Positions 1 through 64,000 of a DNA stretch of 64,000 bases are shown piece after piece. The notes beneath the pieces were generated by a model. That model ran no database searches. It was not told where the DNA came from and saw only the letters and a program-made list of their open reading frames with translations. The stretch's first letter is position 1. The number at the start of each line of letters is the position of its first letter. The translations under genes and the position numbers were made by a program. The DNA is from a virus (Duplodnaviria > Caudoviricetes), in IMG/VR virus record IMGVR_UViG_3300022594_000001. One strand, 5' to 3'.

Positions 1-1
1 T

Positions 2-85
2 ATAGAGAGACTAATAATGGCAGTTGAAGATGGTCATGATAAAAGTGTTAGGGCAATTAAAAACACTGGCAATTTGATTGCTTAA
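2..85 (+). CDS. 3' end of an upstream gene (partial), ...IERLIMAVEDGHDKSVRAIKNTGNLIA*
   Basis: The frame is open from position 2 to TAA at 83-85 and is followed by the portal RBS (AAGGA) and ATG at 95. Product unknown. Confidence 0.55.
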   Translation: MERLIMAVEDGHDKSVRAIKNTGNLIA

Positions 86-94
86 GGATAAACA

Positions 95-1831
95 ATGAGT
101 TGGAAAAAATATTTCACACCTGTACCAGTTAATGGAACTGTCAGCCCTGTTGGCAGCTCGTTAACTAAGGCTGGCCCAGCACGATCAAACTATTCTAGCT
201 ATCTGCCAGATGTTTATGCTGGCGCACCTAATCGTATCGAGCGTTATCAACAATACGAAGTAATGGATAGCGATCCAGAAGTTAATGCTGCATTAGACAT
301 TTTAGCAGAATTCTGCACACAAAAATTAAAAGACGGTAAAACACCTTTTAGCGTACAGTGGCGTCATAAAGCTACAAATAGTGAAGTACGTATTCTAAGT
401 GAATATTTACAACAGTGGACTAAACTACAAAAGTTTGACACACGCATTTTCCGTATCATGCGCAACGTATTCAAATACGGTGATGCTTTCTTTATTCGTG
501 ATCCAGAAACACAGAAATGGAGTTATGTAGATCCAAGTAAAGTTACTAAAGTTATTGTTAACGAAAGCGAAGGCAAGAAGCCTGAACAGTATGTTGTTAA
601 AGATTTAGCACCTAACTTTATGGATTTAGTTGCTACACAGATTACACCTAACATTAATCCACGTAATTCATCAGGTGGTATCGGCGGTGGCGCTGGTTAT
701 ATGGGCCAAGGCGGAGCACAAAAAACTGGACAGTTTTCAGCAGGATCTAGCAATGGTTCTAGATTTGGTGTAAGCGAAACTGAACATGCTATTGATTCTG
801 AACACATGATTCACTTGTCATTGAGCGAAGGCTTAGACAACATGTATCCGTTTGGAAATAGTTTGTTAGAAAACATTTTCAAAGTTTACAAACAAAAAGA
901 ATTATTAGAAGATGCGATTCTAATCTATCGTATTCAACGTGCGCCAGAACGTCGTGTGTTCCATATTGACGTGGGTAATATGCCAGGGCATATGGCTATG
1001 GCATTCGTTGAACGTGTTAAAAATGAAATTCACCAACGTAGAATCCCTAGCCAATCTGGCGGTGGACAAAACGTTATCGATAGTGCATACAATCCTTTAA
1101 GTATCAACGAAGACTATTTCTTCCCGCAAACAGCAGAAGGTCGTGGTTCTAAAGTAGAAACATTGCCAGGCGGTACTAACTTAGGCGAAATTGACGACTT
1201 AAAGTATTTTACTAACAAGTTATTTCGTGGATTACGTATTCCAAGTTCCTATCTGCCAACGGGTGCAGACGATTCGCAAGCCTCATATAATGACGGGCGA
1301 GTAGGTACAGCATACATTCAGGAATTACGCTTTAACAAATATTGCGAACGTTTACAAGCACTTGTAACAGCAGTATTTGATGAAGAATTTAAGATGTACA
1401 TGTATTCACGAGGCGTGAATATTGATGCTAACTTGTTTGAATTAAAGTTTAATCCTCCTTTAAACTTTGCAAGCACACGCCAATCAGCACTAGATGCTGA
1501 GCGTATTAATACATTTACTGGTATTGTTCAAGTTCCGTTTATGTCAAAGCGTTTTGCATTAAAACGTTTCTTGGGATTAACAGACGAAGAAGTAGCAGAC
1601 AACGAACGCTTATGGGCAGAAGAAAATGGTTCAGGACAACCTACATTTACTGATGCAGCAGGCGAACTACGCGGCGCTGGATTAAGTGCAGCAGGAATCG
1701 AAGGCGATTTAAGTGCGGCAGGCGACTTAACTGCACCAGATGGCATGGAAGGTGACACAGACGCTGAGTTAGGCGCACAGGCATCTAACCCAACAGCAGC
1801 ACCTAGCGCACCAGCAACACCACCGGGTTGA
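95..1831 (+). CDS. gp20: Portal vertex protein, T4 gp20-like
   Basis: Motifs EDAILIYRIQRAPERRVFHIDVGNMP, EDYFFPQTAEGRGSKVETLPGGTNLGEIDDLKYF and LRIPSSYL are typical of gp20. It opens the head module. Confidence 0.95.
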   Translation: MSWKKYFTPVPVNGTVSPVGSSLTKAGPARSNYSSYLPDVYAGAPNRIERYQQYEVMDSDPEVNAALDILAEFCTQKLKDGKTPFSVQWRHKATNSEVRILSEYLQQWTKLQKFDTRIFRIMRNVFKYGDAFFIRDPETQKWSYVDPSKVTKVIVNESEGKKPEQYVVKDLAPNFMDLVATQITPNINPRNSSGGIGGGAGYMGQGGAQKTGQFSAGSSNGSRFGVSETEHAIDSEHMIHLSLSEGLDNMYPFGNSLLENIFKVYKQKELLEDAILIYRIQRAPERRVFHIDVGNMPGHMAMAFVERVKNEIHQRRIPSQSGGGQNVIDSAYNPLSINEDYFFPQTAEGRGSKVETLPGGTNLGEIDDLKYFTNKLFRGLRIPSSYLPTGADDSQASYNDGRVGTAYIQELRFNKYCERLQALVTAVFDEEFKMYMYSRGVNIDANLFELKFNPPLNFASTRQSALDAERINTFTGIVQVPFMSKRFALKRFLGLTDEEVADNERLWAEENGSGQPTFTDAAGELRGAGLSAAGIEGDLSAAGDLTAPDGMEGDTDAELGAQASNPTAAPSAPATPPG

Positions 1832-1841
1832 TAAATACATT

Positions 1842-2081
1842 ATGATTCTTAGAGAACTATTTTATATTGACGCTGATACAAGACGCATTGCAAATGATTT
1901 GCGCTATCAGCCCGAGCGTGACGAATCGCAGTTGCATAGTTCTGACACACGCAAAACACGTTTGACGTTACGTCAAATTAACGAGCTACGTAAATCGAGC
2001 GAAGCACATATTTTAGAACAAGAAGGTGAACTAGAATTTATTCATAGTATGTACGCAACACCGGCAGCACCACCGGTATAA
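1842..2081 (+). CDS. Small conserved head-module protein (79 aa), function unknown
   Basis: Has its own ATAAATA motif at 1831. The N-terminus MILRELF carries an L-x-E protease-site-like motif. It lies between portal and core genes. Confidence 0.7.
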   Translation: MILRELFYIDADTRRIANDLRYQPERDESQLHSSDTRKTRLTLRQINELRKSSEAHILEQEGELEFIHSMYATPAAPPV

Positions 2082-2097
2082 ATATATCAGATTACAG

Positions 2098-2124
2098 AAA
2101 ATGCCTCAAACGAGGCGTTTTTTT
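2098..2124 (+). terminator. Probable Rho-independent terminator
   Basis: TGCCTC-AAAC-GAGGCG stem-loop followed by a T run, just after the 79-aa gene. Confidence 0.6.
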
Positions 2125-2200
2125 GGCCATTATAACACTATTTTTAAAATTAAGTGTAAATATATTACAGCCTTGTATAACCATCACAGGAGAATGAACA

Positions 2201-3061
2201 ATGACTGATCGTAAACAATTTGAAGCCATGCTAGAGGCGTTGATCAATGAAGATCAAGAAACAGCAAAAGAGATTTTCCACAATATCGTTGTGGGCAAAT
2301 CACGTGAGATTTATGAAGAATTATTAAAAGAAGACTTCGACTTAGCTGAAAGCGAAGAAGAAGAGGAAGAAGAAAGTTCTGAAGAAGAAGAAAAAGGTTC
2401 TGAAAACCCATTCGGCGGAGACGATGCTGAAGGCGATGACGCTGAAGGTGATGACGCTGAAGGCGATGACGCTGAAGGTGAAGAAGGTTCAGAAGAAGAG
2501 CCATTCGGCGACGAAGAAAGTGAAGAAGAATTCGGCGGCGAAGAAGGCGAAGGCGATATTGAAGATCGCGTTATGGACCTAGAAGATGCCTTAGAAGAAC
2601 TAAAAGCAGAATTTGAAGAGCTAATGTCTCAAGAAGCTGAAGAACCAAATCACGATATCGGTGCAATTGATGCAGCTGGTGACGGTGATGCAGGTGATGA
2701 TTTTGGCGGCGAGCCAGAAGGCGAAGAAGACGAACTACATGCATTCATGGAGTACGTTGACAAAGTAGCTTTACCAAAGCACGGTGATAACGGTGTTAAC
2801 ACTAAGTCTATCGTAGCTGGTAAAAACGATATGGGCGGTACAACTGCTAATATCGCTAAAGGTGGAGAAATGGGTGGCAAAGGCGTACAAAGCGGTTTGC
2901 TAAAGCCAACTACAAAACCACAAACTGGTGGTAACGTAAACGTTCCTGGTGCTAAATCAGCAACTAAACTAAAGCCAGTAACTAAGGGCCACGGTGCTGA
3001 GAAGAAGGGTGCAGGTGAATCTGCTCCTAACACTAAGAGCATTGTTGGGTCACGTAAGTAA
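2201..3061 (+). CDS. Acidic prohead core protein, gp67-like
   Basis: N-terminal helix (FEAMLEALINEDQETAKEIF) followed by a long D/E tract as in T4 gp67. Lies between portal and protease. The C-terminal third is K/G-rich. Confidence 0.65.
   Translation: MTDRKQFEAMLEALINEDQETAKEIFHNIVVGKSREIYEELLKEDFDLAESEEEEEEESSEEEEKGSENPFGGDDAEGDDAEGDDAEGDDAEGEEGSEEEPFGDEESEEEFGGEEGEGDIEDRVMDLEDALEELKAEFEELMSQEAEEPNHDIGAIDAAGDGDAGDDFGGEPEGEEDELHAFMEYVDKVALPKHGDNGVNTKSIVAGKNDMGGTTANIAKGGEMGGKGVQSGLLKPTTKPQTGGNVNVPGAKSATKLKPVTKGHGAEKKGAGESAPNTKSIVGSRK
2417..2476 (+). repeat. In-frame tandem repeat, 4 x 15 bp (GDDAE x4)
   Basis: ggagacgatgctgaa ggcgatgacgctgaa ggtgatgacgctgaa ggcgatgacgctgaa. Confidence 0.9.
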
Positions 3062-3066
3062 TCATT

Positions 3067-3693
3067 ATGCTACATCTTCGAGAAAATCTAAGCTTCAACG
3101 AAGCAAAAATGATCGTTGAATCTGATGACAAAGACGGGAAATCGTTGTATATGTCGGGTATCTGCATTCAAGGCGGTATACGCAATGCAAATCAACGTGT
3201 TTACCCTGTGAAAGAGATTGACAAGGCTGTTAAGACCCTGAACGATCAGATTCAAAACGGTTATAGCGTTCTCGGAGAAGTTGATCATCCTGATGATCTA
3301 AAAATTAACCTGGACCGTGTGTCTCACATGATAACGAACATGTGGATGGACGGTCCAAATGGTTATGGAAAGTTGAAAATTTTACCTACGCCTATGGGAC
3401 AACTAATCCGCACTATGCTAGAAAGCGGTGTGAAATTAGGCGTATCAAGCCGCGGATCTGGAAACGTTAGAGATGACGGATCTGGTGAAGTATCAGATTT
3501 TGAGATTATCACAGTAGATATGGTAGCTCAACCTAGTGCCCCAGGAGCATATCCTACACCAATTTATGAACACTTGATGAATAGTCGAGGGGGATTAAGT
3601 GCCTTACGCATAGCGCAAGAAGTTAAGGGTGACCCGAAAGCACAAAAATATCTCAAAGAGAGCCTATTAGCAATAATTGGCAAACTCCAATAA
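3067..3693 (+). CDS. gp21: Prohead core protein protease, T4 gp21-like
   Basis: Motifs NANQRVYP, LGEVDHP (catalytic His), LGVSSRGSG (catalytic Ser) and DMVAQPSAPGAY. Confidence 0.95.
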   Translation: MLHLRENLSFNEAKMIVESDDKDGKSLYMSGICIQGGIRNANQRVYPVKEIDKAVKTLNDQIQNGYSVLGEVDHPDDLKINLDRVSHMITNMWMDGPNGYGKLKILPTPMGQLIRTMLESGVKLGVSSRGSGNVRDDGSGEVSDFEIITVDMVAQPSAPGAYPTPIYEHLMNSRGGLSALRIAQEVKGDPKAQKYLKESLLAIIGKLQ

Positions 3694-3706
3694 TAAGGAG
3701 AATCAC

Positions 3707-4810
3707 ATGTTGGATGCACTAAAAACGTTATTTGAAAACAATGTGATTTCTACAGAGATCAAAGAGTCAATCGAGCAAGCATGGGAACAGCGTATCGCTG
3801 AAAACCGTGATCAAGTTGCTCAAACTCTACGCGAAGAATTTGCTCAACGCTATGAGCACGATAAAGCTACTATGGTAGAAGCTGTTGACAAAATGTTAAC
3901 AGATCGCCTAGCTGCTGAAATCGCTGAATTTAGTGAAGACCGCAAATCGCTAGCTGAAATGAAAGTTAAGTACGCTTCTAAAATGAAAGCAGATGCTGGT
4001 GTAATGAAGGAATTTGTTACACGTCAACTATCCGCAGAAGTTAAAGAATTGCACGAAGACCAAGTTGCAATGGCTAGTAAGTTCGGTACACTCGAACAGT
4101 TCGTTGTAGAAGCTCTTGCTCAAGAAATTGCAGAATTTTACAAAGACAAACAAGATCTTGCCGAGACTAAGGTACGCTTAGTTCGTGAAGGACGTGAACA
4201 ACTTCAGAAGGTCAAACAACAGTTTGTTGAACGTGCAGCTAAGAAAGTCGAAAAAGTTATTAATGAAGGACTACGTTCTGAATTACATGGCTTAAGAGAA
4301 GACATCGAAGCAGCCCGTCGTAACGACTTCGGTCGTAAGTTATTCGAAGCATTTGCTTCTGAATATCAAACAAGCTATCTTTCTGAGAAGTCAGAAACTG
4401 CAAAATTACTCAAGGTCATAGACATGAAGGACCTAGCTGTTCAAGAAGCTGCTAAAGCTATTGAAGACGCTAATGCCCTAGTAGAAAGTAAACAAGCAGA
4501 AATTGCAGCTTTAAAAGAAGCGCAAGAACGCAAAGAAATCATGAGTGAATTACTTGCTCCACTTAACAGTGAGCAACGTGAGATCATGGGTGAATTAATG
4601 GAGAGTGTAAAGACTACACGTCTAAACGAAAGTTTTGACAAGTATCTTCCAGCAGTCCTAAATGGACATGCAGGTAAAGCTCCGCAGAAGAAACAGGCAC
4701 TTGTAGAGGCAAAAGAAGTTACAGGAAACAAAGTTTCCAACGCAAATCGTAGCGGCGAGAGTGATAGCAATATCGTTGATATCCGTCGCCTCGCTGGACT
4801 AAAAATTTAA
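3707..4810 (+). CDS. gp22: Prohead core scaffold protein, gp22-like (start re-assigned to ATG 3707)
   Basis: Coiled-coil, E/K-rich protein between protease and capsid genes. AAGGAG RBS at 3695-3700 precedes ATG 3707. Ends IVDIRRLAGLKI. Confidence 0.8.
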   Translation: MLDALKTLFENNVISTEIKESIEQAWEQRIAENRDQVAQTLREEFAQRYEHDKATMVEAVDKMLTDRLAAEIAEFSEDRKSLAEMKVKYASKMKADAGVMKEFVTRQLSAEVKELHEDQVAMASKFGTLEQFVVEALAQEIAEFYKDKQDLAETKVRLVREGREQLQKVKQQFVERAAKKVEKVINEGLRSELHGLREDIEAARRNDFGRKLFEAFASEYQTSYLSEKSETAKLLKVIDMKDLAVQEAAKAIEDANALVESKQAEIAALKEAQERKEIMSELLAPLNSEQREIMGELMESVKTTRLNESFDKYLPAVLNGHAGKAPQKKQALVEAKEVTGNKVSNANRSGESDSNIVDIRRLAGLKI

Positions 4811-4821
4811 GGAGAAATTAA

Positions 4822-5982
4822 ATGTCTGAACTACTAAATGGCCGTTGGGCAGAGACTAAAGAAGCTCTTTTAGAAGGCCTACAAGGCACTAAAAAATCTG
4901 TAATGGGAGTTACACTAGAGAACACACGTAAGTACCTAGTTGAAAGCCCAACTGCAGGTGCTACTTCTGCCGGCAACGTTGCCACATTAAACCGCGTGAT
5001 TCTACCGGTTATTCGTCGTGTTATGCCAACCGTTATTGCTAACGAATTAGTTGGTGTACAACCAATGACTGGCCCAGTTGGCCAGATTCATACTCTACGT
5101 GTTCGTTATGCAGATAACGGTACTGGCGTAGTAGCTGGTGAAGAAGCACTATCACCATTCAAGATTGCTGAAGCTTACTCAGGCAATGACAGTTCAACTG
5201 CTAAAGCAGCTTCTACAGCTACTTTAGAAGGACAAGCTGGTAAGCGTATGTCAATTCAAATCTTGAAGCAAACTGTTGAAGCAAAGACTCGTAAGTTATC
5301 AGCTCGCTGGACTTTCGAAGCAGCGCAAGATGCACAAGCTCAACAAGGTATTGACATTGAAGCAGAAGTTATGGCTGCTTTAGCACAAGAAATCACTGCT
5401 GAAATCGACCAAGAGATCCTAGCTAGCCTAGCATCTTTAGCTGGTTCAGCTACTGAAAACTTCGACCAATCTGCTGTATCTGGTACAGCTACATTCGTTG
5501 GTGATGAACACGCTGCTTTAGCTGTTCAAATCAACCGTGTTGCTAACTTGATTGCTCAGCGTACACGTCGTGGTGCTGGTAACTGGGCTGTTGTAAGTCC
5601 ATTTGCTTTAACTATCCTACAATCTGCTACTACTAGCGCATTTGCTCGTACAACAGAAGGTACATTTGAAGCACCTACAAACACTAAGTTTGTTGGTACA
5701 TTGAACAACGCTATGAAAGTTTATGTTAACACATATGCAACTGACTCTACAGACGTATTGATCGGTTACAAAGGTGCTAGCGAATCTGACGCAGCAGCAT
5801 TCTATTGCCCATACATTCCATTGATGAGCAGTGGTGTTGTTCTTGACCCATCAACATTCGAACCAGTCGTATCATTCATGACACGTTATGGTTATGTTGA
5901 GTTGTCAAACACAGCTTCATCTCTAGGTAACGCAGCTGACTACCTAGGTCGTGTAAGCATTTCAAACGTTTCTTTCAAGTAA
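4822..5982 (+). CDS. gp23: Major capsid protein, gp23-like
   Basis: Motifs LPVIRRVMPTVIANELVGVQPMTGPVGQIHTLR, VEAKTRKLSARWTFEAAQD, FYCPYIPL and FMTRYG. Strong RBS and biased codon use. Confidence 0.97.
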   Translation: MSELLNGRWAETKEALLEGLQGTKKSVMGVTLENTRKYLVESPTAGATSAGNVATLNRVILPVIRRVMPTVIANELVGVQPMTGPVGQIHTLRVRYADNGTGVVAGEEALSPFKIAEAYSGNDSSTAKAASTATLEGQAGKRMSIQILKQTVEAKTRKLSARWTFEAAQDAQAQQGIDIEAEVMAALAQEITAEIDQEILASLASLAGSATENFDQSAVSGTATFVGDEHAALAVQINRVANLIAQRTRRGAGNWAVVSPFALTILQSATTSAFARTTEGTFEAPTNTKFVGTLNNAMKVYVNTYATDSTDVLIGYKGASESDAAAFYCPYIPLMSSGVVLDPSTFEPVVSFMTRYGYVELSNTASSLGNAADYLGRVSISNVSFK

Positions 5983-6007
5983 TCCGTTACTTAAAAGTAA
6001 AACACTT

Positions 6008-6029
6008 AAAGGGCTCTTCGGAGCCCTTT
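6008..6029 (+). terminator. Terminator after the capsid gene
   Basis: AAAGGGCTC-TTCG-GAGCCCTTT: perfect stem with a C(UUCG)G tetraloop, followed by TCTCTT. Confidence 0.85.
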
Positions 6030-6040
6030 CTCTTGATTGC

Positions 6041-6134
6041 ATAAATACATAGTACGACTTACATAGGGTAAGTTTTATGCGGAAATCCAACCGCGTATAG
6101 CCTAGAACGCTATTTTTCTTAAGGAGAAAACAAA
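6041..6134 (+). promoter_or_regulatory. Late promoter (ATAAATA, 6041-6047) plus structured 5' leader
   Basis: Hairpins ACTTAC/GTAAGT (6057-6073), TATGCGG/CCGCGTA (6076-6097) and TAGC/GCTA (6098-6112) precede an AAGGAG RBS. Confidence 0.6.
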
Positions 6135-7145
6135 ATGGGACGTCCTTTAAATAAAAAGTACTTTGGTAACCGTAACTATGGTACCAATGGCGAACAAATC
6201 AACAACGGTTTATCTAACAGCCAAAACTACGGTGATGACCACATCGGCGGCGAAGGTTTAGAAAGCATTAGCAATCCGGTTGGTGGAGTTGGCAGCTTTG
6301 TTGTTAATAACACATACAAAAACTTTCCGCAATTAATTATCGGTGCTCCGACTATTCCAGGCGGTGTGCAAGCTGCTGCTGACGTAGTATTTGAAATTAA
6401 CACAGTTACATACTCAAGCGGTGGTGCAACTGGTTATGTAGCTGGTTTGTCAACAGCTATCACTGGTTTAGGTGGTGGTGCAGTTGTTAATATTACAACT
6501 AACGGTGGCGGCGCAGTTAATGCAGTTAACTTGACTGGTGGTAACCGCGGTGAATTCCGTCGCGGTGACGCATTTGACGGTACTGGTATTACAACATTCC
6601 AAGTTTTACAAGCACCTAACGCTGGTACAGATTTACAAATTAACATTACATTCCGTGTTAAGAGCATTACTATTACCCAGAAAGGTTCTGGCTACGTTGC
6701 AGCTCCTAGCTTGTCATGGAACGGTCACACATTTACTGGACAGACAAGTCCAAGTTTAAATGCTGTAACAATGACTACTGATTCAGGTGCAGTCGGTTCA
6801 GCAACTAATCAAGAAAATGCTATCTTAATGACAGCACGTTTAACTGGCGGTTCAGCAGGGTTAGTTGACATTATTCGTCAAGTAAGCACAAACCGTTATA
6901 AAGTAACAGACGGTACACGTACTGGTATTGTTAAACTAAAATCTTCAGTTGCTACAGCAGCCGGTGAAGGCAGTATCCGTTTAGTTGATACTGACGGTAA
7001 TACATATTTTGCTACTAAGATTACATCTCGTAAAGTTGTAATTACTCGTGGCACTGGTAGTCAAGCAGCTTTTCCAACTGGCGCTTCAGTTAAGTGGAAT
7101 ATGACTGCTGCAACAGCAGATTCATTAAAAATCGATAACGCTTAA
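6135..7145 (+). CDS. Virion structural protein (G/T/N-rich, beta-rich), possible head or appendage component
   Basis: Strong RBS, directly after the capsid gene, structural-protein composition. No family recognised. Confidence 0.55.
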   Translation: MGRPLNKKYFGNRNYGTNGEQINNGLSNSQNYGDDHIGGEGLESISNPVGGVGSFVVNNTYKNFPQLIIGAPTIPGGVQAAADVVFEINTVTYSSGGATGYVAGLSTAITGLGGGAVVNITTNGGGAVNAVNLTGGNRGEFRRGDAFDGTGITTFQVLQAPNAGTDLQINITFRVKSITITQKGSGYVAAPSLSWNGHTFTGQTSPSLNAVTMTTDSGAVGSATNQENAILMTARLTGGSAGLVDIIRQVSTNRYKVTDGTRTGIVKLKSSVATAAGEGSIRLVDTDGNTYFATKITSRKVVITRGTGSQAAFPTGASVKWNMTAATADSLKIDNA

Positions 7146-7154
7146 TAAGTGATT

Positions 7155-7172
7155 AGGGGACTTCGGTCCCCT
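7155..7172 (+). other. C(UUCG)G hairpin (terminator or mRNA-stabilising element)
   Basis: AGGGGAC-TTCG-GTCCCCT. Only a weak T tail follows, and the next RBS is immediately downstream. Confidence 0.7.
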
Positions 7173-7187
7173 TATTAAGGATATAGA

Positions 7188-8183
7188 ATGTCTAAGATAT
7201 TAAAAGTAAGTCAGAGTAATTATAAAGTCCAGGTTCAGTCTGGAGGTAATATCACCTTAGATACTGGTTCAGCTGTAGGAACTGTAGTTATTACTGGCAA
7301 TCTTGATGTTAAAGGCACAACTACAACAGTTGAATCAACAAACACAACTGTTAAAGATAATATTATTCAAATTAATTACGGGCAGACTGGTAACGGTATC
7401 AGTTCTACCCTTAATTATCAATCAGGTATTCAAATTGGTCGTGGCAATTATTCAGATGCTAAACTTGTTTTTGACGAAACAGTTCAACACTATGACCAAA
7501 ATTCAGCATCTAATTTACCTGGAACATTTAGTTTCCAGTTTGCAGACGGAAGTTTAGCAGGTATTCAAACTTCTGGTATTGCAGCAGGGTTATCAAGTAA
7601 TTTAAACTTGGACCTACAGAATTCAAGTAACGTTGTTAAAATTGTTAACGCAGATGCATCGAGCTACTCGGCTCGTGTAACGGCAGGCGATGGCAACGTT
7701 GTACCAAATAAACAATTTGTTTATGATTACATTCAAGCAGGTGTTATTGTTTCAGGACAAGCAGACGTTGATAGAATTTATCACGGACATGGAACAAGTC
7801 CTAAAATTGTAGACACTGAAGTTATTGCAAACGCAACTAACATTCAATTTTTAGTTAATCCCGGTACTGGATTAGCTCAACGTGCAGTTATTACAGCAAG
7901 TGGACTAGCCGTTGATGATATTACATTATACGGACATACAGTTAGTAGTACCGGAACATATAATTTAACTCTTACTTCTTTATCAACGAACGAAGTAGAA
8001 ATTAATTCAGTATTAGATCTTGTTGATCAGGGCGGTACAGTTAGTGTAACTGGCGGCAAAACAAAATTGTATTCTAAAACATTAGCCGGTCCTGGAAAAA
8101 CAGGATTATTCTTTGTTAACAACAATAACAATGATGAATTGGTAAGTAAAAACAGAGCGGTACTTTTAAGTATCCTACTTTAA
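7188..8183 (+). CDS. Virion structural or fibre-like protein
   Basis: Fibre-shaft motif VVITGNLDVKGTTTTVESTNTTVKDNII. Hydrophobic C-terminus AVLLSILL. Confidence 0.6.
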   Translation: MSKILKVSQSNYKVQVQSGGNITLDTGSAVGTVVITGNLDVKGTTTTVESTNTTVKDNIIQINYGQTGNGISSTLNYQSGIQIGRGNYSDAKLVFDETVQHYDQNSASNLPGTFSFQFADGSLAGIQTSGIAAGLSSNLNLDLQNSSNVVKIVNADASSYSARVTAGDGNVVPNKQFVYDYIQAGVIVSGQADVDRIYHGHGTSPKIVDTEVIANATNIQFLVNPGTGLAQRAVITASGLAVDDITLYGHTVSSTGTYNLTLTSLSTNEVEINSVLDLVDQGGTVSVTGGKTKLYSKTLAGPGKTGLFFVNNNNNDELVSKNRAVLLSILL

Positions 8184-8192
8184 GGAAAGATT

Positions 8193-8540
8193 ATGGCATT
8201 GACAGCAACAGCAATTACAACAACCGCACTAAGTGGCGGAGCAACTAACGGGACTGTAATTTATACTAGCAGCGGAAACAATGCTATTACTAGCATCATT
8301 GCATGTAACAACAGCGGTAGCACAATTAATCTTTCACTATATGCAGTGCCGAGCGGTAAAAATGCATATAACAATCCAGAGTGTACTATTGTAAGCGCAT
8401 TACCTTTGCCGCCTGGTGAAACTGTTAGTTTTGATCAAGAAAAATTAGTATTAAGTAACGGCGATATTTTATGTGGAATAACAAGCTCTGCATATTCCGG
8501 AACAGGTGTAAGCGTGGTGGTAAGCACATTGGCGGTATAA
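8193..8540 (+). CDS. Small beta-rich virion protein (paralog of 16913 and 32591)
   Basis: About 110 aa, shares I..CN and EKLVL-type motifs with the paralogs, and follows a fibre gene. Confidence 0.6.
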   Translation: MALTATAITTTALSGGATNGTVIYTSSGNNAITSIIACNNSGSTINLSLYAVPSGKNAYNNPECTIVSALPLPPGETVSFDQEKLVLSNGDILCGITSSAYSGTGVSVVVSTLAV

Positions 8541-8544
8541 TACA

Positions 8545-9285
8545 ATGAGATTTTTAAAACAACAAACAATTAATCGTAGACAGCTTCGTGCTACAACAGT
8601 TTATTCTGATGTAACAGATGCTAACGTTTACATTAATCCTAGAAATAGCGGAAGTGTTGTCTTACCTAGTGGCACTGACGCACAGATTCCAGCAAGTCCT
8701 GTTAACGGAATGATGCGATATAATGTAGACCATGGCGAAGTGCAAGTCTATCAAAGCAACACATGGCGCAGTTTACGTTTTAAAGAGTCAACAACTATTG
8801 TTCAACAAAGTTTAGGTAACTTAGACGGATATAGCTATTATTATGGCCCATTAAATGCAAGTTATAATCCAACAAATGTTGCAAGTGGTACTACATTGGG
8901 CGGACAGAATATCCTAGTGTTGATCGAAAACGTATTTCAAATTTTTAATACAAACTATGTTATCACGCAAAACCCAACCGCAGGTGTAACTACAAATGCT
9001 CAAGCAAATGCTGGTACAAGTACATTAACATTTGCATCAACAGCAAGTATTCCTACCGGATCTGTTGTGTCAGGTAGTGCTTACTTCCAGTCAAATACAA
9101 TTGCAACAGTAACTGATAGCCATACAGTTACATTAAGCAAAACAATTAGCGGCGGCAACATTCTTAGTGGTACTGCTATTACATTTACTTCGCCGGCTGG
9201 CTATTATTTAAACTTCACATCAGATCCTAACTATGCAGGTATGATTGGTAAACCTATCACAGTGTTGCATGGTTTTGACAAGTAA
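8545..9285 (+). CDS. Virion structural protein
   Basis: Contains VLPSGTDAQIPASPVNGMMRYN, a fibre motif also found in 9299 and 12629, plus a small beta-module (TLTFASTASIPTGSVVSG). Confidence 0.6.
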   Translation: MRFLKQQTINRRQLRATTVYSDVTDANVYINPRNSGSVVLPSGTDAQIPASPVNGMMRYNVDHGEVQVYQSNTWRSLRFKESTTIVQQSLGNLDGYSYYYGPLNASYNPTNVASGTTLGGQNILVLIENVFQIFNTNYVITQNPTAGVTTNAQANAGTSTLTFASTASIPTGSVVSGSAYFQSNTIATVTDSHTVTLSKTISGGNILSGTAITFTSPAGYYLNFTSDPNYAGMIGKPITVLHGFDK

Positions 9286-9298
9286 TTAAGGAAACGCC

Positions 9299-12200
9299 AT
9301 GGGCGCAGAATTAGGTAGAATAAGCGGCCCGTTACTAGCAAATAATTTGCTACGTCGTGGCGTAGACTTAACATTTAGAAACTTTGATGCTGATCCTGAC
9401 ATCCTTTACCTGGATGTTACAAACGGACGCATCGGTGTTAACACTAGTACTCCGACTCGTGAACTATCAGTTAACGGTACAACTACTACCAACAACTTAA
9501 TTGTTGATACACAAGGATCGATCGGTAACTTAACGCTCCTAACGTATCGCATTCAAAACGCATTAGGGCAAATTGTTGTTTCTCCTAATCAAAGTTCTAA
9601 CCCAACAGTTGTAATTAACGAATTACATTCTGATAATTTAAAGTTTTCAAACAGTACAGTAACAACATTATCGTCTAACGATAATATTAATCTTGCATCT
9701 AACGGGATTGGTAAAGTTGTTTTTAATACATCTACGGTTAATGTCAACGGCAATCTACATGCAACCGGAGATATTACTTGGGACGGGAATATCACTATCG
9801 GTGATAGTAACACCGACAGCATTACATTTGATGCTGATGTTACTAGCGATATTATTCCCGCTACTGATAATTTTTACGAATTAGGTAGTTTAACTCGAAA
9901 CCTAACTTGGGGGACTGCATACGTAGGAACCCTAGAAGCCAACAGTATAAATTTAAATAGCCTAACAGTTAACAACATAGACATGTTGCTTACACAAGGC
10001 AAGTTATGGTATGTTGGAGTCAACGGTAATGACAGCAACTACGGCAATCACCAACACTCGATGTTTAGGACCATTAGCCATGCATTGAGTGTAGCGCAGT
10101 CTGGCGATAGCGTTTTAGTTTATCCGGGTACATATACTGAAAATTTTCCGTTAACTGTTCCGCAAGGAGTAACAATAACTGGAGAAAGTTTAAGAAGTGT
10201 AAAAATAGTCCCAACAGTTGGTACACAAACACGAGACGGTTTATTACTTAATGGCGAATCAACTGTTGAAAATATTACAGTAGCAAACTTTTACTACGAT
10301 CCAATCGCAGATACCGGATATGGATTTAGATTTGCTAACAATATAACAGTAACAACTCGTAGTCCATATATTCGAAATGTAACAATCATAACTTCTGAGT
10401 CAACACTACCTGCTGGTAGAGGTGCATTAGTCGACGGCAGTGTAGCAAACGCTGCAAGCAAAGAAGCTAGTATGCTATTCCATGCTGTTACAATGATTGT
10501 ACCAAACGCAGAAGCTATTACAGCAACTAACGGATCACGAGTAGAATGGTTAAATTCATTTACTTACTTTGCTAATAGAGGAATGCATCTGACTCAAGGT
10601 ACATTAGGCTTTGCTAGTTTAGGTGTTAAGTTTGGTGCAGAACTACGTAGTATTAACTCTGCAAACGTATATGGTAATTACGGTGCAGTAGCAGATGGTG
10701 CTAGTACCCTTGCGTATCTTGTTGGGCATAACTTTGGTTATATTGGGACTGGGACTAACAGTAATAACGATGCTAATCTTTCAATACAATCACAAGAAGT
10801 AGTTCAAATTAATGGCGGTGTTATCTATTTTGATAGCATGGACCATAAGGGTAATTATCGTGTTGGTGAAATATTTTATGTAGATCAACAAACCGGACAG
10901 GTTAGTTTTAACGCACAGAGTATTAGTTTCAATGCAACTGGAAATATTACTATTGACGGTCCTACTGGACAAATTATTGTTGATGCAACTAAAGTTCAAG
11001 TTAGTAACATTCGAATCCATGATAACAACATAGACAGCTTAACTGGGCCGGTTAACTTTTTAGCACAATCAGGAACTACTACATTAAACACAACGGTTAA
11101 TGTAACAGGTAACACAAATGTTACTGGCAATACACTTGTTAGGGGTAATGTATTCTTAGGTAATAGTCCATTTGATTTAATCACTATTACTCCTAATTTA
11201 ACACAAAATATTTTACCTGGTGCTAATAACACATACAATTTAGGTTCTAAAACACCAACAACGGCTGTTTGGAATACTGGTTACTTAACAACATTTAACA
11301 TTGATGGCATTACTCAAATAACAAGTAATACAATATCAACGTTGTCATCTGGGACAGATTTAAAGTTCCAAGCATCGGGTATTGGAATTATACATGTTAC
11401 AGGAACAGATGTACAAATTAATAATAGTTTAACAGTCGGCAACACTCTAACTGTTAATGGATCGACAAGTTTACAAAATATCAATCCAACTGGAACCATA
11501 ACATTAGTCGGTGATATTGGACAAACTGGCAATACATATATTACTGGATTATTTGACAACAATAATATTAGTATTACAGGGTCAAATTCTTACCTTTCAG
11601 TTCCTAATATTAAATTACAAAATCAAACCATTAGTGCAACCGCTACTGATAACGATATTCGATTTTTTGGTAATGGCTCTGGCGGTGTTACATTTGATAA
11701 CAAGTTAAAAATTGTTGATAATGTTATCAGTAATATTTGGAACAGCCCGACAACTAACGGCCAAAAGAGCATTTATTTTACACCTAACGGAACCGGCAAT
11801 GTTGTTATTAGCTCTACAACCTATTTAAAGGTGCCTTACAGCAACGATTCTACTAAGGTGCTATCTGTACCAGGTGAGATTAGACAAAACAGCACTACAA
11901 CGGCATTTGAAGGGTATTTAAGTACTGGCACCGAAAGTTTTACTAACGTGTACAGTACTGATAAGAAAACATATATCACTCCAGAATTAACAATTGGAAC
12001 AAACGATAATATTTTACGTTTTACTGTAAACAATGTTGTTAAAAGTACAATTGATTCTTCCAGAGTTTTTTCAGCAAATATGCAAGTTGGAAATTTTGTA
12101 TTTTCAAATAATACAATTAACAACCCAGTGCCGAATAGCGATAGTGTTTTTAATGGAGCAGGCACTGGCTCTGTTAATGCTAATGGATTATTTTTTAAAG

Positions 12201-12481
12201 ATAATTCTATTACAAACGCTCAAAACTCTGCTATCACATTAGTGAGTAGTGGTACTGGTTATGTTAAGTTTGGTGGTAGTGGAGCAATCGTATTACCCTT
12301 TGGTCCAACTAGCGATAGAAGACTACTCCCTGAACAAGGTGAAACTAGATACAACTCTACATTAAACTATATGGAAGTTTATTCTGGAACATCTTGGATA
12401 CCTGCTGTTGGTACATTAGGTGCAGCATCACTAACAGACGTCCTTGACATTATGGACGAATTTGCCCTCATATTAGGCTAA
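9299..12481 (+). CDS. Tail fibre/appendage protein with a pectin-lyase-like beta-helix entry motif
   Basis: YVGVNGNDSN...FRTISHAL..AQSGDSVLVYPGTYTE...GESLR motif, fibre-shaft repeats, paralog of 12629. Confidence 0.7.
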   Translation: MGAELGRISGPLLANNLLRRGVDLTFRNFDADPDILYLDVTNGRIGVNTSTPTRELSVNGTTTTNNLIVDTQGSIGNLTLLTYRIQNALGQIVVSPNQSSNPTVVINELHSDNLKFSNSTVTTLSSNDNINLASNGIGKVVFNTSTVNVNGNLHATGDITWDGNITIGDSNTDSITFDADVTSDIIPATDNFYELGSLTRNLTWGTAYVGTLEANSINLNSLTVNNIDMLLTQGKLWYVGVNGNDSNYGNHQHSMFRTISHALSVAQSGDSVLVYPGTYTENFPLTVPQGVTITGESLRSVKIVPTVGTQTRDGLLLNGESTVENITVANFYYDPIADTGYGFRFANNITVTTRSPYIRNVTIITSESTLPAGRGALVDGSVANAASKEASMLFHAVTMIVPNAEAITATNGSRVEWLNSFTYFANRGMHLTQGTLGFASLGVKFGAELRSINSANVYGNYGAVADGASTLAYLVGHNFGYIGTGTNSNNDANLSIQSQEVVQINGGVIYFDSMDHKGNYRVGEIFYVDQQTGQVSFNAQSISFNATGNITIDGPTGQIIVDATKVQVSNIRIHDNNIDSLTGPVNFLAQSGTTTLNTTVNVTGNTNVTGNTLVRGNVFLGNSPFDLITITPNLTQNILPGANNTYNLGSKTPTTAVWNTGYLTTFNIDGITQITSNTISTLSSGTDLKFQASGIGIIHVTGTDVQINNSLTVGNTLTVNGSTSLQNINPTGTITLVGDIGQTGNTYITGLFDNNNISITGSNSYLSVPNIKLQNQTISATATDNDIRFFGNGSGGVTFDNKLKIVDNVISNIWNSPTTNGQKSIYFTPNGTGNVVISSTTYLKVPYSNDSTKVLSVPGEIRQNSTTTAFEGYLSTGTESFTNVYSTDKKTYITPELTIGTNDNILRFTVNNVVKSTIDSSRVFSANMQVGNFVFSNNTINNPVPNSDSVFNGAGTGSVNANGLFFKDNSITNAQNSAITLVSSGTGYVKFGGSGAIVLPFGPTSDRRLLPEQGETRYNSTLNYMEVYSGTSWIPAVGTLGAASLTDVLDIMDEFALILG

Positions 12482-12494
12482 AAGCCCAAAATAG

Positions 12495-12628
12495 CTAAAT
12501 ACTGTTACTGAGGAATTTAGACCTAAATTCCCGATATTAAACTGTGGTAAACCAGCAAAGAGCCGTAAAAACGGATGCGGAGCAATCCAAAATAGGTTAA
12601 CCGTGCAACACGGGGTAAAAGGAGAGCT
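12495..12628 (+). promoter_or_regulatory. Late promoter (CTAAATA, 12495-12501) plus multi-hairpin 5' leader (candidate cis-regulatory RNA)
   Basis: Stems GGAATTTA/TAAATTCC (12512-12531), TGG-TAAA-CCA, CCGT-AAAA-ACGG (12563-12574), GGAT/ATCC and CCGTG-CAA-CACGG (12601-12613) precede an AAGGAG RBS. Confidence 0.65.
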
Positions 12629-15600
12629 ATGGCTGTTGGTCGAATTACGGGCCCGCTCTTAAAGGCAAACCTTGTACGCCAAGGTGTGGACTTAGCCTTT
12701 GAGACGGACTTACTCTACATTGATGTTATTAATGGCCGTATTGGTATAAAGACCAGTTCACCTTCTACCGACTTACAAATCAATGGTACAACTCGTACTA
12801 CTAATCTAGAAGTTACTACCGAAGCAGACATCGCTAGTTTTACAATTAGTGGTAACACAATTGCTAGCAGCAATTCTGTAATCAACCTAGAACCTAGTGG
12901 TACTAACCCTGTTGTTTACCAAGCAAAATTATTAGTCAATAATAATTTACAGATTACTACAAATCAAATTAGTACAACAACTACTAATTCTGATTTAAAC
13001 ATTACTACAACTGGTAGTGGACAAGTAAACGTTAACAGCAATATGCTTGTTAACGGTGATTTACATGCAACTGGAAATATTACTGCCGATGGTAACATCA
13101 CAATTGGTAATAGTAATACAGATAACGTTACATTTAACGCAGACATTGCAAGTAATATTATTCCAGACACTACGTTATCTTATAACTTAGGTAGTCCAAG
13201 TAAAAACTGGAAGACAGCATACGTACAAACTGTAGAAGCCGATGCTATTAACTCTAACAGTATTTTAGTTAACGGTATTGATTTAGCGTTACCTCCAGGA
13301 AATACCATTTATGTTGCTACTAACGGTAGCGATACTAATGCCGGATTACACGAAAATGATCCTGTATTAACATTAAAACACGCACTAAGTATTGCAACGT
13401 CAGGTGATACAATTTATATCTATCCAGGTGTTTATCTCGAAGCATTCCCGTTAACAATTCCAGTAGGTGTTACTGTTCGCGGAGCAGGTATCCGTGCAGT
13501 TACAATTAAACCAACAACAGGCACACGTTACAACGATGCGTTTATTTTAAACGGCGAAACAACAGTTGAAGATTTAGCAATCACAGATTTTTTCAGTGGC
13601 GGCAATTATTTTACAGTAACTAGCTCGACAACTAATTCTGTAACATTTAATGCTGGTACAGCACCGTTTGCACACACTTGGGTAAGTGGCGGAACTATCA
13701 AATTTGGCGGAAATACATACAATGTAACTGGTGCTACTTACGCTTATACCACAGGTGTTACTACTCTAACATACACTGGTCCAGCAGCATCTGGCAGTGT
13801 GTTTGTATCTAACTTAACATTTAACTGCGGTAGTGGAACAACTAGAGTGTTCCCAGACAACGGGTATGCTTTCCGTTTTGCAACGAATATGGTTGTTACT
13901 ACTCGCAGCCCGTATATTAGAAATATAACAGTTATTACTCGCGGTAGTGTAACTAGCCCAAGTGATCCTTACGGATTTGATGCAGGCGATGCTGGTAAAG
14001 GTGCTTATGCAGACGGTGCTTATGCAGCTTCTTCATCAAAAGAAGCAAGTATGCTATTCCATGCAGTGACATTTATTACTCCTAATGTAAATTGCATTAC
14101 TGCAACAAACGGTGTACGCATTGAGTGGTTAAACTCATTCAGTTATTTTGCTAACAAAGGATTTTACGCATACACTAGCACGTATGGATTTGCCTTACAG
14201 GGCATGACACGTCTGCGTATTGATACACGAGTCGGAACATGGGCTGTAGGAAATACAGTAACTTATTATGATACTAACGGAACTACAGTTCTTGGCACTG
14301 GAACTATTGCCAGCATTTCTGGAAACTATGTTAACCTTACCGGAAGATGCTTAGGGTTCCAAACAATTACCGATCGTGCTGGCAAAATTGTTTACACAAG
14401 CGGTAATGCAAAATTATCAACAACTCAAAAGAAATTTGGCCCAACTAGTTTAGCATTAAACGGAACTACTGATTATCTAACTGTTGCAAGCACTCCCGAT
14501 TTTGAATTTGGAACAGGCGCATTTACTTTAGAGGCATGGATTTATAATACTGCGCAAGGAAGCGCAAATCAAATTATCTTTGATTTTAGAACTACAAATC
14601 CAGAAGTTACCCCAACATTATATATTAACGCAACTACCAACACATTACGATTGGCTGTTAATGGTAACTCGGTTATTGAAAGTGCATCTACAATTCCTCT
14701 TAATACTTGGACACACATTGCTCTTGCTAAATCTGGCACTAGCACTAAGATGTTCATCAACGGAACTCAAGCAGGTTCAACATATACAGATAACAATACC
14801 TACTTACAAGGCCCATTAACACTTGGCGCACGTTTTGATGCAACTAGTTTATTCTTTGGTTATATCGATGATGTAAGAATTAGCAAAGGTGTTGCAAAAT
14901 ATACAAGTAATTTTACAGCACCGACTAGTCAATTAAGCGGTGATTTAAATACTGTTCTGTTGTTAAACATGAACGGTAATAATGCGTCTACAACTATTTT
15001 AGATAATGGAATTACATTCCAAGACTTGCGTACAAGTGCAGGCGGAACAGCACAGTTAATTAATTTTGCAGACTATTCAGACTTTGGTGCTGAAATTCGT
15101 GCAATTGGATCAGCATGTATCTATGGTAATTACGGTATTGTTGGCGATGGCGTAGGTGTTATTGGATATTTTATTAGCCAGAACGTTGCATATGTTGGCT
15201 CTGGAAAATTATCAACTAATGATCCTAACGATCGTATCGATGCTAACGAATTTGTAGAATTAAACGGCGCCCACATCTATCACACTAGTGTAGATAACGA
15301 AGGTAACTTTAGCGTTGGTGCTAATTTTAATGTTAATCAAAAAACTGGTGAAGTTGTATTCAACAATCAAAGTTTAAGTATTACTAGCTTAACTGGTGTA
15401 ACATTTACCGATGGTACACATACAACTACTATTACTTCGACAGATATTACAACTGGTAATATTAGAATTCATGATAATAATGTTGATAGTTTAACTGGCG
15501 ACATTAATGTTACATCTGCAAGCGGTGCAATTAATTTACAAAATAATACCTACATTACAGGCACATTAAATGTTACCGGTGATGTAAACATCGGCGGCAA

Positions 15601-16906
15601 TATTCAAATTGGCGATCAAACATCTGACACAATTAACTTTGTTGGTAGCATTGATAGCAATTTAATTCCGTCACAAACTGCATATTACAACTTAGGATCT
15701 AGCTCTTATAGATGGAATACTCTGTACCTAAGCAGAGCTGAGATTGATAATTTAGTTATTGATAGTAATACAATCCAAACAACTAATGCAAATGATGATT
15801 TGCAATTAATTGCTGCTGGATCTGGAAGAATTTATATTCCAAGTAACAATGTTGCTATTGATCAAAACTTAACTGTTACTACAGATTTAACTGTAACAAC
15901 TGGAACAACTTACTTAAAAAATGTAGGTGTAACCGGTACAATAACACAGACTGGAAATATTAACCAAACTGGTAATTTTGTTACAAGCGGTAACACACAA
16001 GTCACTGGAAATATAACTGGAACAGGTTATTTACAATTACCACAAATTACAATTTCTGGTAATACAATTCAAACAACTACTACTAATGCTGATTTAAATT
16101 TAGTAGCTAATGGATTAGGCAATGTTGTTGCTGAAGGAATAAAGTTTAACGACAACAATATTCAAAGCGTTGCATCTAATTCAAACATTACATTAGTTCC
16201 ACAAGGTACAGGCGGCGTGATTGTTAACAGCAATCAAAGTATTCAAATACCTGTCGGCGGAACAAGTGATCGTCCTTTATCACCAAGTAACGGTATGATC
16301 CGTTATAACACTGACTTAACACGTTATGAAGGTTACAATAACGGTTATTGGGTTAAGCTAGGTGGTTTACAAGATATCGATGGTAATACTAGAATTGTTG
16401 CAGAAGCATATCCTGGCGCTAACGATAATACAATTTATTTCTATGCAGATGGAAACCTAACAGCAACTATTGACAGTACTAAATTATTTGCTCAACGTTT
16501 CCAAACTGTTAATTTAGACATTACTAGTAATACAATTACTCCTATTACAGCAGGCAGTGATTTAAATTTAACCACTACCGGAATAGGCGGTATACGTCTT
16601 GGTAATTTAAAGATTTATAACAACACTATTACTAACATATCATCTGGTGCTATTACAGAATTTTTAGAAACAGGTAGCGGTTATGTAAAAATTGCTGGTA
16701 CTAACGGTGTTGTTATCCCGTCGGGGGATACACAAACACAACGTCCATTAATACCAGAGACTGGTATGATGAGATTTAATACCGACTTAGAATTAGTCGA
16801 AGTATATAACGGAACAACTTGGACAAGCGTTGCTGGAGCATCCGGTGGCGTTACAACAGTAGAAGCAACAGACATTGGTATTTCTGCTGCATTAATATTT
16901 GGATAA
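12629..16906 (+). CDS. Tail fibre/appendage protein with beta-helix motif and an inserted LamG/ConA-like lectin domain
   Basis: Paralog of 9299. LamG-like segment at about 14384-14977 (KKFGPTSLALNG, FTLEAWIY, WTHIALAK, FFGYIDDVRISKG). Confidence 0.75.
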   Translation: MAVGRITGPLLKANLVRQGVDLAFETDLLYIDVINGRIGIKTSSPSTDLQINGTTRTTNLEVTTEADIASFTISGNTIASSNSVINLEPSGTNPVVYQAKLLVNNNLQITTNQISTTTTNSDLNITTTGSGQVNVNSNMLVNGDLHATGNITADGNITIGNSNTDNVTFNADIASNIIPDTTLSYNLGSPSKNWKTAYVQTVEADAINSNSILVNGIDLALPPGNTIYVATNGSDTNAGLHENDPVLTLKHALSIATSGDTIYIYPGVYLEAFPLTIPVGVTVRGAGIRAVTIKPTTGTRYNDAFILNGETTVEDLAITDFFSGGNYFTVTSSTTNSVTFNAGTAPFAHTWVSGGTIKFGGNTYNVTGATYAYTTGVTTLTYTGPAASGSVFVSNLTFNCGSGTTRVFPDNGYAFRFATNMVVTTRSPYIRNITVITRGSVTSPSDPYGFDAGDAGKGAYADGAYAASSSKEASMLFHAVTFITPNVNCITATNGVRIEWLNSFSYFANKGFYAYTSTYGFALQGMTRLRIDTRVGTWAVGNTVTYYDTNGTTVLGTGTIASISGNYVNLTGRCLGFQTITDRAGKIVYTSGNAKLSTTQKKFGPTSLALNGTTDYLTVASTPDFEFGTGAFTLEAWIYNTAQGSANQIIFDFRTTNPEVTPTLYINATTNTLRLAVNGNSVIESASTIPLNTWTHIALAKSGTSTKMFINGTQAGSTYTDNNTYLQGPLTLGARFDATSLFFGYIDDVRISKGVAKYTSNFTAPTSQLSGDLNTVLLLNMNGNNASTTILDNGITFQDLRTSAGGTAQLINFADYSDFGAEIRAIGSACIYGNYGIVGDGVGVIGYFISQNVAYVGSGKLSTNDPNDRIDANEFVELNGAHIYHTSVDNEGNFSVGANFNVNQKTGEVVFNNQSLSITSLTGVTFTDGTHTTTITSTDITTGNIRIHDNNVDSLTGDINVTSASGAINLQNNTYITGTLNVTGDVNIGGNIQIGDQTSDTINFVGSIDSNLIPSQTAYYNLGSSSYRWNTLYLSRAEIDNLVIDSNTIQTTNANDDLQLIAAGSGRIYIPSNNVAIDQNLTVTTDLTVTTGTTYLKNVGVTGTITQTGNINQTGNFVTSGNTQVTGNITGTGYLQLPQITISGNTIQTTTTNADLNLVANGLGNVVAEGIKFNDNNIQSVASNSNITLVPQGTGGVIVNSNQSIQIPVGGTSDRPLSPSNGMIRYNTDLTRYEGYNNGYWVKLGGLQDIDGNTRIVAEAYPGANDNTIYFYADGNLTATIDSTKLFAQRFQTVNLDITSNTITPITAGSDLNLTTTGIGGIRLGNLKIYNNTITNISSGAITEFLETGSGYVKIAGTNGVVIPSGDTQTQRPLIPETGMMRFNTDLELVEVYNGTTWTSVAGASGGVTTVEATDIGISAALIFG

Positions 16907-16912
16907 AAGATT

Positions 16913-17242
16913 ATGGCATCATTTTTTAGAACTAAAGTAGTCAATGGGATTGGTACAACACCAGTTGATGTTCTTGCAACATCAGTGGGTAATAGATTTA
17001 CACTCATTGGATGCAATCTTGCAAACACAACAGACGAAGATGTAATCGTTGATGTAACGGTTACAGATGCATATAACGTTACTGGATACTATATTAAGCA
17101 GCTAGTAATTTCACCGTATACTAGTGCCAAGGTTGTTACTAATGGTGAAAAAATTATTTTAGCAGAAAATACAACAATGACTATCGTAAGCGATACCGCT
17201 AGTAGCGTTGATTTAATTGCTAGCTATGCAGAGATTGTTTAA
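16913..17242 (+). CDS. Small beta-rich virion protein (paralog family)
   Basis: 109 aa with GEKIIL motif, directly after a fibre gene ending AALIFG. Confidence 0.6.
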   Translation: MASFFRTKVVNGIGTTPVDVLATSVGNRFTLIGCNLANTTDEDVIVDVTVTDAYNVTGYYIKQLVISPYTSAKVVTNGEKIILAENTTMTIVSDTASSVDLIASYAEIV

Positions 17243-17255
17243 TAGGAGATAAAAA

Positions 17256-17615
17256 ATGTCAAGCACATATCAATTTGGTCGTTCACAGGAAGAATTAATA
17301 GGAGATACACCTAGATATTTTTATGCTCTACGTAGAACAGACGATGGCGAATTATATTTTGCTAGAGTGGATCAACTTAGCAGAACAGACGGAATTCAAA
17401 TTAATGCAGAAGGTACAAGCGATGGTAATTTTCCAGATTTTGAACCAGGTGCAGACTTCTTTGAAGGCAGAGATGTAGAACACGATTTAGTGTTTGAGAA
17501 TTTAAATTATGAACAAATGCGTTGGGATCAAAGAAATTTATACTATTACATCGACGATGCAGGAAATTTAGTAGTCAGAACTGATATAAAATATACATAT
17601 CCAACCGGCATATAA
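17256..17615 (+). CDS. Hypothetical protein (119 aa), probably virion-associated
   Basis: Good RBS (AGGAG) and embedded in the fibre cluster. Confidence 0.6.
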   Translation: MSSTYQFGRSQEELIGDTPRYFYALRRTDDGELYFARVDQLSRTDGIQINAEGTSDGNFPDFEPGADFFEGRDVEHDLVFENLNYEQMRWDQRNLYYYIDDAGNLVVRTDIKYTYPTGI

Positions 17616-17647
17616 ATAATTAAAATTCATAATAACTGAGGTAAGAA

Positions 17648-20600
17648 ATGGCAGAATTTAAAATACCACGAATTAGATTCACTTGGAAAGGTGACTGGGC
17701 GACTAGCACTGCATATACAAAAGACGATATTGTTCGTTATCACGGTAAGTCGTACGTCTGTTTGGTTGGACACACTGCTTCTGCGGACTTCAATACTGAT
17801 TTAGATTTTATTGATGTAACAACACAACCAGACACTCCTGCTCCAAAATGGGTATTGTGGTTTGATGGATATGAGTGGCGCAATCAATGGACGCCTAACA
17901 CTCTTTACAACATGGGTGATTATATCCAGTATGACAGTATCATTTATATTTGTACTAACAGTCACACATCTTCTGCTACGCTACTTACAGGAATTGAACC
18001 AGACTTAGTCAATTGGACTGTCTATGCCAGAACTGAAAACTGGACAAAAAATTGGACCGTTGGTACAAGATATAGATTAAATGATGTTGTTCGATATGGC
18101 GGCACATTATACCGTTGTAACACTGGACACGTGAGTGCCGCAACAGTTACTTTAGGACTAGAAGCTAATACTAGCTTTTGGGATGTTTTGCTGTATGCAT
18201 ACGACTGGAGCACTGATTGGACTGTATCAACCCGTTATAAATTAGGTGACGTTGTGCGTTACGGCGGAATTATTTACAAGTGTACACAAGGACATACTAG
18301 TGCAGCAACTGCTACTATTGGTATCGATCCAGACATTAGTAAATGGACGATTGTACATAACGGCATTGATTATAAATTTGCTTGGACTTCTAGTTTCCGT
18401 TACAAATTAAACGACATTGTAAAATACGGGGCAGATTTATATATTTGCTCAACCGCCCATACATCTTCAACTACATTTAGCACAACTAATTTTACTATTT
18501 GGCTTCCAGCTTTAGAATTTGCAAATTCTTGGAGCAGTGTAGTTTCTTATGTTAAGGGAGATATTGTAACTTATGGCGGTTACCAATACACTAGTAACAG
18601 TACTAATAATTTAAACAACGTACCATCAACAGATACTACTAACTGGACATTGTTAGTTAAAAATTATAACATTAGAAACGAATGGGATGTAACGGCTAAT
18701 TACAGAACTGGTGACTTAGTCCGTCGAGATGGATATCTTTACGTAGCTATTCTTGATAGTCAAGCACAAGAAACTACTAACATTACATACTGGACATTAG
18801 TAAATCCAGGTATGCAATGGAGAGGTCCGTGGAACAAATCAAATACATATGTTATCGGTGATGTTGTAACATTTTATTCTACTTCTTATATTTGTACAAG
18901 TAAAGTTAATTCAGTATCATCGCCTGACAACGATCCGGCACACTGGACAATTTATATCCGTGGTGATCAATTTGAAACATTGCAATATCAGGGTGATATT
19001 CAAACATACGATAATAAGCAATGGGCTGCTGTATCAATAGGGTCAGAAGGTAATTTACTTAAAGTTTCATCTAACGGTCAATCAATGTTACCAGTACCTG
19101 CATGGAATGATTGGGGTGTTATTGGTAACGTTTATTACGTAGCACCTACAGGAACTGATACTGTAACATACGGAAAAACTGTTACTACCCCGTGGAGAAC
19201 CGTTAAGTACGCATGTACTCAGGTATCTGGACCAGCAACTATCTTTATTAAAACTGGAACATATAGTGAATCACTGCCAATTAGTATTCCGGCCGGTGTT
19301 GCTCTAGTAGGCGATGAATTGAGAGGTGCAGTAATTCAGCCAGCTCGAGTAATTAACGCCGTTGCTACATCGTCTAGTTCTACTACTAACACAATCATTG
19401 TTAATACTACGATAGGCATGCAGGCGAACGATGCAATTCAAATTGTTGTTCCAACAATTACAGCAACTGTATTATCAACCTCATCAATTGGCAATAAAGT
19501 ATTTTTATCTAATACAATTGGAATGTATTCTGGAATGCCAATTATTTTCTCAGGAAACTCAGTTGGTAACTTAACTGCGAACACAACATATTACATTGTA
19601 GCTTACGATTCTGTAACTGCTTACATTACTATTAGTTTAACCGTAGGCGGATCTGTTGTAACTCAGCAAACTGCACAAGGTTCTATGGGTGTAACTGCTG
19701 GCGCATTTGCCGGACTTACTTCTGGGCAAACATATTACATTATCGGTTCATCAATTACCCCAACTAGTTTCCAAATATCGTTAACATCAGGCGGAACAAC
19801 CCCTGCACCATTAGCAGATTCTTCAAATCAAACAGCGGCGGTATACGGCGCAGACGGTATTAAAGATATGTTCTATGTTCGTAACGGTTGCGGTATTAGA
19901 AACATGACACTTCGTGGGCTAACTGGTGGTTTAAGTGCTGCTAACGTATATGGAACTAAGCGTCCAACAGCAGGATCATATGTAAGTTTAGATCCGGGAT
20001 CAGGACCTGGGGATTCGTCTGTTTGGATTACAACTAAGTCACCGTACGTACAAAACGTTACAACTTTTGGACAAGGATGCACTGGTTTAAAAATTGACGG
20101 TTCACTTCATAACAACGGAAATAGATCTATTGTTGCTAACGACTTTACACAAATTTTAAGTGATGGTATTGGAGCATGGTGTACTGGACATAATGCATTA
20201 ACTGAATTAGTTTCGGTGTTCTCATACTACGGACACTGTGGATATCTTGCAGAAGCTGGCGGGAAAATTCGTGCTACTAACGGTAACACTTCATACGGTA
20301 GTTACGGATGTGTTGCAGAGGGATTTGATAGTACTGAAGTTCCACTAAATGGAACAGTTAATAATAGAAATCAACAAGCACAAATTGCTGCGGCATTTAT
20401 TGGTGAAGCTACTAATAAGATTTTAAAATTAGAATTTAGCAATGCCGGACAAGGATACACTGGTGCAACATACACATTTTCTGGTGCTGGACAAAGTGCA
20501 AACGCTGTTCAGGACGAATTCAGAGATGGCGGCATTTTTGAAGGGCGCATTACTGGTACTGATTATAGTGCTGGAGGTTTAGGATATATTACCGCAGGTA

Positions 20601-23518
20601 ACCAAGCACAGGCAGGTAATACACAAACTATTACAATTGCATCAAACGATCAAAATACGTTTGCTAACTACAACGGTATGCGAGTTATTGTTACATCAGG
20701 TACTGGTGTTGGACAATATGGTTATGTAGCATATTACGACGCTGTTGGTAAAGTAGTGACTGTTGGTAGAGAAAGTATTACTGCATTACCATCTACTGCT
20801 ACTAACGGTACTAATAACACAATTCAAGTTAGTGACACATCACAATTCCAACCCGGACAGCCAATTGTTATTGTTCCAAACCAACAAACAACTACAGCTT
20901 ACAATACTGTGCATACTGTTGCTACAATGACTAGCGCATATATTTCTGGATTTACTCTTACTGTTGTAACAATGGGTGCTGGATCTATTGCAGTTGGTAT
21001 GGTATTAACTGGTGTCGGTGTAACTGCCGGAACATACATTACTGCAAATAACAGTGGCTCTGGATCAGGAAGTACTTGGACTGTTAGCTCTCAACAGACT
21101 GTAGGAAGCTCTGTTTCCCCTGTAACAATTACTGGTACTAACAATCTAGTAACATTAACTTCTAGTACAGGCATGTCAATTGGTGAACAAATTGTATTCA
21201 GCGGTACAACATTTGGCAACATTGTAAACGGTACAACATATTACATTAGTAATATTATCGGAAATCAAATTGCTGTTAGTGCAACATATCAAGGAAGCGT
21301 GTTTGCCGTTTCAAACGCAACTGGCTCTATGGGTGTAGTTGCTGGTGGTATGTTAGGCGGATTAAGCGCAGGAATTATATATTATGTTATTGCTAACAAC
21401 TACACTTCTAATTCTTTCTCTGTAAGTACATCATTAGGTGGCAGTGCTGCAACAATAACTACACAAACTTACGGTTCTAGCATGACAATTAATGCTATTG
21501 GTTGGGAACATGTTAATTCTGGAACACCAATAGTTTCGTTGCTAGATTCAACAAGCGTTTACTCAATTGAACCAGCTGTTAGATTTACATCACCAAATTA
21601 CACTGCTGTTAATGCGGTATTACCATCATCAGCAAATTGGGTCGGTATAGCATACGGCAAAGGCAAGTATGTTGCAATTAATTTAGCAGGTGGTGCAGCA
21701 ATATCAACTAATGGACAGAGTTGGACCGCAGGCGGATCATTGGGTGGCGCAAACTGGTCTAGTATTGCATATGGCAACAACTTATTTGTAGCAGTTAATT
21801 CTGGGTCTGGCATAGTTAGTACCTCTGCAGATGGGTTAACATGGACTTCGGGTACAACTGGAGGCGCTGGGTATACATCGGTCGCATGGGGTAACGGCAG
21901 ATTTATTGCTGTTGGCACAGGTACAGATGTAGCATATTCAAACGAAGGAACGAATTGGAGTCATTCAACAGTACCTAGTGGTTCATGGACTGATGCCGTT
22001 TATAGTAGCCTTGGAGTATGGGTAATTGTAGGTAGCAATAACAGTAGTACATCATTATATTCAACTGACTCGGGTGCTACATGGCAATCAAGTACGCTTC
22101 CGGCAACAGCAAACTGGTCTTCGGTGATTTGGGGTAATAGCAGATTTGTAGCAATTGCGTATGCTAGTGCAAATACAGCATATTCATTTGATGGCATTAA
22201 CTGGATTTCAAGCACATTGCCATCGACTGCAAACTGGTCATCTATCGAATACGGGCAAGGAATGTTCTTTGCAGTTGCATCGGGTACAAATACAGCAGCT
22301 TCATCTCAAGATGGATTATATTGGAAACCTAGAACGCTACCAACATCTACTACTTGGGGAAGCATTGCATTTGGTAATCCTAGTTCAAATCCTGGGTTTG
22401 TAGCAATTCCTAATATTAGTAATAATTTAGGTGCGTACATTATTGCCGGAGCAACAGCAAAAGGTAGAGCTTCAGTTGCAAGTAACAAAGTTACTTTAAT
22501 TAAAATATGGGAACCTGGAAGCGGGTATTCAACTTCAAGTTTACCTTCAGTGACAATAACTGATCCAAACCCAACATCTGCTGCCACTATTACTTGTCGT
22601 GTGGGTAATGGAGTATTAGGTAACCCAACATTCTTAAATCGTGGTACTGGTTATAGAACATCAACTACAAGCGTTGCAGTTACTACAGGCGACGGTTATG
22701 GTGACATTTACCAAAGCTCTAAATACTTAACAGTATCGGGCCTATCATCTTTACCAACACCGGGTGCTGCGTTAAACATTGCTAGCAATCCAAACCAGTA
22801 TAGAATTGTTGTTATTAATGATTTAGGTAATGGTACTGCACAATTTCAGGTAAGTCCACCATTAAGTATTGCACTAGCACCTGAGCACAGCACTATTGTT
22901 AGCATTCGACAAAAGTACAGCCAGTGTCGTATTACTGGACACGATTTCTTATTAATCGGAACAGGAAATCAAACAATTAGTAACTATCCTAACGTAGATG
23001 TTAACACAGCATTGTCATATCAGCAAATTGCTGAAAATAATGGCGGACGTGTTTTCCAAACAAGTACTGACCAAGATGGTAACTTTAAAGTTGGTAACTT
23101 ATTCGGGGTTCAACAAGCATCGGGTATTGTTACAATTAGTGCGGATCAATTAAGTTTAACTGGTTTACAAACCTTGTCACTTGGTGGATTTAGTTTAGGT
23201 ACAAATACTATCACTATTACTCAATTTAGTACAGACTCGTACTTTACAGCAAACAGCGACAGCGTAGTTCCAACACAGAAAGCGATTAAATCTTATATTG
23301 CTAGAAATATTGCAGGTGGTGGTGCAAACGCACAAGCTGGTGCAGTTGTTGCAGGTACATTTGGTGTAGGTGGACCAAATAAGATTTACTCATCTACACA
23401 AACACAGTTGTTTGTTAAGAACTCAATGAATATTAAGTATTCAGGCGGAAAAGGCGGTATCAACGGCACTATGCTTGCTAAGAGCTTCTTTGGACACGGA
23501 TTTAGCCCTAAAGGCTAA
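17648..23518 (+). CDS. Giant fibre/appendage protein: CBM5/12-like W-rich repeats, beta-helix motif and propeller-like repeats
   Basis: N-terminal repeats W...T.Y...D.V.Y.G..Y.C...HTS (about 17680-18960), a YVAPTGTD...IKTGTYSE...GDELR motif, and W.S(I/V)A(Y/W)G.G.F(V/I)AV repeats (about 21620-22400). Paralog of 23579. Confidence 0.75.
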   Translation: MAEFKIPRIRFTWKGDWATSTAYTKDDIVRYHGKSYVCLVGHTASADFNTDLDFIDVTTQPDTPAPKWVLWFDGYEWRNQWTPNTLYNMGDYIQYDSIIYICTNSHTSSATLLTGIEPDLVNWTVYARTENWTKNWTVGTRYRLNDVVRYGGTLYRCNTGHVSAATVTLGLEANTSFWDVLLYAYDWSTDWTVSTRYKLGDVVRYGGIIYKCTQGHTSAATATIGIDPDISKWTIVHNGIDYKFAWTSSFRYKLNDIVKYGADLYICSTAHTSSTTFSTTNFTIWLPALEFANSWSSVVSYVKGDIVTYGGYQYTSNSTNNLNNVPSTDTTNWTLLVKNYNIRNEWDVTANYRTGDLVRRDGYLYVAILDSQAQETTNITYWTLVNPGMQWRGPWNKSNTYVIGDVVTFYSTSYICTSKVNSVSSPDNDPAHWTIYIRGDQFETLQYQGDIQTYDNKQWAAVSIGSEGNLLKVSSNGQSMLPVPAWNDWGVIGNVYYVAPTGTDTVTYGKTVTTPWRTVKYACTQVSGPATIFIKTGTYSESLPISIPAGVALVGDELRGAVIQPARVINAVATSSSSTTNTIIVNTTIGMQANDAIQIVVPTITATVLSTSSIGNKVFLSNTIGMYSGMPIIFSGNSVGNLTANTTYYIVAYDSVTAYITISLTVGGSVVTQQTAQGSMGVTAGAFAGLTSGQTYYIIGSSITPTSFQISLTSGGTTPAPLADSSNQTAAVYGADGIKDMFYVRNGCGIRNMTLRGLTGGLSAANVYGTKRPTAGSYVSLDPGSGPGDSSVWITTKSPYVQNVTTFGQGCTGLKIDGSLHNNGNRSIVANDFTQILSDGIGAWCTGHNALTELVSVFSYYGHCGYLAEAGGKIRATNGNTSYGSYGCVAEGFDSTEVPLNGTVNNRNQQAQIAAAFIGEATNKILKLEFSNAGQGYTGATYTFSGAGQSANAVQDEFRDGGIFEGRITGTDYSAGGLGYITAGNQAQAGNTQTITIASNDQNTFANYNGMRVIVTSGTGVGQYGYVAYYDAVGKVVTVGRESITALPSTATNGTNNTIQVSDTSQFQPGQPIVIVPNQQTTTAYNTVHTVATMTSAYISGFTLTVVTMGAGSIAVGMVLTGVGVTAGTYITANNSGSGSGSTWTVSSQQTVGSSVSPVTITGTNNLVTLTSSTGMSIGEQIVFSGTTFGNIVNGTTYYISNIIGNQIAVSATYQGSVFAVSNATGSMGVVAGGMLGGLSAGIIYYVIANNYTSNSFSVSTSLGGSAATITTQTYGSSMTINAIGWEHVNSGTPIVSLLDSTSVYSIEPAVRFTSPNYTAVNAVLPSSANWVGIAYGKGKYVAINLAGGAAISTNGQSWTAGGSLGGANWSSIAYGNNLFVAVNSGSGIVSTSADGLTWTSGTTGGAGYTSVAWGNGRFIAVGTGTDVAYSNEGTNWSHSTVPSGSWTDAVYSSLGVWVIVGSNNSSTSLYSTDSGATWQSSTLPATANWSSVIWGNSRFVAIAYASANTAYSFDGINWISSTLPSTANWSSIEYGQGMFFAVASGTNTAASSQDGLYWKPRTLPTSTTWGSIAFGNPSSNPGFVAIPNISNNLGAYIIAGATAKGRASVASNKVTLIKIWEPGSGYSTSSLPSVTITDPNPTSAATITCRVGNGVLGNPTFLNRGTGYRTSTTSVAVTTGDGYGDIYQSSKYLTVSGLSSLPTPGAALNIASNPNQYRIVVINDLGNGTAQFQVSPPLSIALAPEHSTIVSIRQKYSQCRITGHDFLLIGTGNQTISNYPNVDVNTALSYQQIAENNGGRVFQTSTDQDGNFKVGNLFGVQQASGIVTISADQLSLTGLQTLSLGGFSLGTNTITITQFSTDSYFTANSDSVVPTQKAIKSYIARNIAGGGANAQAGAVVAGTFGVGGPNKIYSSTQTQLFVKNSMNIKYSGGKGGINGTMLAKSFFGHGFSPKG

Positions 23519-23578
23519 AAGTAAAAATGCATTTTTTCGAAATGAATAAATACAATATAATGAATATCGGAGCATTGA

Positions 23579-26500
23579 ATGGCTGAATTTAAACTAGGTA
23601 GAATCCGCTTTATTTGGAAAAATAACTGGTCTACAGGCGTAACATACTTAAAAGACGACATCGTAAGATACGGTGGAAAAACATACCTTTGTGTTGTTGG
23701 ACACACCGCAGATGCTGACTTTTATAATGACTTGGACAATGTTCCAACACGTTGGAATCAAGTATCCGACGGGTCCGAATGGAAAGACAATTGGACTACA
23801 AACCACTACTACAAAGTTAACGACTTAGTAAAGTATGGCGGAAGATTATACTTATGTAATACTGGACACACTAGTAATGCATCAGCTGATTCGAGTACAA
23901 GCCCTGATATAACTGCTGGATTAGAAGCAGATCAATCTAAGTGGGATTTATATGCCACTAGCTTTGATTGGAAAGGTAATTGGACTACTGGTACACGCTA
24001 CAAAGTAGACGATGTGGTTCGCTACGGCGGCATTTCATATGTATGTAACACCGGACACCACTCCGCATCAACTGCTAATACTGACAGTGATGGTTTAGAA
24101 GCAGACTTATCTAAATGGGATACATACGCTAAAGGATTTGATTGGATTGGAAACTGGAGTCCAAATTATCGTTACAAACAAAATGACGTTGTTCTATACG
24201 GTGGTACAACATATGTATGTAATACTGGACACCAATCAGCAGCTACAAATGCCCTTGGATTAGAAGCCGATCAAGGATTATGGGATTACTTCCATAAAGG
24301 TATTGTATTTTTAGGTAACTGGACTACTGGTACACGCTACAAAGTAAACGACATTGTAAAGCAAGGTTCGGACCTATGGATTTGCGTTACAAATCATACA
24401 AGCTCAGTATTCTTAACAGATCAGGCTAACTGGTCACTATTTGTTAACGGATTGGAATTTGAGAACAGTTGGAGTAACTCAACAACATATCAACCAGGCG
24501 ACATTGTTAGTTACGGTGGTTATGCATATGTTGCGGTAACAAATAACTTAAACAAAACTCCTACATCTAATCTAAGCGATTGGAATTTATTTACAACTGG
24601 TTTTAGCTTCCAAGGCGATTGGGCGTTATCTACTAGCTATCTAGTAGGACACGTAGTTCGACTAAACGGTTACACATATGTTTCATTATTAGATCATACT
24701 GCTGACTCAGTTAATTTACCCCCAAATCAAACATACTGGTCTCGTTTAAACAGTGGCGTTAAATGGGCTGCAACTGCTCAAACATTTACTAACGTAAGTG
24801 GTACTAATGTTATCGGTTCTGGTACTGGCGCTACATTTGACGTTACCTTAACAAATACAAAATACTCAGCAGTAGTACACACTGGATCAGCAGGATCTGG
24901 TTATGCTACTAATGACACTATTAAAATTTTAGGATCTTCATTAGGCGGTGTAACACCTGCTAACGATTTAATATTAACTGTAACAGCAAGTGGCGGTGCA
25001 GTTCAAACCGTTGTGTCAACAGGCTTTTCAGTAACATGGGCATCTGGTACTAGTTATGTTTTAGGCGACTCTGTTGCAATGGGTGTAAACAGCTATATTT
25101 GTATCCTTGCACACGTTGGTAGTTCAGGAAATCGTCCAGATAATGATACAACAGGTACATACTGGAACTTAATTTCAACCGGATCTATTTCAGCAATCTT
25201 AACCACACAGGGTGATACAATTTATTACGGTGGTGCTGGTCCAACACGTTTACCAATCGGTACAGACGGGCAAGTATTACGTGTAACAAATAACACACCA
25301 GCATGGTCTTATTTTGGTGTTGTTAACAACGTTGTATATGTTGCTAACTCTGGTACAGACATATCTGGTAATGGTCAAGGTTTGACTATTGATAAACCTT
25401 GGAAAACTGTACGTTATGCAGCAAAACAAATTGAAGACGGATATTTGAATCCTAATGCTGCTTCATTATTAGCTAAGAACAAACAGTTTATTGTTAAGGA
25501 ACTTAATAATTATGTACAAAATACATTTAAGTGTACAGTAAGTTCTGCATCTACTACATTATTCACATGTGATTCTACAGCAGGATTATATGTAGGTATG
25601 CCGATTAGTTTTACTGGTACAGTAGGCGGTGTAGCATCTGGTACAACTTACTATGTATTTGATATCCCGGGCGGAACTACTTTTGGTATTTCAAACACAT
25701 ACGGCGGTGGACGCAGAGGGCTTTCAACAGCTACTGGTTCTATGACAGGTAGCTATGTGTATGATCAAACAAGAACAGAACGTGATTCTGGTATTATTTT
25801 AGACGCATTGGTGTATGATATTAGTCATAGTGGCACATATCAAACAACACAAGCAGCATTAGCTTACTTTACTTCATCTGGTAGCTCATATGTTTCTGGT
25901 GTGTATGCGTATGATATTGGAGCATTTGTTAATACATTAAATTACATGAAAGTATTAACAGCTAACATTATTAATAACCAGCCTCCTGCAACTAACTACC
26001 AATCATCTAACGGTGTGTTACTTGCTAACCAAGCAATTCAAAATATTGATTATTCATTAACTACTGAATCAGGAGTTGCAACAACAATTTCTGCACTAGT
26101 TTCAATTATAACAACTGGATTATCGGCTGGTACAACTAGTGCTATTCCAGCAGTTATTAACCCAGGCACAACAATTTCAGTTAAGACAGGTACTTATAGT
26201 GAAATCCTCCCAATTGTTGTACCACGTAACACAGCCGTTGTTGGTGACGAATTGCGTTCAAGCGTTATTCAACCAGCTACTGCTAATATAAATTTAACTA
26301 ACGATAAACCAAAAACAATTAGTGTATTGACTAGAATGAAATCTATCATTCCTACATTGTTAACAAATGGAACTGTTACACCAACAAGTGGTAACACAAC
26401 TGCGCAAGCATATGTAAATGGTTTTTCAGGAAGCACAACAGCAGTATCTCGTATTAGTGCTAACAGTACAGTAATTGATACTATTCTTTCCGGTGGATTG

Positions 26501-29500
26501 GGATCAGTACCTTCATTTACATTAACAACGCCAACTGGCGGTACAGGTAATGCCTATACAGCAGGATACGCTAATGCTGCCCGTTTAGTTTATGCTAATA
26601 AGTCATTCTTGCAAGCTGAAGTAACAGCATACATGGCTCTTAACTATAGTTCATTGTGGTCTAGCTTAGGAGCTGGCGGTCAAGCTAACTGTACACGTGA
26701 TATCGGCTACCAAGTTGATGCACTACGTTACGACTTAACATACGGCGGTAACTTAGAAACAGTTGTTACAGCACGTTCATACTACAGCAACGGCACATTT
26801 GTTGAAGCAAGTAATGAAAAGACAGCAGCTTTAGCAGTACAAACAAGATTACAAGCAATTATTTCTAACATTGCTCAAGGTATTGCAATTACTCGTACAT
26901 CAGGTAACGTTGCTACTCAAGACGTTAGTGGTACAGGTGGCTCATCAGCTGCTGGTACACAAGCAGTTAACCGTGTTCAAGAAGTTTACAATACAATTAA
27001 TACTGGTTTAACACCGACTACTATTGTTCCTGATACAAGTTGGGTTTCGAGTGATTTGTTAGCTGCATTTAATCAAATTCAAGCAACAAAGTCATTAATA
27101 CAAGCTGGTGCAATTGCAGCTATTAATAAACAATACCCAACATTAGTTTACAATACTTCAACATGTTCGCGTGACGTTGGATACATTATTGATGCATTGT
27201 GCTATGACTTTATGTTTAACAGCAACTTCCGTAGTGCTAAAGCAGCAATGGCTTACTACAGAGCAACAAGTTCTGCACAGATTGTAATTAACAATCAGTT
27301 ATCACAGACTCGTTATACAAACTCATACATTAGCACAGCATTACAGCATTTAGCTACTGGAACAGTTGGCGACACAGGAAGCACAGCAGCAATTAGTTCT
27401 ATCCTAACTAATGCAGCAACTATGACACGTATTTTAAATACCGGTCTAAGTTCATTACCTACATTTACATTTACTAACCCAACTGGCTACAACGTAGGGT
27501 TCTTAACTGGTTACGGTGATGGTAAAGCACAGATTGTACAAAACTATCAGTTTATTAAAGACGAAATCAGTGCATATTTAAACACAAACTACAATTCAGT
27601 TTGGACTGCACTAGGAGCTGGTGGACAGGCTAACTGTCAACGTGACGTTGGATATCTATTAGATGCGTTGCAATACGATATGACGTACGGTGGCAACACC
27701 CAGACATTAATTGCAGGTAGTGCATATTTCTCATACGGTACATTGGCTATTGCAAGTACAGAAAAGACAGCTACTATAAACGCATACGGAAGATTACAAA
27801 CTGTTATCAATTACATTGTAACAGCAAATACAAGTTGGACAAAATCAACTGGCAACGTTACTTCACAGGTAACTACAGGTACGGCAGGCAGCGCCGGAGC
27901 AAGTACATTTGCTCAAGCTCGTATAGGTGATATTGTAAGCTGGATTACAAACGGTACAGCGCCATCAACTGTTTCACCAACAGCAGCAATAGCATTGGCA
28001 AGTACTGCACTGCAAAACGGTTATAACGCATTGCAAACTTATAAAACTGAAATCCAAGGCGACACCGTTGGTTGGGTAAACAAGTTCTATCAATCAATGA
28101 ACTTTACATCTGCAACATGTTACCGTGATGCAGGATATATTGTTGATGCATTAGCATACGACTTAGTATTTGGTACAAACTTTAATTCGATTAAAGCCGG
28201 TATGGCATACTACAGAGCAACAACAAGTGCTCAGTATGTAATTGCAAATCAATTAGCAGCAGAAATTGGTTCAATTAATTTCATTGCACAAAAAGCTAAG
28301 AGAATTGCAGCATACGGATCTGCCGCTCAGATTACTACAACTATTGATGATATTATTTTATCAATTGCAGGTGTAGTAACTCCGACAGCAACAGCTACTG
28401 CGGTAGGTGGTAATATTACAGTTTCTAGTACATCTGGATTATATGTCGGTATGTCAGTTGTTGCAAGTGCGGCACTTGGTGGCATTGCTAATGGATTTAC
28501 CTACTGGGTCAGCTCGATTGTTGATAGTGTAACAATTCAAATTACAAATACATACGGAAGCGCAACTCCGATTACTTTATCAAATGCCACAGGTAGCATT
28601 ATATTAACAATCGGTGGATTATATGAATCATGCGGTACAAACGTATATAACAACGTATTGTCCACAATTAACGGCGCCGAAATTTTACGTGCTAACAAGG
28701 CGTTCTTATCAAATGAAGCAACTGCTTGGGTAACACAAAGCTACGGTGGAACAGCAACTGCAACTACTGCATCTAATGGACGCATTACTACAGGTTCTGC
28801 ACACAATTTAACAGTTGGGGACCCTGTTGTATTTACAGGTACCACATTTGGTGGTGTATCAGTTAATACAACTTATTATGTTTTAACAACACCAACTACA
28901 ACGGCATTTACTATTACAACAACTCAAGGCTCATCTACACCTGTAGCATTATCTGATGCAACTGGCACAATGACAGTTCGTTATAGTTTTAGCACTTCAC
29001 TATGTCAGCGTGACATGAGTACTTACGTTGACGCACTAATTTATGATGTATGCTACTTAGGTAACTACAAGTCATTAAGAGCTGCAACATTATATAAAAA
29101 CGCCGTTAACGGTTCATTATTATCAGACATGTTCTACTTACGTAACGGAACTGGTGTACGTAACATGACATTAAGTGGTTTAACTGGAACACTAACTACT
29201 GCTAACAGTTATGGAACCAAACGTCCAACTGCTGGTGCATATACATCGTTGGACCCAGGATTTGGACCAACCGACAGCAACGTGTGGATTACACCACGTT
29301 CTCCATATGTACAAAACGTTACAACATTTGGTACAGCTTGCGTTGGATGTAAGATTGACGGAGCATTACACGTAGGTGGTAACCGTTCTATCGTTTCAAA
29401 CGACTTTACACAAGTTCTAAGTGACGGTATCGGTGTATGGTGTACTGGGCATAATGCGTTAACAGAGCTTGTTTCAGTGTTCTCATACTACAATTATGCA

Positions 29501-32500
29501 GGTTACTTGGCAGAATTAGGTGGTAAGATCCGTGCTACTAACGGTAACAACTCATACGGAACATACGGTTCATTAGCCGAAGGTGTTGATACTTATGAAG
29601 CACCGGTAACAGCTACAATTAATAACCGCTATTACCAAGCACAGATTACAAACGTTGTTACAAACGGTACAGATAATATCTACAGACTTGAATTCCAAAA
29701 CGCAGGCTCTGGATACAATACTGCTACTTACTCATTGAGCGGTACTGGTTACAACGCAATTATTGATAAACCAGAATTCCGTGACGGTGCTGTATACGAA
29801 ACTCGTTTAACAGCAAACGGTGCTAACTATGTGTCTATTTCAAACGTAGCACAGGGCGGCAATGCAACAAGCATTACAATTGCTGCAACTGACCAAGCAA
29901 TTAGTGCTGCTTATATTGGTATGAGAGTTTTGATTACTTCAGGTACAGGCGTTGGACAAACTGGTTACTTCTTAACATACAACTCAGGTACAAAAGCAGG
30001 TACAGTTGCTAAAGAAAGTTTTAATACAATAAACGTAACAGCAGCTGGATCTAACTTGTTAACTGTAGCAAACACTGCTACATTGTATGCTAACATGCCG
30101 ATTCAATTTACTGGATCAATCCTAACAGGTTGCACATTAACAACAGGCACAACATATTATGTAATTGGATCGACTATTACGTCAACACAATTTAGCGTTG
30201 CTGCTGGTTCAGGCGGAACAACTCCGCTAAGTGTTGGTACTAGTTCAGGCGGTGGCCCGATGACTATCAACGCTGTTGGTTGGGATCATATGATTACTGG
30301 TACATCTGTTGTTGCTAATTTAGACTTAACAACAGCGTACATTATTGAACCAAGATTAGTATACGCTAGCCCTTCATTCTCAGCAACCGCTGGTACTATT
30401 ACTAGTGCGGCATATTCTGATATGGTTTACGGCGACACTATTGCTACATACAACGGTTCAGGTTCAGCAGGTGTAGCACACACAGGCGGTTCAGGTAGCA
30501 ATGCAACATTTACAGTTGTTAGATCAGGTGTTGCTTACACAGTCACTGGTAACGTTGCTGGTACTAACTACAAATATGGCGACACTTTAACTATTGCTGG
30601 AACATTGTTAGGCGGAACAAGCCCTGCAAACGATATAACTATCACAGTTAATAACGTTAATGCAAGCACAGGCGCAGTACAAAACTTTACATACACTGGT
30701 ACTGGTGTAGGTGGTTATTTTGTAACAGTAACTGGTGGCAGTACAGCTACACAAATTAGTTCTAATGGTACTACATTTGCAGCGGGTGGTGTATTGACAT
30801 CAAGTACGCTTTGGAATTCAGTAGCATATGGTAACGGACGTTGGGTTACAATTAGTAACTTAAACGGTATATCTAATTTCACTACAGATCCTACCGCAGC
30901 ATGGACACTTGGAGGAACCCTTCCAACAACATCAGCTGGTTGGCAAGCTATTTGCTACGGAAACGGTGCATTTATGGCTATACAGACTGGTAGCACAAAT
31001 GCAGCATATTCGACAAATGGTGTAACATGGTACGCAACTTCAGCACTACCAGCAAATACAGCATGGACTGGTGTTGCTTATGGTAACGGTGTTTATGTTG
31101 CAGTAGCAAGTGGTGGCACACAGGCTGCAATTAGTACAGATGGACTTTCATGGACTAGCAAAACATTGCCAACAACTGCAAACTGGTCAAGTGTAACATT
31201 TGGTAAAGGTGTGTTTGTAGCAGTTGCAACTGGTAGCGCAATTACTGCTTACAGTAAAGACGGTATTACTTGGGTACAATCAGTTCCTGGTATGCCAACA
31301 AGTTCAACATGGTCTAAAGTACGCTACGGAAACGGTGTTTTTGCAGCAATTACATCTGGATCAGGAAACGTACTAGCAAGCTCAGAAAACGGTAAAGATT
31401 GGACAGCGAAAACCCTAGCAACTACACAAGCATGGGCAGCAATTGCATACGGCAATCCAAGCTCAACACCATTATGGGTATGTATGGGTACTTCTACTAC
31501 AGTATCGAACTACTTAACATTAGGTTGTACTGCACAAGCTCGTGCTAAGGTAACTAACGGTGCAATTAGTGAAATTAGAATGGTAGAACCTGGATCAGGA
31601 TACACTTCTATACCGTCACTATCGATTGTTGATCCTAACACAACACAGTCTGCTACTATTGGAATTAGAACTGGTGTTGGCGCATTAGCTAACCCAACAT
31701 TTAGCAACAGAGGTTTACAATACGCAACGGCAACTGCTACAGTTTTGGGTAACGGTTATGCAGATATGTATCAAGCAGGTTACTACGTGAACGTAGCTGG
31801 ATTATTGTCGCAGCCAACAGCTGGATCAAACATCCAAATTGCACTAAACGGTAACTATTATAAACTTGTACAAGTAAGCAATTACTTAGGAACACAAGGA
31901 AACAGCCAAGGTGGATCTAGTCCATATACAGCAAGATTCCAAATTAGTCCTGCGTTAACAGCTTCAAATGCTCCTGCGCACAGTACAGCAGTAACAATGC
32001 GTATTAAGTATTCACAAGTTCGTTTAACAGGACATGACTTCTTAAGTATTGGTACTGGTGGTACAGCAACAACTAATTACCCAAATACCCCAACACAGTT
32101 ACCTGATGTAACTAAACAAACTGTTGGTAACGGCGGCGGACGTGTATTCTACACAGCTACTGACCAGGACGGTAACTTTACAGTTGGTACACTATTCAGC
32201 GTTCAACAAGCAACTGGTGTTGCAAGTATTAATGCTGATGCGTTTAACTTAGCTGGTTTGAACTCACTAACATTGGGTTCAGTAGCTTTAGGTGGAACTG
32301 GTGCAACAATTACTAGCTTCTCAACAGATCAATATTTCACTGCTAACAGTGATAATATTGTTCCAACACAGAAGGCGATTAAAGCATACATTGCTAGCCA
32401 AATTGGTGGCGGATCTAGTGCTTTGAACGTAAATACACTAACTGCTGGTGTTATCTATATTGCAGGTAATAGTATTAGTACTACTACTGGCGTACAGATT

Positions 32501-32578
32501 AACGTATCAGCAACAATGAACTTCACTGGCGGTATTAACGGGTTGCCAGTAGCAATGGACTTCTTACTTTTAGGATAA
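23579..32578 (+). CDS. Giant fibre/appendage protein (2999 aa) with the same scaffold as 17648 plus helical C-x-R-D repeats
   Basis: MAEFKLGRIRFIWK start, CBM-like repeats, six (C/E)xRD..Y..DAL.YD repeats, propeller-like repeats at about 30790-31480, and a C-terminus shared with 17648. Confidence 0.75.
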   Translation: MAEFKLGRIRFIWKNNWSTGVTYLKDDIVRYGGKTYLCVVGHTADADFYNDLDNVPTRWNQVSDGSEWKDNWTTNHYYKVNDLVKYGGRLYLCNTGHTSNASADSSTSPDITAGLEADQSKWDLYATSFDWKGNWTTGTRYKVDDVVRYGGISYVCNTGHHSASTANTDSDGLEADLSKWDTYAKGFDWIGNWSPNYRYKQNDVVLYGGTTYVCNTGHQSAATNALGLEADQGLWDYFHKGIVFLGNWTTGTRYKVNDIVKQGSDLWICVTNHTSSVFLTDQANWSLFVNGLEFENSWSNSTTYQPGDIVSYGGYAYVAVTNNLNKTPTSNLSDWNLFTTGFSFQGDWALSTSYLVGHVVRLNGYTYVSLLDHTADSVNLPPNQTYWSRLNSGVKWAATAQTFTNVSGTNVIGSGTGATFDVTLTNTKYSAVVHTGSAGSGYATNDTIKILGSSLGGVTPANDLILTVTASGGAVQTVVSTGFSVTWASGTSYVLGDSVAMGVNSYICILAHVGSSGNRPDNDTTGTYWNLISTGSISAILTTQGDTIYYGGAGPTRLPIGTDGQVLRVTNNTPAWSYFGVVNNVVYVANSGTDISGNGQGLTIDKPWKTVRYAAKQIEDGYLNPNAASLLAKNKQFIVKELNNYVQNTFKCTVSSASTTLFTCDSTAGLYVGMPISFTGTVGGVASGTTYYVFDIPGGTTFGISNTYGGGRRGLSTATGSMTGSYVYDQTRTERDSGIILDALVYDISHSGTYQTTQAALAYFTSSGSSYVSGVYAYDIGAFVNTLNYMKVLTANIINNQPPATNYQSSNGVLLANQAIQNIDYSLTTESGVATTISALVSIITTGLSAGTTSAIPAVINPGTTISVKTGTYSEILPIVVPRNTAVVGDELRSSVIQPATANINLTNDKPKTISVLTRMKSIIPTLLTNGTVTPTSGNTTAQAYVNGFSGSTTAVSRISANSTVIDTILSGGLGSVPSFTLTTPTGGTGNAYTAGYANAARLVYANKSFLQAEVTAYMALNYSSLWSSLGAGGQANCTRDIGYQVDALRYDLTYGGNLETVVTARSYYSNGTFVEASNEKTAALAVQTRLQAIISNIAQGIAITRTSGNVATQDVSGTGGSSAAGTQAVNRVQEVYNTINTGLTPTTIVPDTSWVSSDLLAAFNQIQATKSLIQAGAIAAINKQYPTLVYNTSTCSRDVGYIIDALCYDFMFNSNFRSAKAAMAYYRATSSAQIVINNQLSQTRYTNSYISTALQHLATGTVGDTGSTAAISSILTNAATMTRILNTGLSSLPTFTFTNPTGYNVGFLTGYGDGKAQIVQNYQFIKDEISAYLNTNYNSVWTALGAGGQANCQRDVGYLLDALQYDMTYGGNTQTLIAGSAYFSYGTLAIASTEKTATINAYGRLQTVINYIVTANTSWTKSTGNVTSQVTTGTAGSAGASTFAQARIGDIVSWITNGTAPSTVSPTAAIALASTALQNGYNALQTYKTEIQGDTVGWVNKFYQSMNFTSATCYRDAGYIVDALAYDLVFGTNFNSIKAGMAYYRATTSAQYVIANQLAAEIGSINFIAQKAKRIAAYGSAAQITTTIDDIILSIAGVVTPTATATAVGGNITVSSTSGLYVGMSVVASAALGGIANGFTYWVSSIVDSVTIQITNTYGSATPITLSNATGSIILTIGGLYESCGTNVYNNVLSTINGAEILRANKAFLSNEATAWVTQSYGGTATATTASNGRITTGSAHNLTVGDPVVFTGTTFGGVSVNTTYYVLTTPTTTAFTITTTQGSSTPVALSDATGTMTVRYSFSTSLCQRDMSTYVDALIYDVCYLGNYKSLRAATLYKNAVNGSLLSDMFYLRNGTGVRNMTLSGLTGTLTTANSYGTKRPTAGAYTSLDPGFGPTDSNVWITPRSPYVQNVTTFGTACVGCKIDGALHVGGNRSIVSNDFTQVLSDGIGVWCTGHNALTELVSVFSYYNYAGYLAELGGKIRATNGNNSYGTYGSLAEGVDTYEAPVTATINNRYYQAQITNVVTNGTDNIYRLEFQNAGSGYNTATYSLSGTGYNAIIDKPEFRDGAVYETRLTANGANYVSISNVAQGGNATSITIAATDQAISAAYIGMRVLITSGTGVGQTGYFLTYNSGTKAGTVAKESFNTINVTAAGSNLLTVANTATLYANMPIQFTGSILTGCTLTTGTTYYVIGSTITSTQFSVAAGSGGTTPLSVGTSSGGGPMTINAVGWDHMITGTSVVANLDLTTAYIIEPRLVYASPSFSATAGTITSAAYSDMVYGDTIATYNGSGSAGVAHTGGSGSNATFTVVRSGVAYTVTGNVAGTNYKYGDTLTIAGTLLGGTSPANDITITVNNVNASTGAVQNFTYTGTGVGGYFVTVTGGSTATQISSNGTTFAAGGVLTSSTLWNSVAYGNGRWVTISNLNGISNFTTDPTAAWTLGGTLPTTSAGWQAICYGNGAFMAIQTGSTNAAYSTNGVTWYATSALPANTAWTGVAYGNGVYVAVASGGTQAAISTDGLSWTSKTLPTTANWSSVTFGKGVFVAVATGSAITAYSKDGITWVQSVPGMPTSSTWSKVRYGNGVFAAITSGSGNVLASSENGKDWTAKTLATTQAWAAIAYGNPSSTPLWVCMGTSTTVSNYLTLGCTAQARAKVTNGAISEIRMVEPGSGYTSIPSLSIVDPNTTQSATIGIRTGVGALANPTFSNRGLQYATATATVLGNGYADMYQAGYYVNVAGLLSQPTAGSNIQIALNGNYYKLVQVSNYLGTQGNSQGGSSPYTARFQISPALTASNAPAHSTAVTMRIKYSQVRLTGHDFLSIGTGGTATTNYPNTPTQLPDVTKQTVGNGGGRVFYTATDQDGNFTVGTLFSVQQATGVASINADAFNLAGLNSLTLGSVALGGTGATITSFSTDQYFTANSDNIVPTQKAIKAYIASQIGGGSSALNVNTLTAGVIYIAGNSISTTTGVQINVSATMNFTGGINGLPVAMDFLLLG
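23981..24346 (+). repeat. Exact 27-bp direct repeat between CBM-like units
   Basis: TGGACTACTGGTACACGCTACAAAGTA at 23981-24007 and 24320-24346. Confidence 0.85.
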
Positions 32579-32590
32579 CGGAGAAAATAT

Positions 32591-32911
32591 ATGGCAACAG
32601 GAATTTTAGGATCAGCTAACTTAACAGCAGCAACAAATACGACACTTTATACATGTCCGACAACAACTTTTGCTGTAGTTACTGTATCAATTTGTAACAG
32701 AAGCAACAGCTCAATCACCGCAAGATTAGCTATGTCCGCGACAACATCGCCGGGTTTAGCTGAGTGGATCGAATACGACACAGAAATCCTTCCAAAAGGA
32801 GTGTTAGAACGTACAGGTTTGGTATTAGATGCGGGTAAAAACTTAGTAGTTTACGCCAGTACTGGTAATACATCAGCAATGGCGTACGGAATTGAAACTC
32901 CGACAGCATAA
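32591..32911 (+). CDS. Small beta-rich virion protein (paralog family)
   Basis: TTLYTCP...VSICN...IEYDTEILP..VLERTGLVLDAG motif, directly after a fibre gene ending DFLLLG. Confidence 0.65.
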   Translation: MATGILGSANLTAATNTTLYTCPTTTFAVVTVSICNRSNSSITARLAMSATTSPGLAEWIEYDTEILPKGVLERTGLVLDAGKNLVVYASTGNTSAMAYGIETPTA

Positions 32912-32935
32912 ATATACTGATAAAGGAATACTCAT

Positions 32936-33259
32936 ATGGGAAGATATATTACAACAACTGGCACCGCTGGTTCAGTAACACGATACAATGCAGGTTCAAA
33001 CTATCAAGCAATAGTTAACGATCGTATTATTTGTACAGCAGGTGGACAGACAATTACACTACCTGCAAGTGGTTCTAGTTTAGACGGTGATACAGTTCAA
33101 ATTATCGATGCATTTGGTAATGCATCTGGTAGTAACATTACTGTAGCTAGAAACGGTGCAAACATTCAAAACTTAGCGCAAGATATGACAATTAACGTTA
33201 ATAACGCTTGCGTTACATTGGTGTACACAACAGCACTTGGTTGGTTAATTACAAGATAA
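32936..33259 (+). CDS. Small fibre-related beta-sandwich protein
   Basis: ITLPAS...GDTVQIIDAFGN...NITVARNG.NIQ...DMTINVNNACVTLVY resembles a domain recurrent in T4-like proximal fibres. Confidence 0.6.
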   Translation: MGRYITTTGTAGSVTRYNAGSNYQAIVNDRIICTAGGQTITLPASGSSLDGDTVQIIDAFGNASGSNITVARNGANIQNLAQDMTINVNNACVTLVYTTALGWLITR

Positions 33260-33270
33260 GGTAAAAAGAC

Positions 33271-34026
33271 ATGTCAAACTTGCGCGATCTTTTGCCGACA
33301 CAAACTTATACGTCGAACTATACACAACAGCAACTCGCTATCTACAATACTAACATTCAAAACGTTACTAATGGTGGACAATGCTGCTGCTGGGTTGTTC
33401 CGGTAGGTGTAACGTGGGCAATTTTTGAATTATGGGGCGGTGGTGGCGACGGCGCTGGGTCTTGCTGCTGTATGGGCCCATACTGGGGTCCGGGTTCTGG
33501 CAATTATGTTAAGAAAACAATTTCAGTAACTGGTGGATGTTATTTCTGTATTTGTGCGGCAGGATCAGGTTGCTGTGCAGTTACATGTTGCGGACAATGT
33601 GGATACCCAAGTTGGGTTATCTGTGGAGCAAACGCTTCAATGGCAACCTGTGCAGGTGGCGGATTCATTGGCTGTACATTGTGCTTTAGATCATATCAAA
33701 CATGTACTGGTATTTGCGTACCAGCTTGTAGTTATGGTTGTACAGGAAGCGGTGACTACTATTACCCATCTACTAACTCTATTGCTAAAGAATCAAACTA
33801 CTGCTGGAGTAACATGTGGACAGGCCAACCAGGAAGTCCAAAATACGGCGGTACATTTAGAGTAGGTATGGAATACTGTACTACTCAGTTAACTCGTAAC
33901 GGTAACGACTTCTATCCATCTAGATGGCCAGCAGGTGCAGGTGCAAACTCACGTGCATGTGGCGGCGGATGCTGTTTTGGTGGTTGGGGTGCCGGTGGTT
34001 TAGTATTAATTACTTATGGAAAATAA
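33271..34026 (+). CDS. Cys/Gly-rich adhesin-like protein 1
   Basis: GGQCCCWVVPVGVTWAIFELWGGGGDGAGSCCC...GGWGAGGLVLITY. About 10% Cys, with polyglycine motifs. Confidence 0.6.
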   Translation: MSNLRDLLPTQTYTSNYTQQQLAIYNTNIQNVTNGGQCCCWVVPVGVTWAIFELWGGGGDGAGSCCCMGPYWGPGSGNYVKKTISVTGGCYFCICAAGSGCCAVTCCGQCGYPSWVICGANASMATCAGGGFIGCTLCFRSYQTCTGICVPACSYGCTGSGDYYYPSTNSIAKESNYCWSNMWTGQPGSPKYGGTFRVGMEYCTTQLTRNGNDFYPSRWPAGAGANSRACGGGCCFGGWGAGGLVLITYGK

Positions 34027-34039
34027 GAGGTAAAAAGAG

Positions 34040-34684
34040 ATGCCAGAAATTACTAGAATTGAAAAAACATTTACGTATGATATTGCAGATGCATATCTAT
34101 ACCAAACAAACAACTTGAAGAAAACTGCTGAATGGACTTATACAGGTCCTCAATTCATATGGATATTTGTTGATAACAGCACAAACAAAATTTCTAGTCG
34201 TTTCCACTACACTGAGAGAGACAATGGACACGATGTTCCAACTCCAGAAGGAATGACTAAGGTTATGATTGATGCTGACAAAGATCCAATTTTAGCTAGT
34301 TTAATCCATAGCGAATATACTTATGGTGATCTTCCACATACTGAAGAAATCCTCCCAGAGGGTGTTACATACGGTCACCCAGATCCTATTCCTCCAGATC
34401 ATACTTACGAATTAATTGATATCGAATATGATCCTGCAGCAGGTGAGTTTAAGAAACCGTACCCATGGAAGAAACCACACATGGATTGGGAGTCAATTAT
34501 TATTGCAAGAGACGATTTGTTAAAAGCAAGCGACCTAAAATATAACACTGCAAATGAAGCAGATAAACCGGCTTGGGAAGCATATCGTCAGAAATTAAGA
34601 GACTTGCCTACTACATTTGAAGGAATTGATCCTTGGAAAGTTCCATTCCCAGTTGAACCTGGCGTAGCACAAAACGCGGGGTAA
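34040..34684 (+). CDS. Tail fibre assembly chaperone-like protein 1
   Basis: C-terminal W....ARDDLLKASD...WEAYRQKLRDLP...PWKVPFP motif of phage tail assembly chaperones. Confidence 0.7.
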   Translation: MPEITRIEKTFTYDIADAYLYQTNNLKKTAEWTYTGPQFIWIFVDNSTNKISSRFHYTERDNGHDVPTPEGMTKVMIDADKDPILASLIHSEYTYGDLPHTEEILPEGVTYGHPDPIPPDHTYELIDIEYDPAAGEFKKPYPWKKPHMDWESIIIARDDLLKASDLKYNTANEADKPAWEAYRQKLRDLPTTFEGIDPWKVPFPVEPGVAQNAG

Positions 34685-34688
34685 TTAA

Positions 34689-35435
34689 ATGTCAGACTTA
34701 AGATCATTATTTCCAGATGCAAGATATAACATTGTTAACAACTCACCGGTTGTTAACACTTTATATGTTTATAACAATAACGAAGGTAACCAGAACGGCG
34801 GAAGATGCTGTTTATGGACTGTACCGGCTAACGTTACATGGGCAAAATTTGAAGTATGGGGTGGCGGTGGCGACGGCGGTGGAGCATGTTGCTGTCAACA
34901 ACCAGCAAAAGGTGGAGGTTCTGGATCTTACGCTCGCAAAACAATTCGCGTAGTTCCGGGTCAATCATATACATTATGTTCAGGCGGATCTGGCTGCTGT
35001 TCACAAAACAACTGCGGTACTAACGGATTCCCATCATATGCATGTGGCGGTGTAACATACGGTTTATGCTTATGTGCAGCGGGCGGCGAAGGTGGCGCAT
35101 CATGCTGCTGGGCTGCTATCGGTGGTAACTATCACTGCGGTACTAACATTTGCGGAAGTGCTTGTGGGTATGACTGGGCTATTTGCGGTGTGCAAGGTTC
35201 TGCTCACCAATCATGGTGCGGATATGATGCATGGCACTACTTACCATCGGGACCTGTTATTGGTAACGGACATCGTTTGTCAAGAACACACTGCGGTGAA
35301 TCATGGATGGGTTGCGATCTAGCAGGTGGCTGGTCAGCTTTCCCAGGCGGTGGTGGCGGTACAGCTATTTCCTATGGCGGATGCTGCTGGGGCGGCTGGG
35401 GCCAAGGCGGATTAGTAATGGTAACATATAGATAA
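34689..35435 (+). CDS. Cys/Gly-rich adhesin-like protein 2
   Basis: GGRCCLWTVPANVTWAKFEVWGGGGDGGGACCC. Paralog of 33271. Confidence 0.6.
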   Translation: MSDLRSLFPDARYNIVNNSPVVNTLYVYNNNEGNQNGGRCCLWTVPANVTWAKFEVWGGGGDGGGACCCQQPAKGGGSGSYARKTIRVVPGQSYTLCSGGSGCCSQNNCGTNGFPSYACGGVTYGLCLCAAGGEGGASCCWAAIGGNYHCGTNICGSACGYDWAICGVQGSAHQSWCGYDAWHYLPSGPVIGNGHRLSRTHCGESWMGCDLAGGWSAFPGGGGGTAISYGGCCWGGWGQGGLVMVTYR

Positions 35436-35444
35436 GGATAAAGA

Positions 35445-36200
35445 ATGTCTGATTTAAGATCATTAGCGTATACATTGTCGCTGCCAAACTCGACCAATTA
35501 TCCTACAGAATTTGTAGTGTTTAATGGTAGTGTTAATACCCCAGGTAATGGCGGAGCATGTTGTAACTTTGTAGTGCCAGCTGGCGCAACTTGGGTTACT
35601 TTTGAAGTTTGGGGTTCAGGTGGCGGCGGTGCTGGAGCATGTTGCTGTATGCAAGGTTGGCCAGGTGGGTCAGGAGCTTACACAGCAAAAACTGTTTGTT
35701 CTCCAACACTAGCAGGCTGCTCTTATACAATTTGTGCAGGCAGCACAACATCTATGAGCCCTGTTTGTTTCGGTTGCCCCGGTTATGACAGTTGGGTACA
35801 AGGTTATGGTTTAAGTAATTTCTGTGCAAAAGGCGGATCATACGGTGAAGTTCACTGTTTCCAATATTACGGTTGCTACACATGTAGTATTCCAAATCCA
35901 TATTGCTGCTGTGCATTCGGCGGAGATATTTGTATTCATGGTATGCAATCAACACAAACATCATCAACATGGTGTGCTCAGTATCCACAGCAATTAGCGT
36001 CATTAGCTCCATTAGCGCAGTCAGGTCCGCAAACTGGACCAGGTGGTTGCATTAACGGATCTGCAAACGGCTCTTGTACTGGTTGGTTCCCATGTACTGC
36101 TTTCCCAGGCGGTGGCGGACTAAGCGGTAATGCACACGGTGGTAACTGCTGGTGCGGAAGCTGGGGTGGCGGCGGCGCAGTTTCAGTAACATACGGTTAA
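35445..36200 (+). CDS. Cys/Gly-rich adhesin-like protein 3
   Basis: GGACCNFVVPAGATWVTFEVWGSGGGGAGACCC. Paralog of 33271 and 34689. Confidence 0.6.
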   Translation: MSDLRSLAYTLSLPNSTNYPTEFVVFNGSVNTPGNGGACCNFVVPAGATWVTFEVWGSGGGGAGACCCMQGWPGGSGAYTAKTVCSPTLAGCSYTICAGSTTSMSPVCFGCPGYDSWVQGYGLSNFCAKGGSYGEVHCFQYYGCYTCSIPNPYCCCAFGGDICIHGMQSTQTSSTWCAQYPQQLASLAPLAQSGPQTGPGGCINGSANGSCTGWFPCTAFPGGGGLSGNAHGGNCWCGSWGGGGAVSVTYG

Positions 36201-36213
36201 TCAGAGGTAAAAA

Positions 36214-37170
36214 ATGGCAGATAAAGAAAACAATATTGTAAGTGTACCGTTTACTTATGATTTACCTGATGATTATTTACATCAAACAAGTACATTGGGT
36301 AAAACAGGTGAATGGACGTATAACGGCCCAGATAAAATTTGGGTAATGGTAAACAAAGAAACAAATAGATACTCAGGACACTTTTATACAGAAGCAGAAG
36401 ATGGTGAACACTATCCTACACCTTTAGATAGAGTCAAAGTTTTTGTTGATTGTACAACAAATCCGTTATTGTGTTCCATTGTTGGACATGCTGACGAAGT
36501 ACGTGATTATTCACAATTACCTCAGTATGAAGAAACATTACCATGCGGAAATGTTTACAGTCGTCCAGAAACACCTACACCGGATCATACATATGACATC
36601 CATGCCGTAGAATACGATCCATCTACTGGTGATTTTAAGACGCCTTATCCATGGAAGGCTCCGCACATTTCTTGGGATGATATTCGCAATTATAGAAATC
36701 AGCGTTTACAAGCCCATGATCATAAAGCACCTGAAGATGCTCCACAAGCTGTAAAAGACATGTGGGAAGCGCACAGAGAGGCATTAAGAAACTTGCCACA
36801 AGTACATGGCGCAACTAATACACACATAGAAGTCGATTTAACTGCCGCTTCTCCTATTAACACCGTAGGACAAGCAGTTCTTAAATTAACGTCAGTTACT
36901 GGTATTAACGTTGGTGACGATGTTGGGGTTAAAGAATGGTTTGCAGATAATATTTTTGAAGATCATAGTCGAGTAGTATCTATTAATGCTGCTAATAAAA
37001 CGATTACATTAGATAAAGCACTAATTGCTACACCAACTGATGCAAATAAGGAATTAGCATTTAGTCCTTGCCCAGAAACTTCTCCTTGGAAAGTTCAACC
37101 AGTTGAAACACCGGACGAAGGGCGTACTAGACCTGTTATACCACCAGAAATAAAATTTAGAGCGTCATAA
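36214..37170 (+). CDS. Tail fibre assembly chaperone-like protein 2 with an inserted beta-module
   Basis: Paralog of 34040 (FTYD...EWTY.GP, PDHTY, PYPWK.PH, WEAHREALRNLP), with an extra segment of about 85 aa before PWKV. Confidence 0.65.
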   Translation: MADKENNIVSVPFTYDLPDDYLHQTSTLGKTGEWTYNGPDKIWVMVNKETNRYSGHFYTEAEDGEHYPTPLDRVKVFVDCTTNPLLCSIVGHADEVRDYSQLPQYEETLPCGNVYSRPETPTPDHTYDIHAVEYDPSTGDFKTPYPWKAPHISWDDIRNYRNQRLQAHDHKAPEDAPQAVKDMWEAHREALRNLPQVHGATNTHIEVDLTAASPINTVGQAVLKLTSVTGINVGDDVGVKEWFADNIFEDHSRVVSINAANKTITLDKALIATPTDANKELAFSPCPETSPWKVQPVETPDEGRTRPVIPPEIKFRAS

Positions 37171-37196
37171 AAAAAGCACCCTTAGGGTGCTTTTTT
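37170..37196. terminator. Bidirectional terminator between convergent units
   Basis: Perfect inverted repeat AAAAAAGCACCC-TTA-GGGTGCTTTTTT. Confidence 0.9.
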
Positions 37197-37197
37197 A

Positions 37198-38997
37198 TTA
37201 GTTAGCAATTTTAACTAGTTTGCCTAATTCAGGCACATACAAGTATTCAATATCACTCTTTGCAAGAGTATCTAATGCATCTTCTAACGTTTCAACAAGC
37301 GGATCACCACCTAAGTTAAAACTTGTATTAAAGATAATAGGTACGCCTGTACGCTTATAGAACGCATTGATTAAATCATGGTAGTGTTTGTTTTGCTCTT
37401 GTGTAACAGTTTGGATGCGACATGTGCCGTCTACGTGAATAATAGCAGGAATCTTTGTTTCGATACCTGGCTGGCAGTTAACAGCATACATCATATACGG
37501 ACTGTCTTTCATACCACGCAAATCAAACCATTCATGTACGTGTTCTTGTAGAATAGATCCAGCAAATGGACGGAAATATTCGCGACGCTTTACTAAGTTA
37601 ACAAAATCTTTACCGTCTTCGTATGTTGGATTAAACAAGATACTGCGATTACCTAATGCACGTGGACCATTTTCTGAACGTCCTTGATAGAAACAAACAA
37701 TATTTTTGTTCATTAACAAATCAACAACGTCTTCGTTAGTAGCATCAGTAATTTCTGCATTGTGTGATGCTGCAAACTTTGTAAGATCATCTGCGGTATA
37801 GTTATACTTAAACCCTAGATATAGTCCATCTTTACTATAATCGTTTGTGCTTAATGGCATCATGTCTTTCCAGAACATAAGTGCTGCACCGATAGCAGTA
37901 CCAGCATCATTGCTAATTGGCTCTACATAAATTTCAATGCCATCTTCTTTTAACCCATTTAGGTAAAAGTAGTTAGCAACACAGTTTAACCCATAACCTC
38001 CGCTAATGACAACCTTCTTTTGCCCAGTCATTTCACTAGCCTTGCGAATTAAGCGTAACACTTGTTCTTGTGTTTGTGTTTGGCAAGCATATGCTAAATC
38101 TCTACGATTTTCTAATGTGGTGATATCATCTGCATTTGAGTCTTGTAAGAATTCAAATAATCCTTGATTAATTTGAGCACCGTTGGGATATGTCGGAACA
38201 ACTAAGTTTCTGTTAGACAATGGTGCAATACCAGTTTCGTCAAACAGTTGAGGAATTGCAGGATTTTCTTTTCCATATGGAAATAATCCCATTGTTTTAC
38301 CTGCTTCAATGCTCGACCATCCACAGAATGTTGTAACGGCTTCGTAAATCTTTGTAATACCAGCACGATCAGTAATTAGTGCTTCGTGTGTTGAACCAGG
38401 TTCGTCATACATTGTGCTATCAAAATTACTAACTAGTGCTCCTGGGTTAGGGCCTCGTAAACCGATGTGTTTATATTTTGTTTTAAAATTAGCAGGATAT
38501 GAACAATCGTAAATACTTTCAGTTTCCCATCCAGTAACGTTCTCGCCGTTAATTACCAATGGCAAGAATGTGCCTGCACCATCGACAATTAGTGCTGCTG
38601 CTTCTTCAAATCCTGAGCGATAAAACGCACAAGCGGCATGTAATTTATGATGAACATGACTCAAGTCAACTACTTGTGGATGATCAAATGGATTTTGTCC
38701 ACGTTTAATCAACCCTAATTTTCTTGCAAGACCAGTGTAAACATCATCACCCGAAAAGTCAACTCGCCCAGCAGTGTCACTTAATTTCTGTGTATGTGCA
38801 ATAACCATGTAGTCTAGTCTATCAGTATAGTCTAGGATTTTTAACATAGCGGCGTATGGTCCGCCGTCATATTTGTGTCTACTAATGCGTTCTTCTTCGA
38901 TTGCAAAAACAACTTCTCCATTTTTAAGAAGACAAACACCACTATTGTGTCCCCTAGCTATGCCTGCAATCCAAATATCTTTGTTGTTATCTGACAT
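37198..38997 (-). CDS. Carbamoyltransferase, NodU/CmcH family
   Basis: Motifs GHNSGVCL..NGE...AIEEERISRHK, HHKLHAACAF, VDGAG, GKTMGL.PYG, SGGYGLNCVAN, NDAGTAIGAA, GPRALGNRSIL, KRREYFRPFA, HVDGTCRIQTV and NTSFN. Confidence 0.95.
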   Translation of the reverse strand: MSDNNKDIWIAGIARGHNSGVCLLKNGEVVFAIEEERISRHKYDGGPYAAMLKILDYTDRLDYMVIAHTQKLSDTAGRVDFSGDDVYTGLARKLGLIKRGQNPFDHPQVVDLSHVHHKLHAACAFYRSGFEEAAALIVDGAGTFLPLVINGENVTGWETESIYDCSYPANFKTKYKHIGLRGPNPGALVSNFDSTMYDEPGSTHEALITDRAGITKIYEAVTTFCGWSSIEAGKTMGLFPYGKENPAIPQLFDETGIAPLSNRNLVVPTYPNGAQINQGLFEFLQDSNADDITTLENRRDLAYACQTQTQEQVLRLIRKASEMTGQKKVVISGGYGLNCVANYFYLNGLKEDGIEIYVEPISNDAGTAIGAALMFWKDMMPLSTNDYSKDGLYLGFKYNYTADDLTKFAASHNAEITDATNEDVVDLLMNKNIVCFYQGRSENGPRALGNRSILFNPTYEDGKDFVNLVKRREYFRPFAGSILQEHVHEWFDLRGMKDSPYMMYAVNCQPGIETKIPAIIHVDGTCRIQTVTQEQNKHYHDLINAFYKRTGVPIIFNTSFNLGGDPLVETLEDALDTLAKSDIEYLYVPELGKLVKIAN

Positions 38998-39006
38998 GTT
39001 TTTCCT

Positions 39007-39927
39007 TTAAAATCCTTCGTATCTAAATGGCCATTTTAAAACATGAGCTGAGGGAGGAAATCCAACCCGCTTAGCCATCATAAGCTCAAATGTTTGTTTA
39101 TTAAATTTAAATTTTTGGTATGTTTCTTCAATACCATCAACTACTTCATTTGCTATTTTAATACTTTCCTCTGATAATTGCAACTTATCCTTTAGTTCCT
39201 TTTCAACCCATAGCAAGTGTTGTCTTGGACTTGGGTGTGTATCGAGGAATGTTTTATTTTTGCGAACAGTGTCGATAAATTCTAGTGTTAGTTCTGGAGT
39301 TTCTTTTGCCATAACTTCCATAGGAGTTAACCAATGATCAGCATGATCTTCCCAGATTGGCTTATTGTAAACTGCTAACTCTGGAATCTTTTTCCAGGCA
39401 ACCATGTCTTGGTCCCGGTCTTGAGGCTTTAAGAAATCAGTTTGCTCACCAATGCCGTCGTTATCGCGTAAGTCAGAACCCATGTTCCTAATATCACCGA
39501 TACTAGTCATGTACCATTTGCAACCAGTTGACTTTAATAATCCCTGGGTCATTGAAATATAATTTAATGTATGCATAAAATACGCTGGTTCAAAAAAGAA
39601 TGTGTTGATCCATTTTTTGTCGTATAACTTCTCGTTAATATAGTTAAAAATACTACCAGCAGTTTTCCATCCAGTGTGTCTCTCTGGCAAACTATGTTGA
39701 TGCCAAAAGTCATTACGAAGGTGACTAGACCATTGAATGATTACAACATCGTCTTCAGTAAATTGGTATTTTATGTTAGCTTCCGCAACACGTTCTGCAA
39801 TTGCACGATTACCGATGCCCGACATACCCCAGTTTTGAACAACGTCGAAGTCGATACCAGCATAGTCAGCCCAAGTAGGCCAACTATAACTAGTATAACT
39901 ACAACCAAACGCAAATAAACGTCTCAT
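39007..39927 (-). CDS. SGNH/GDSL-like fold protein (likely start ATG 39927)
   Basis: RLFAFGCSYT (block I-like), NWGMSGIGN (block II-like) and IIQWS..R.D. The ORF track's upstream start lies inside the previous gene. Confidence 0.5.
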   Translation of the reverse strand: MRRLFAFGCSYTSYSWPTWADYAGIDFDVVQNWGMSGIGNRAIAERVAEANIKYQFTEDDVVIIQWSSHLRNDFWHQHSLPERHTGWKTAGSIFNYINEKLYDKKWINTFFFEPAYFMHTLNYISMTQGLLKSTGCKWYMTSIGDIRNMGSDLRDNDGIGEQTDFLKPQDRDQDMVAWKKIPELAVYNKPIWEDHADHWLTPMEVMAKETPELTLEFIDTVRKNKTFLDTHPSPRQHLLWVEKELKDKLQLSEESIKIANEVVDGIEETYQKFKFNKQTFELMMAKRVGFPPSAHVLKWPFRYEGF

Positions 39928-39928
39928 A

Positions 39929-40942
39929 TTATTTTGTTCCGCAACTAACTTCTGGAGCACTAGTAACAGCAAGTCCAACATTTTGTGTTACTGGGATTAC
40001 TTTTGGAAATCTAGCCATGTTTTTTACAACTGAATCAACAATAGCATCTTCGATTTTATCATTCATTACCATAATACCGTCATTACCTCTATCAGCAACT
40101 TCGTCCATAGTAATTCTAATTGGGCTGTATCTACGAATATCACCGCCCATGTCCATTACGTCAAATTTTTCATAATCTGGATATGAAACGTTAATACCAA
40201 ACGTTGATCCAACAATTACTGATGACGGTACATCACACGCATATGCTAAATGTTGTCCTACGCTATCACATCCTAAGAAGTAATCTGCTGAATTGATAAT
40301 GCTAGCCCATGTTCTAATTGGAACGTTTTGAGGAGTTGCTACTGGTTCTTTAACACCGTGCTTTGAAAAATCAATACCAAATTCACTCATCATGATAACT
40401 GCATATTTCTTTTGTAATTTTTTAATAATATTAACTACGTGAGTGCCTTCAAACGAGCGATTTGAAGGGTCAAAAATAATGTTATTTTCAGCTTTGCAGC
40501 CACGACCGAACGGTTGGAACACTACAACTTTGTCTTTTTTAGTTTTTTCTTTAACTTCTTTAACAACATTATAGCCAGTATAAACTTCTTCTCCTGCTAG
40601 TTTAATAGTAGGTTTTGGTAGTTCACGAATACCTTTGTTGTTAATAGCAATGTCGTATGCTTGTGCAATAGAACATTTTTGATTGTAGTATTCCCAAATT
40701 CTATAAGGTTCAGGGGTTACTAAATCCATGTTAATTAACTTATCTTCAAACAAGTTTTTGTGCCAATAGTCGTATGCTCGCTCGTGTAATACTGGATGCC
40801 CCTTATAAAAGTCTGTTGGGCCTTCGCAGACAATAATAAAATCTTTGCTAACTTCCTCTGCATATTTTTCTAGAGCTGGAATAGAGCAAATTACTCTTCC
40901 TGCCCCACCGTTGATAAAGAATGCTTTTGCTCTTTCAGTCAT
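39929..40942 (-). CDS. GT-B glycosyltransferase, GT9 (heptosyltransferase)-like
   Basis: GGAGRVICSIPAL at the N-terminus, VVFQPFG, and IINSADYFLGCDSVGQHLAYA, which matches the GT9 ADLF(I/V)G.DSG..HLA.A motif. Confidence 0.7.
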   Translation of the reverse strand: MTERAKAFFINGGAGRVICSIPALEKYAEEVSKDFIIVCEGPTDFYKGHPVLHERAYDYWHKNLFEDKLINMDLVTPEPYRIWEYYNQKCSIAQAYDIAINNKGIRELPKPTIKLAGEEVYTGYNVVKEVKEKTKKDKVVVFQPFGRGCKAENNIIFDPSNRSFEGTHVVNIIKKLQKKYAVIMMSEFGIDFSKHGVKEPVATPQNVPIRTWASIINSADYFLGCDSVGQHLAYACDVPSSVIVGSTFGINVSYPDYEKFDVMDMGGDIRRYSPIRITMDEVADRGNDGIMVMNDKIEDAIVDSVVKNMARFPKVIPVTQNVGLAVTSAPEVSCGTK

Positions 40943-41036
40943 AATTCTTCCTATAATAAGATACTATAATTTAGCATTTTTAAGAAGTTAAAGCAAGAGT
41001 TTTGAATAGGCTAAATATACTATAAAGAGACTAATA

Positions 41037-42644
41037 ATGAGCAATTTTTCTTCATTTTTTACAGCAGGACCAAAAGGAACTTTAAAATTTTTAAAGAAGC
41101 CTGGTCTGACCTATAAGGGAGATTGGGTACAGGTATTTCCCGGCACCGAAATCGATAGATGGCACGTTGGGGAGTTTTCTTCTGCTGCCTATTTGATTAC
41201 TGTAGAATTTGGATCAAATAAAAAAGAATTAATGCATGTTAATGTCATTGCTAGACCGGACCAAGCAAGTTATAACATTTATGGCCGCACAAGCATTGAC
41301 GACGAACTTATAACACTTGATGCTTCGGTTAATAATAGTTGGTTTAGTTTAAAAGTTAGTCCAACTGATAACATATTTACTGGTGCAAAAATAACTGTTT
41401 TTGCAATGTACGGTGAAACAATTAACCCGTTAGCACCAGCACTTCCGGTATCACAAGGCGGCGGTAATCTTGGCGGAAATACAGAAACTGGTTCTGGAAC
41501 TGGTGTTGCAAGTAATAGCTTTTCAACAATTTCCGTAGCTGGGCAAAATGACGTAATAACAACTAGTCCAAATTCTACATTAACGTTGGTTGCAGGCAGC
41601 AATATTTCTATCACTACTAATAGTACTTCGGATACTATTACGTTTTCGGCAGTAGCTAGTGGCGGAAGTTCTACGTATACATTACCTACGGCAGATACTA
41701 GCACACTAGGTGGTGTTAAAGTTGATGGTACTACTATTACTATTAATTCCAGTGGTGTAATTAGAGCAAATTTCCCAACAGTAACACCTTATACATTGCC
41801 TACAGCATCTACTTCTGTTCTAGGTGGAGTTAAAGTTGACGGAACTACTGTTACTATTGCTAACGGAGTTATATCAGCAGTAACATCGCCGGGTGCAGTT
41901 AACGCAAACTCATTAACCGGCACAACCTTATCTAACAACGTAGTTAACTCAAGTTTAACATCAGTTGGTTCATTAACAGGATTAACCGTTGCTGGTCAAG
42001 TTAAACTAGGAACGCAAGCTAGTAATTGGGCAAGCTCGGGTATTACTAATGTCCTTGAAACTTCGTGGGGTTCAATTTTTGATGTTGGCAACGGCGCTGT
42101 CGGATATGGTAATAATTTAGGTAATAATGGAATTAGTTACACTTATACAAATTCTGGCGCAGCTTCGATATTATTTCAACAAGGCGGCGGCTGGGATTTT
42201 GTAACTGTTCCGTCAAGTGTCGGTGGGGGAGCTGTTAGCACTTTTAATTATGTTATCAACATAAGTAATGCCGGCACGTTAACTATCCAACAAAGCACAG
42301 AAAAACTTAATACTAAAACTGGTGCAACTGGTGTAGTGGCGCACGACTTTACAACAGGTGCTATTTGGTATCATTCTACTATATCAACAAATTTTACCGC
42401 TAATTTTACCAATGTTCCAACTACTGATAATAGAACTATTGTCTGTACTTTATTACTGGCGCAAAGCAGCTCGGCATGTCTTCCTAGTGCAGTGCAAATT
42501 AATGGAGTGGCTCAAACTATTAAATGGCAGGGCGGAAGTGCGCCTACTGGTAATGCAAACAAGCTAGATATTTTTAGTTTTACTCTTATTCGCACAGGCG
42601 GCGCATGGGCAGCAGTAACAGGCTCATTAAGCACGTATGGATAA
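41037..42644 (+). CDS. Tail fibre-like protein
   Basis: Two YTLPTA.TS.LGGVKVDGTT.TI repeats (at 41676 and 41790) and a fibre C-terminal module (VAHDFTTGAIWYHS...FTNVPT...IKWQGGSAPT...DIFSFTL). Confidence 0.65.
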   Translation: MSNFSSFFTAGPKGTLKFLKKPGLTYKGDWVQVFPGTEIDRWHVGEFSSAAYLITVEFGSNKKELMHVNVIARPDQASYNIYGRTSIDDELITLDASVNNSWFSLKVSPTDNIFTGAKITVFAMYGETINPLAPALPVSQGGGNLGGNTETGSGTGVASNSFSTISVAGQNDVITTSPNSTLTLVAGSNISITTNSTSDTITFSAVASGGSSTYTLPTADTSTLGGVKVDGTTITINSSGVIRANFPTVTPYTLPTASTSVLGGVKVDGTTVTIANGVISAVTSPGAVNANSLTGTTLSNNVVNSSLTSVGSLTGLTVAGQVKLGTQASNWASSGITNVLETSWGSIFDVGNGAVGYGNNLGNNGISYTYTNSGAASILFQQGGGWDFVTVPSSVGGGAVSTFNYVINISNAGTLTIQQSTEKLNTKTGATGVVAHDFTTGAIWYHSTISTNFTANFTNVPTTDNRTIVCTLLLAQSSSACLPSAVQINGVAQTIKWQGGSAPTGNANKLDIFSFTLIRTGGAWAAVTGSLSTYG

Positions 42645-42647
42645 CCT

Positions 42648-43385
42648 ATGCCACGTTTAGGAAGTATTAGTTCAATACCATTAACAGGCATCGGAATTTC
42701 TGTTCCAGTAATAAATGCAGGAGCTGTATATGAACGTGTTACTAGCACAACTATCACACTAGGCACTGGAGTAACTCAATCTGCTAGTATTAAAAAATTT
42801 GGTACTAGTAGTTTACAATTTGATGGAACTGGTAGCATTGGTTGGTCTAATACCGGTGGCACTGGATTGCTATCATATAACGGTGCTAACGGTTACACAA
42901 TTGAAACTTGGGTTAATTTAAATACTACAGCGGCGGGGAATAAAAGTATGTTTTATCTGGCTGGATCATCTCCAACTAATCAATATATTACAAATTTTCA
43001 TGCTGTCCCTGGGGACGGAACACAATTTGACATATATGCAGGCGGCCCGAGTCTAGCAGTTGAGCCGACTATTTTAATGGGTACAACTATGTACAATACA
43101 TGGGTGTGGTTAGTTATTCAATTTAAAGGACAAGAATTATACGTCTGGGTTAATGGAACTCAAGTTTCAGCTAGCACTACCGGAATTTATAATGCAGGTG
43201 CAACGCAGACAAACCAAAAAACTTCATTAACAGTTGGCTCTAGCTTCTTTGGCGGTTGGAAAGGATATATGGATGATTTTAGAGTAAGCTCTGGATATAG
43301 ATATTCTAGCGGTAGCACAAGCATCACAGTGCCAAGCAGTAAAATATCCGCAGACGGTACTACGTTAGTTCTGATCCAGACGTAA
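42648..43385 (+). CDS. LamG/ConA-like lectin domain protein
   Basis: KKFGTSSLQFDG, YTIETWVN, LYVWVNGTQV and WKGYMDDFRVS motifs. Confidence 0.7.
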   Translation: MPRLGSISSIPLTGIGISVPVINAGAVYERVTSTTITLGTGVTQSASIKKFGTSSLQFDGTGSIGWSNTGGTGLLSYNGANGYTIETWVNLNTTAAGNKSMFYLAGSSPTNQYITNFHAVPGDGTQFDIYAGGPSLAVEPTILMGTTMYNTWVWLVIQFKGQELYVWVNGTQVSASTTGIYNAGATQTNQKTSLTVGSSFFGGWKGYMDDFRVSSGYRYSSGSTSITVPSSKISADGTTLVLIQT

Positions 43386-43416
43386 AATACAACTAAATAT
43401 ACTAACAGGATAAAAA

Positions 43417-43899
43417 ATGGGCGTTATTCAAAAACCACTAACATCAACCTCTGGCTTTAAAAGCCCGGGTTTTATCGTTGATGCTGCTGGCAATTTTACA
43501 ATTGCAAACCTTAATACGACTTCTAATTATAAAATTAATGGTGTTTCTGTATTAAGTGAAATATCGCTAGGATCTTCTGTTGTTAGTAGTAGTTTAACTT
43601 CTGTAGGAGTTTTAACTGGTTTAGGAGTTAACAGTGCATCTAATGTCGATGTTAGTACAACCGCTAATTTAATGCTAACGTCGAATTCAACAACAATCAC
43701 ATCAACAAATTTAGTTTTAAATTCATCGGGAGCATTGGTTATTAGCTCGGGCACAACTGGAAACCTTGATAACGTTGATATTGGTACAACAACACCCGGC
43801 AACGGCACATTTAACAATTTAATAGCAACCGACACTTTGTTTGTTGGTTCACAAAACATTAAAGCATTATCAGCTGCACTAGCAGTGGCGCTTTCATAA
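43417..43899 (+). CDS. Short fibre-like structural protein
   Basis: SSLTSVGVLTGL and GNLDNVDIGTTTPGNGTFNNL fibre motifs, hydrophobic end AALAVALS, own CTAAATA motif. Confidence 0.6.
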   Translation: MGVIQKPLTSTSGFKSPGFIVDAAGNFTIANLNTTSNYKINGVSVLSEISLGSSVVSSSLTSVGVLTGLGVNSASNVDVSTTANLMLTSNSTTITSTNLVLNSSGALVISSGTTGNLDNVDIGTTTPGNGTFNNLIATDTLFVGSQNIKALSAALAVALS

Positions 43900-43922
43900 A
43901 TAGAAAAGACTCGGAGATATAG

Positions 43923-46900
43923 ATGGCAAAGAAACGAATAGCAAATTACGCATTTTTTCCAGGGGTGTCAAGTGACAGCAACGCATACCCTAATGCGTAT
44001 TCTTTGTTGAAAGCTAATAAAACATTTATTACAAAAGAAGCATCAGCATACCTTGCTTCAAAAGTAGTATCCGACACTGCACAAAATTTATATCCAAATG
44101 CAGTAGCACTTTTAACAGCTAACAAACAATACATCCTTGATGAAATTAGTGCATGGACGGCTTATCAGACTACTAATGCATTAGTTAGCAGCCCGTTTTA
44201 CGGTTATACATATGGTGCAACTGAAATTGCAAAATGTAAACGAGATATGGGATATCTCATCGATGCATTAATATATGATATTCGATATGGCGGAAATGAG
44301 CAAGTTAGCTACGTAGCAAGCCAGTATTACCTAAGCGGTGTTGTACAACTAATTAACGTTCCAGTTGAGTTACTAATTCAAACACAACTTTGGAATTTAA
44401 TTAAAAACTATATTCTTACAAAAACCTTATATTCATCGCAGCAAAGTCCTGTAACAAGTACACAAACTACCTCGGGCAATACTGTTGAAACTGGCGCAAC
44501 AACTGCGGCAAATACATTATCAACAATTACTTATAATGTAATTAACGGCGGACTTTCTACACTACCGACATTAGTCTACTCAAGTTTTAATTTTGCTGGA
44601 TACACATACGACACTAGCAAGTGCGAACGAGATGTTGGTTTTATTTTAGATGCGTATGCAAATGATTTACGTTACGGTGGAAATTTCCAAACACGATTAA
44701 TTTCTAGCAGATATTGGGACGGTGAGCGTCCACAGATTATTGGTGATAGAAAAAGTGAAATTTACACGCATCAATTTATTAGAGATTTAATTAACCACAC
44801 AGTATTTTTTGGTTCAATTAACACAATAAAATGCGAACGAGATATCGGTTACTTATTAGATGGTGTTAAGTATGACATTGCACTTGGTACTAATTATAAC
44901 TCTGTGTTCTTGGGATTAGCAGAAGACAATTCGCAAGATCTTAGCGCCACAGTTATTACAGCAATTCAAACTGCGCAAACAACTGTTGCTAATTTATCAG
45001 CAGTATCTAGCAGTACAACAGCAACTACAAGATCCAATTCGTTTTTTACACAAGTATTAACTATTGCACAAAATGGTCCATCGAGTGCGAGTCTAGTAAA
45101 CTATACTAACCCAACAAATGCCACAAATAGCCAAATGGCTGCTAACGATAAACTTGTTAATAACAAAGCATTTATCCAAGCAGAAGTAAATGCATGGGTT
45201 GCATTAAATTATCCATCATCGACTCATGATCCAGTTAAGTGTTCTAGAGACATTGGTTATGCAATTGATGCATTAGCATATGACATTTTATACGGCGGAA
45301 ACAGTGCCACTTATCGACAAGCAAAATTCTTCTTTTATGGTTTTGCAGACGGATCATCGGGCATTGATGCAACTCATACTGCCGTTACTATTGCCGCATA
45401 CAACTATTTTAAATCAATTGTTGACAACATTGTACAGGGTCAAACTGTAACTCCAACAACTGCTGGAACAAATCCAAACACACAAAGCCAGATAACGTCT
45501 GGTAATAACGCATCATCATCTGATGCTACTATTTGTCAAAACCTAGTACAAATTACAACAAACGTAATTAACGCAGGTACACAGCCAGCCGCATTAGCTT
45601 ATTTGGCAACTATAACACTAACATATCCTGATGTTAGTTGGTCTACTACTGCATTAAAAGCAGCAAAAACTGCAATTGAAACAAACCGTGCTGCTATTAT
45701 ATCAGTATCAGCAGACTATGTTCCTTTACAAAATTCTTATCCACGACAATTGTTAAATGGCATTGCTGGAGAAGACGGGTCAGATGTTGTTATTACAAAC
45801 CTAGCATCAATTGTAACTTCAGTAATTCAAAACGGATTAACTAGCTTACCTACATTAGTAAATGGTGTTACAACTATTAAGGTACAAGGACAATATACCC
45901 TTGATAAATTGTTACTAATTACTAATGCGTCAAACAATCAATTCTTGTATAACTTTAGTGATCCAACATTAGGTGCAATTGCAACATTTAATGGACCCTA
46001 TGATAGTAACGGCCATTTCCAAGATGAGCAGTTCCCTCAGTTCTTACAGACATCAGACTATGTAACTACCCTTGTACTAAAAGCAGATACCTCGTTGTGC
46101 AGTTCAACTGATGATGTACAAATTTTTGTAGAATCAGAAGAACAAAAAACTCGTCCATATGATTTTGGTACAGATGCTATTGAACGTATGCGTGTTGCTC
46201 CTCCGCAGTCAATGCTTGACGCTGACTTTGAATACGGATTACAGCCAACTAAGTGGCAGGCAATTGGTATTGCTCGCGGATATCCGTCAGTGTACGAAAT
46301 TCCAGGATCAGATACAGCAGTTCTTACAGTTGTAACTGATGCAAGTGCAGGCACTGGTGGTATTGGTGAATCTTTGATTACAGTAACTACAGCGTCGGCA
46401 CACGGGTTTAGCGTTGGAACACCGATTACTATTCGCTCATTAGCTAACACAGTATCTGGATTTAATAGAGCAGAAGGTACATTTATTATTATTAGTGTTC
46501 CGACTCAAACAACATTTACCTTTTACGCCGCAGCAAAAGTAGGTACAACTAACGGACAAATTCTTGCAACCACTTACACGCAGTTACGTAAAGGTGCGTT
46601 CTATACCGGTGCATCGATTGGCACACCAACGTTGAGCGTTTATAATAACGGACAAGTTGGATCGTTCACTACTAAATTTATTACTCCGGCAGGTTCTGGA
46701 CAGATCGCCGTGCAAGGTGCTATGCCAACACTTGGAGTCCCATTATCTGTAACTGGTTTAACTACTGGTACGCAAGTTACTGGTACTGTTGGAACCGGTG
46801 GACAAGTAGCTACTGCTACTGTTGGTGCTCCTGTTAATATCGGTGATACTTCGATTGCCGTAGCGAGTACAACGGGAATCCTTGAAGGGATGGCAATTGA

Positions 46901-49900
46901 CAACGGGACTGGTACAGCATTGTTTGTTAGTAGTATTGTTGGAAATACTATTAATTTTAACGGCCCAGTAACTGCTGCAAAAGCAGGTAGCGTACAGACA
47001 TATCTAAACGTATCAGGTACAAACGTTACCCCAGGTGGCACAGGTGCACAGTTTAGTATCAGTCGAGTATCAGGCGCATATAATAACCTAATAGTTCAAA
47101 CAGGTGGTGCAAGCTATGTTCCAGGTACAAGAATTAAAATTTTAGGAACAGCATTGGGTGGGCTTTCTCCAATTAACGATGCTGTTATTAAGGTAGGCAC
47201 TGTTATCAATGGACAGTTAGCAACCTTTACACGTGCCGGAACAGCAAACTCACCGTTTACTACGGTAAACGGAATTAGTCAATCGAGCACTAATGGTGCC
47301 GGGTTCGGTGCAACATTTAATGTGTCTGATGCCGGAGGCGGAGTATATACAGTAACGCTAGCTACTCCGGGAAGCGGATATGCAGTTAACAACACTATTA
47401 CAATTTTAGGAAGTTTTCTAGGAGGTGCCGACGGTACTAATGATTTAACTTTAACAATTACCGCGGTTAATAACGGAGCAATTGGTACAGCATCATTTGT
47501 GTCTGGCAATAGTGTGAGTGGAGAACGCTCATACACCGGAATTACTCAATCTAGCACAAGTGGATCTGGATCCGGTGCAACCTTTGACATCCAGACAAGC
47601 GGCGGAGTTTATGTTGTTACACTAACAAGTCCAGGTTTAACTTACGTACTCAACGAAACAATAACTATTTTAGGTAGCGTGTTAGGCGGCGTCAACGGTG
47701 CTAATAATTTAACTGTAACAGTTACTGCGGCGTCTCCATTTGGTGGCGGCATCCAAACATACAACTCGGCAGGAACACCGAGCACAACTGATGCAACCTT
47801 TACTAGTTTATCAGGTACAAAAATTACACCGGCTACAGGTGCAAGTTTTGATATTACAAGAAGCGGTGGATCTTATTCACCCCCTGTATTAAACCTAACT
47901 GGTTCTGGCTACGAAATTAATGACGTTATCCTAGTTGACGGTGCTCTACTAGGTGGATCATCGGGTACTAATGACGCAACAATTACAGTTACTGGTGCAA
48001 CACTTGGAGCAGTAACATCTGCTTCAATTACTGGTACTGCGACAACCGGTGCAACTGTTGCGTTCTGGTCAGCAGTTTCTATTAGTGATGTTTCGACTTC
48101 TAGCATTGCAGATTCAAACTCAATTACAACTATTGCTATTGCAACTATACAAATTACATGGCCAACACAGCACGGACTAGTTCCGGGTATGAGTTTACTT
48201 GTTGACATTACAAGTAGCGGAACTAATCACGCATTAGCTAAAGGTCCGTTCTTTGTTGAATCTGTTCCTAACTTAAACACTATAAGATATACTGCAAGAA
48301 CAAGCGGAGCATTTGATACTAACACTGCATTAACTGGAGTAGTATATGCACGTCCAGAGTCATTCTTTATTCACAGACCGTTCGATGGTGGTGTGCAATT
48401 AGGAACTGGTGGTCCACAACACGGTAGTCAAGCAGTTCGTATGAGTAAGAAATATATTCGTTACCAATCTGGTAAAGGTATTATGTATACTACTGGTGCA
48501 TTATTTGCTCCTAGCTATAATTTACAATCTGCAACAGCACTCGGAACAGCCGTAGGATCTTACATTACATTTACAACTGACGACGTTGATCACGGATGTC
48601 AAGTTGGTGGTAGAGTTCAAATTAGTGGTATTGACACTGCTGGATATAACGGAATTTATACAATTGTAAGCATTCAAACTGAACGTATCTTTACAGTACA
48701 AGCGCAGTCTAATCTAGGAAGTCTATATGGACAGATTACTACATCTGCTCAAATGTCAATTCTAAATTGGCACGGTGCAACTGTACGTGCAGGAACGTTT
48801 GATGATCAAAACGGTATGTTCTGGCAATACAATGGTAAGGAACTAGCAGTTGGACGACGTTCTAGCACGTTCCAGTTATCAGGAGTTTCGAGCATTGCAA
48901 AAGATACAAACTTAATTACTGGTACAAACACTAGATTCCGCGATCAAGTTAAATCAGGAGATAAACTTGTCATCAAAGGAATGACACATACAGTAACTAA
49001 CGTTAACAGCCAAACATCTATGTCTGTAACTCCAGACTATCGTGGTGCTAGTGACTGTCTTAATGCCAAGATTTGTTTAGTACAAGAAATTTTAATTCCA
49101 CAAAGCCAATTTAACTTAGACAGATTGGACGGAACAGGTCCAAGCGGATACAACCTAGACATTACTAAGATGCAGATGATCGGTATGCAATGGTCATGGT
49201 ATGGTGCTGGTTTTATTGACTTTATGTTAAGAGGATCAGACGGTAATTATGTATTTGCTCATCGTATTCGTAACAGTAACGTAAACACAGAAGCTTACAT
49301 GCGTACTGGTAACATGCCTGTACGTTATGAAGTTCATAACGAAAGCGCATTTGGTAAATTAAGAAGTTCTATAACTGCTACTCAGACAACAATACCATTG
49401 TTTGATGCAAGTGCGTTCCCTAATGAAGCAGGTTATGTTTATGTAGACAATGAAATTATTGCGTTTACTGGTAAGAGCGGTAACGTATTAACTGGTTGTA
49501 CTAGAGCTGCTCCTATGCCACAATTTACTGGCGGATCAACAAGATTGTTTACTGCCGGTTCTGCAACAACACACGAAGTTAATACTGGTGTTATTTTAAT
49601 TAGCAATACTATTACACCTATTATTAGCCACTGGGGTAGTGCGTTTATTACAGACGGACAGTTTGATAACGACCGTGGATACATTTTTAACTATGCATCT
49701 ACTGGTATTCAAGCGTCTACTACAAAACAAACAGCGTTCTTATTACGACTAGCACCTTCTGTATCTAACGCTATCACAGGTGACTTAGGCGACAGAGAAC
49801 TTATTAATCGAGCTCAATTATTGTTACAAGCAATCGAAGTTACATCAGATGCTGGTACTGGTGGTTTAGTTGTTGAAGGTATTTTAAATCCTCAAAACTA

Positions 49901-51563
49901 CCCAACAGATCCAACTCAGCTTACTTGGTCAAGTTTAAACTCAGCAGCCGCAGGCGGACAGCCTTCGTTTGCCCAAGTTGCACCAGGTGGTTCTGTAAGC
50001 TGGTCAGGTGGTGCTACAACAACTACATCTACTGCAACTACTACAACGTCATTGAGTGGTACAGCAAGTGTTCCGAACAATTCATTGTTTACACAGCCTA
50101 TTGGTTCAAACATTATCTATGTAACTAAAACAAGTTGGGATACATTAGGTGCTAGTGCCGGTTTTGCTGTAGACTCATCGGAAACTAGATTCCCAAGTGG
50201 TACTACAGTTTCCAGTGTTGCTTCTAATCCGAACCCGATTGCAACAACGCTAGGTTTAGTAACAGGCACAGCAACAATACCTCCAAGTACTTATTTTGCT
50301 ACAGCAGCCGGTGCTAATACTTTATATTTTACACAGGCAAGCTGGACTGCATTAAATGGTGCAATCGGTACTGCTGTTTATAGTAATGATTTCCCTGCAG
50401 GAACAACAGTATCAAACGTAACAGGTCCTGCGGTTGCTGCTGGACAAAGTTATTATGCAGTTACGTTTAGTGCAAGTACTACATCGATACATAATCCGAT
50501 CCAGTCAACAGTTAGCACAACTACTATTAACGTTACTAACAACGTAGTAACATTATATTTTAACGCTACACAAACTTACACACCGTATGTTGTTGGTGAA
50601 AACTTAACAGTTAGTACGTCTTATGCTACAGTTAACGGTACAAGAGCAGTAACTGCATGTACAACAACATATGTACAATTTGCATTAGTAACAACTAACG
50701 TAGCTAATACAGCAATCACTGGTACAGTTCAAAACCAGACAACCTTAAACAATGTTACATTCTATGTAACTGGACAAGCAACATCCGGTGCAACTAGTTT
50801 GAATTTTACACAGGCAAGTTGGGCTGCATTACCAATTGGTACCGCTACAGTTACTAACACTGTTAATGATACTGGCAAGTTTGCAGCTAATACGCAGATT
50901 AGTGCTATTAGTGCGTTGAAGACATTTAACGGAGTGAACTATTACACTGTATCATTCAACAGTTCGTTACTAGCAAGCCAACCAGTAAGTACTGCGGTAA
51001 CATTTAACTATACACCGTATTACGTTGTAACATTAAGTAAAACTTCAACAAGCTCTGTAGTGTACAATACAACTGTGCCGTTTACACCTGCAATTATCGG
51101 TTCTAACACATCTTTCTTGTATTTTACAAAAGCAAGTTGGGAAACCTTAACATCAACGTATGGTGCAGGCGCAGGAACAACGGTTGCTGATCCTACCAAA
51201 TTCCCAAGCGGAACATCGATTCAGTCGGTCACTGTGTTACAGTCATTTGGTGGAACACAGTACTATCGTGTAAACTTTACACAAAGCTCGATTACATCAA
51301 TTGCAGGTGGAGCTACAGTTACATTCCAGTTCGGTCAACCACCATATGCGTTACCGGGTGAAACTGTATTCTCATTCATTGCTGCGCCTGGTACAGGTAG
51401 TGCGTTAGACTTGTCTAGCTTGAAAGAATTGACTAATACCACATTAGGCGGTAGAGGAACATATCCAAATGGTCCGGACGTATTAGCTATTAACGTGTAT
51501 AAGACATCTGGTTCAGCGATTCCAACGAACATTATTATTCGTTGGGGTGAAGCGCAGGCTTAA
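43923..51563 (+). CDS. Giant virion structural protein (2546 aa) with four N-terminal C-x-R-D helical repeats
   Basis: KCxRD(M/V/I)G(Y/F) repeats at 44235, 44622, 44832 and 45240, then DAIERMRVAPPQSMLDADFEYGLQPTKW, FDDQNGMFW and WYGAGF segments and T/G-rich beta modules. Confidence 0.7.
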   Translation: MAKKRIANYAFFPGVSSDSNAYPNAYSLLKANKTFITKEASAYLASKVVSDTAQNLYPNAVALLTANKQYILDEISAWTAYQTTNALVSSPFYGYTYGATEIAKCKRDMGYLIDALIYDIRYGGNEQVSYVASQYYLSGVVQLINVPVELLIQTQLWNLIKNYILTKTLYSSQQSPVTSTQTTSGNTVETGATTAANTLSTITYNVINGGLSTLPTLVYSSFNFAGYTYDTSKCERDVGFILDAYANDLRYGGNFQTRLISSRYWDGERPQIIGDRKSEIYTHQFIRDLINHTVFFGSINTIKCERDIGYLLDGVKYDIALGTNYNSVFLGLAEDNSQDLSATVITAIQTAQTTVANLSAVSSSTTATTRSNSFFTQVLTIAQNGPSSASLVNYTNPTNATNSQMAANDKLVNNKAFIQAEVNAWVALNYPSSTHDPVKCSRDIGYAIDALAYDILYGGNSATYRQAKFFFYGFADGSSGIDATHTAVTIAAYNYFKSIVDNIVQGQTVTPTTAGTNPNTQSQITSGNNASSSDATICQNLVQITTNVINAGTQPAALAYLATITLTYPDVSWSTTALKAAKTAIETNRAAIISVSADYVPLQNSYPRQLLNGIAGEDGSDVVITNLASIVTSVIQNGLTSLPTLVNGVTTIKVQGQYTLDKLLLITNASNNQFLYNFSDPTLGAIATFNGPYDSNGHFQDEQFPQFLQTSDYVTTLVLKADTSLCSSTDDVQIFVESEEQKTRPYDFGTDAIERMRVAPPQSMLDADFEYGLQPTKWQAIGIARGYPSVYEIPGSDTAVLTVVTDASAGTGGIGESLITVTTASAHGFSVGTPITIRSLANTVSGFNRAEGTFIIISVPTQTTFTFYAAAKVGTTNGQILATTYTQLRKGAFYTGASIGTPTLSVYNNGQVGSFTTKFITPAGSGQIAVQGAMPTLGVPLSVTGLTTGTQVTGTVGTGGQVATATVGAPVNIGDTSIAVASTTGILEGMAIDNGTGTALFVSSIVGNTINFNGPVTAAKAGSVQTYLNVSGTNVTPGGTGAQFSISRVSGAYNNLIVQTGGASYVPGTRIKILGTALGGLSPINDAVIKVGTVINGQLATFTRAGTANSPFTTVNGISQSSTNGAGFGATFNVSDAGGGVYTVTLATPGSGYAVNNTITILGSFLGGADGTNDLTLTITAVNNGAIGTASFVSGNSVSGERSYTGITQSSTSGSGSGATFDIQTSGGVYVVTLTSPGLTYVLNETITILGSVLGGVNGANNLTVTVTAASPFGGGIQTYNSAGTPSTTDATFTSLSGTKITPATGASFDITRSGGSYSPPVLNLTGSGYEINDVILVDGALLGGSSGTNDATITVTGATLGAVTSASITGTATTGATVAFWSAVSISDVSTSSIADSNSITTIAIATIQITWPTQHGLVPGMSLLVDITSSGTNHALAKGPFFVESVPNLNTIRYTARTSGAFDTNTALTGVVYARPESFFIHRPFDGGVQLGTGGPQHGSQAVRMSKKYIRYQSGKGIMYTTGALFAPSYNLQSATALGTAVGSYITFTTDDVDHGCQVGGRVQISGIDTAGYNGIYTIVSIQTERIFTVQAQSNLGSLYGQITTSAQMSILNWHGATVRAGTFDDQNGMFWQYNGKELAVGRRSSTFQLSGVSSIAKDTNLITGTNTRFRDQVKSGDKLVIKGMTHTVTNVNSQTSMSVTPDYRGASDCLNAKICLVQEILIPQSQFNLDRLDGTGPSGYNLDITKMQMIGMQWSWYGAGFIDFMLRGSDGNYVFAHRIRNSNVNTEAYMRTGNMPVRYEVHNESAFGKLRSSITATQTTIPLFDASAFPNEAGYVYVDNEIIAFTGKSGNVLTGCTRAAPMPQFTGGSTRLFTAGSATTHEVNTGVILISNTITPIISHWGSAFITDGQFDNDRGYIFNYASTGIQASTTKQTAFLLRLAPSVSNAITGDLGDRELINRAQLLLQAIEVTSDAGTGGLVVEGILNPQNYPTDPTQLTWSSLNSAAAGGQPSFAQVAPGGSVSWSGGATTTTSTATTTTSLSGTASVPNNSLFTQPIGSNIIYVTKTSWDTLGASAGFAVDSSETRFPSGTTVSSVASNPNPIATTLGLVTGTATIPPSTYFATAAGANTLYFTQASWTALNGAIGTAVYSNDFPAGTTVSNVTGPAVAAGQSYYAVTFSASTTSIHNPIQSTVSTTTINVTNNVVTLYFNATQTYTPYVVGENLTVSTSYATVNGTRAVTACTTTYVQFALVTTNVANTAITGTVQNQTTLNNVTFYVTGQATSGATSLNFTQASWAALPIGTATVTNTVNDTGKFAANTQISAISALKTFNGVNYYTVSFNSSLLASQPVSTAVTFNYTPYYVVTLSKTSTSSVVYNTTVPFTPAIIGSNTSFLYFTKASWETLTSTYGAGAGTTVADPTKFPSGTSIQSVTVLQSFGGTQYYRVNFTQSSITSIAGGATVTFQFGQPPYALPGETVFSFIAAPGTGSALDLSSLKELTNTTLGGRGTYPNGPDVLAINVYKTSGSAIPTNIIIRWGEAQA

Positions 51564-52018
51564 AGAGTATCAATAACGTCGATAATATCAAACACTGTTT
51601 GAAATTTATTACGTATTGTTTTATTTGAAAAGCTATTTCGCAAACCTTGATGCAAGGGTTTTGGAGCATAATCAACTGTGCTCCATGCCCATGCGCAGTG
51701 TTCGTCGCTTAGTATTGGTATAAACTCATCCTTAACAACACACAAGTACGTGTGAAAATTAAAAACTTTGTCATTGCTAACAAAGGTTTCTAATGGGATT
51801 GTTTTGATAATTTTTGGAATTGATCCGATTTCTTCTTGGATCTCACGTTGAAGTCCTTGCCATGGGTTTTCGTCTTGTAAATTAGTACCGCCTACTAGAC
51901 CCCAAGTACCTTCATGTTTGCCACGGGCTTTTTGCAACAATAAAAATCTTCGTGTTGATTTAGCGTAGATTAATGCTCCGCTACATACAATACGATCCTT
52001 TATAGTTCTATTCTCCAT
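51560..52018 (-). CDS. NUDIX hydrolase
   Basis: Canonical Nudix box G-TNLQD-E-NPWQGLQ-REIQEEIG (GX5EX7REUXEEXG). Confidence 0.9.
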   Translation of the reverse strand: MENRTIKDRIVCSGALIYAKSTRRFLLLQKARGKHEGTWGLVGGTNLQDENPWQGLQREIQEEIGSIPKIIKTIPLETFVSNDKVFNFHTYLCVVKDEFIPILSDEHCAWAWSTVDYAPKPLHQGLRNSFSNKTIRNKFQTVFDIIDVIDTL

Positions 52019-53454
52019 GCGCCTACGTTATAAACACCTTCAAATGCTTTAGCCCAGTATACGCCATTCCATACGTATTGAACTCCACTGTATATATTAG
52101 TTTGATAGATGTTTGAATGAGATTCTTGAGCAGCTTCAAACACAATATTCCATTGTGATCCATCCCATTCGATAATGTCGTTTGCTTTGGCTACAAAGTC
52201 TACGCCGCTTAAAGACTTCCAAGCATCAGGACCGTCTTCATTAATTACATCGCCGATATCTTCAACAATTAAGAATCTATCACCTGCTACTACGTTTTGC
52301 ATACCATTGCCTGGATAAACTTTTTGTGGATCAATAATAGCATCAAAAGTTCCGGCACTCATGTTATTTGCTCTGTTTTTAGTAGTAGAATCATACGGTT
52401 CTATCAAATCATTTGTAGTTCTAGTATCGTTATCCCAAGTGATAGATAACAGTGTAGGATCTAACGGATTAATAGCAAATGTTCCTACAACAAATGTACC
52501 GTTTGATTGTTGTAAGTAGATAGTAGACGACCCTGCTTTATATTGTCCAGGATATGCGTTAAACACGGCATCCCACGGTATTGGAGTACCTTGACGAGTT
52601 GGAATTTCTAAAGTAATTTCTCTAGGAATCGCATTTTCACCTTCGCCTAAAATAATTGCTTGATTATTATAAACTTCGATGTTGTAATCTGTAATAGTTG
52701 TAACAACCTTAGCTAGCACGTTAGATAATGTAGTGTCTGGGCCAGCCAGCGGTTGTCCTAATCCTTCTATATATGTACTAGTATCAGTAGATGCTGACTC
52801 GTACAAACTAGTAATGATATTAGTAATAACTCCAAGGTGTTTAACTTTAGCAGGAGGACTAATCCAAATAGGAGTATCTAATGTTAGTGTACCAATATCA
52901 ATAGGAGTATCTGCTCCAACAGGAACTGTTCTAGAACTCCAAGAAATATTTCCTAGATTCAATACAGTTAGACTAGTCCAATCGATATAGTTGTCTGTAG
53001 TTTGTAGCTCTAAACTTGGATTAAAGAACACAAGTAGCTGTTCCATAACTTGCATTTTTTGATCAGTGTTAGCAGTCCAGATGTCACACTTCATAGTTAG
53101 TTTGAACGGAGTTGGCATCAAACGCTCAACAGTATAGTTACGTCCTTGCCCTTGAGTATATTCCCCAGCAACAACATCACGTTCTCTAATATGCATTTTA
53201 CCGACATAGGTAGCATCTGACAACCGCTCTCTGTCAAGTTGTAAATCAGTAATGTAAACGCTAATTCTTGGTACGCTATTAACTACATTTTCACTGTTTT
53301 GGCGCATAATAGTAGCCGCTTGACGATCAGCATCGCCGTATACTACAGGTATACGATGAATTGTTCCATCACCATACTTAACAGTAAAATTACTAAGCAC
53401 ACGAATAACCTGTGCAACATATCTTCTAATTTGTCCGTCGTAAAAATGTAACAT
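52000..53454 (-). CDS. gp15: Tail completion/terminator protein, gp15-like, with a C-terminal extension
   Basis: HFYDGQIRRYVAQVIRVLSNF, IPVVYGD, PRISVYITDLQLDRERL, PTPFKLTMKCDIW and QILVFFNP-like motifs. Confidence 0.75.
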   Translation of the reverse strand: MLHFYDGQIRRYVAQVIRVLSNFTVKYGDGTIHRIPVVYGDADRQAATIMRQNSENVVNSVPRISVYITDLQLDRERLSDATYVGKMHIRERDVVAGEYTQGQGRNYTVERLMPTPFKLTMKCDIWTANTDQKMQVMEQLLVFFNPSLELQTTDNYIDWTSLTVLNLGNISWSSRTVPVGADTPIDIGTLTLDTPIWISPPAKVKHLGVITNIITSLYESASTDTSTYIEGLGQPLAGPDTTLSNVLAKVVTTITDYNIEVYNNQAIILGEGENAIPREITLEIPTRQGTPIPWDAVFNAYPGQYKAGSSTIYLQQSNGTFVVGTFAINPLDPTLLSITWDNDTRTTNDLIEPYDSTTKNRANNMSAGTFDAIIDPQKVYPGNGMQNVVAGDRFLIVEDIGDVINEDGPDAWKSLSGVDFVAKANDIIEWDGSQWNIVFEAAQESHSNIYQTNIYSGVQYVWNGVYWAKAFEGVYNVGAWRIEL

Positions 53455-54863
53455 TATAAATCTGCCCTAGGTCTTAGTACTTTACTCAACGATTGTCTTT
53501 GTTCAACTTTATTGTTACATAGACTCAATTTCCATGCACCTGCATACGGAACTGCTTGCTGTACTGAACCAACAATTGGCAATGTAATGCGAACCCTGCC
53601 CGCATGATTTGAAATCATTGAAGGATAAGTTGCTGAATCAAAAGCAATTTCTACAGTATCTAATTTAAGAACAACGTATGCAGCAGTTATGTAATCTAAT
53701 GTCGAGTCAATTACATACTGGTTTACAGTTAATGTAACATGATCAACTCCGACAGCATCGTTGTAGATAGCAGTAGTATTATTAATAAAACTAGTTTTAA
53801 GTGTCTGACGCTGATTGTTGTTAGTCATTGTCATGCGTACACTATCTTCTACCTTAACCCATCGAGAACCATCAAATCGAAATAAACGATTTGGCATAAA
53901 ATCTGTGCGTAAAAAATAATCGTCAATTCCGGGAGTGTCTGGAAATTGAATCCCGTGTCCAAATTGTGCTCCAGAATTTAATCCGTTTGGAGCCCATCCG
54001 TCACCGACTAAGTATCCTGTATACCCTGTACGCACTGGAGCTGACGCATTTTCGCTAGCATTGTAAGATTCGTTACTGGCATCTAATGAAGTTTCGTCAG
54101 CAGTCTCAATCCTAGGCTTACCATTCTCGTCAACAGCTAAAGTATAAAATTGTCTAGTCTCATATCCGCTTAATGGAGCGTCTGCTTCTGCTTCTGCAAT
54201 TTCGGCATCGTTGATTGCAATTTCTTTATTAAATGTGCTTAGTAAATCTTTTAAGGTAGTACCGTCAGCCATCGGGTCGCCGTTTGCATCGAGCGCAGCC
54301 TTATTAAAGATGTCTGCAAATTGTTGACTATCGGTTACTTTCTTAAGTTTTAATCTATATAAATGCGGATACCAAGTTACTGAAAACCCTTCACTTGCAC
54401 GGCCTACGTCTTCAATAACATAATAACGAGGTAGCCCTACATCAAAATTGTTAAGAGCAAAATTGTCTTTTAGATGAGGTAATTCTAACACATCACCGCT
54501 CATAGGTTTACGACCAATGTACTTAATAAAATCATTAATATGCACAGTCATAAACAGTGTATCGTTATCGATAAACAAGCCAAATTGGCTTAAATTAAAA
54601 TCGATATTTTGTACGTTGTACATGCCACGGATTCTGTAAACCGACGGATCGTATTTGCGATCACGATTTTCAAGGAACATTAAATCCTGGATTTGTGTAT
54701 GGTCTTTGGCTATTACGTTACCGTTTGCATCCATTGCTTCTGTACCGACGTACTTGTGCAAATAGACGTCTGTACCGCCCGCTTGGAACATTTCTGAGGC
54801 TTGGCGATCTATAAACTTATAGTCGTTGCCTTTTTCTGGTTTATAAAGACTTAATCTTGGCAT
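53454..54863 (-). CDS. gp14: Neck/head-closure protein, gp14-like (start re-assigned to 54863, MPRLSLYKP)
   Basis: GTDVYLHKYVG, LSQFGLFIDNDTLFMTVH, GDVLELPHL and WYPHLYRLK motifs. Preceded on the minus strand by ATAAATA. Confidence 0.7.
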   Translation of the reverse strand: MPRLSLYKPEKGNDYKFIDRQASEMFQAGGTDVYLHKYVGTEAMDANGNVIAKDHTQIQDLMFLENRDRKYDPSVYRIRGMYNVQNIDFNLSQFGLFIDNDTLFMTVHINDFIKYIGRKPMSGDVLELPHLKDNFALNNFDVGLPRYYVIEDVGRASEGFSVTWYPHLYRLKLKKVTDSQQFADIFNKAALDANGDPMADGTTLKDLLSTFNKEIAINDAEIAEAEADAPLSGYETRQFYTLAVDENGKPRIETADETSLDASNESYNASENASAPVRTGYTGYLVGDGWAPNGLNSGAQFGHGIQFPDTPGIDDYFLRTDFMPNRLFRFDGSRWVKVEDSVRMTMTNNNQRQTLKTSFINNTTAIYNDAVGVDHVTLTVNQYVIDSTLDYITAAYVVLKLDTVEIAFDSATYPSMISNHAGRVRITLPIVGSVQQAVPYAGAWKLSLCNNKVEQRQSLSKVLRPRADL

Positions 54864-54870
54864 AGTAGTA

Positions 54871-54890
54871 TATTTATCGCCGCATAAATA
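54871..54890. promoter_or_regulatory. Back-to-back divergent late promoters
   Basis: TATTTAT-CGCCGC-ATAAATA between the divergent gp14-like and gp13-like genes. Confidence 0.7.
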
Positions 54891-54906
54891 TGTATGGAGA
54901 CTAAAA

Positions 54907-55674
54907 ATGTCAGAACTTAATTCAACAACAGAGCGCAATAAGGTATTTGATTATGTACGCACTATGCTAGGCGATGGCATGGTCGAAGTAGAGCTTGATC
55001 CAAAACACCTAGAAATTGCCCTAAATCGCGCAATTAACAAATTCCGTCAACGCAGCTCAAATTCCGTTGAAGAAAGTTATATGTTCCTGGAACTAATCCA
55101 GGATCAAAACGAGTACCGCTTGCCCGACGAAGTGATCGAAGTGAGAGAAGTGTTTAGAAGAGCAATTGGAAGTAGAAGTGGGTTAGGTGCAGGCGGTACC
55201 CTTTTTGAGCCATTTAACTTAGCATATACAAACACCTATTTGTTAAGCGGAACTATGATGGGCGGACTAGCAACATACGAAATGTTTGCTGGATACCAAA
55301 AATTAGTAGGACGTATGTTTGGTAGCTATATTGAATACAAGTGGAAGCAGCAAAACCATACTCTTACAATACTGCAAAGACCCTTTGCAGCAGGCGAACA
55401 GATACTGTTACGTACATACAACTACCGCCCTGATTACGTGCTGCTAGACGACTTATACGCAAAGCAGTGGCTATATGATTATACCTTAGCAGTGGCTAAA
55501 TTACAACTAGGCGAAGCACGTAGCAAATTTGCTAGTATTGCAGGCCCTGGCAGTCCGATTACTCTTAACGGTACTGCACTATTGCAAGCTGGCAAAGAAG
55601 AAATTGAAAAACTTGAAAAAGAAATTATGGATATGGTTCCAGGCGGAGTACCATACACATTTGTGTTAGGATAA
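54907..55674 (+). CDS. gp13: Neck/head-tail adaptor protein, gp13-like
   Basis: VFDYVRTMLGDGMVEVELDPKHLEIAL, YRLPDEVIEVREVF, WLYDYTLAVAKLQLGEARSKF and ITLNG..LLQAGKEEIEKLE motifs. Confidence 0.8.
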   Translation: MSELNSTTERNKVFDYVRTMLGDGMVEVELDPKHLEIALNRAINKFRQRSSNSVEESYMFLELIQDQNEYRLPDEVIEVREVFRRAIGSRSGLGAGGTLFEPFNLAYTNTYLLSGTMMGGLATYEMFAGYQKLVGRMFGSYIEYKWKQQNHTLTILQRPFAAGEQILLRTYNYRPDYVLLDDLYAKQWLYDYTLAVAKLQLGEARSKFASIAGPGSPITLNGTALLQAGKEEIEKLEKEIMDMVPGGVPYTFVLG

Positions 55675-55677
55675 TTT

Positions 55678-55728
55678 ATGAGCATAAGACATTACATTGA
55701 GATTGTAGAAGCAGGAGGAGAGCAATGA
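55678..55728 (+). CDS. Unannotated 16-aa mini-ORF MSIRHYIEIVEAGGEQ, coupled to the next gene by an ATGA overlap
   Basis: ATG at 55678 and TGA at 55726-55728. It contains the GGAGGAG RBS of the 55725 gene. Confidence 0.45.
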   Translation: MSIRHYIEIVEAGGEQ

Positions 55729-56549
55729 AAATCAACGAAGTAACTCGTAGAGGATTTTTAAAAGGTGTTGCAGGTCTCGCTGCCGCAACAGCTCTACCCG
55801 TAAATACTATTGAAAAACTTGCTAGTGCTTCGCATGTTACTCCGGAAAATCTTAATATTTTCTCTCAAATGGTTCAAACAACTAATCTCAAAACAGCATC
55901 AAATTTTGTTAAAATGTGGGTTGATGCTGGTACTATTGCAGATGTTCATCCCCGCGAAGATTTAAAAGCAGTGTGGAACGCTATAAAGGATTTTCCAGAA
56001 TTTAAATATAGCACTTGGCAAAGTGCAGTATCAGAATACATGGAAGATCATGACATTCCGGAAATTGAACAATTAATCGGACGAGAATTAGAAGTATCAA
56101 AAATTTTTAATATTATTAACTCTCACAACCTTGATAGCGAAGACTTTTCTCAAGATGTATATAAATTTCAATCAGAATTAGTTAATAAAAATGTTACTGA
56201 TAGTACTCAATGGGGACATGATTGGGAAATAAGTAAACCTACTGCATCTAATACAGTATCTAAAACAGTATCTAATGTTGCAAGTGATGCAAGAACCGCA
56301 GTTACTGCGTCTAAACTTCCGGGTAATATTACCAAAGCCGTAGGCGCATTGAAGACATTATATAACAAGTTTGCTGCTCATGCGGATCGCAAATCAGCTG
56401 ACAAAACTGATCCTACGCAGTCACATACACCTGACGCACTTCCAGCACCGACACATGCTGCACTTCCATCACCGTCGCAATCAGAGTTTGATTTAACACC
56501 GGATTTGAGCAGAATTAAAGATCTAGCTGGCATTAAGAAAAAAGGCTAA
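55725..56549 (+). CDS. Protein with an N-terminal twin-arginine (Tat) signal-like motif, putative internal head protein
   Basis: MKINEV-TRRGFLK-GVAGLAAATALP matches (S/T)RRxFLK followed by a hydrophobic stretch. The C-terminus is DLSRIKDLAGIKKKG. Confidence 0.6.
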   Translation: MKINEVTRRGFLKGVAGLAAATALPVNTIEKLASASHVTPENLNIFSQMVQTTNLKTASNFVKMWVDAGTIADVHPREDLKAVWNAIKDFPEFKYSTWQSAVSEYMEDHDIPEIEQLIGRELEVSKIFNIINSHNLDSEDFSQDVYKFQSELVNKNVTDSTQWGHDWEISKPTASNTVSKTVSNVASDARTAVTASKLPGNITKAVGALKTLYNKFAAHADRKSADKTDPTQSHTPDALPAPTHAALPSPSQSEFDLTPDLSRIKDLAGIKKKG

Positions 56550-56556
56550 CAAATAT

Positions 56557-56586
56557 TTGACCCCTCATAGGACTGTAATATATACT
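56557..56586 (+). promoter_or_regulatory. Sigma70-like promoter for dNMP kinase
   Basis: TTGACC (56557-56562), an 18-nt spacer, then TATACT (56581-56586). Confidence 0.55.
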
Positions 56587-56608
56587 ACATCTTATTGAGG
56601 GGTTTCTT

Positions 56609-57304
56609 ATGATTATAGGCGTATGCGGTTTTATTGGGTCTGGCAAAGATACTATTGCTGATTACCTTACAAATTTCCATGGATTTAGAAGAGAAAGTTT
56701 TGCCAACAGTTTAAAAGACGCAGTAGCGCAAGTCTTTGGTTGGGACAGAACAATGCTAGAAGGGCGCACTAAACAAGCCCGTGAATGGCGAGAACAAGTA
56801 GATCCGTGGTGGGCAGAACGCCTAAATATGCCTAACTTAACTCCTCGTTGGGTACTACAATACTGGGGCACTGAAGTATGTCGCAAAGCATTCCACGATG
56901 ATATTTGGATTGCATCCTTAGAAAACAAACTCCGCAATAGTAAAGACGATATTGTTATTAGCGACTGTCGTTTCCCTAACGAAATTAAATCAATTAAAGA
57001 AGCTGGCGGTATTGTTATTCGTGTAAAACGCGGCCCTGAGCCAGAATGGTACCGTGATGCTGCTGATGTTAATGCTGGCCCTAAATGCCTAAATTGGGCA
57101 CTAGCAAGTGGCAGGATGTCAAAGCTAAATATTCATGCTAGTGAAACTGCTTGGGTAGGGACTAAGTTTGATGCAATACTAACAAACGATGGTACTATAG
57201 ATGAGCTTATGGGTAAGGTTAAAGATCTGGTGTTAAACCGCCCTGTTTCCACTTCACACCCTCTCGATGAAGCAGCCGCTGACAATTTGAACACACTGTC
57301 TTAA
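56609..57304 (+). CDS. gp1: Deoxynucleoside monophosphate kinase, T4 gp1-like
   Basis: P-loop IIGVCGFIGSGKDT, then FANSLKD, TPRWVLQYWGTEVCR, VISDCRFPNE and HASE motifs. Confidence 0.9.
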   Translation: MIIGVCGFIGSGKDTIADYLTNFHGFRRESFANSLKDAVAQVFGWDRTMLEGRTKQAREWREQVDPWWAERLNMPNLTPRWVLQYWGTEVCRKAFHDDIWIASLENKLRNSKDDIVISDCRFPNEIKSIKEAGGIVIRVKRGPEPEWYRDAADVNAGPKCLNWALASGRMSKLNIHASETAWVGTKFDAILTNDGTIDELMGKVKDLVLNRPVSTSHPLDEAAADNLNTLS

Positions 57305-57545
57305 GATTTGTATGACGGCAATTGTTTAAATCGCCGTCTACATGAAACACGTCGAACACCTCTAGATAAGGGCTTTTAAAACCGCACTTATCGCAGGTGT
57401 TTTTCTTTTTATATCCAGCAAGGTGCCACCGAGGGTTTTTGACACCTCTAGCACAAAACCCACATTGTCTCCTATAGAATGCCTTGCTATTTTTGTAATA
57501 ATTAATGGCTACTGGGTGTCTTCCACATGAACATAATGGTCTCAT
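57219..57545 (-). CDS. Zn-finger/HNH endonuclease-like protein
   Basis: CxC, CxxC and CxxC motifs, then VFHVDGDLNNCRHTNLKTVCSNC (beta-beta-alpha-Me-like). A minus-strand TTAAATA motif lies at 57550-57556. Confidence 0.7.
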   Translation of the reverse strand: MRPLCSCGRHPVAINYYKNSKAFYRRQCGFCARGVKNPRWHLAGYKKKNTCDKCGFKSPYLEVFDVFHVDGDLNNCRHTNLKTVCSNCQRLLHREGVKWKQGGLTPDL

Positions 57546-57650
57546 ATTTTATTTAAGCCTTTTTACGGCCTTTTTCAGGTACTATAACTCGCTCAAAATT
57601 TCAAAATGCACTAAATACATTTAGAATATGTTATTCATGGAGATCATACA

Positions 57651-60600
57651 ATGGCCCAACTAAGTTCACCAGGCGTAAGCGTTAGCGTAATTGACGAAAG
57701 TTTCTACACACCCGCTGCCCCAGGTACAGTTCCTTTAATCGTAGTTGCCTCTGAAGAGAGCAAACAAAATGGCGCAGGCACTGGCACTGCACCAGGTACA
57801 CTAAAAGCAAATGCTGGTCAAGTTTACTTGCTAACAAGTCAAAAAGACCTATCAGATACTTTTGGTACACCGGTATTTAAAACTGATGCTAACAACAATC
57901 CAATTCATGCTGGTGAACAGAATGAATACGGTTTGCAAGCAGCTTACAGTTTCTTAGGCGTAAGCAATCGTGCTTATGTCGTTCGCGCAGATATTGACTT
58001 AGCTCAGTTAGACGCATTAGCAGAAGCTCCTGCAGGCCCAGCACCTGATGGTTCTTTCTGGTTTGATACAGCAAATACTAAGTTCGGTATTTTCGAATGG
58101 AACGCTGCTAGCGCAACAGTTACTGGCGGACAAACATTTACAAACAAAGTTCCTTTAGTTATTACAGATTCAACATTGATTACTACTGGTGCACCTATTG
58201 CTAGCGTTGGGTCAATTGGCGATTACGCAATTGTTGCAACTACTACACTAATTAAGTTATGGTACAAGAAAGCAGCTACACATACCGCTGCCGGCTTATG
58301 GGTAGAAGTTGGAACAAGTGACTGGGTAGAAAGTTGGCCAACAGTTAAGAGTTCAGTTGCAAGCCCAAACATTGCTAACGGCGATACATTGACAATCAAT
58401 GGTTCAGGACCAACACACACTATTACTGCTAGCGTAGGTTGGGGTATTAGTGAAGTTGTAGCAGCAATTAATGCTAACAGCACTATTGCTGGATTAGGAA
58501 TTACAGCAGGTGCACCAAACGGTTTACTAGAAATTTACTCAACTGGTGTAAACGTAACAGTTGGCGGCAATCTTGCTACAACATTCGGCTTATCAACACA
58601 CGAATACTTACCACCAGCACTAGCAATTTCTAAGCATACATCAATTCCAACATTTAAGTTAGCTGAGAATTCAGGTACAGCAAACGGTGTAGCAACTGGT
58701 GCAGTATGGATTAAAACAACAACACCTAACTTAGGTGCTGATTGGATCATCAAGAAATACAGCAGTGCTACAGGCGCATGGACAGAACAACCTGTGTCAC
58801 TATACAGTACAAATGCAGAAGCTCTTGCAGCATTAGATACAACTGGTGGCGGCATTAACTTAGCAGTTGGACGTTTATTTGTAAAATACAATGACGACGA
58901 AGGTAGTCCACTAGACGGTTCATTTAAGATTTATGCACGTAGCGCATCAGGCGCAACATCAATTACATCCAGTGTAGTTACAGCATCAACTTTCCCAAGC
59001 GGATCATACAGCTTTACAATTAGTGAATCACTAGTTGGAACAGCAGGTTATACTTCAGCAGCAACAGTTGCAATTGCCGGAACAGGTAATGCACATGATG
59101 CATCAACGTTAGTAGCTGCAATTAATGCAGCATTACCAGTTGGTTCAAATGTTGCAGCAACAGTTACTTCATTGAATCAAATTGTTATTACACACGCAGC
59201 AGGCGGTGATATTAAGTTTGAAGATGACACTGGCACTCCGTTAACAAGACTATTTGGCAATCCTAACGCCGGTCCTTCGACAGCAGTTACTAACTTCCAA
59301 GCAGATGCAGCAAGTGATGGATCTGACGGAATGTATGTAGCAAGTCTATGGACATCATATGTTCAAGATAGTAACGGTAATAACGTTGGGTTTGCAACAG
59401 CAAGTACAGATGCACCCACAACTGATCCAGTAGACGGACAGTTATGGTACAGCAGCATTGTTGACGAAGTGGATATCTTAATCCACAACGGTACAACATG
59501 GGTTGGTTACTTAGATGCAACTGCTAAAACAATTAATCATGCTGGTATCAATGGCGAGCCAGACACAGATCCAATGGGTCCAATTGTTAGTGCTACACAG
59601 CCAACAACACAAAGCGATGGTACTAGATTAGCTAACGGCGATTTATGGATCGACACTAGCGATTTAGAAAACTATCCAAAGGTTGCAAGATACAATAGTC
59701 TTACTAAGAAATGGGTAGTTGTTGACGATGCAGATCAAACAACAGAAAACGGTATTTTATTCCATGACGCACGTTGGAATAAAAACGGTTTAACAAATAC
59801 ACCAAGCGCAATTGTAGACTTGTTATCAAGTAACTTCTTAGATCCAGATGCACCAGATCCTGCACTATATCCAAAAGGTATGTTGCTATGGAACTTACGT
59901 CGTTCGGGCTTTAACGTTAAGAAATTTGTTGTAAACTATATTGATACAACACAACGTAACTTACGTCACAGCAATGAACAAATGACTGATTACTATCCAA
60001 ACCGTTGGATTAGTGAAGCTGCTAACCAAGAAAACGGTGCAGGTACATTCGGACGTAAAGCACAGCGTAAAGTTGTTATCCAAGCATTACAAGCATTAGT
60101 TAACAGTAACCAACAGATCCGTGACGAAGAATCACGTATTTTCAACTTAATTGCAACTCCTGGTTATCCAGAATTAATTGGCGAAATGGTTGCACTAAAC
60201 TACGATCGCGGTATTTCAGCGTTCGTTGTAGGTGATGTTCCAGCTAGATTAAAAGCAGATGCTACAACACTAAGCAACTGGGGTAATAACGTAAATGGCG
60301 CATTAGAAGACAACGACGAAGGTTTAGTAAGCTTCGACGAATACTTAGGTGTGTTCTATCCATGGGGTTACACAAGCGACAACATCGGTAATAACGTAGT
60401 TGTTCCTCCAAGCCACATGATGTTACGCACAATTGCATTGAACGACCAAGTTAGCTATCCATGGTTTGCACCAGCAGGAACACGTCGTGGTGGTATTACT
60501 AACGCAACAGCAGTTGGTTATGTTGATCCACAAAGCGGAGAATTCCAGTCAGTTGCATTGAACACTGGACAACGTGACACATTAGCAAGCATTAAAGTTA

Positions 60601-61004
60601 ACCCATTAACATTCATTACAGGCACAGGACTTGTCAACTATGGACAATACACTCGTGCTAAGAATGCTAGTGCATTGGATCGTATCAACGTAGCACGTTT
60701 AGTAATTTACCTACGTCGTCAATTTGCACAATTGGCTAAACCATATGTGTTTGAACCAAACGACAAGATTACACGTGACGAAATTAAGGGTGCAGCAGAA
60801 AGCCTATTGTTAGAATTAGTAGGACAACGTGCTCTGTATGACTATATCGTAGTTTGCGATACAAGTAACAACACACCTTCAAGAATTGATCGTAGTGAAC
60901 TATATCTAGATGTAGCGATTGAACCAGTTAAGGCAGTGGAATTTATTTACATTCCATTACGCTTAAAGAACACTGGCGAAATTAAAGCTCTAGGTGGCGC
61001 ATAA
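57651..61004 (+). CDS. gp18: Tail sheath protein, gp18-like, with large insertion domains
   Basis: LSSPGVSVSVIDES, VVRAD, FNLIATPGYP, VFYPWG, WFAPAGTRRG, RDTL...KVNP, ALDRINVARL, VFEPND, LDVAIEPVKAVEFIYIPL motifs. Confidence 0.95.
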   Translation: MAQLSSPGVSVSVIDESFYTPAAPGTVPLIVVASEESKQNGAGTGTAPGTLKANAGQVYLLTSQKDLSDTFGTPVFKTDANNNPIHAGEQNEYGLQAAYSFLGVSNRAYVVRADIDLAQLDALAEAPAGPAPDGSFWFDTANTKFGIFEWNAASATVTGGQTFTNKVPLVITDSTLITTGAPIASVGSIGDYAIVATTTLIKLWYKKAATHTAAGLWVEVGTSDWVESWPTVKSSVASPNIANGDTLTINGSGPTHTITASVGWGISEVVAAINANSTIAGLGITAGAPNGLLEIYSTGVNVTVGGNLATTFGLSTHEYLPPALAISKHTSIPTFKLAENSGTANGVATGAVWIKTTTPNLGADWIIKKYSSATGAWTEQPVSLYSTNAEALAALDTTGGGINLAVGRLFVKYNDDEGSPLDGSFKIYARSASGATSITSSVVTASTFPSGSYSFTISESLVGTAGYTSAATVAIAGTGNAHDASTLVAAINAALPVGSNVAATVTSLNQIVITHAAGGDIKFEDDTGTPLTRLFGNPNAGPSTAVTNFQADAASDGSDGMYVASLWTSYVQDSNGNNVGFATASTDAPTTDPVDGQLWYSSIVDEVDILIHNGTTWVGYLDATAKTINHAGINGEPDTDPMGPIVSATQPTTQSDGTRLANGDLWIDTSDLENYPKVARYNSLTKKWVVVDDADQTTENGILFHDARWNKNGLTNTPSAIVDLLSSNFLDPDAPDPALYPKGMLLWNLRRSGFNVKKFVVNYIDTTQRNLRHSNEQMTDYYPNRWISEAANQENGAGTFGRKAQRKVVIQALQALVNSNQQIRDEESRIFNLIATPGYPELIGEMVALNYDRGISAFVVGDVPARLKADATTLSNWGNNVNGALEDNDEGLVSFDEYLGVFYPWGYTSDNIGNNVVVPPSHMMLRTIALNDQVSYPWFAPAGTRRGGITNATAVGYVDPQSGEFQSVALNTGQRDTLASIKVNPLTFITGTGLVNYGQYTRAKNASALDRINVARLVIYLRRQFAQLAKPYVFEPNDKITRDEIKGAAESLLLELVGQRALYDYIVVCDTSNNTPSRIDRSELYLDVAIEPVKAVEFIYIPLRLKNTGEIKALGGA

Positions 61005-61021
61005 TTAACGGAGCATAATAA

Positions 61022-61648
61022 ATGGCTATTTCAAGTTTATCAAAATTTACAGTACCTTTAGCTAGCGATCAATCCGCTAGCTCACAAGGTATGTTGATGC
61101 CAAAGCTAAAATATCGCTTTAGAGTGATGTTTGAAAACTTTGGTGTATCAACACCGACAACAGAATTGACTAAACAAGTCCAAGAAGCTGCTCGTCCTAA
61201 CGTTCAGTTTGCTGATCAAAAGATTGAAGTTTACAACTCAACAATTCACTATGCTGGTAAACCAACATGGCAAACAATGACTATCAAGTTACGTGATGAC
61301 GTAACAGGTCAAGTTGCTAAGTTAGTTGGCGAGCAAATGCAGAAACAGTTTGACTTCTTTGAACAAAGTTCAGCAGCGTCAGGCGGCGACTACAAGTTCT
61401 TAATGCGTGTTGAAATGTTAGATGGTGGTAACGGTGCAAACACTCCACAAGTTTTAGAAACTTGGGAATGTTACGGTTGCTACATTACACAAGCTAACTA
61501 CAACACATTAAGTTACGGTGGTCAAGAAACATTGACAATCGACTTAACAATTCAACCAGATAACTGTTTACAAACATCAGGCGGTGCGGCAGCTCCAACT
61601 GTGTTTACAAAAGGTACAGCAGCTACTGGTTCTGGAAACAGAGCTTAA
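61022..61648 (+). CDS. gp19: Tail tube protein, gp19-like
   Basis: PKLKYRFRV.F, YAGKPTWQTMTIKLRDD and ETWECYGCY motifs. Follows the sheath gene. Confidence 0.85.
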   Translation: MAISSLSKFTVPLASDQSASSQGMLMPKLKYRFRVMFENFGVSTPTTELTKQVQEAARPNVQFADQKIEVYNSTIHYAGKPTWQTMTIKLRDDVTGQVAKLVGEQMQKQFDFFEQSSAASGGDYKFLMRVEMLDGGNGANTPQVLETWECYGCYITQANYNTLSYGGQETLTIDLTIQPDNCLQTSGGAAAPTVFTKGTAATGSGNRA

Positions 61649-61656
61649 TAAGAAAT

Positions 61657-61678
61657 GCCCACTTAGGTGGGCTTTTTT
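61657..61678 (+). terminator. Rho-independent terminator after the tail tube gene
   Basis: GCCCAC-TTAG-GTGGGC followed by TTTTTT. Confidence 0.9.
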
Positions 61679-61725
61679 ATGGTTTGCTATAAACTGCGTA
61701 GTTTATCTTTCGAATAAATATTATT

Positions 61726-62727
61726 ATGGCATTCACACCTAACCGATTTTTAAACGAAACTAGTAACGTAACATTACGCGACTGGCAACATGCTGCGCGA
61801 CTGTTTACAGACGATCAGTTCAGACTTGCACCTAAACACAAATTCCTGTTTGGAGTTGTGTTTAAATTAAACAAAGCTGCATTGTTAAACATTGATCTTG
61901 CTATTAAGTATGGTTATGAAATAGGCATGCTAGTAAAAAGTGCAGATTTACCAAACTATCAAGTTAGCACAGAAACATTAAATCAGTACAATCGTAAGAA
62001 AAATATCCAAACTGGTATTAAGTATCAGCCCATAACAATGACATTTCATGACGATAACATGGGTCTTATTAATATGTTATGGAAAAACTATTTTAATTAC
62101 TACTATGCTGATTCTAGTTCTGCTGAAGATGCAGGTGCTTATAACAGAACTGCAATGAAAAACTTTAGCTACATTCAAGATACATATGGCTTAGACAACG
62201 GCAGTACAGAACCATTTTTTGATTCTATAAAAATATTTCACGCGGCACGTCATGAGTTTGTAAGTTACGAACTAGTTAATCCAATTATTACAAGTTGGAA
62301 TCACAACAAAGTTGACTATGCACAAAATACTGTACATGATAATACTGCACAGATTGCTTATGAATCGGTAATATATAATACAGGAAGCGTTGTTGACTCT
62401 AATGCAGGAGAATGGTTATTTGATCCTGCACACTACGATCAAACTCCTAGTCCATTACAAGGTATTAGTGATCCGGGTGCAGTTGTTGCAAGTGTAAATT
62501 CTACAACAGGTGTTATGAATAACGCTTCTGAATTTTTAAATAATATAGCAACAACTATTAACGGCTATCAAAATACACAATCGTTAGGTTCTCCGGTACA
62601 AACAGGTTTGCTAAACAATGTAGTAGCTAGCGCACAGCAAGGCGTGAGCGGAGTCCAAGGGATAGCATTTCCAGTGTCGCAGACAGCTGAGAATATAACT
62701 ACCGCAACACAAGTTAAAATTGTTTAA
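61726..62727 (+). CDS. Tail-tube-fold baseplate/tube initiator (gp48/gp54-like)
   Basis: LVKSADLPNY...LNQYNRKKNIQTGIKYQPITMTFHDDN and LVNPIITSWNH...YES are tube-fold motifs. Confidence 0.65.
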   Translation: MAFTPNRFLNETSNVTLRDWQHAARLFTDDQFRLAPKHKFLFGVVFKLNKAALLNIDLAIKYGYEIGMLVKSADLPNYQVSTETLNQYNRKKNIQTGIKYQPITMTFHDDNMGLINMLWKNYFNYYYADSSSAEDAGAYNRTAMKNFSYIQDTYGLDNGSTEPFFDSIKIFHAARHEFVSYELVNPIITSWNHNKVDYAQNTVHDNTAQIAYESVIYNTGSVVDSNAGEWLFDPAHYDQTPSPLQGISDPGAVVASVNSTTGVMNNASEFLNNIATTINGYQNTQSLGSPVQTGLLNNVVASAQQGVSGVQGIAFPVSQTAENITTATQVKIV

Positions 62728-62737
62728 GTAGAATAAT

Positions 62738-63115
62738 ATGTCAATAAATTTACCATTACAGCCGTTACAAGGAATTCCAGATAGCTCGTCTGATGTTCGT
62801 CAATTTTTTGACAAATACTATAATTCAAAAATTAGTTTTCCGTCAAACCAAATAGATGCAGTAGTTGGATTTTTCTTAAAGAACGGCTTTGATGCAGAAA
62901 GTGCAAGAAGTGTTGGAATTGTATTATTAAATCAAGCACACGCAGATAATGTAAATGTATTTGAATTAATTGATACATTAAAGGCACTAACTGATGTTCA
63001 GTTGAGTCAAGTAGTTGCACAAATTTTAAATGCTTATCGAGAAAAGATAAGCCTATTAGGTTATAGAATTGCTCCTCTAGTTGACTCGTACGAATCTCGT
63101 AATATCTTAGTGTAA
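62738..63115 (+). CDS. Conserved hypothetical protein (125 aa)
   Basis: Intact ORF in the tail/baseplate unit. No family recognised. Confidence 0.6.
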   Translation: MSINLPLQPLQGIPDSSSDVRQFFDKYYNSKISFPSNQIDAVVGFFLKNGFDAESARSVGIVLLNQAHADNVNVFELIDTLKALTDVQLSQVVAQILNAYREKISLLGYRIAPLVDSYESRNILV

Positions 63116-63118
63116 TTT

Positions 63119-63556
63119 ATGGCTAAGTTTGCTAAAGGTAAGTTCATAATGAAAAACCCTGGAAAATATGTAGGGACTAAAACACCTATATACAGATCCA
63201 GTTGGGAATGGCATTTTATGTCATTTTGTGATACTAATGAAAGCATACAAAAATGGGCAAGCGAAGCAGTAAACATTCCTTACAGAGATCCGTTAACTGG
63301 ACGTAATACTATCTATGTTCCAGACTTTTTTATACAATACGTTGATAAAGTAGGCAAGATGCACGTTGAACTAATTGAAATTAAACCAGCAAGTCAACAA
63401 TTACTTGAGCGTGTAGGTAAGAACAAATACAACCAAGCACAATATGTTAAGAACCAAGCTAAGTGGCAAGCAGCTACTATTTGGTGTAAACAGCAAGGTA
63501 TCAAATTCCGTGTTATTAACCAAAACGACATGTTCCATAACGGTAGTCCAGGATAA
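63119..63556 (+). CDS. gp4: Head completion nuclease, T4 gp4-like (PD-(D/E)xK/TnsA-like)
   Basis: KNPGKYVG...YRSSWE..FM.FCD...WASE...IPY...YVPDF...EIKP...NQAKW.AA..WC motif. Confidence 0.88.
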   Translation: MAKFAKGKFIMKNPGKYVGTKTPIYRSSWEWHFMSFCDTNESIQKWASEAVNIPYRDPLTGRNTIYVPDFFIQYVDKVGKMHVELIEIKPASQQLLERVGKNKYNQAQYVKNQAKWQAATIWCKQQGIKFRVINQNDMFHNGSPG

Positions 63557-63564
63557 GTAAAGTT

Positions 63565-64000
63565 ATGACTAAGAAACTCGAAGAATTACTTAATTTGCCC
63601 GAAAGCAAAAAAATAGTAAAAGAAGAAGAAAAGAAAGTTAAGAAAGCTGAAGTAGCTCAACCGTTCCTACGCGACATGTCAGAGTTTGATAAAATTTCTG
63701 CTAGTTTGCCAGCAGTTAAGGGACTGGGTGATACGGCTGATGCAGAGTTTGATGCATTAGCTCAGCGAGCAACAGATGCATACGACGACTTAATTGACTT
63801 AGGTATGAACGTCGAAGCACGTTATAGCAGTCGTATTTTTGAAGTAGCAGCTAGTATGCTTAAAAATGCAATTGATGCTAAATCAGCCAAAATTGACAAA
63901 AAACTTAAGATGATTGACTTGCAACTCAAAAAGCAAAAGTTAGATCAAGATGCAGCAGGATCCGATGAGGGCAACAGCATTAATCTTAACGGAGATGGCG
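63565..64000 (+). CDS. Probable terminase small subunit (gp16-like), truncated by the window end
   Basis: Not in the ORF track. ATG at 63565 gives MTKKLEELLNLP...AYDDLIDLGMNVEARYSSRIFEVAASMLKNAIDAK..., a helical protein open to position 64000. Confidence 0.55.
   Translation, partial: MTKKLEELLNLPESKKIVKEEEKKVKKAEVAQPFLRDMSEFDKISASLPAVKGLGDTADAEFDALAQRATDAYDDLIDLGMNVEARYSSRIFEVAASMLKNAIDAKSAKIDKKLKMIDLQLKKQKLDQDAAGSDEGNSINLNGDG

Follow-up and report, generated by a model that had tools for sequence, protein, structure and literature searches.

Tandem phycobiliprotein-like globin domains in a jumbo-phage fibre protein, and the bilin pigment that its virus particle may carry

An uncultured freshwater jumbo phage encodes a fibre-type virion protein in which our study identifies six units related in fold to phycobiliproteins; they belong to the bilin-binding-globin clade, which also takes in the ApcE bilin domain, BBAGs and photoglobins. 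Sequence comparison and predicted models raise the possibility that a bilin pigment is present in the virion; coloured phage particles have, to our knowledge, never been reported. Giant fibre and baseplate proteins widely use this domain as a building block, in T4-like cyanophages as well as in a clade of uncultured freshwater jumbo phages, and we found no published description of it.

The protein (P0001, 2999 aa) is encoded by the open reading frame at 23579..32578 on the plus strand of the window, that is, the whole stretch of 64,000 nucleotides analysed here (IMGVR_UViG_3300022594_000001). It is composed of eight N-terminal CBM_5_12 repeats, a beta-helix scaffold common to the paralog encoded at 17648-23518, and a C-terminal tail-fibre module, the C-terminal part matching the tail-fibre family phrog_9851 at 4e-61. 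We classified it as a tail-fibre or baseplate-attached protein on the basis of its PHROG tail-fibre family matches and its tail-gene neighbourhood, which includes baseplate wedge, sheath, portal and major head genes. As far as annotation goes, its homologues in cultured cyanophages are assigned to the virion as 'structural protein', and a megablast comparison with cultured phages returned no match. The original prediction had placed six repeats resembling a bilin attachment site at nucleotides 25775, 26690, 27164, 27635, 28118 and 29003; translation and a regular-expression scan recovered all of them there, with the sequences that had been quoted and with motif residues at 733, 1038, 1196, 1353, 1514 and 1809, including the Thr already noted in place of Cys in the first repeat. 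The R-D pair is retained in all six units and the Cys in five. The core pattern R-D-x5-D-A-x2-(Y/F)-D was observed six times, whereas the composition would lead one to expect 3e-5 occurrences; 1 of 20,000 shuffles contained it. The repeats had also been described as inserted at two points of the shared scaffold, and pairwise comparison bears this out: residues 865-900 of P0001 align with 531-566 of the paralog and residues 1711-2996 with 593-1948 and, because the alignments cover only these two stretches, residues ~628-858 and ~901-1850 are extra relative to the paralog.

All of the units described below lie on the plus strand. Unit 1 (25478..26140, aa 634-854) begins with a B helix at residue 634, carries a small beta domain in the B-E loop, and continues with helices E-H (725-854); its motif reads T-E-R-D, and the position where Thr replaces Cys is occupied by Ala in the orthologue P0013. 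Directly after the beta-helix rung at 865-900 there is an orphan C-terminal half-unit (26282..26527, aa 902-983), a jackhmmer domain match that covers profile positions 89-155. Four complete phycobiliprotein-like globin domains follow, the only contiguous units: unit 2 (26552..27010, aa 992-1144, E 6e-45) with C-T-R-D at 1038, unit 3 (27011..27478, aa 1145-1300) with C-S-R-D at 1196, unit 4 (27506..27961, aa 1310-1461) with C-Q-R-D at 1353, and unit 5 (27959..28378, aa 1461-1600) with C-Y-R-D at 1514. Unit 6 (28676..29113, aa ~1700-1845) is an N-terminal half only, with a B helix from 1706, an inserted beta domain and C-Q-R-D at 1809 on helix E; it consists of just helices A, B and E (profile positions 44-88 only) before the beta-helix resumes, and the orphan half-unit may complement it. 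In both units 1 and 6, the small beta domain is interposed between helices B and E. Four further units (44079..45590) with K-C-x-R-D at residues 105, 234, 304 and 440 form the N-terminus of a 2546-aa virion protein (ORF 43923-51563), whose product is unrelated to P0001 outside the units.

Sequence profiles connect these units to phycobiliproteins. In HMMER comparisons of unit profiles with the PDB, C-phycocyanin alpha came first (E 0.005-0.01) with the motif Cys on Cys84, and the unit profile, aligned by hhalign with 106 CpcA sequences, gave 94.3% and P 1e-7 over 86 columns, again with Cys on Cys84. The real score of 48.5 compares with 8-18 for shuffled and reversed controls, and the alignment spans helices A to G, extending beyond the motif alone. 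The proposed equivalence of C-x-R-D to Cys84-Arg86-Asp87 of phycocyanin alpha is therefore found in register by both methods. In the comparison with the Pfam Phycobilisome family, which had been suggested as a check, PF00502 stayed below its own threshold, a gathering score of 22.2 bits that the units do not reach. A six-frame PF00502 search of the record gave a reciprocal, sub-threshold match of 14 bits at the first unit of ORF 43923-51563, and hmmscan of six unit-sized pieces gave no PF00502 match at E up to 10. Pfam and NCBI-style family scans of the units returned nothing useful; likewise, phmmer with a raw 1200-residue segment found no match in the PDB, and only profiles reached phycocyanin.

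The predicted structures agree with this assignment. The modelled unit is an all-helical domain of ~155 residues with the motif on helix E, and AlphaFold2 returned a pLDDT of 89.6 and a pTM of 0.84 for a two-unit model and 94.9 and 0.89 for a one-unit model made from unit 3. With both models, nearly all top Foldseek matches were phycobiliproteins (TM 0.55-0.73), at weak E-values of 0.01-0.4. VIA-align superposed 127-150 residues on phycobiliproteins at an rmsd of 2.0-2.6 Å, with Z 15.3-16.5, on a scale that runs inflated for helical folds. When 48,161 chains were searched without a filter, ranks 1-8 were occupied by phycobiliproteins or the ApcE bilin domain (Z 12.4-14.2), followed by bilin-binding photocobilins (Z 11-12), sensor globins (Z 9-11.6) and haemoglobins (Z ~7), which puts the modelled units structurally nearer to the bilin-binding than to the heme-binding globins. 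The AlphaFold DB clusters were uninformative: the two-unit model matched mixed helical proteins at low TM, and a single 'Phycobilisome protein' appeared, at rank 18. The model has the helices of a globin-type fold (A, B, E, F', F, G and H) and shows no X-Y N-terminal helical hairpin, the element of alpha-beta pairing: residues 1-13 of the unit 3 model are non-helical, and most structural alignments begin at phycobiliprotein residue 14-34. The globin or phycobiliprotein fold that had been suggested for the repeats thus holds at the level of prediction in Foldseek, VIA-align and the unfiltered ranking, and the AlphaFold and Foldseek analysis proposed at that time places phycobiliproteins on top.

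The motif is strongly preserved across the family. Of 957 units drawn from 150 giant proteins, 93% have the Cys, 94% the Arg and 98% the Asp; Asp(+14) is conserved in 99%, Tyr(+30) in 97% and Asn(+20) in 82%, at a mean identity of ~25%. Approximately 7% of the units lack the Cys, unit 1 of P0001 among them, and some proteins, such as P0043, have mostly Cys-less units that retain R-D. Each domain has a single conserved Cys without a conserved partner, and the near-invariant columns (C, R, D, D, Y) include no conserved His for heme ligation. The original prediction would have been contradicted by a non-globin bundle with a variable Cys; since the predicted fold is globin-like and the Cys is 93% conserved, neither was found. 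The domain is present in 712 representative clusters, and its tandem arrays reach ~25-35 copies in giant fibre proteins.

The source phage is not a cyanophage: its capsid protein (MCP) places it in the GAP32/Rak2-like jumbo clade. No heme oxygenase (HO), ferredoxin-dependent bilin reductase (FDBR), CpeT, CpeS or psbA gene was found in its 111-kb fragment. This absence is uninformative because the fragment, ~30% complete, has no genes in common with the 60 kb surrounding the cassette of a relative. We gathered relatives by searching with one protein and with a degenerate DNA motif. Two near-complete relatives, G061 (96% complete, MCP 94% identical to that of the source phage) and G041 (100% complete, 86% identical), each carry an HO and FDBR cassette in addition to the domain. 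The contigs picked by the motif alone include two complete genomes, both with adjacent HO and FDBR genes, and among the contigs picked by FDBR alone that were at least 30% complete, all six have the domain and all six have HO; G061 and G041 belong to this set. No FDBR was found in the available parts of three relatives (53-62% complete), nor in the MCP-selected relatives, all of which are at most 60% complete. The cassette co-occurs with the domain in a clade without photosynthesis genes; cultured GAP32-like relatives have neither domain nor FDBR. A phage CpeT lyase was reportedly described by Gasper et al. in 2017; no recognisable lyase was found in G041 or G061.

In 50,697 cultured phage records, the domain is present in 353, all of them cyanophages, versus only 27 with FDBR, and the majority of the domain-bearing Synechococcus phages lack an FDBR of their own. 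A strict rule by which every phage with the domain would have bilin genes of its own was rejected on these counts. The converse rule, that bilin genes imply the domain, was also rejected: no unit was detected in Pelagibacter phage Mosig, which has HO and a PcyX-like FDBR, or in P-SSM2, which we take to carry bilin genes, so this acceptor does not accompany phage bilin genes in every case. It has been reported that adsorption of some cyanomyoviruses requires light, independently of host photosynthesis. Among five cultured cyanophages, the domain is present in P-HM1, P-HM2 and S-PM2, whose adsorption is light-dependent, and absent from P-SSM2 and P-SSP7, which adsorb in the dark; the agreement between domain presence and reported light dependence in these five is suggestive.

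Taken together, these results show that the six motifs of P0001 mark copies of a ~155-residue globin of the bilin-binding clade, set in two loops of the beta-helix scaffold; we lean towards the explanation that these copies are given a covalent bilin and displayed on the fibre. This reading is drawn from the fold, the register of the motif, the conserved triad and the presence of HO and FDBR in relatives. Late in infection, while still in the cytoplasm, every Cys-bearing domain would receive a linear tetrapyrrole, which would be joined through its ring A to the Cys by a thioether and held at its propionates and pyrrole nitrogens by Arg and Asp. A phage HO and FDBR cassette such as that of the near-complete relatives could supply the pigment (none was seen in the source fragment). 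Attachment would probably be autocatalytic, as in BBAG-1, BBAG-3 and ApcE, a mode favoured because no S- or T-type lyase was found in the complete relatives. The finished fibre would then display ~5 bilins per chain. Light-gated adsorption, service as a folding cofactor and photoprotection are candidate roles for the bilin, light sensing being weakly favoured; the fuller proposal, that the fibre domains with covalent bilins are virion photoreceptors in which light gates fibre conformation and hence adsorption, is tentative and on the unlikely side.

Three rival explanations were weighed. The first, possible although we doubt it, is that the units are apo structural spacers: descendants of bilin globins that now act only as rigid helical building blocks, making the fibre longer or decorating it, and in which C, R and D are kept for fold stability (an internal salt bridge or helix capping). 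The long tandem arrays are typical of structural repeats, and the Cys-less units, the proteins composed mostly of them, the bilin genes of Mosig and P-SSM2 without the domain, and the domain-bearing Synechococcus phages without FDBR all fit it. However, structural repeats rarely hold Cys-Arg-Asp at 93-98% while the rest falls to ~25% identity, the triad is the exact ligand-contacting set of the homologous family (PMC10151467), and the co-occurrence with HO and FDBR is seen in a clade without photosynthesis genes. Another ligand or a redox role (heme, a metal ion on the conserved Asp, a host surface molecule, or an inter-chain disulfide or redox switch) is improbable: heme-binding sensor globins are the next-best structural matches to this globin-like fold, and Asp(+14) and Asn(+20) have no counterpart in phycobiliproteins, but a conserved His for heme is missing from the near-invariant columns, bilin-binding globins outrank heme globins, and the single conserved Cys of each domain has no conserved partner. 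Chance or convergence in an unrelated helical bundle with a bilin-site-like motif is very improbable despite the weak Foldseek E-values, the inflated Z-scores and the sub-threshold PF00502, given that a sequence profile, profile-profile alignment and two structure aligners independently pick phycobiliproteins with the motif in register, that the hhalign null controls are far lower, and that the match runs from helix A to helix G.

It has been reported that heme oxygenase and PcyA/PcyX-type bilin reductases are encoded by phages whose hosts are apparently non-photosynthetic, for a purpose stated as unknown. The source phage encodes many bilin-globin-type domains in a virion protein, in a clade that carries the HO-FDBR cassette. 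If the photoreceptor proposal is true, these domains would provide a phage-encoded acceptor for such unexplained cassettes, represent the first light-sensing virion component, and account for the photosynthesis-independent, light-dependent adsorption of cyanomyoviruses. Two questions, why phages carry bilin-synthesis genes and what makes adsorption light-dependent, become directly testable. To the phycobiliprotein/BBAG superfamily the domain adds a new and abundant branch, which bears on the origin of phycobiliproteins, and it might give small self-labelling fluorescent tags.

Compared with known systems, the units resemble phycobiliprotein subunits such as C-phycocyanin alpha (PF00502) in their helices A, B, E, F', F, G and H, in the K-C-x-R-D-(I/V)-G-Y motif in register on helix E, and in the G-G after it. 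They differ in falling below the Pfam threshold, in the lack of the X-Y hairpin in the single-unit model, in an invariant Asp(+14) and a Y-G-G-N turn of their own, and in being chained in tandem in a fibre, whereas phycobiliproteins are free alpha and beta subunits that build discs. The bilin-binding domain of ApcE, found at ranks 4-7 of the unfiltered structure search (Z 12.8-14.0), is likewise a phycobiliprotein-like domain within a large multidomain protein, and ApcE attaches its bilin autocatalytically; it has, however, one such domain in a photosynthetic antenna, whereas the phage has 6 + 4 copies in virion proteins. Giant cyanophage proteins labelled 'structural protein', 'tail fiber' or 'gp7 baseplate wedge initiator' (PHROGs 4527, 5342 and 701; for example, S-PM2p091 and P-HM2 gp7) contain the same domain family, which is not named in any of the annotations examined. 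These T4-like cyanophages infect bilin-making hosts, in contrast to the source phage, which is GAP32/Rak2-like by its capsid and has no psbA in the 111-kb fragment. Finally, BBAG-1 and BBAG-3 of heterotrophic bacteria are HO/FDBR-linked proteins with CXRD that bind bilins without lyases (Rockwell et al. 2023; PMC10151467). As described, they resemble the phage units in being CXRD-bearing phycobiliprotein paralogs outside photosynthesis, but BBAGs are small stand-alone cellular proteins, whereas the phage units are part of a fibre.

The C-x-R-D-bearing units of the 2999-residue fibre-type protein P0001 are true, distant homologues of phycobiliproteins, a conclusion that follows from profile matches, profile-profile alignments and their controls. 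The Pfam Phycobilisome model scored below threshold against the units; profiles built from the units themselves, searched against PDB sequences, gave C-phycocyanin alpha chains as their best match (E 0.005-0.01); the aligned region extends from helix A/B across the motif and places the Cys on Cys84. Using 106 CpcA and 96 CpcB sequences collected from loci of cyanobacteria, hhalign returned a probability of 94.3% for CpcA (P 1e-7, 86 columns), 91.8% for alpha plus beta and only 9% for beta alone, and the controls (20 column-shuffled, one reversed) reached scores of 8-18, compared with 48.5 for the real alignment. AlphaFold2 models computed from alignments of homologues are all-helical and confident, both for two units (121 segments; pLDDT 89.6, pTM 0.84) and for a single one (143 units; pLDDT 94.9, pTM 0.89). 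In Foldseek searches of the PDB with both models, phycobiliproteins fill nearly all of the top 50 rows, with TM 0.55-0.73, probability 1.00 and weak E-values (0.01-0.4); VIA-align matched the units to phycobiliproteins over 127-150 residues at Z 15.3-16.5 and rmsd 2.0-2.6 Å. A Foldseek-independent search of 48,161 representative chains gave ranks 1-8 to phycobiliproteins and the ApcE bilin domain (Z 12.4-14.2), followed by bilin-binding photocobilins (Z 11.1-11.9), sensor globins and RsbR (Z 9-11.6) and haemoglobins (Z about 7), an order that parallels the phylogeny published for bilin-binding globins (PMC10151467). Structure matches to the models and sequence profiles thus agree with the globin/phycobiliprotein fold proposed in the original prediction, and we regard homology and fold as established with very little doubt, by the high standards of computational work.

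The original prediction also comprised six motifs lying in two insertions, and both elements were recovered. A regular-expression scan of the translation of ORF 23579-32578 placed the motifs where they had been located, at residues 733, 1038, 1196, 1353, 1514 and 1809; the first has Thr at the Cys position and the other five have Cys. The core pattern has a composition-based expectation of 3e-5 and was found in 1 of 20,000 shuffles. BLASTP against the 1956-residue paralog (17648-23518) aligned residues 865-900 with 531-566 and 1711-2996 with 593-1948, leaving residues ~628-858 and ~901-1850 with no counterpart. Iterated profile search delimited units of about 155 residues, of which units 2-5 are contiguous (992-1144, 1145-1300, 1310-1461 and 1461-1600) and fall into two alternating subtypes. 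In unit 1 (634-854) and in unit 6 (from ~1700), an inserted small beta domain separates a conserved N-K-x-F-I-x-x-E helix from the motif helix; unit 6 ends after its motif helix, where the beta-helix scaffold restarts. The second insertion opens with an orphan C-terminal half-unit (902-983), and we infer that it meets the half-unit 6, the two together making one split domain that closes the inserted array. The small beta domains share the signature G-(L/M)-x-V-G-M-...-T-T-Y-Y-V and occupy the B-E loop of unit 1 (residues ~660-728, window ~25560-25760), the stretch between units 5 and 6 (~1600-1680, window ~28380-28620) and the B-E loop of unit 6 (~1715-1800, window ~28720-28980); repeated copies also occur in the paralog.

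Homology and gene context identify P0001 as a fibre- or baseplate-attached virion protein: eight CBM_5_12 repeats lie at the N-terminal end, a tail-fibre PHROG matches the C-terminal end, and genes for portal, major head, baseplate wedge and sheath proteins are its neighbours. Four further units, all K-C-x-R-D (residues 105, 234, 304 and 440), form the N-terminus (44079-45590, + strand) of a third giant ORF (43923-51563, + strand), a 2546-residue virion protein (phrog_5838) otherwise unrelated to P0001; it follows that shuffling has carried the module from one virion protein to another. Seven to eight CBM_5_12 repeats open both giant paralogs (23579-24800 and 17648-18900, + strand; Pfam E 8e-38 and 6e-36), an unusual placement, as the N-terminal end of a fibre protein is normally particle-proximal. 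Residues ~2330-2650 of P0001 (window ~30570-31530) contain W-x-x-(V/I)-A-Y-G-N-G-x-(F/W)-V-A repeats, also found in the paralog, whose sequences look like beta-propeller blades. On the opposite strand among the fibre genes lies a Nol-like carbamoyltransferase (37198-38997, - strand; phrog_1601, E 4e-166), of a family that PHROGs classifies as an auxiliary metabolic gene.

In the full library, 712 representative clusters contain the unit; nearly all of these proteins are 1000-6400 residues long, and as many as 25 stretches match within one protein. Conservation of the cysteine across homologues, singled out beforehand as a check, was borne out: among 957 near-complete units from 150 proteins, the best-conserved columns are Cys (93%), Arg (94%) and Asp (98%), together with an Asp fourteen residues on (99%) and a Tyr thirty residues on (97%). 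Mean identity among units is about 25%. The P0001 orthologue P0013 has Cys in units 2-6 and Ala in unit 1, and some homologous proteins are mostly Cys-less and retain R-D. The domain occurs in 353 of 50,697 cultured phage records, all cyanophages; the proteins that contain it there bear the annotations structural, tail fibre or gp7 baseplate wedge initiator. The major capsid protein (MCP) of the window's phage shares 68-72% identity with its counterparts in GAP32, CBB, Rak2-type and related jumbo phages of heterotrophs; cultured relatives of this clade have neither the domain nor a ferredoxin-dependent bilin reductase (FDBR). In IMG/VR, relatives of the window's phage commonly have the domain, which is present in 7 of 10 contigs chosen by MCP. 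No psbA was found in the window phage's record (about 30% complete).

That 111-kb IMG/VR record, of which the window is a part and whose completeness is estimated at about 30%, contains no heme oxygenase (HO), bilin reductase, CpeT or CpeS; this says nothing about the phage, because none of the record's genes is found in the 60 kb that surround the cassette in a complete relative. Among 50 contigs selected by the DNA motif only, both complete ones have adjoining HO and FDBR, one with CpeT also; among 18 long contigs selected by FDBR only, the six with a completeness of at least 30% all have the domain and HO. Two relatives have both genes: G061 (96% complete, MCP 94% identical to the window's) and the complete 364-kb G041 (100%, MCP 86% identical). 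The overlapping HO and FDBR genes of G041 (285530-289078) are flanked by a ClpS-like adaptor gene and an unannotated 369-residue ORF. The link is frequent, not obligatory: the Pelagibacter phage Mosig has HO and the closest cultured FDBR (49.6% identity) and no detectable unit, so that its bilin must have another destination, P-SSM2 gave no match to the unit profile, and the examined parts of three 53-62% complete relatives have no FDBR. Shared ancestry within each clade may account for part of the link. In Mosig (MT647606.1, 36653-43330), genes with the putative annotations ferrochelatase, 2OG-Fe(II) oxygenase (three genes), heme oxygenase and PcyX-like reductase lie directly upstream of the neck genes.

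Neither S- nor T-type lyases were seen in G041 or G061, which points to autocatalytic attachment, if any; such attachment has been shown for the bilin biosynthesis-associated globins BBAG-1 and BBAG-3 (PMC10151467). Covalent bilin binding has the best support of the mechanisms considered, and we regard it as somewhat probable. Full-text searches of the literature turned up no paper that describes virion proteins with a phycobiliprotein-like domain, and what the HO-FDBR cassette is for was still given as an open question in a 2024 paper on tetrapyrrole genes of phages.

As a function for the domain, light-gated adsorption is attractive but doubtful. Liu et al. reported that adsorption in the dark is absent for P-HM1 and P-HM2 and present for P-SSM2 and the podovirus P-SSP7, and proposed light-sensitive receptors or tail fibres; according to work they cite, as it is described there, light-dependent adsorption of S-PM2 is independent of host photosynthesis (PMC6628666). 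In these five phages (NC_015284, NC_015280, NC_006820, NC_006883 and NC_006882), the unit profile matched P-HM2 five times, P-HM1 four times and S-PM2 nine times, and P-SSM2 and P-SSP7 not at all. Presence of the domain fits the light-dependent and dark-competent phenotypes in all five, a fit that is confounded by host and morphotype, amounts to effectively two independent positives and is not significant.

Follow-up and report, generated by a model that had tools for sequence, protein, structure and literature searches.

Known injected phage proteins, such as the internal proteins and Alt of T4, act in the cytoplasm. The T4 capsid-targeting sequence (CTS) is a 10-residue leader, and CTS fusions are delivered into the host (PMC9026906, PMC3012670). 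The T4 prohead protease gp21 cleaves after L/I-x-E, and targeting of IPIII needs hydrophobic residues at CTS positions 4 and 7 (PMC9026906). Alt and gp21 also carry C-terminal propeptides (PMC9026906), which are a precedent for the putative C-terminal tag described below.

Bacterial Tat substrates, as modeled by PF10518 and TIGR01409, combine a full twin-arginine consensus with a short polar n-region, an Ala/Gly-rich and moderately hydrophobic h-region, and a terminal Pro. Among general export routes, only Tat takes proteins that are already finished and folded, and true Tat substrates with uncleaved signals exist. Full-text searches found no literature linking Tat signals with capsid targeting, internal proteins, the prohead protease or ejection in phages. 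Encapsulin cargo-loading peptides are short C-terminal tags, common to unrelated cargo proteins, that bind inside an HK97-fold shell. For the protein discussed here they offer an analogy only; both the system and the motif differ from those of its putative tag.

Here we describe a gene whose product resembles T4 internal proteins in some respects and bacterial Tat substrates in others. It lies in a window of 64,000 nucleotides (the whole stretch of DNA analyzed), which is part of the 111-kb IMG/VR contig G000. The source is an uncultured freshwater jumbo phage, placed in the T4-like RaK2 / PA5oct / Atu_ph07 superclade. The product, P0001, recurs with identical sequence in at least 23 metagenome contigs, the longest of 345 kb. 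The explanation that we favor, tentatively and at slightly less than an even chance, is that P0001 is a head-packaged protein that is ejected and then re-addressed by the Tat system of the next host. Packaging into the head, taken separately, is likely on indirect evidence.

The gene, its transcription unit and the head genes

The P0001 gene (55725..56549, plus strand) is an open reading frame of 274 residues that begins at its first in-frame ATG. The start is unambiguous, there being no in-frame start upstream, and a Shine-Dalgarno sequence read from the DNA (AGGAGGAG, 55713..55720, plus strand) ends 4 nt 5′ of the ATG. The gene sits between a gp13-type neck/head-completion (Ad2) gene (54907..55674, plus strand; phrog_211 head-tail adaptor Ad2, E 1.1e-34), which is the first of the unit, and a dNMP kinase gene (56609-57304). 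PF26809 (Phage_T4_gp13) matches the same gp13 gene on other contigs. The strand opposite P0001 contains only ORFs of 51-53 residues, and a real gene on that side was discounted. A lipoprotein assignment for P0001 was also dropped, as the protein has no Cys.

The first-pass annotation had placed P0001 in the late gp13 unit, and the transcription signals bear this out. Motif enrichment identifies a late-promoter-like box (CATAAATAT, 54884..54892, plus strand) 23 nt before the gp13 start. Copies of its pattern, [ACT]TAAATA[TC][AGT], number 19 in the window, and eight of them precede a start on the same strand by no more than 70 nt, where about 0.7 would be expected. The box at 54884..54892 is the probable promoter of the gp13 and P0001 unit. 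Directly upstream of P0001 there is no TAAATA box, and only 50 nt separate the gene from gp13. Past its stop codon is an intrinsic terminator (56559..56608, plus strand), a hairpin followed by TTTCTT with a folding ΔG of −22.4 kcal/mol (z −4.95, equaled by none of 200 shuffles). The dNMP kinase gene, next downstream, has its own sigma-70-like promoter. Taken together, these features indicate that P0001 ends a late virion-gene transcript. The exact T4 late promoter, TATAAATA, was rejected as the late box of this phage because it yields 2 matches against 7.7 expected; the phage uses the shorter TAAATA box instead.

Several T4-type head genes lie at the other end of the window. A portal gene (95-1831) is followed on the plus strand by a gp21-type prohead protease of the Peptidase_S77 family (3067..3693; PF03420 E 3.9e-27, phrog_207 E 4.4e-58), a coiled-coil scaffold protein (about 3677/3707-4810) and a gp23-type major capsid protein (4822..5982; PF07068 E 3.9e-99). 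The scaffold is recognized by its position between the protease and major capsid genes and by its match to phrog_10922; it contains 18 [LI]-x-E sites where shuffled sequences give 7.0 (P < 0.001). The capsid protein carries Y-L-x-E at residues 38-41 (4933-4944, plus strand), with Y38, L39 and E41 invariant in 24 sequences. The motif is sited where a propeptide cut is expected and is the likely maturation site. Further head and tail genes within the window encode gp15, gp13, sheath and tube. P0001 is thus like the T4 internal proteins IPI, IPII, IPIII and Alt in being the product of a small accessory late gene, in a variable slot, of a genome with an S77 protease and a scaffold. It shows no sequence similarity to them.

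An exhaustive HMMER search recovers 14 distant homologs of P0001, at 21-33% identity, all from metagenomes or uncultured phages. Further family members were found in their genomic context in IMG/VR, and one more by profile search; the P0002 and P0013 contigs are too short for gene context. A word-indexed protein search returns only P0001 itself when P0001 is the query, and four proteins when the family profile is used. Scanning IMG/VR with only the leader and signal part of the alignment adds two loci, from other phage types. The family is absent from the cultured phages searched. Neither tblastn with P0001 nor megablast with the locus gives a match among 50,697 phage records, the family profile does not match Vibrio phage 2.275.O, PA5oct or Phosso, and PHROGs holds no family for P0001. 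Likewise, hmmsearch with the family profile finds no further member or paralog in PA5oct, in G000, in the complete 338-kb relative G003, or in 80 loci that share the same gene slot.

Twin-arginine signal, folded domain and leader

Residues 7-13 of P0001 spell the twin-arginine consensus T-R-R-G-F-L-K (55743..55763, plus strand), at exactly the position that the first-pass annotation had given for it and followed, as stated there, by a hydrophobic stretch. Both curated models score above their cut-offs, Pfam TAT_signal (PF10518) at 25.0 bits against 22.7 and TIGR01409 at 19.9 against 16.7. The h-region GVAGLAAATALPV (55764..55802, plus strand) comprises 13 uncharged residues and contains a Pro25 that is near-invariant in the family alignment; the uncharged segment GVAGLAAATALPVNTI has 16 residues, within the range of about 12-20 expected of Tat signals, and a mean Kyte-Doolittle hydropathy of 1.39. 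A six-frame search of the whole 111-kb contig for Tat signals returns P0001 as the only match above the cut-off (28.5 bits, E 2.8e-7), and the same search of G003 returns only the P0001 homolog (E 3e-5). No TatA/B/E gene is encoded by either G000 or G003.

Conservation within the family, which the earlier reading had wanted examined, is strict. R8, R9 and G10 never vary, F11 and P25 hardly do, and Pfam TAT_signal matches 12 of 13 members at E ≤ 0.01. The h-regions are rich in Ala and consist of 11-20 uncharged residues with a mean hydropathy of 0.7-1.9, the exception being P0012, where an Arg interrupts the segment and leaves seven. P0001 agrees with bacterial Tat substrates in every element of the signal outlined above, from the full consensus to the terminal Pro, and very likely carries a true Tat-type signal; export itself is a prediction. 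It differs from those substrates in belonging to the virion-gene unit of a lytic phage and in having a protease-type site before the signal. The family also has neither a conserved A-x-A nor a cofactor-binding cargo, and large homologs carry their signal internally.

Behind the signal, AlphaFold2 modeling of the family alignment predicts an all-helical globular cargo domain at about residues 30-155 (55812..56189, plus strand), with pLDDT values of 84-95 over residues 41-150 and lower values at both edges. It is followed by a Ser/Thr/Ala/Pro-rich linker (56190..56492, plus strand) with pLDDT below 50, a predicted disordered segment that includes a conserved L-P-A-P patch. Outside the domain the model shows disorder, except for one short helix near the C-terminus. 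No related fold was found. Foldseek against the PDB gives a best E of 0.25 and no usable match, comparison by shape with the ESM Atlas stays below a TM of 0.5, and a wide VIA-align search reaches a Z of 4.1 at best. A feature look-up in the protein atlas found no match, and neither Pfam nor PHROGs matches the domain to a family.

The model also bears on the fate of the signal. P0001 has A-S-A at residues 33-35, a position that reads VKS, IDT or IKI in homologs and where a helix is predicted. Since this A-S-A is unconserved and a conserved helix follows Pro25, processing by signal peptidase is doubtful. This leaves room for a different outcome, in which packaged and ejected P0001 stays docked at TatBC or at the inner membrane and is not translocated; it might then block host Tat, or hold the ejected protein near the site of DNA entry. 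The evidence for packaging is shared with our favored explanation, and the model joins the post-Pro25 helix to the folded domain, in line with docking. The motif, the length and hydropathy of the h-region, and the Pro nevertheless fit real export signals in every testable respect, and uncleaved signals are found among genuine Tat substrates. We consider docking as the end state improbable.

Ahead of the twin arginines, P0001 has a leader of only five residues, M-K-I-N-E (55725..55739, plus strand), in which homolog comparison marks I3-N4-E5 as a candidate prohead-protease site. All 20 family members from S77-type phages have [LIVM]-x-E within 2-10 residues before the RR pair, and the rest of the leader is very variable. 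[LI]-x-E sites in the body of P0001 are neither depleted nor enriched. Several homologs begin with an equally short MRLDE. Others have full leaders of the T4 CTS type, such as MRISEIIVE, MKIKELIE and MKAAEFLLE, which are very like the MKTYQEFIAE of IPII and IPIII. The MKIN(D/E) start is common to P0001 and the PA5oct virion protein gp333, and the start of T4 gp24 is similar.

The earlier proposal of a T4-type leader trimmed after I-N-E holds in part. The cleavage motif is kept in homologs, and the phage encodes an S77 protease, the presumed enzyme that would cut it. What does not hold is the likeness to a complete targeting sequence, as MKINE amounts to half a CTS. P0001 shares with T4 internal proteins an N-terminal leader that ends in I-x-E; unlike theirs it is missing the targeting residues of positions 4 and 7, where MKINEVT has Asn4 and Thr7 in place of hydrophobic side chains. 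P0001 departs from the T4 proteins further in having a Tat signal, which none of them possesses, and in that its likely loading tag is the C-terminal tail. Because MKINE is too short for a full CTS, that tail is the better candidate.

Tat n-regions accommodate extensions as short as the 5-residue leader of P0001. Neither this leader nor the MRLDE of homologs can mask a Tat signal, which means that packaging and export would compete in the producing cell. This raises the possibility that P0001 is an ordinary phage Tat substrate, made late, exported at once from the cell that produces it to the periplasm or inner membrane, and never packaged. Such a protein could act, for example, in lysis timing or superinfection exclusion, and the [LIVM]-x-E and LAGI motifs would serve some other purpose. 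With its RR pair N-terminal, at residues 8-9, P0001 has a signal that is unmasked from synthesis onward, which is also true of most short homologs, and the scores of both Tat models are what direct export would predict. Direct export leaves unexplained, however, why a protease-type site is strictly kept within an otherwise variable leader and why some homologs have full CTS-like leaders.

The large homologs are a further difficulty for direct export. In P0013, P0015 and the ORFs of L016 and L017 (782-1147 residues), a P0001-like unit lies 160-385 residues inside a modular protein. The embedded units are collinear with P0001 from the RR motif to an EFD(L/M)TPDL patch, and their RR pairs fall at residues 163-385, with the Tat signals directly behind L-D-E or L-G-E. 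An internal Tat signal in these four proteins would be functional only after proteolysis, an arrangement for which direct export offers no explanation. The only family member without a leader site, L020 (MDITRRGFLKGC), comes from a 42.7-kb genome with no S77 match; at a completeness of only about 70%, this genome is a weak natural control. On balance we regard immediate export from the producing cell as unlikely, though a serious competitor to the packaging and re-addressing that we favor.

Scaffold-like tail and the gp13-dNMP kinase slot

The last part of P0001, LTPDLSRIKDLAGIKKKG (56493..56546, plus strand), is a scaffold-like candidate capsid-loading peptide, identified by comparison with homologs and with scaffold ends. 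The protein closes with RIKDLAGIKKKG, and the tail reads R-I-K-D-L-A-G-I-K-K. The scaffold of the same phage ends in IVDIRRLAGLKI (last 12 residues, 4772-4807, plus strand), which contains the shared tail motif. The first-pass annotation had remarked on this resemblance, and a search of the contig sharpens it, in that the pattern [ILM][RKQ]xL[AS]G[ILV] is found in only two ORFs of the 111 kb, the scaffold and P0001, at the extreme C-terminus of both.

Both tails are conserved in their own families. R-I/M-K-D-L-A-G-I-K is kept in 10 of the 13 aligned P0001 homologs, and the end of the scaffold, I-(V/I)-D-I-R-R-L-A-G-L-K, shows no variation among 120 close homologs or at about 80 further loci. 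The motif persists even in scaffolds of the superclade with only about 29-43% overall identity. Among these, G003 has MKRLAGLK, PA5oct LRRLAGIK and Atu_ph07 LKRLAGIKK; the others are ERNAGIHKK in Munch, SILSGIIKK in RaK2, SRNAGISKNR in CBB and INAGIKKN in SCTP-2. The P0001 C-terminus shares with these phrog_10922 scaffolds the pattern hydrophobic-x-(R/K)-x-L/N-A/S-G-I/L-K(K), and its L-A-G-I-K falls within the last 8 residues. The likeness goes no further, as P0001 has neither their coiled coil nor their enrichment in [LI]-x-E. Considered over the whole family, the three elements occur together much as the earlier reading had anticipated: RRG is invariant, [LIVM]-x-E always precedes it in the S77-type members, and a LAGI-type tail closes most of the proteins.

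The motif also appears elsewhere. Two unrelated leader-bearing proteins that adjoin the L016 and L017 homologs end in MRFLAGLIKD and MRLLAGLTGK. In the homolog P0004 it is in the N-terminal leader, where RIRKLAGIISE is followed by the cut site and then the RR motif, and other proteins, too, have LAG-type motifs near the N-terminus or internally. The likeness between the P0001 and scaffold tails spans about seven residues, and when only scaffold tails go into a profile, the P0001 tail is not among its top matches. A complex prediction of the capsid protein with P0001 residues 215-274 scores 0.14, below the mark of 0.32, which counts neither for nor against binding of the tail. In other phages, the C-terminus of the scaffold is the usual coat-binding end, and a copied scaffold tail is for that reason plausible as a capsid-loading tag for P0001.

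Every motif in this argument is short, and all of them could in principle be chance look-alikes with no addressing function. Against this stand the single Tat match per genome (E 2.8e-7 and 3e-5), the invariance of RRG across proteins of 21-30% identity, and a tail motif that, among the ORFs of the contig, closes just the scaffold and P0001. We find coincidence scarcely credible.

The position of the gene provides a separate line of evidence. In 80 related loci, with gp13 at 60-95% identity, the dNMP kinase gene usually comes immediately after gp13, as in PA5oct, and no P0001 homolog turns up in any of them, profile search included. Occupied slots often contain small genes with CTS-like leaders of the pattern MK(I/V)xE(I/V)IxE. 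These include ClpS-like proteins (MNIRELISIVE, MKIREIIKE), DUF6321 proteins (MKVNEIISE) and a family of 125-130 residues (MKIYEIITE and similar); 2OG-Fe(II) oxygenases and fiber-like genes are also seen. As the slot is either empty or occupied by varied inserts, it is a variable locus like those that house the internal-protein genes of T-even phages. T4 ipI is itself three genes from a dNMP kinase gene, and P0001 is likewise near one.

Similar leaders are found beyond the slot. Nine genes of G003 have CTS-like leaders, and its member of the P0001 family is the first in a run of three. PA5oct virion proteins confirmed by mass spectrometry include gp333 (MKINDIITE, encoded between the portal and the protease), gp279 (MKLFEVFTLYE) and gp281, which has ILRLAGV at its N-terminus. 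Leader-bearing neighbors in the same slot, together with the scaffold-type tail, are again left unexplained if P0001 is simply exported from the cell that makes it.

The accessory status of the gene also weighs on another conceivable role, that of a membrane tether for prohead assembly, in which the twin-arginine helix would keep the assembling core tied to the inner membrane until the I-N-E cut released it. T4 proheads are indeed membrane-bound while they assemble and come off once gp21 has processed them (PMC9026906), and the candidate cut site of P0001 is placed suitably, with the leader on one side and the hydrophobic segment on the other. An h-region of 13 residues is, however, short to serve as a stable anchor, the protein would stay attached by its C-terminal tail after the cut, and 80 close relatives with the same head genes dispense with the gene altogether. 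A tethering function is very improbable on these grounds.

Proposed route and implications

The sequence features are most readily arranged as a route from head to periplasm. P0001 would be made late from the gp13 transcript, as the promoter motif and terminator support, and incorporated in the prohead core by way of the scaffold-like C-terminal tail, perhaps with help from the short leader. The S77 prohead protease may then trim it after I-N-E. By analogy with the T4 internal proteins, P0001 would be ejected along with the DNA. Inside the next host, TRRGFLK, by now N-terminal, could be recognized post-translationally by TatBC, and the small helical domain would then cross to the periplasmic face of the inner membrane. 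Possible roles there include, as examples, superinfection exclusion and envelope remodeling. A pathway that takes finished, folded proteins fits a protein that arrives ready-made.

A broader proposal is that jumbo T4-like phages load accessory head proteins by means of interchangeable end-tags, which may be a CTS-type leader at the N-terminus, a copy of the scaffold tail, or both, and that some of the passengers are forwarded by Tat to the periplasm. We consider this generalization possible, at somewhat less than an even chance.

If the proposed route is correct, it would constitute a two-step virion-to-periplasm delivery system, which is undescribed for any phage. A phage could use it to seed the periplasm or inner membrane of a new host within seconds, ahead of its own gene expression, and a packaged, Tat-addressed protein could exclude competitors, alter the envelope or counter envelope-based defenses. 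The use of the export signal would be separated from its synthesis by both time and cell, and in the large homologs it would be gated by proteolysis. The scaffold-mimicking tail would in that case represent a new portable encapsidation tag, and the conserved tail of the scaffold is a simple candidate for loading foreign proteins into jumbo-phage heads.

Surroundings of the P0001 gene

The gene for P0001, the late protein with the Tat signal TRRGFLK, is followed by a terminator hairpin with nested promoter elements (window 56557-56608), so that its terminator and the promoter of the dNMP kinase gene form one nested element. A sigma-70-like promoter, TTGACC-18-TATACT, lies inside the hairpin and would serve the dNMP kinase gene, as would a TAATATATACTA box also contained within it. 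Farther downstream, an antisense HNH-endonuclease-like ORF of 108 aa (window 57219-57545, minus strand) covers the final 86 nt of the dNMP kinase gene and is kept at the same position in most relatives. In T4 (NC_000866: 73591-75374), the order is 1, 57A, 57B, ipI, which makes ipI the third gene along from the dNMP kinase gene, gene 1. The P0001 gene directly adjoins its dNMP kinase gene. The nearness of both to this gene may reflect what is left of a variable locus common to the two phages, or it may be coincidence.

Genes near the portal and protease

About 3.2 kb before the window start, the parent contig encodes a protein of 255 aa (G000:C1:73380-74147, minus strand; likewise L103:3381-4148) whose leader reads MKVREIIVNE. 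It contains several long segments that are hydrophobic and rich in Gly and Ala, has no Pfam family, and adjoins a 743-aa tape-measure-like gene immediately upstream of the portal. It may be a membrane-active ejected protein. The portal-protease interval holds a 286-aa ORF (window 2201-3061, plus strand) that is extremely acidic and of low complexity, with runs of E, D, and G. In the cultured relative PA5oct, the corresponding protein gp332 is a structural component of the virion; the ORF therefore probably encodes an accessory to the core or scaffold, in the manner of T4 gp67/gp68.

Leaders, LAG-type motifs, and Tat-like signals elsewhere

Three consecutive genes in L016 (950-1996, 2254-3810, and 3812-4576) and their L017 equivalents lie upstream of the polyprotein holding the P0001-like unit. 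Their leaders (MRAREFVRE, MRSKEFIVE, and MKSFEFLKE) and their LysM/endolysin-like and M23-peptidase/baseplate-hub-like domains identify the products as predicted cell-wall-directed enzymes with capsid-type leaders.

The motif (I/M)-(R/K)-x-L-A/S-G-(I/L/V) recurs at N-terminal, internal, or C-terminal positions in several proteins of PA5oct (NC_071039: 127321-128817, gp281; 131940-133430, gp278; 155092-155844; 234078-235190) and of the complete relative G003 (53896-54162, 54123-57428, and 253372-253965). Some of these are virion components confirmed by mass spectrometry, and the motif may be a general short docking element.

In another phage type (L228, IMGVR_UViG_3300008050_007120), a long modular ORF (around 958-1017) with repeated GGRVGYAEGDP(E/K)GV units carries an internal Tat-like signal, VTRRGFLKGAGGLGIMAMIPG, immediately after one repeat. 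It adds another, unrelated case of a buried Tat signal.

ClpS-like proteins in the gp13-dNMP kinase slot

In close relatives, the gp13-dNMP kinase slot encodes ClpS-adaptor-like proteins (L022:3984-4415, L023:2799-3197, and L024:4772-5191) that match PF02617 with an E of 1e-14 and bear leaders resembling T4 capsid-targeting sequences (MNIRELISIVE, MKIREIIKE). Should such a protein prove to be a head-packaged, injected ClpS mimic, it would be of interest, since trimming of injected proteins by a protease uncovers new N-termini.
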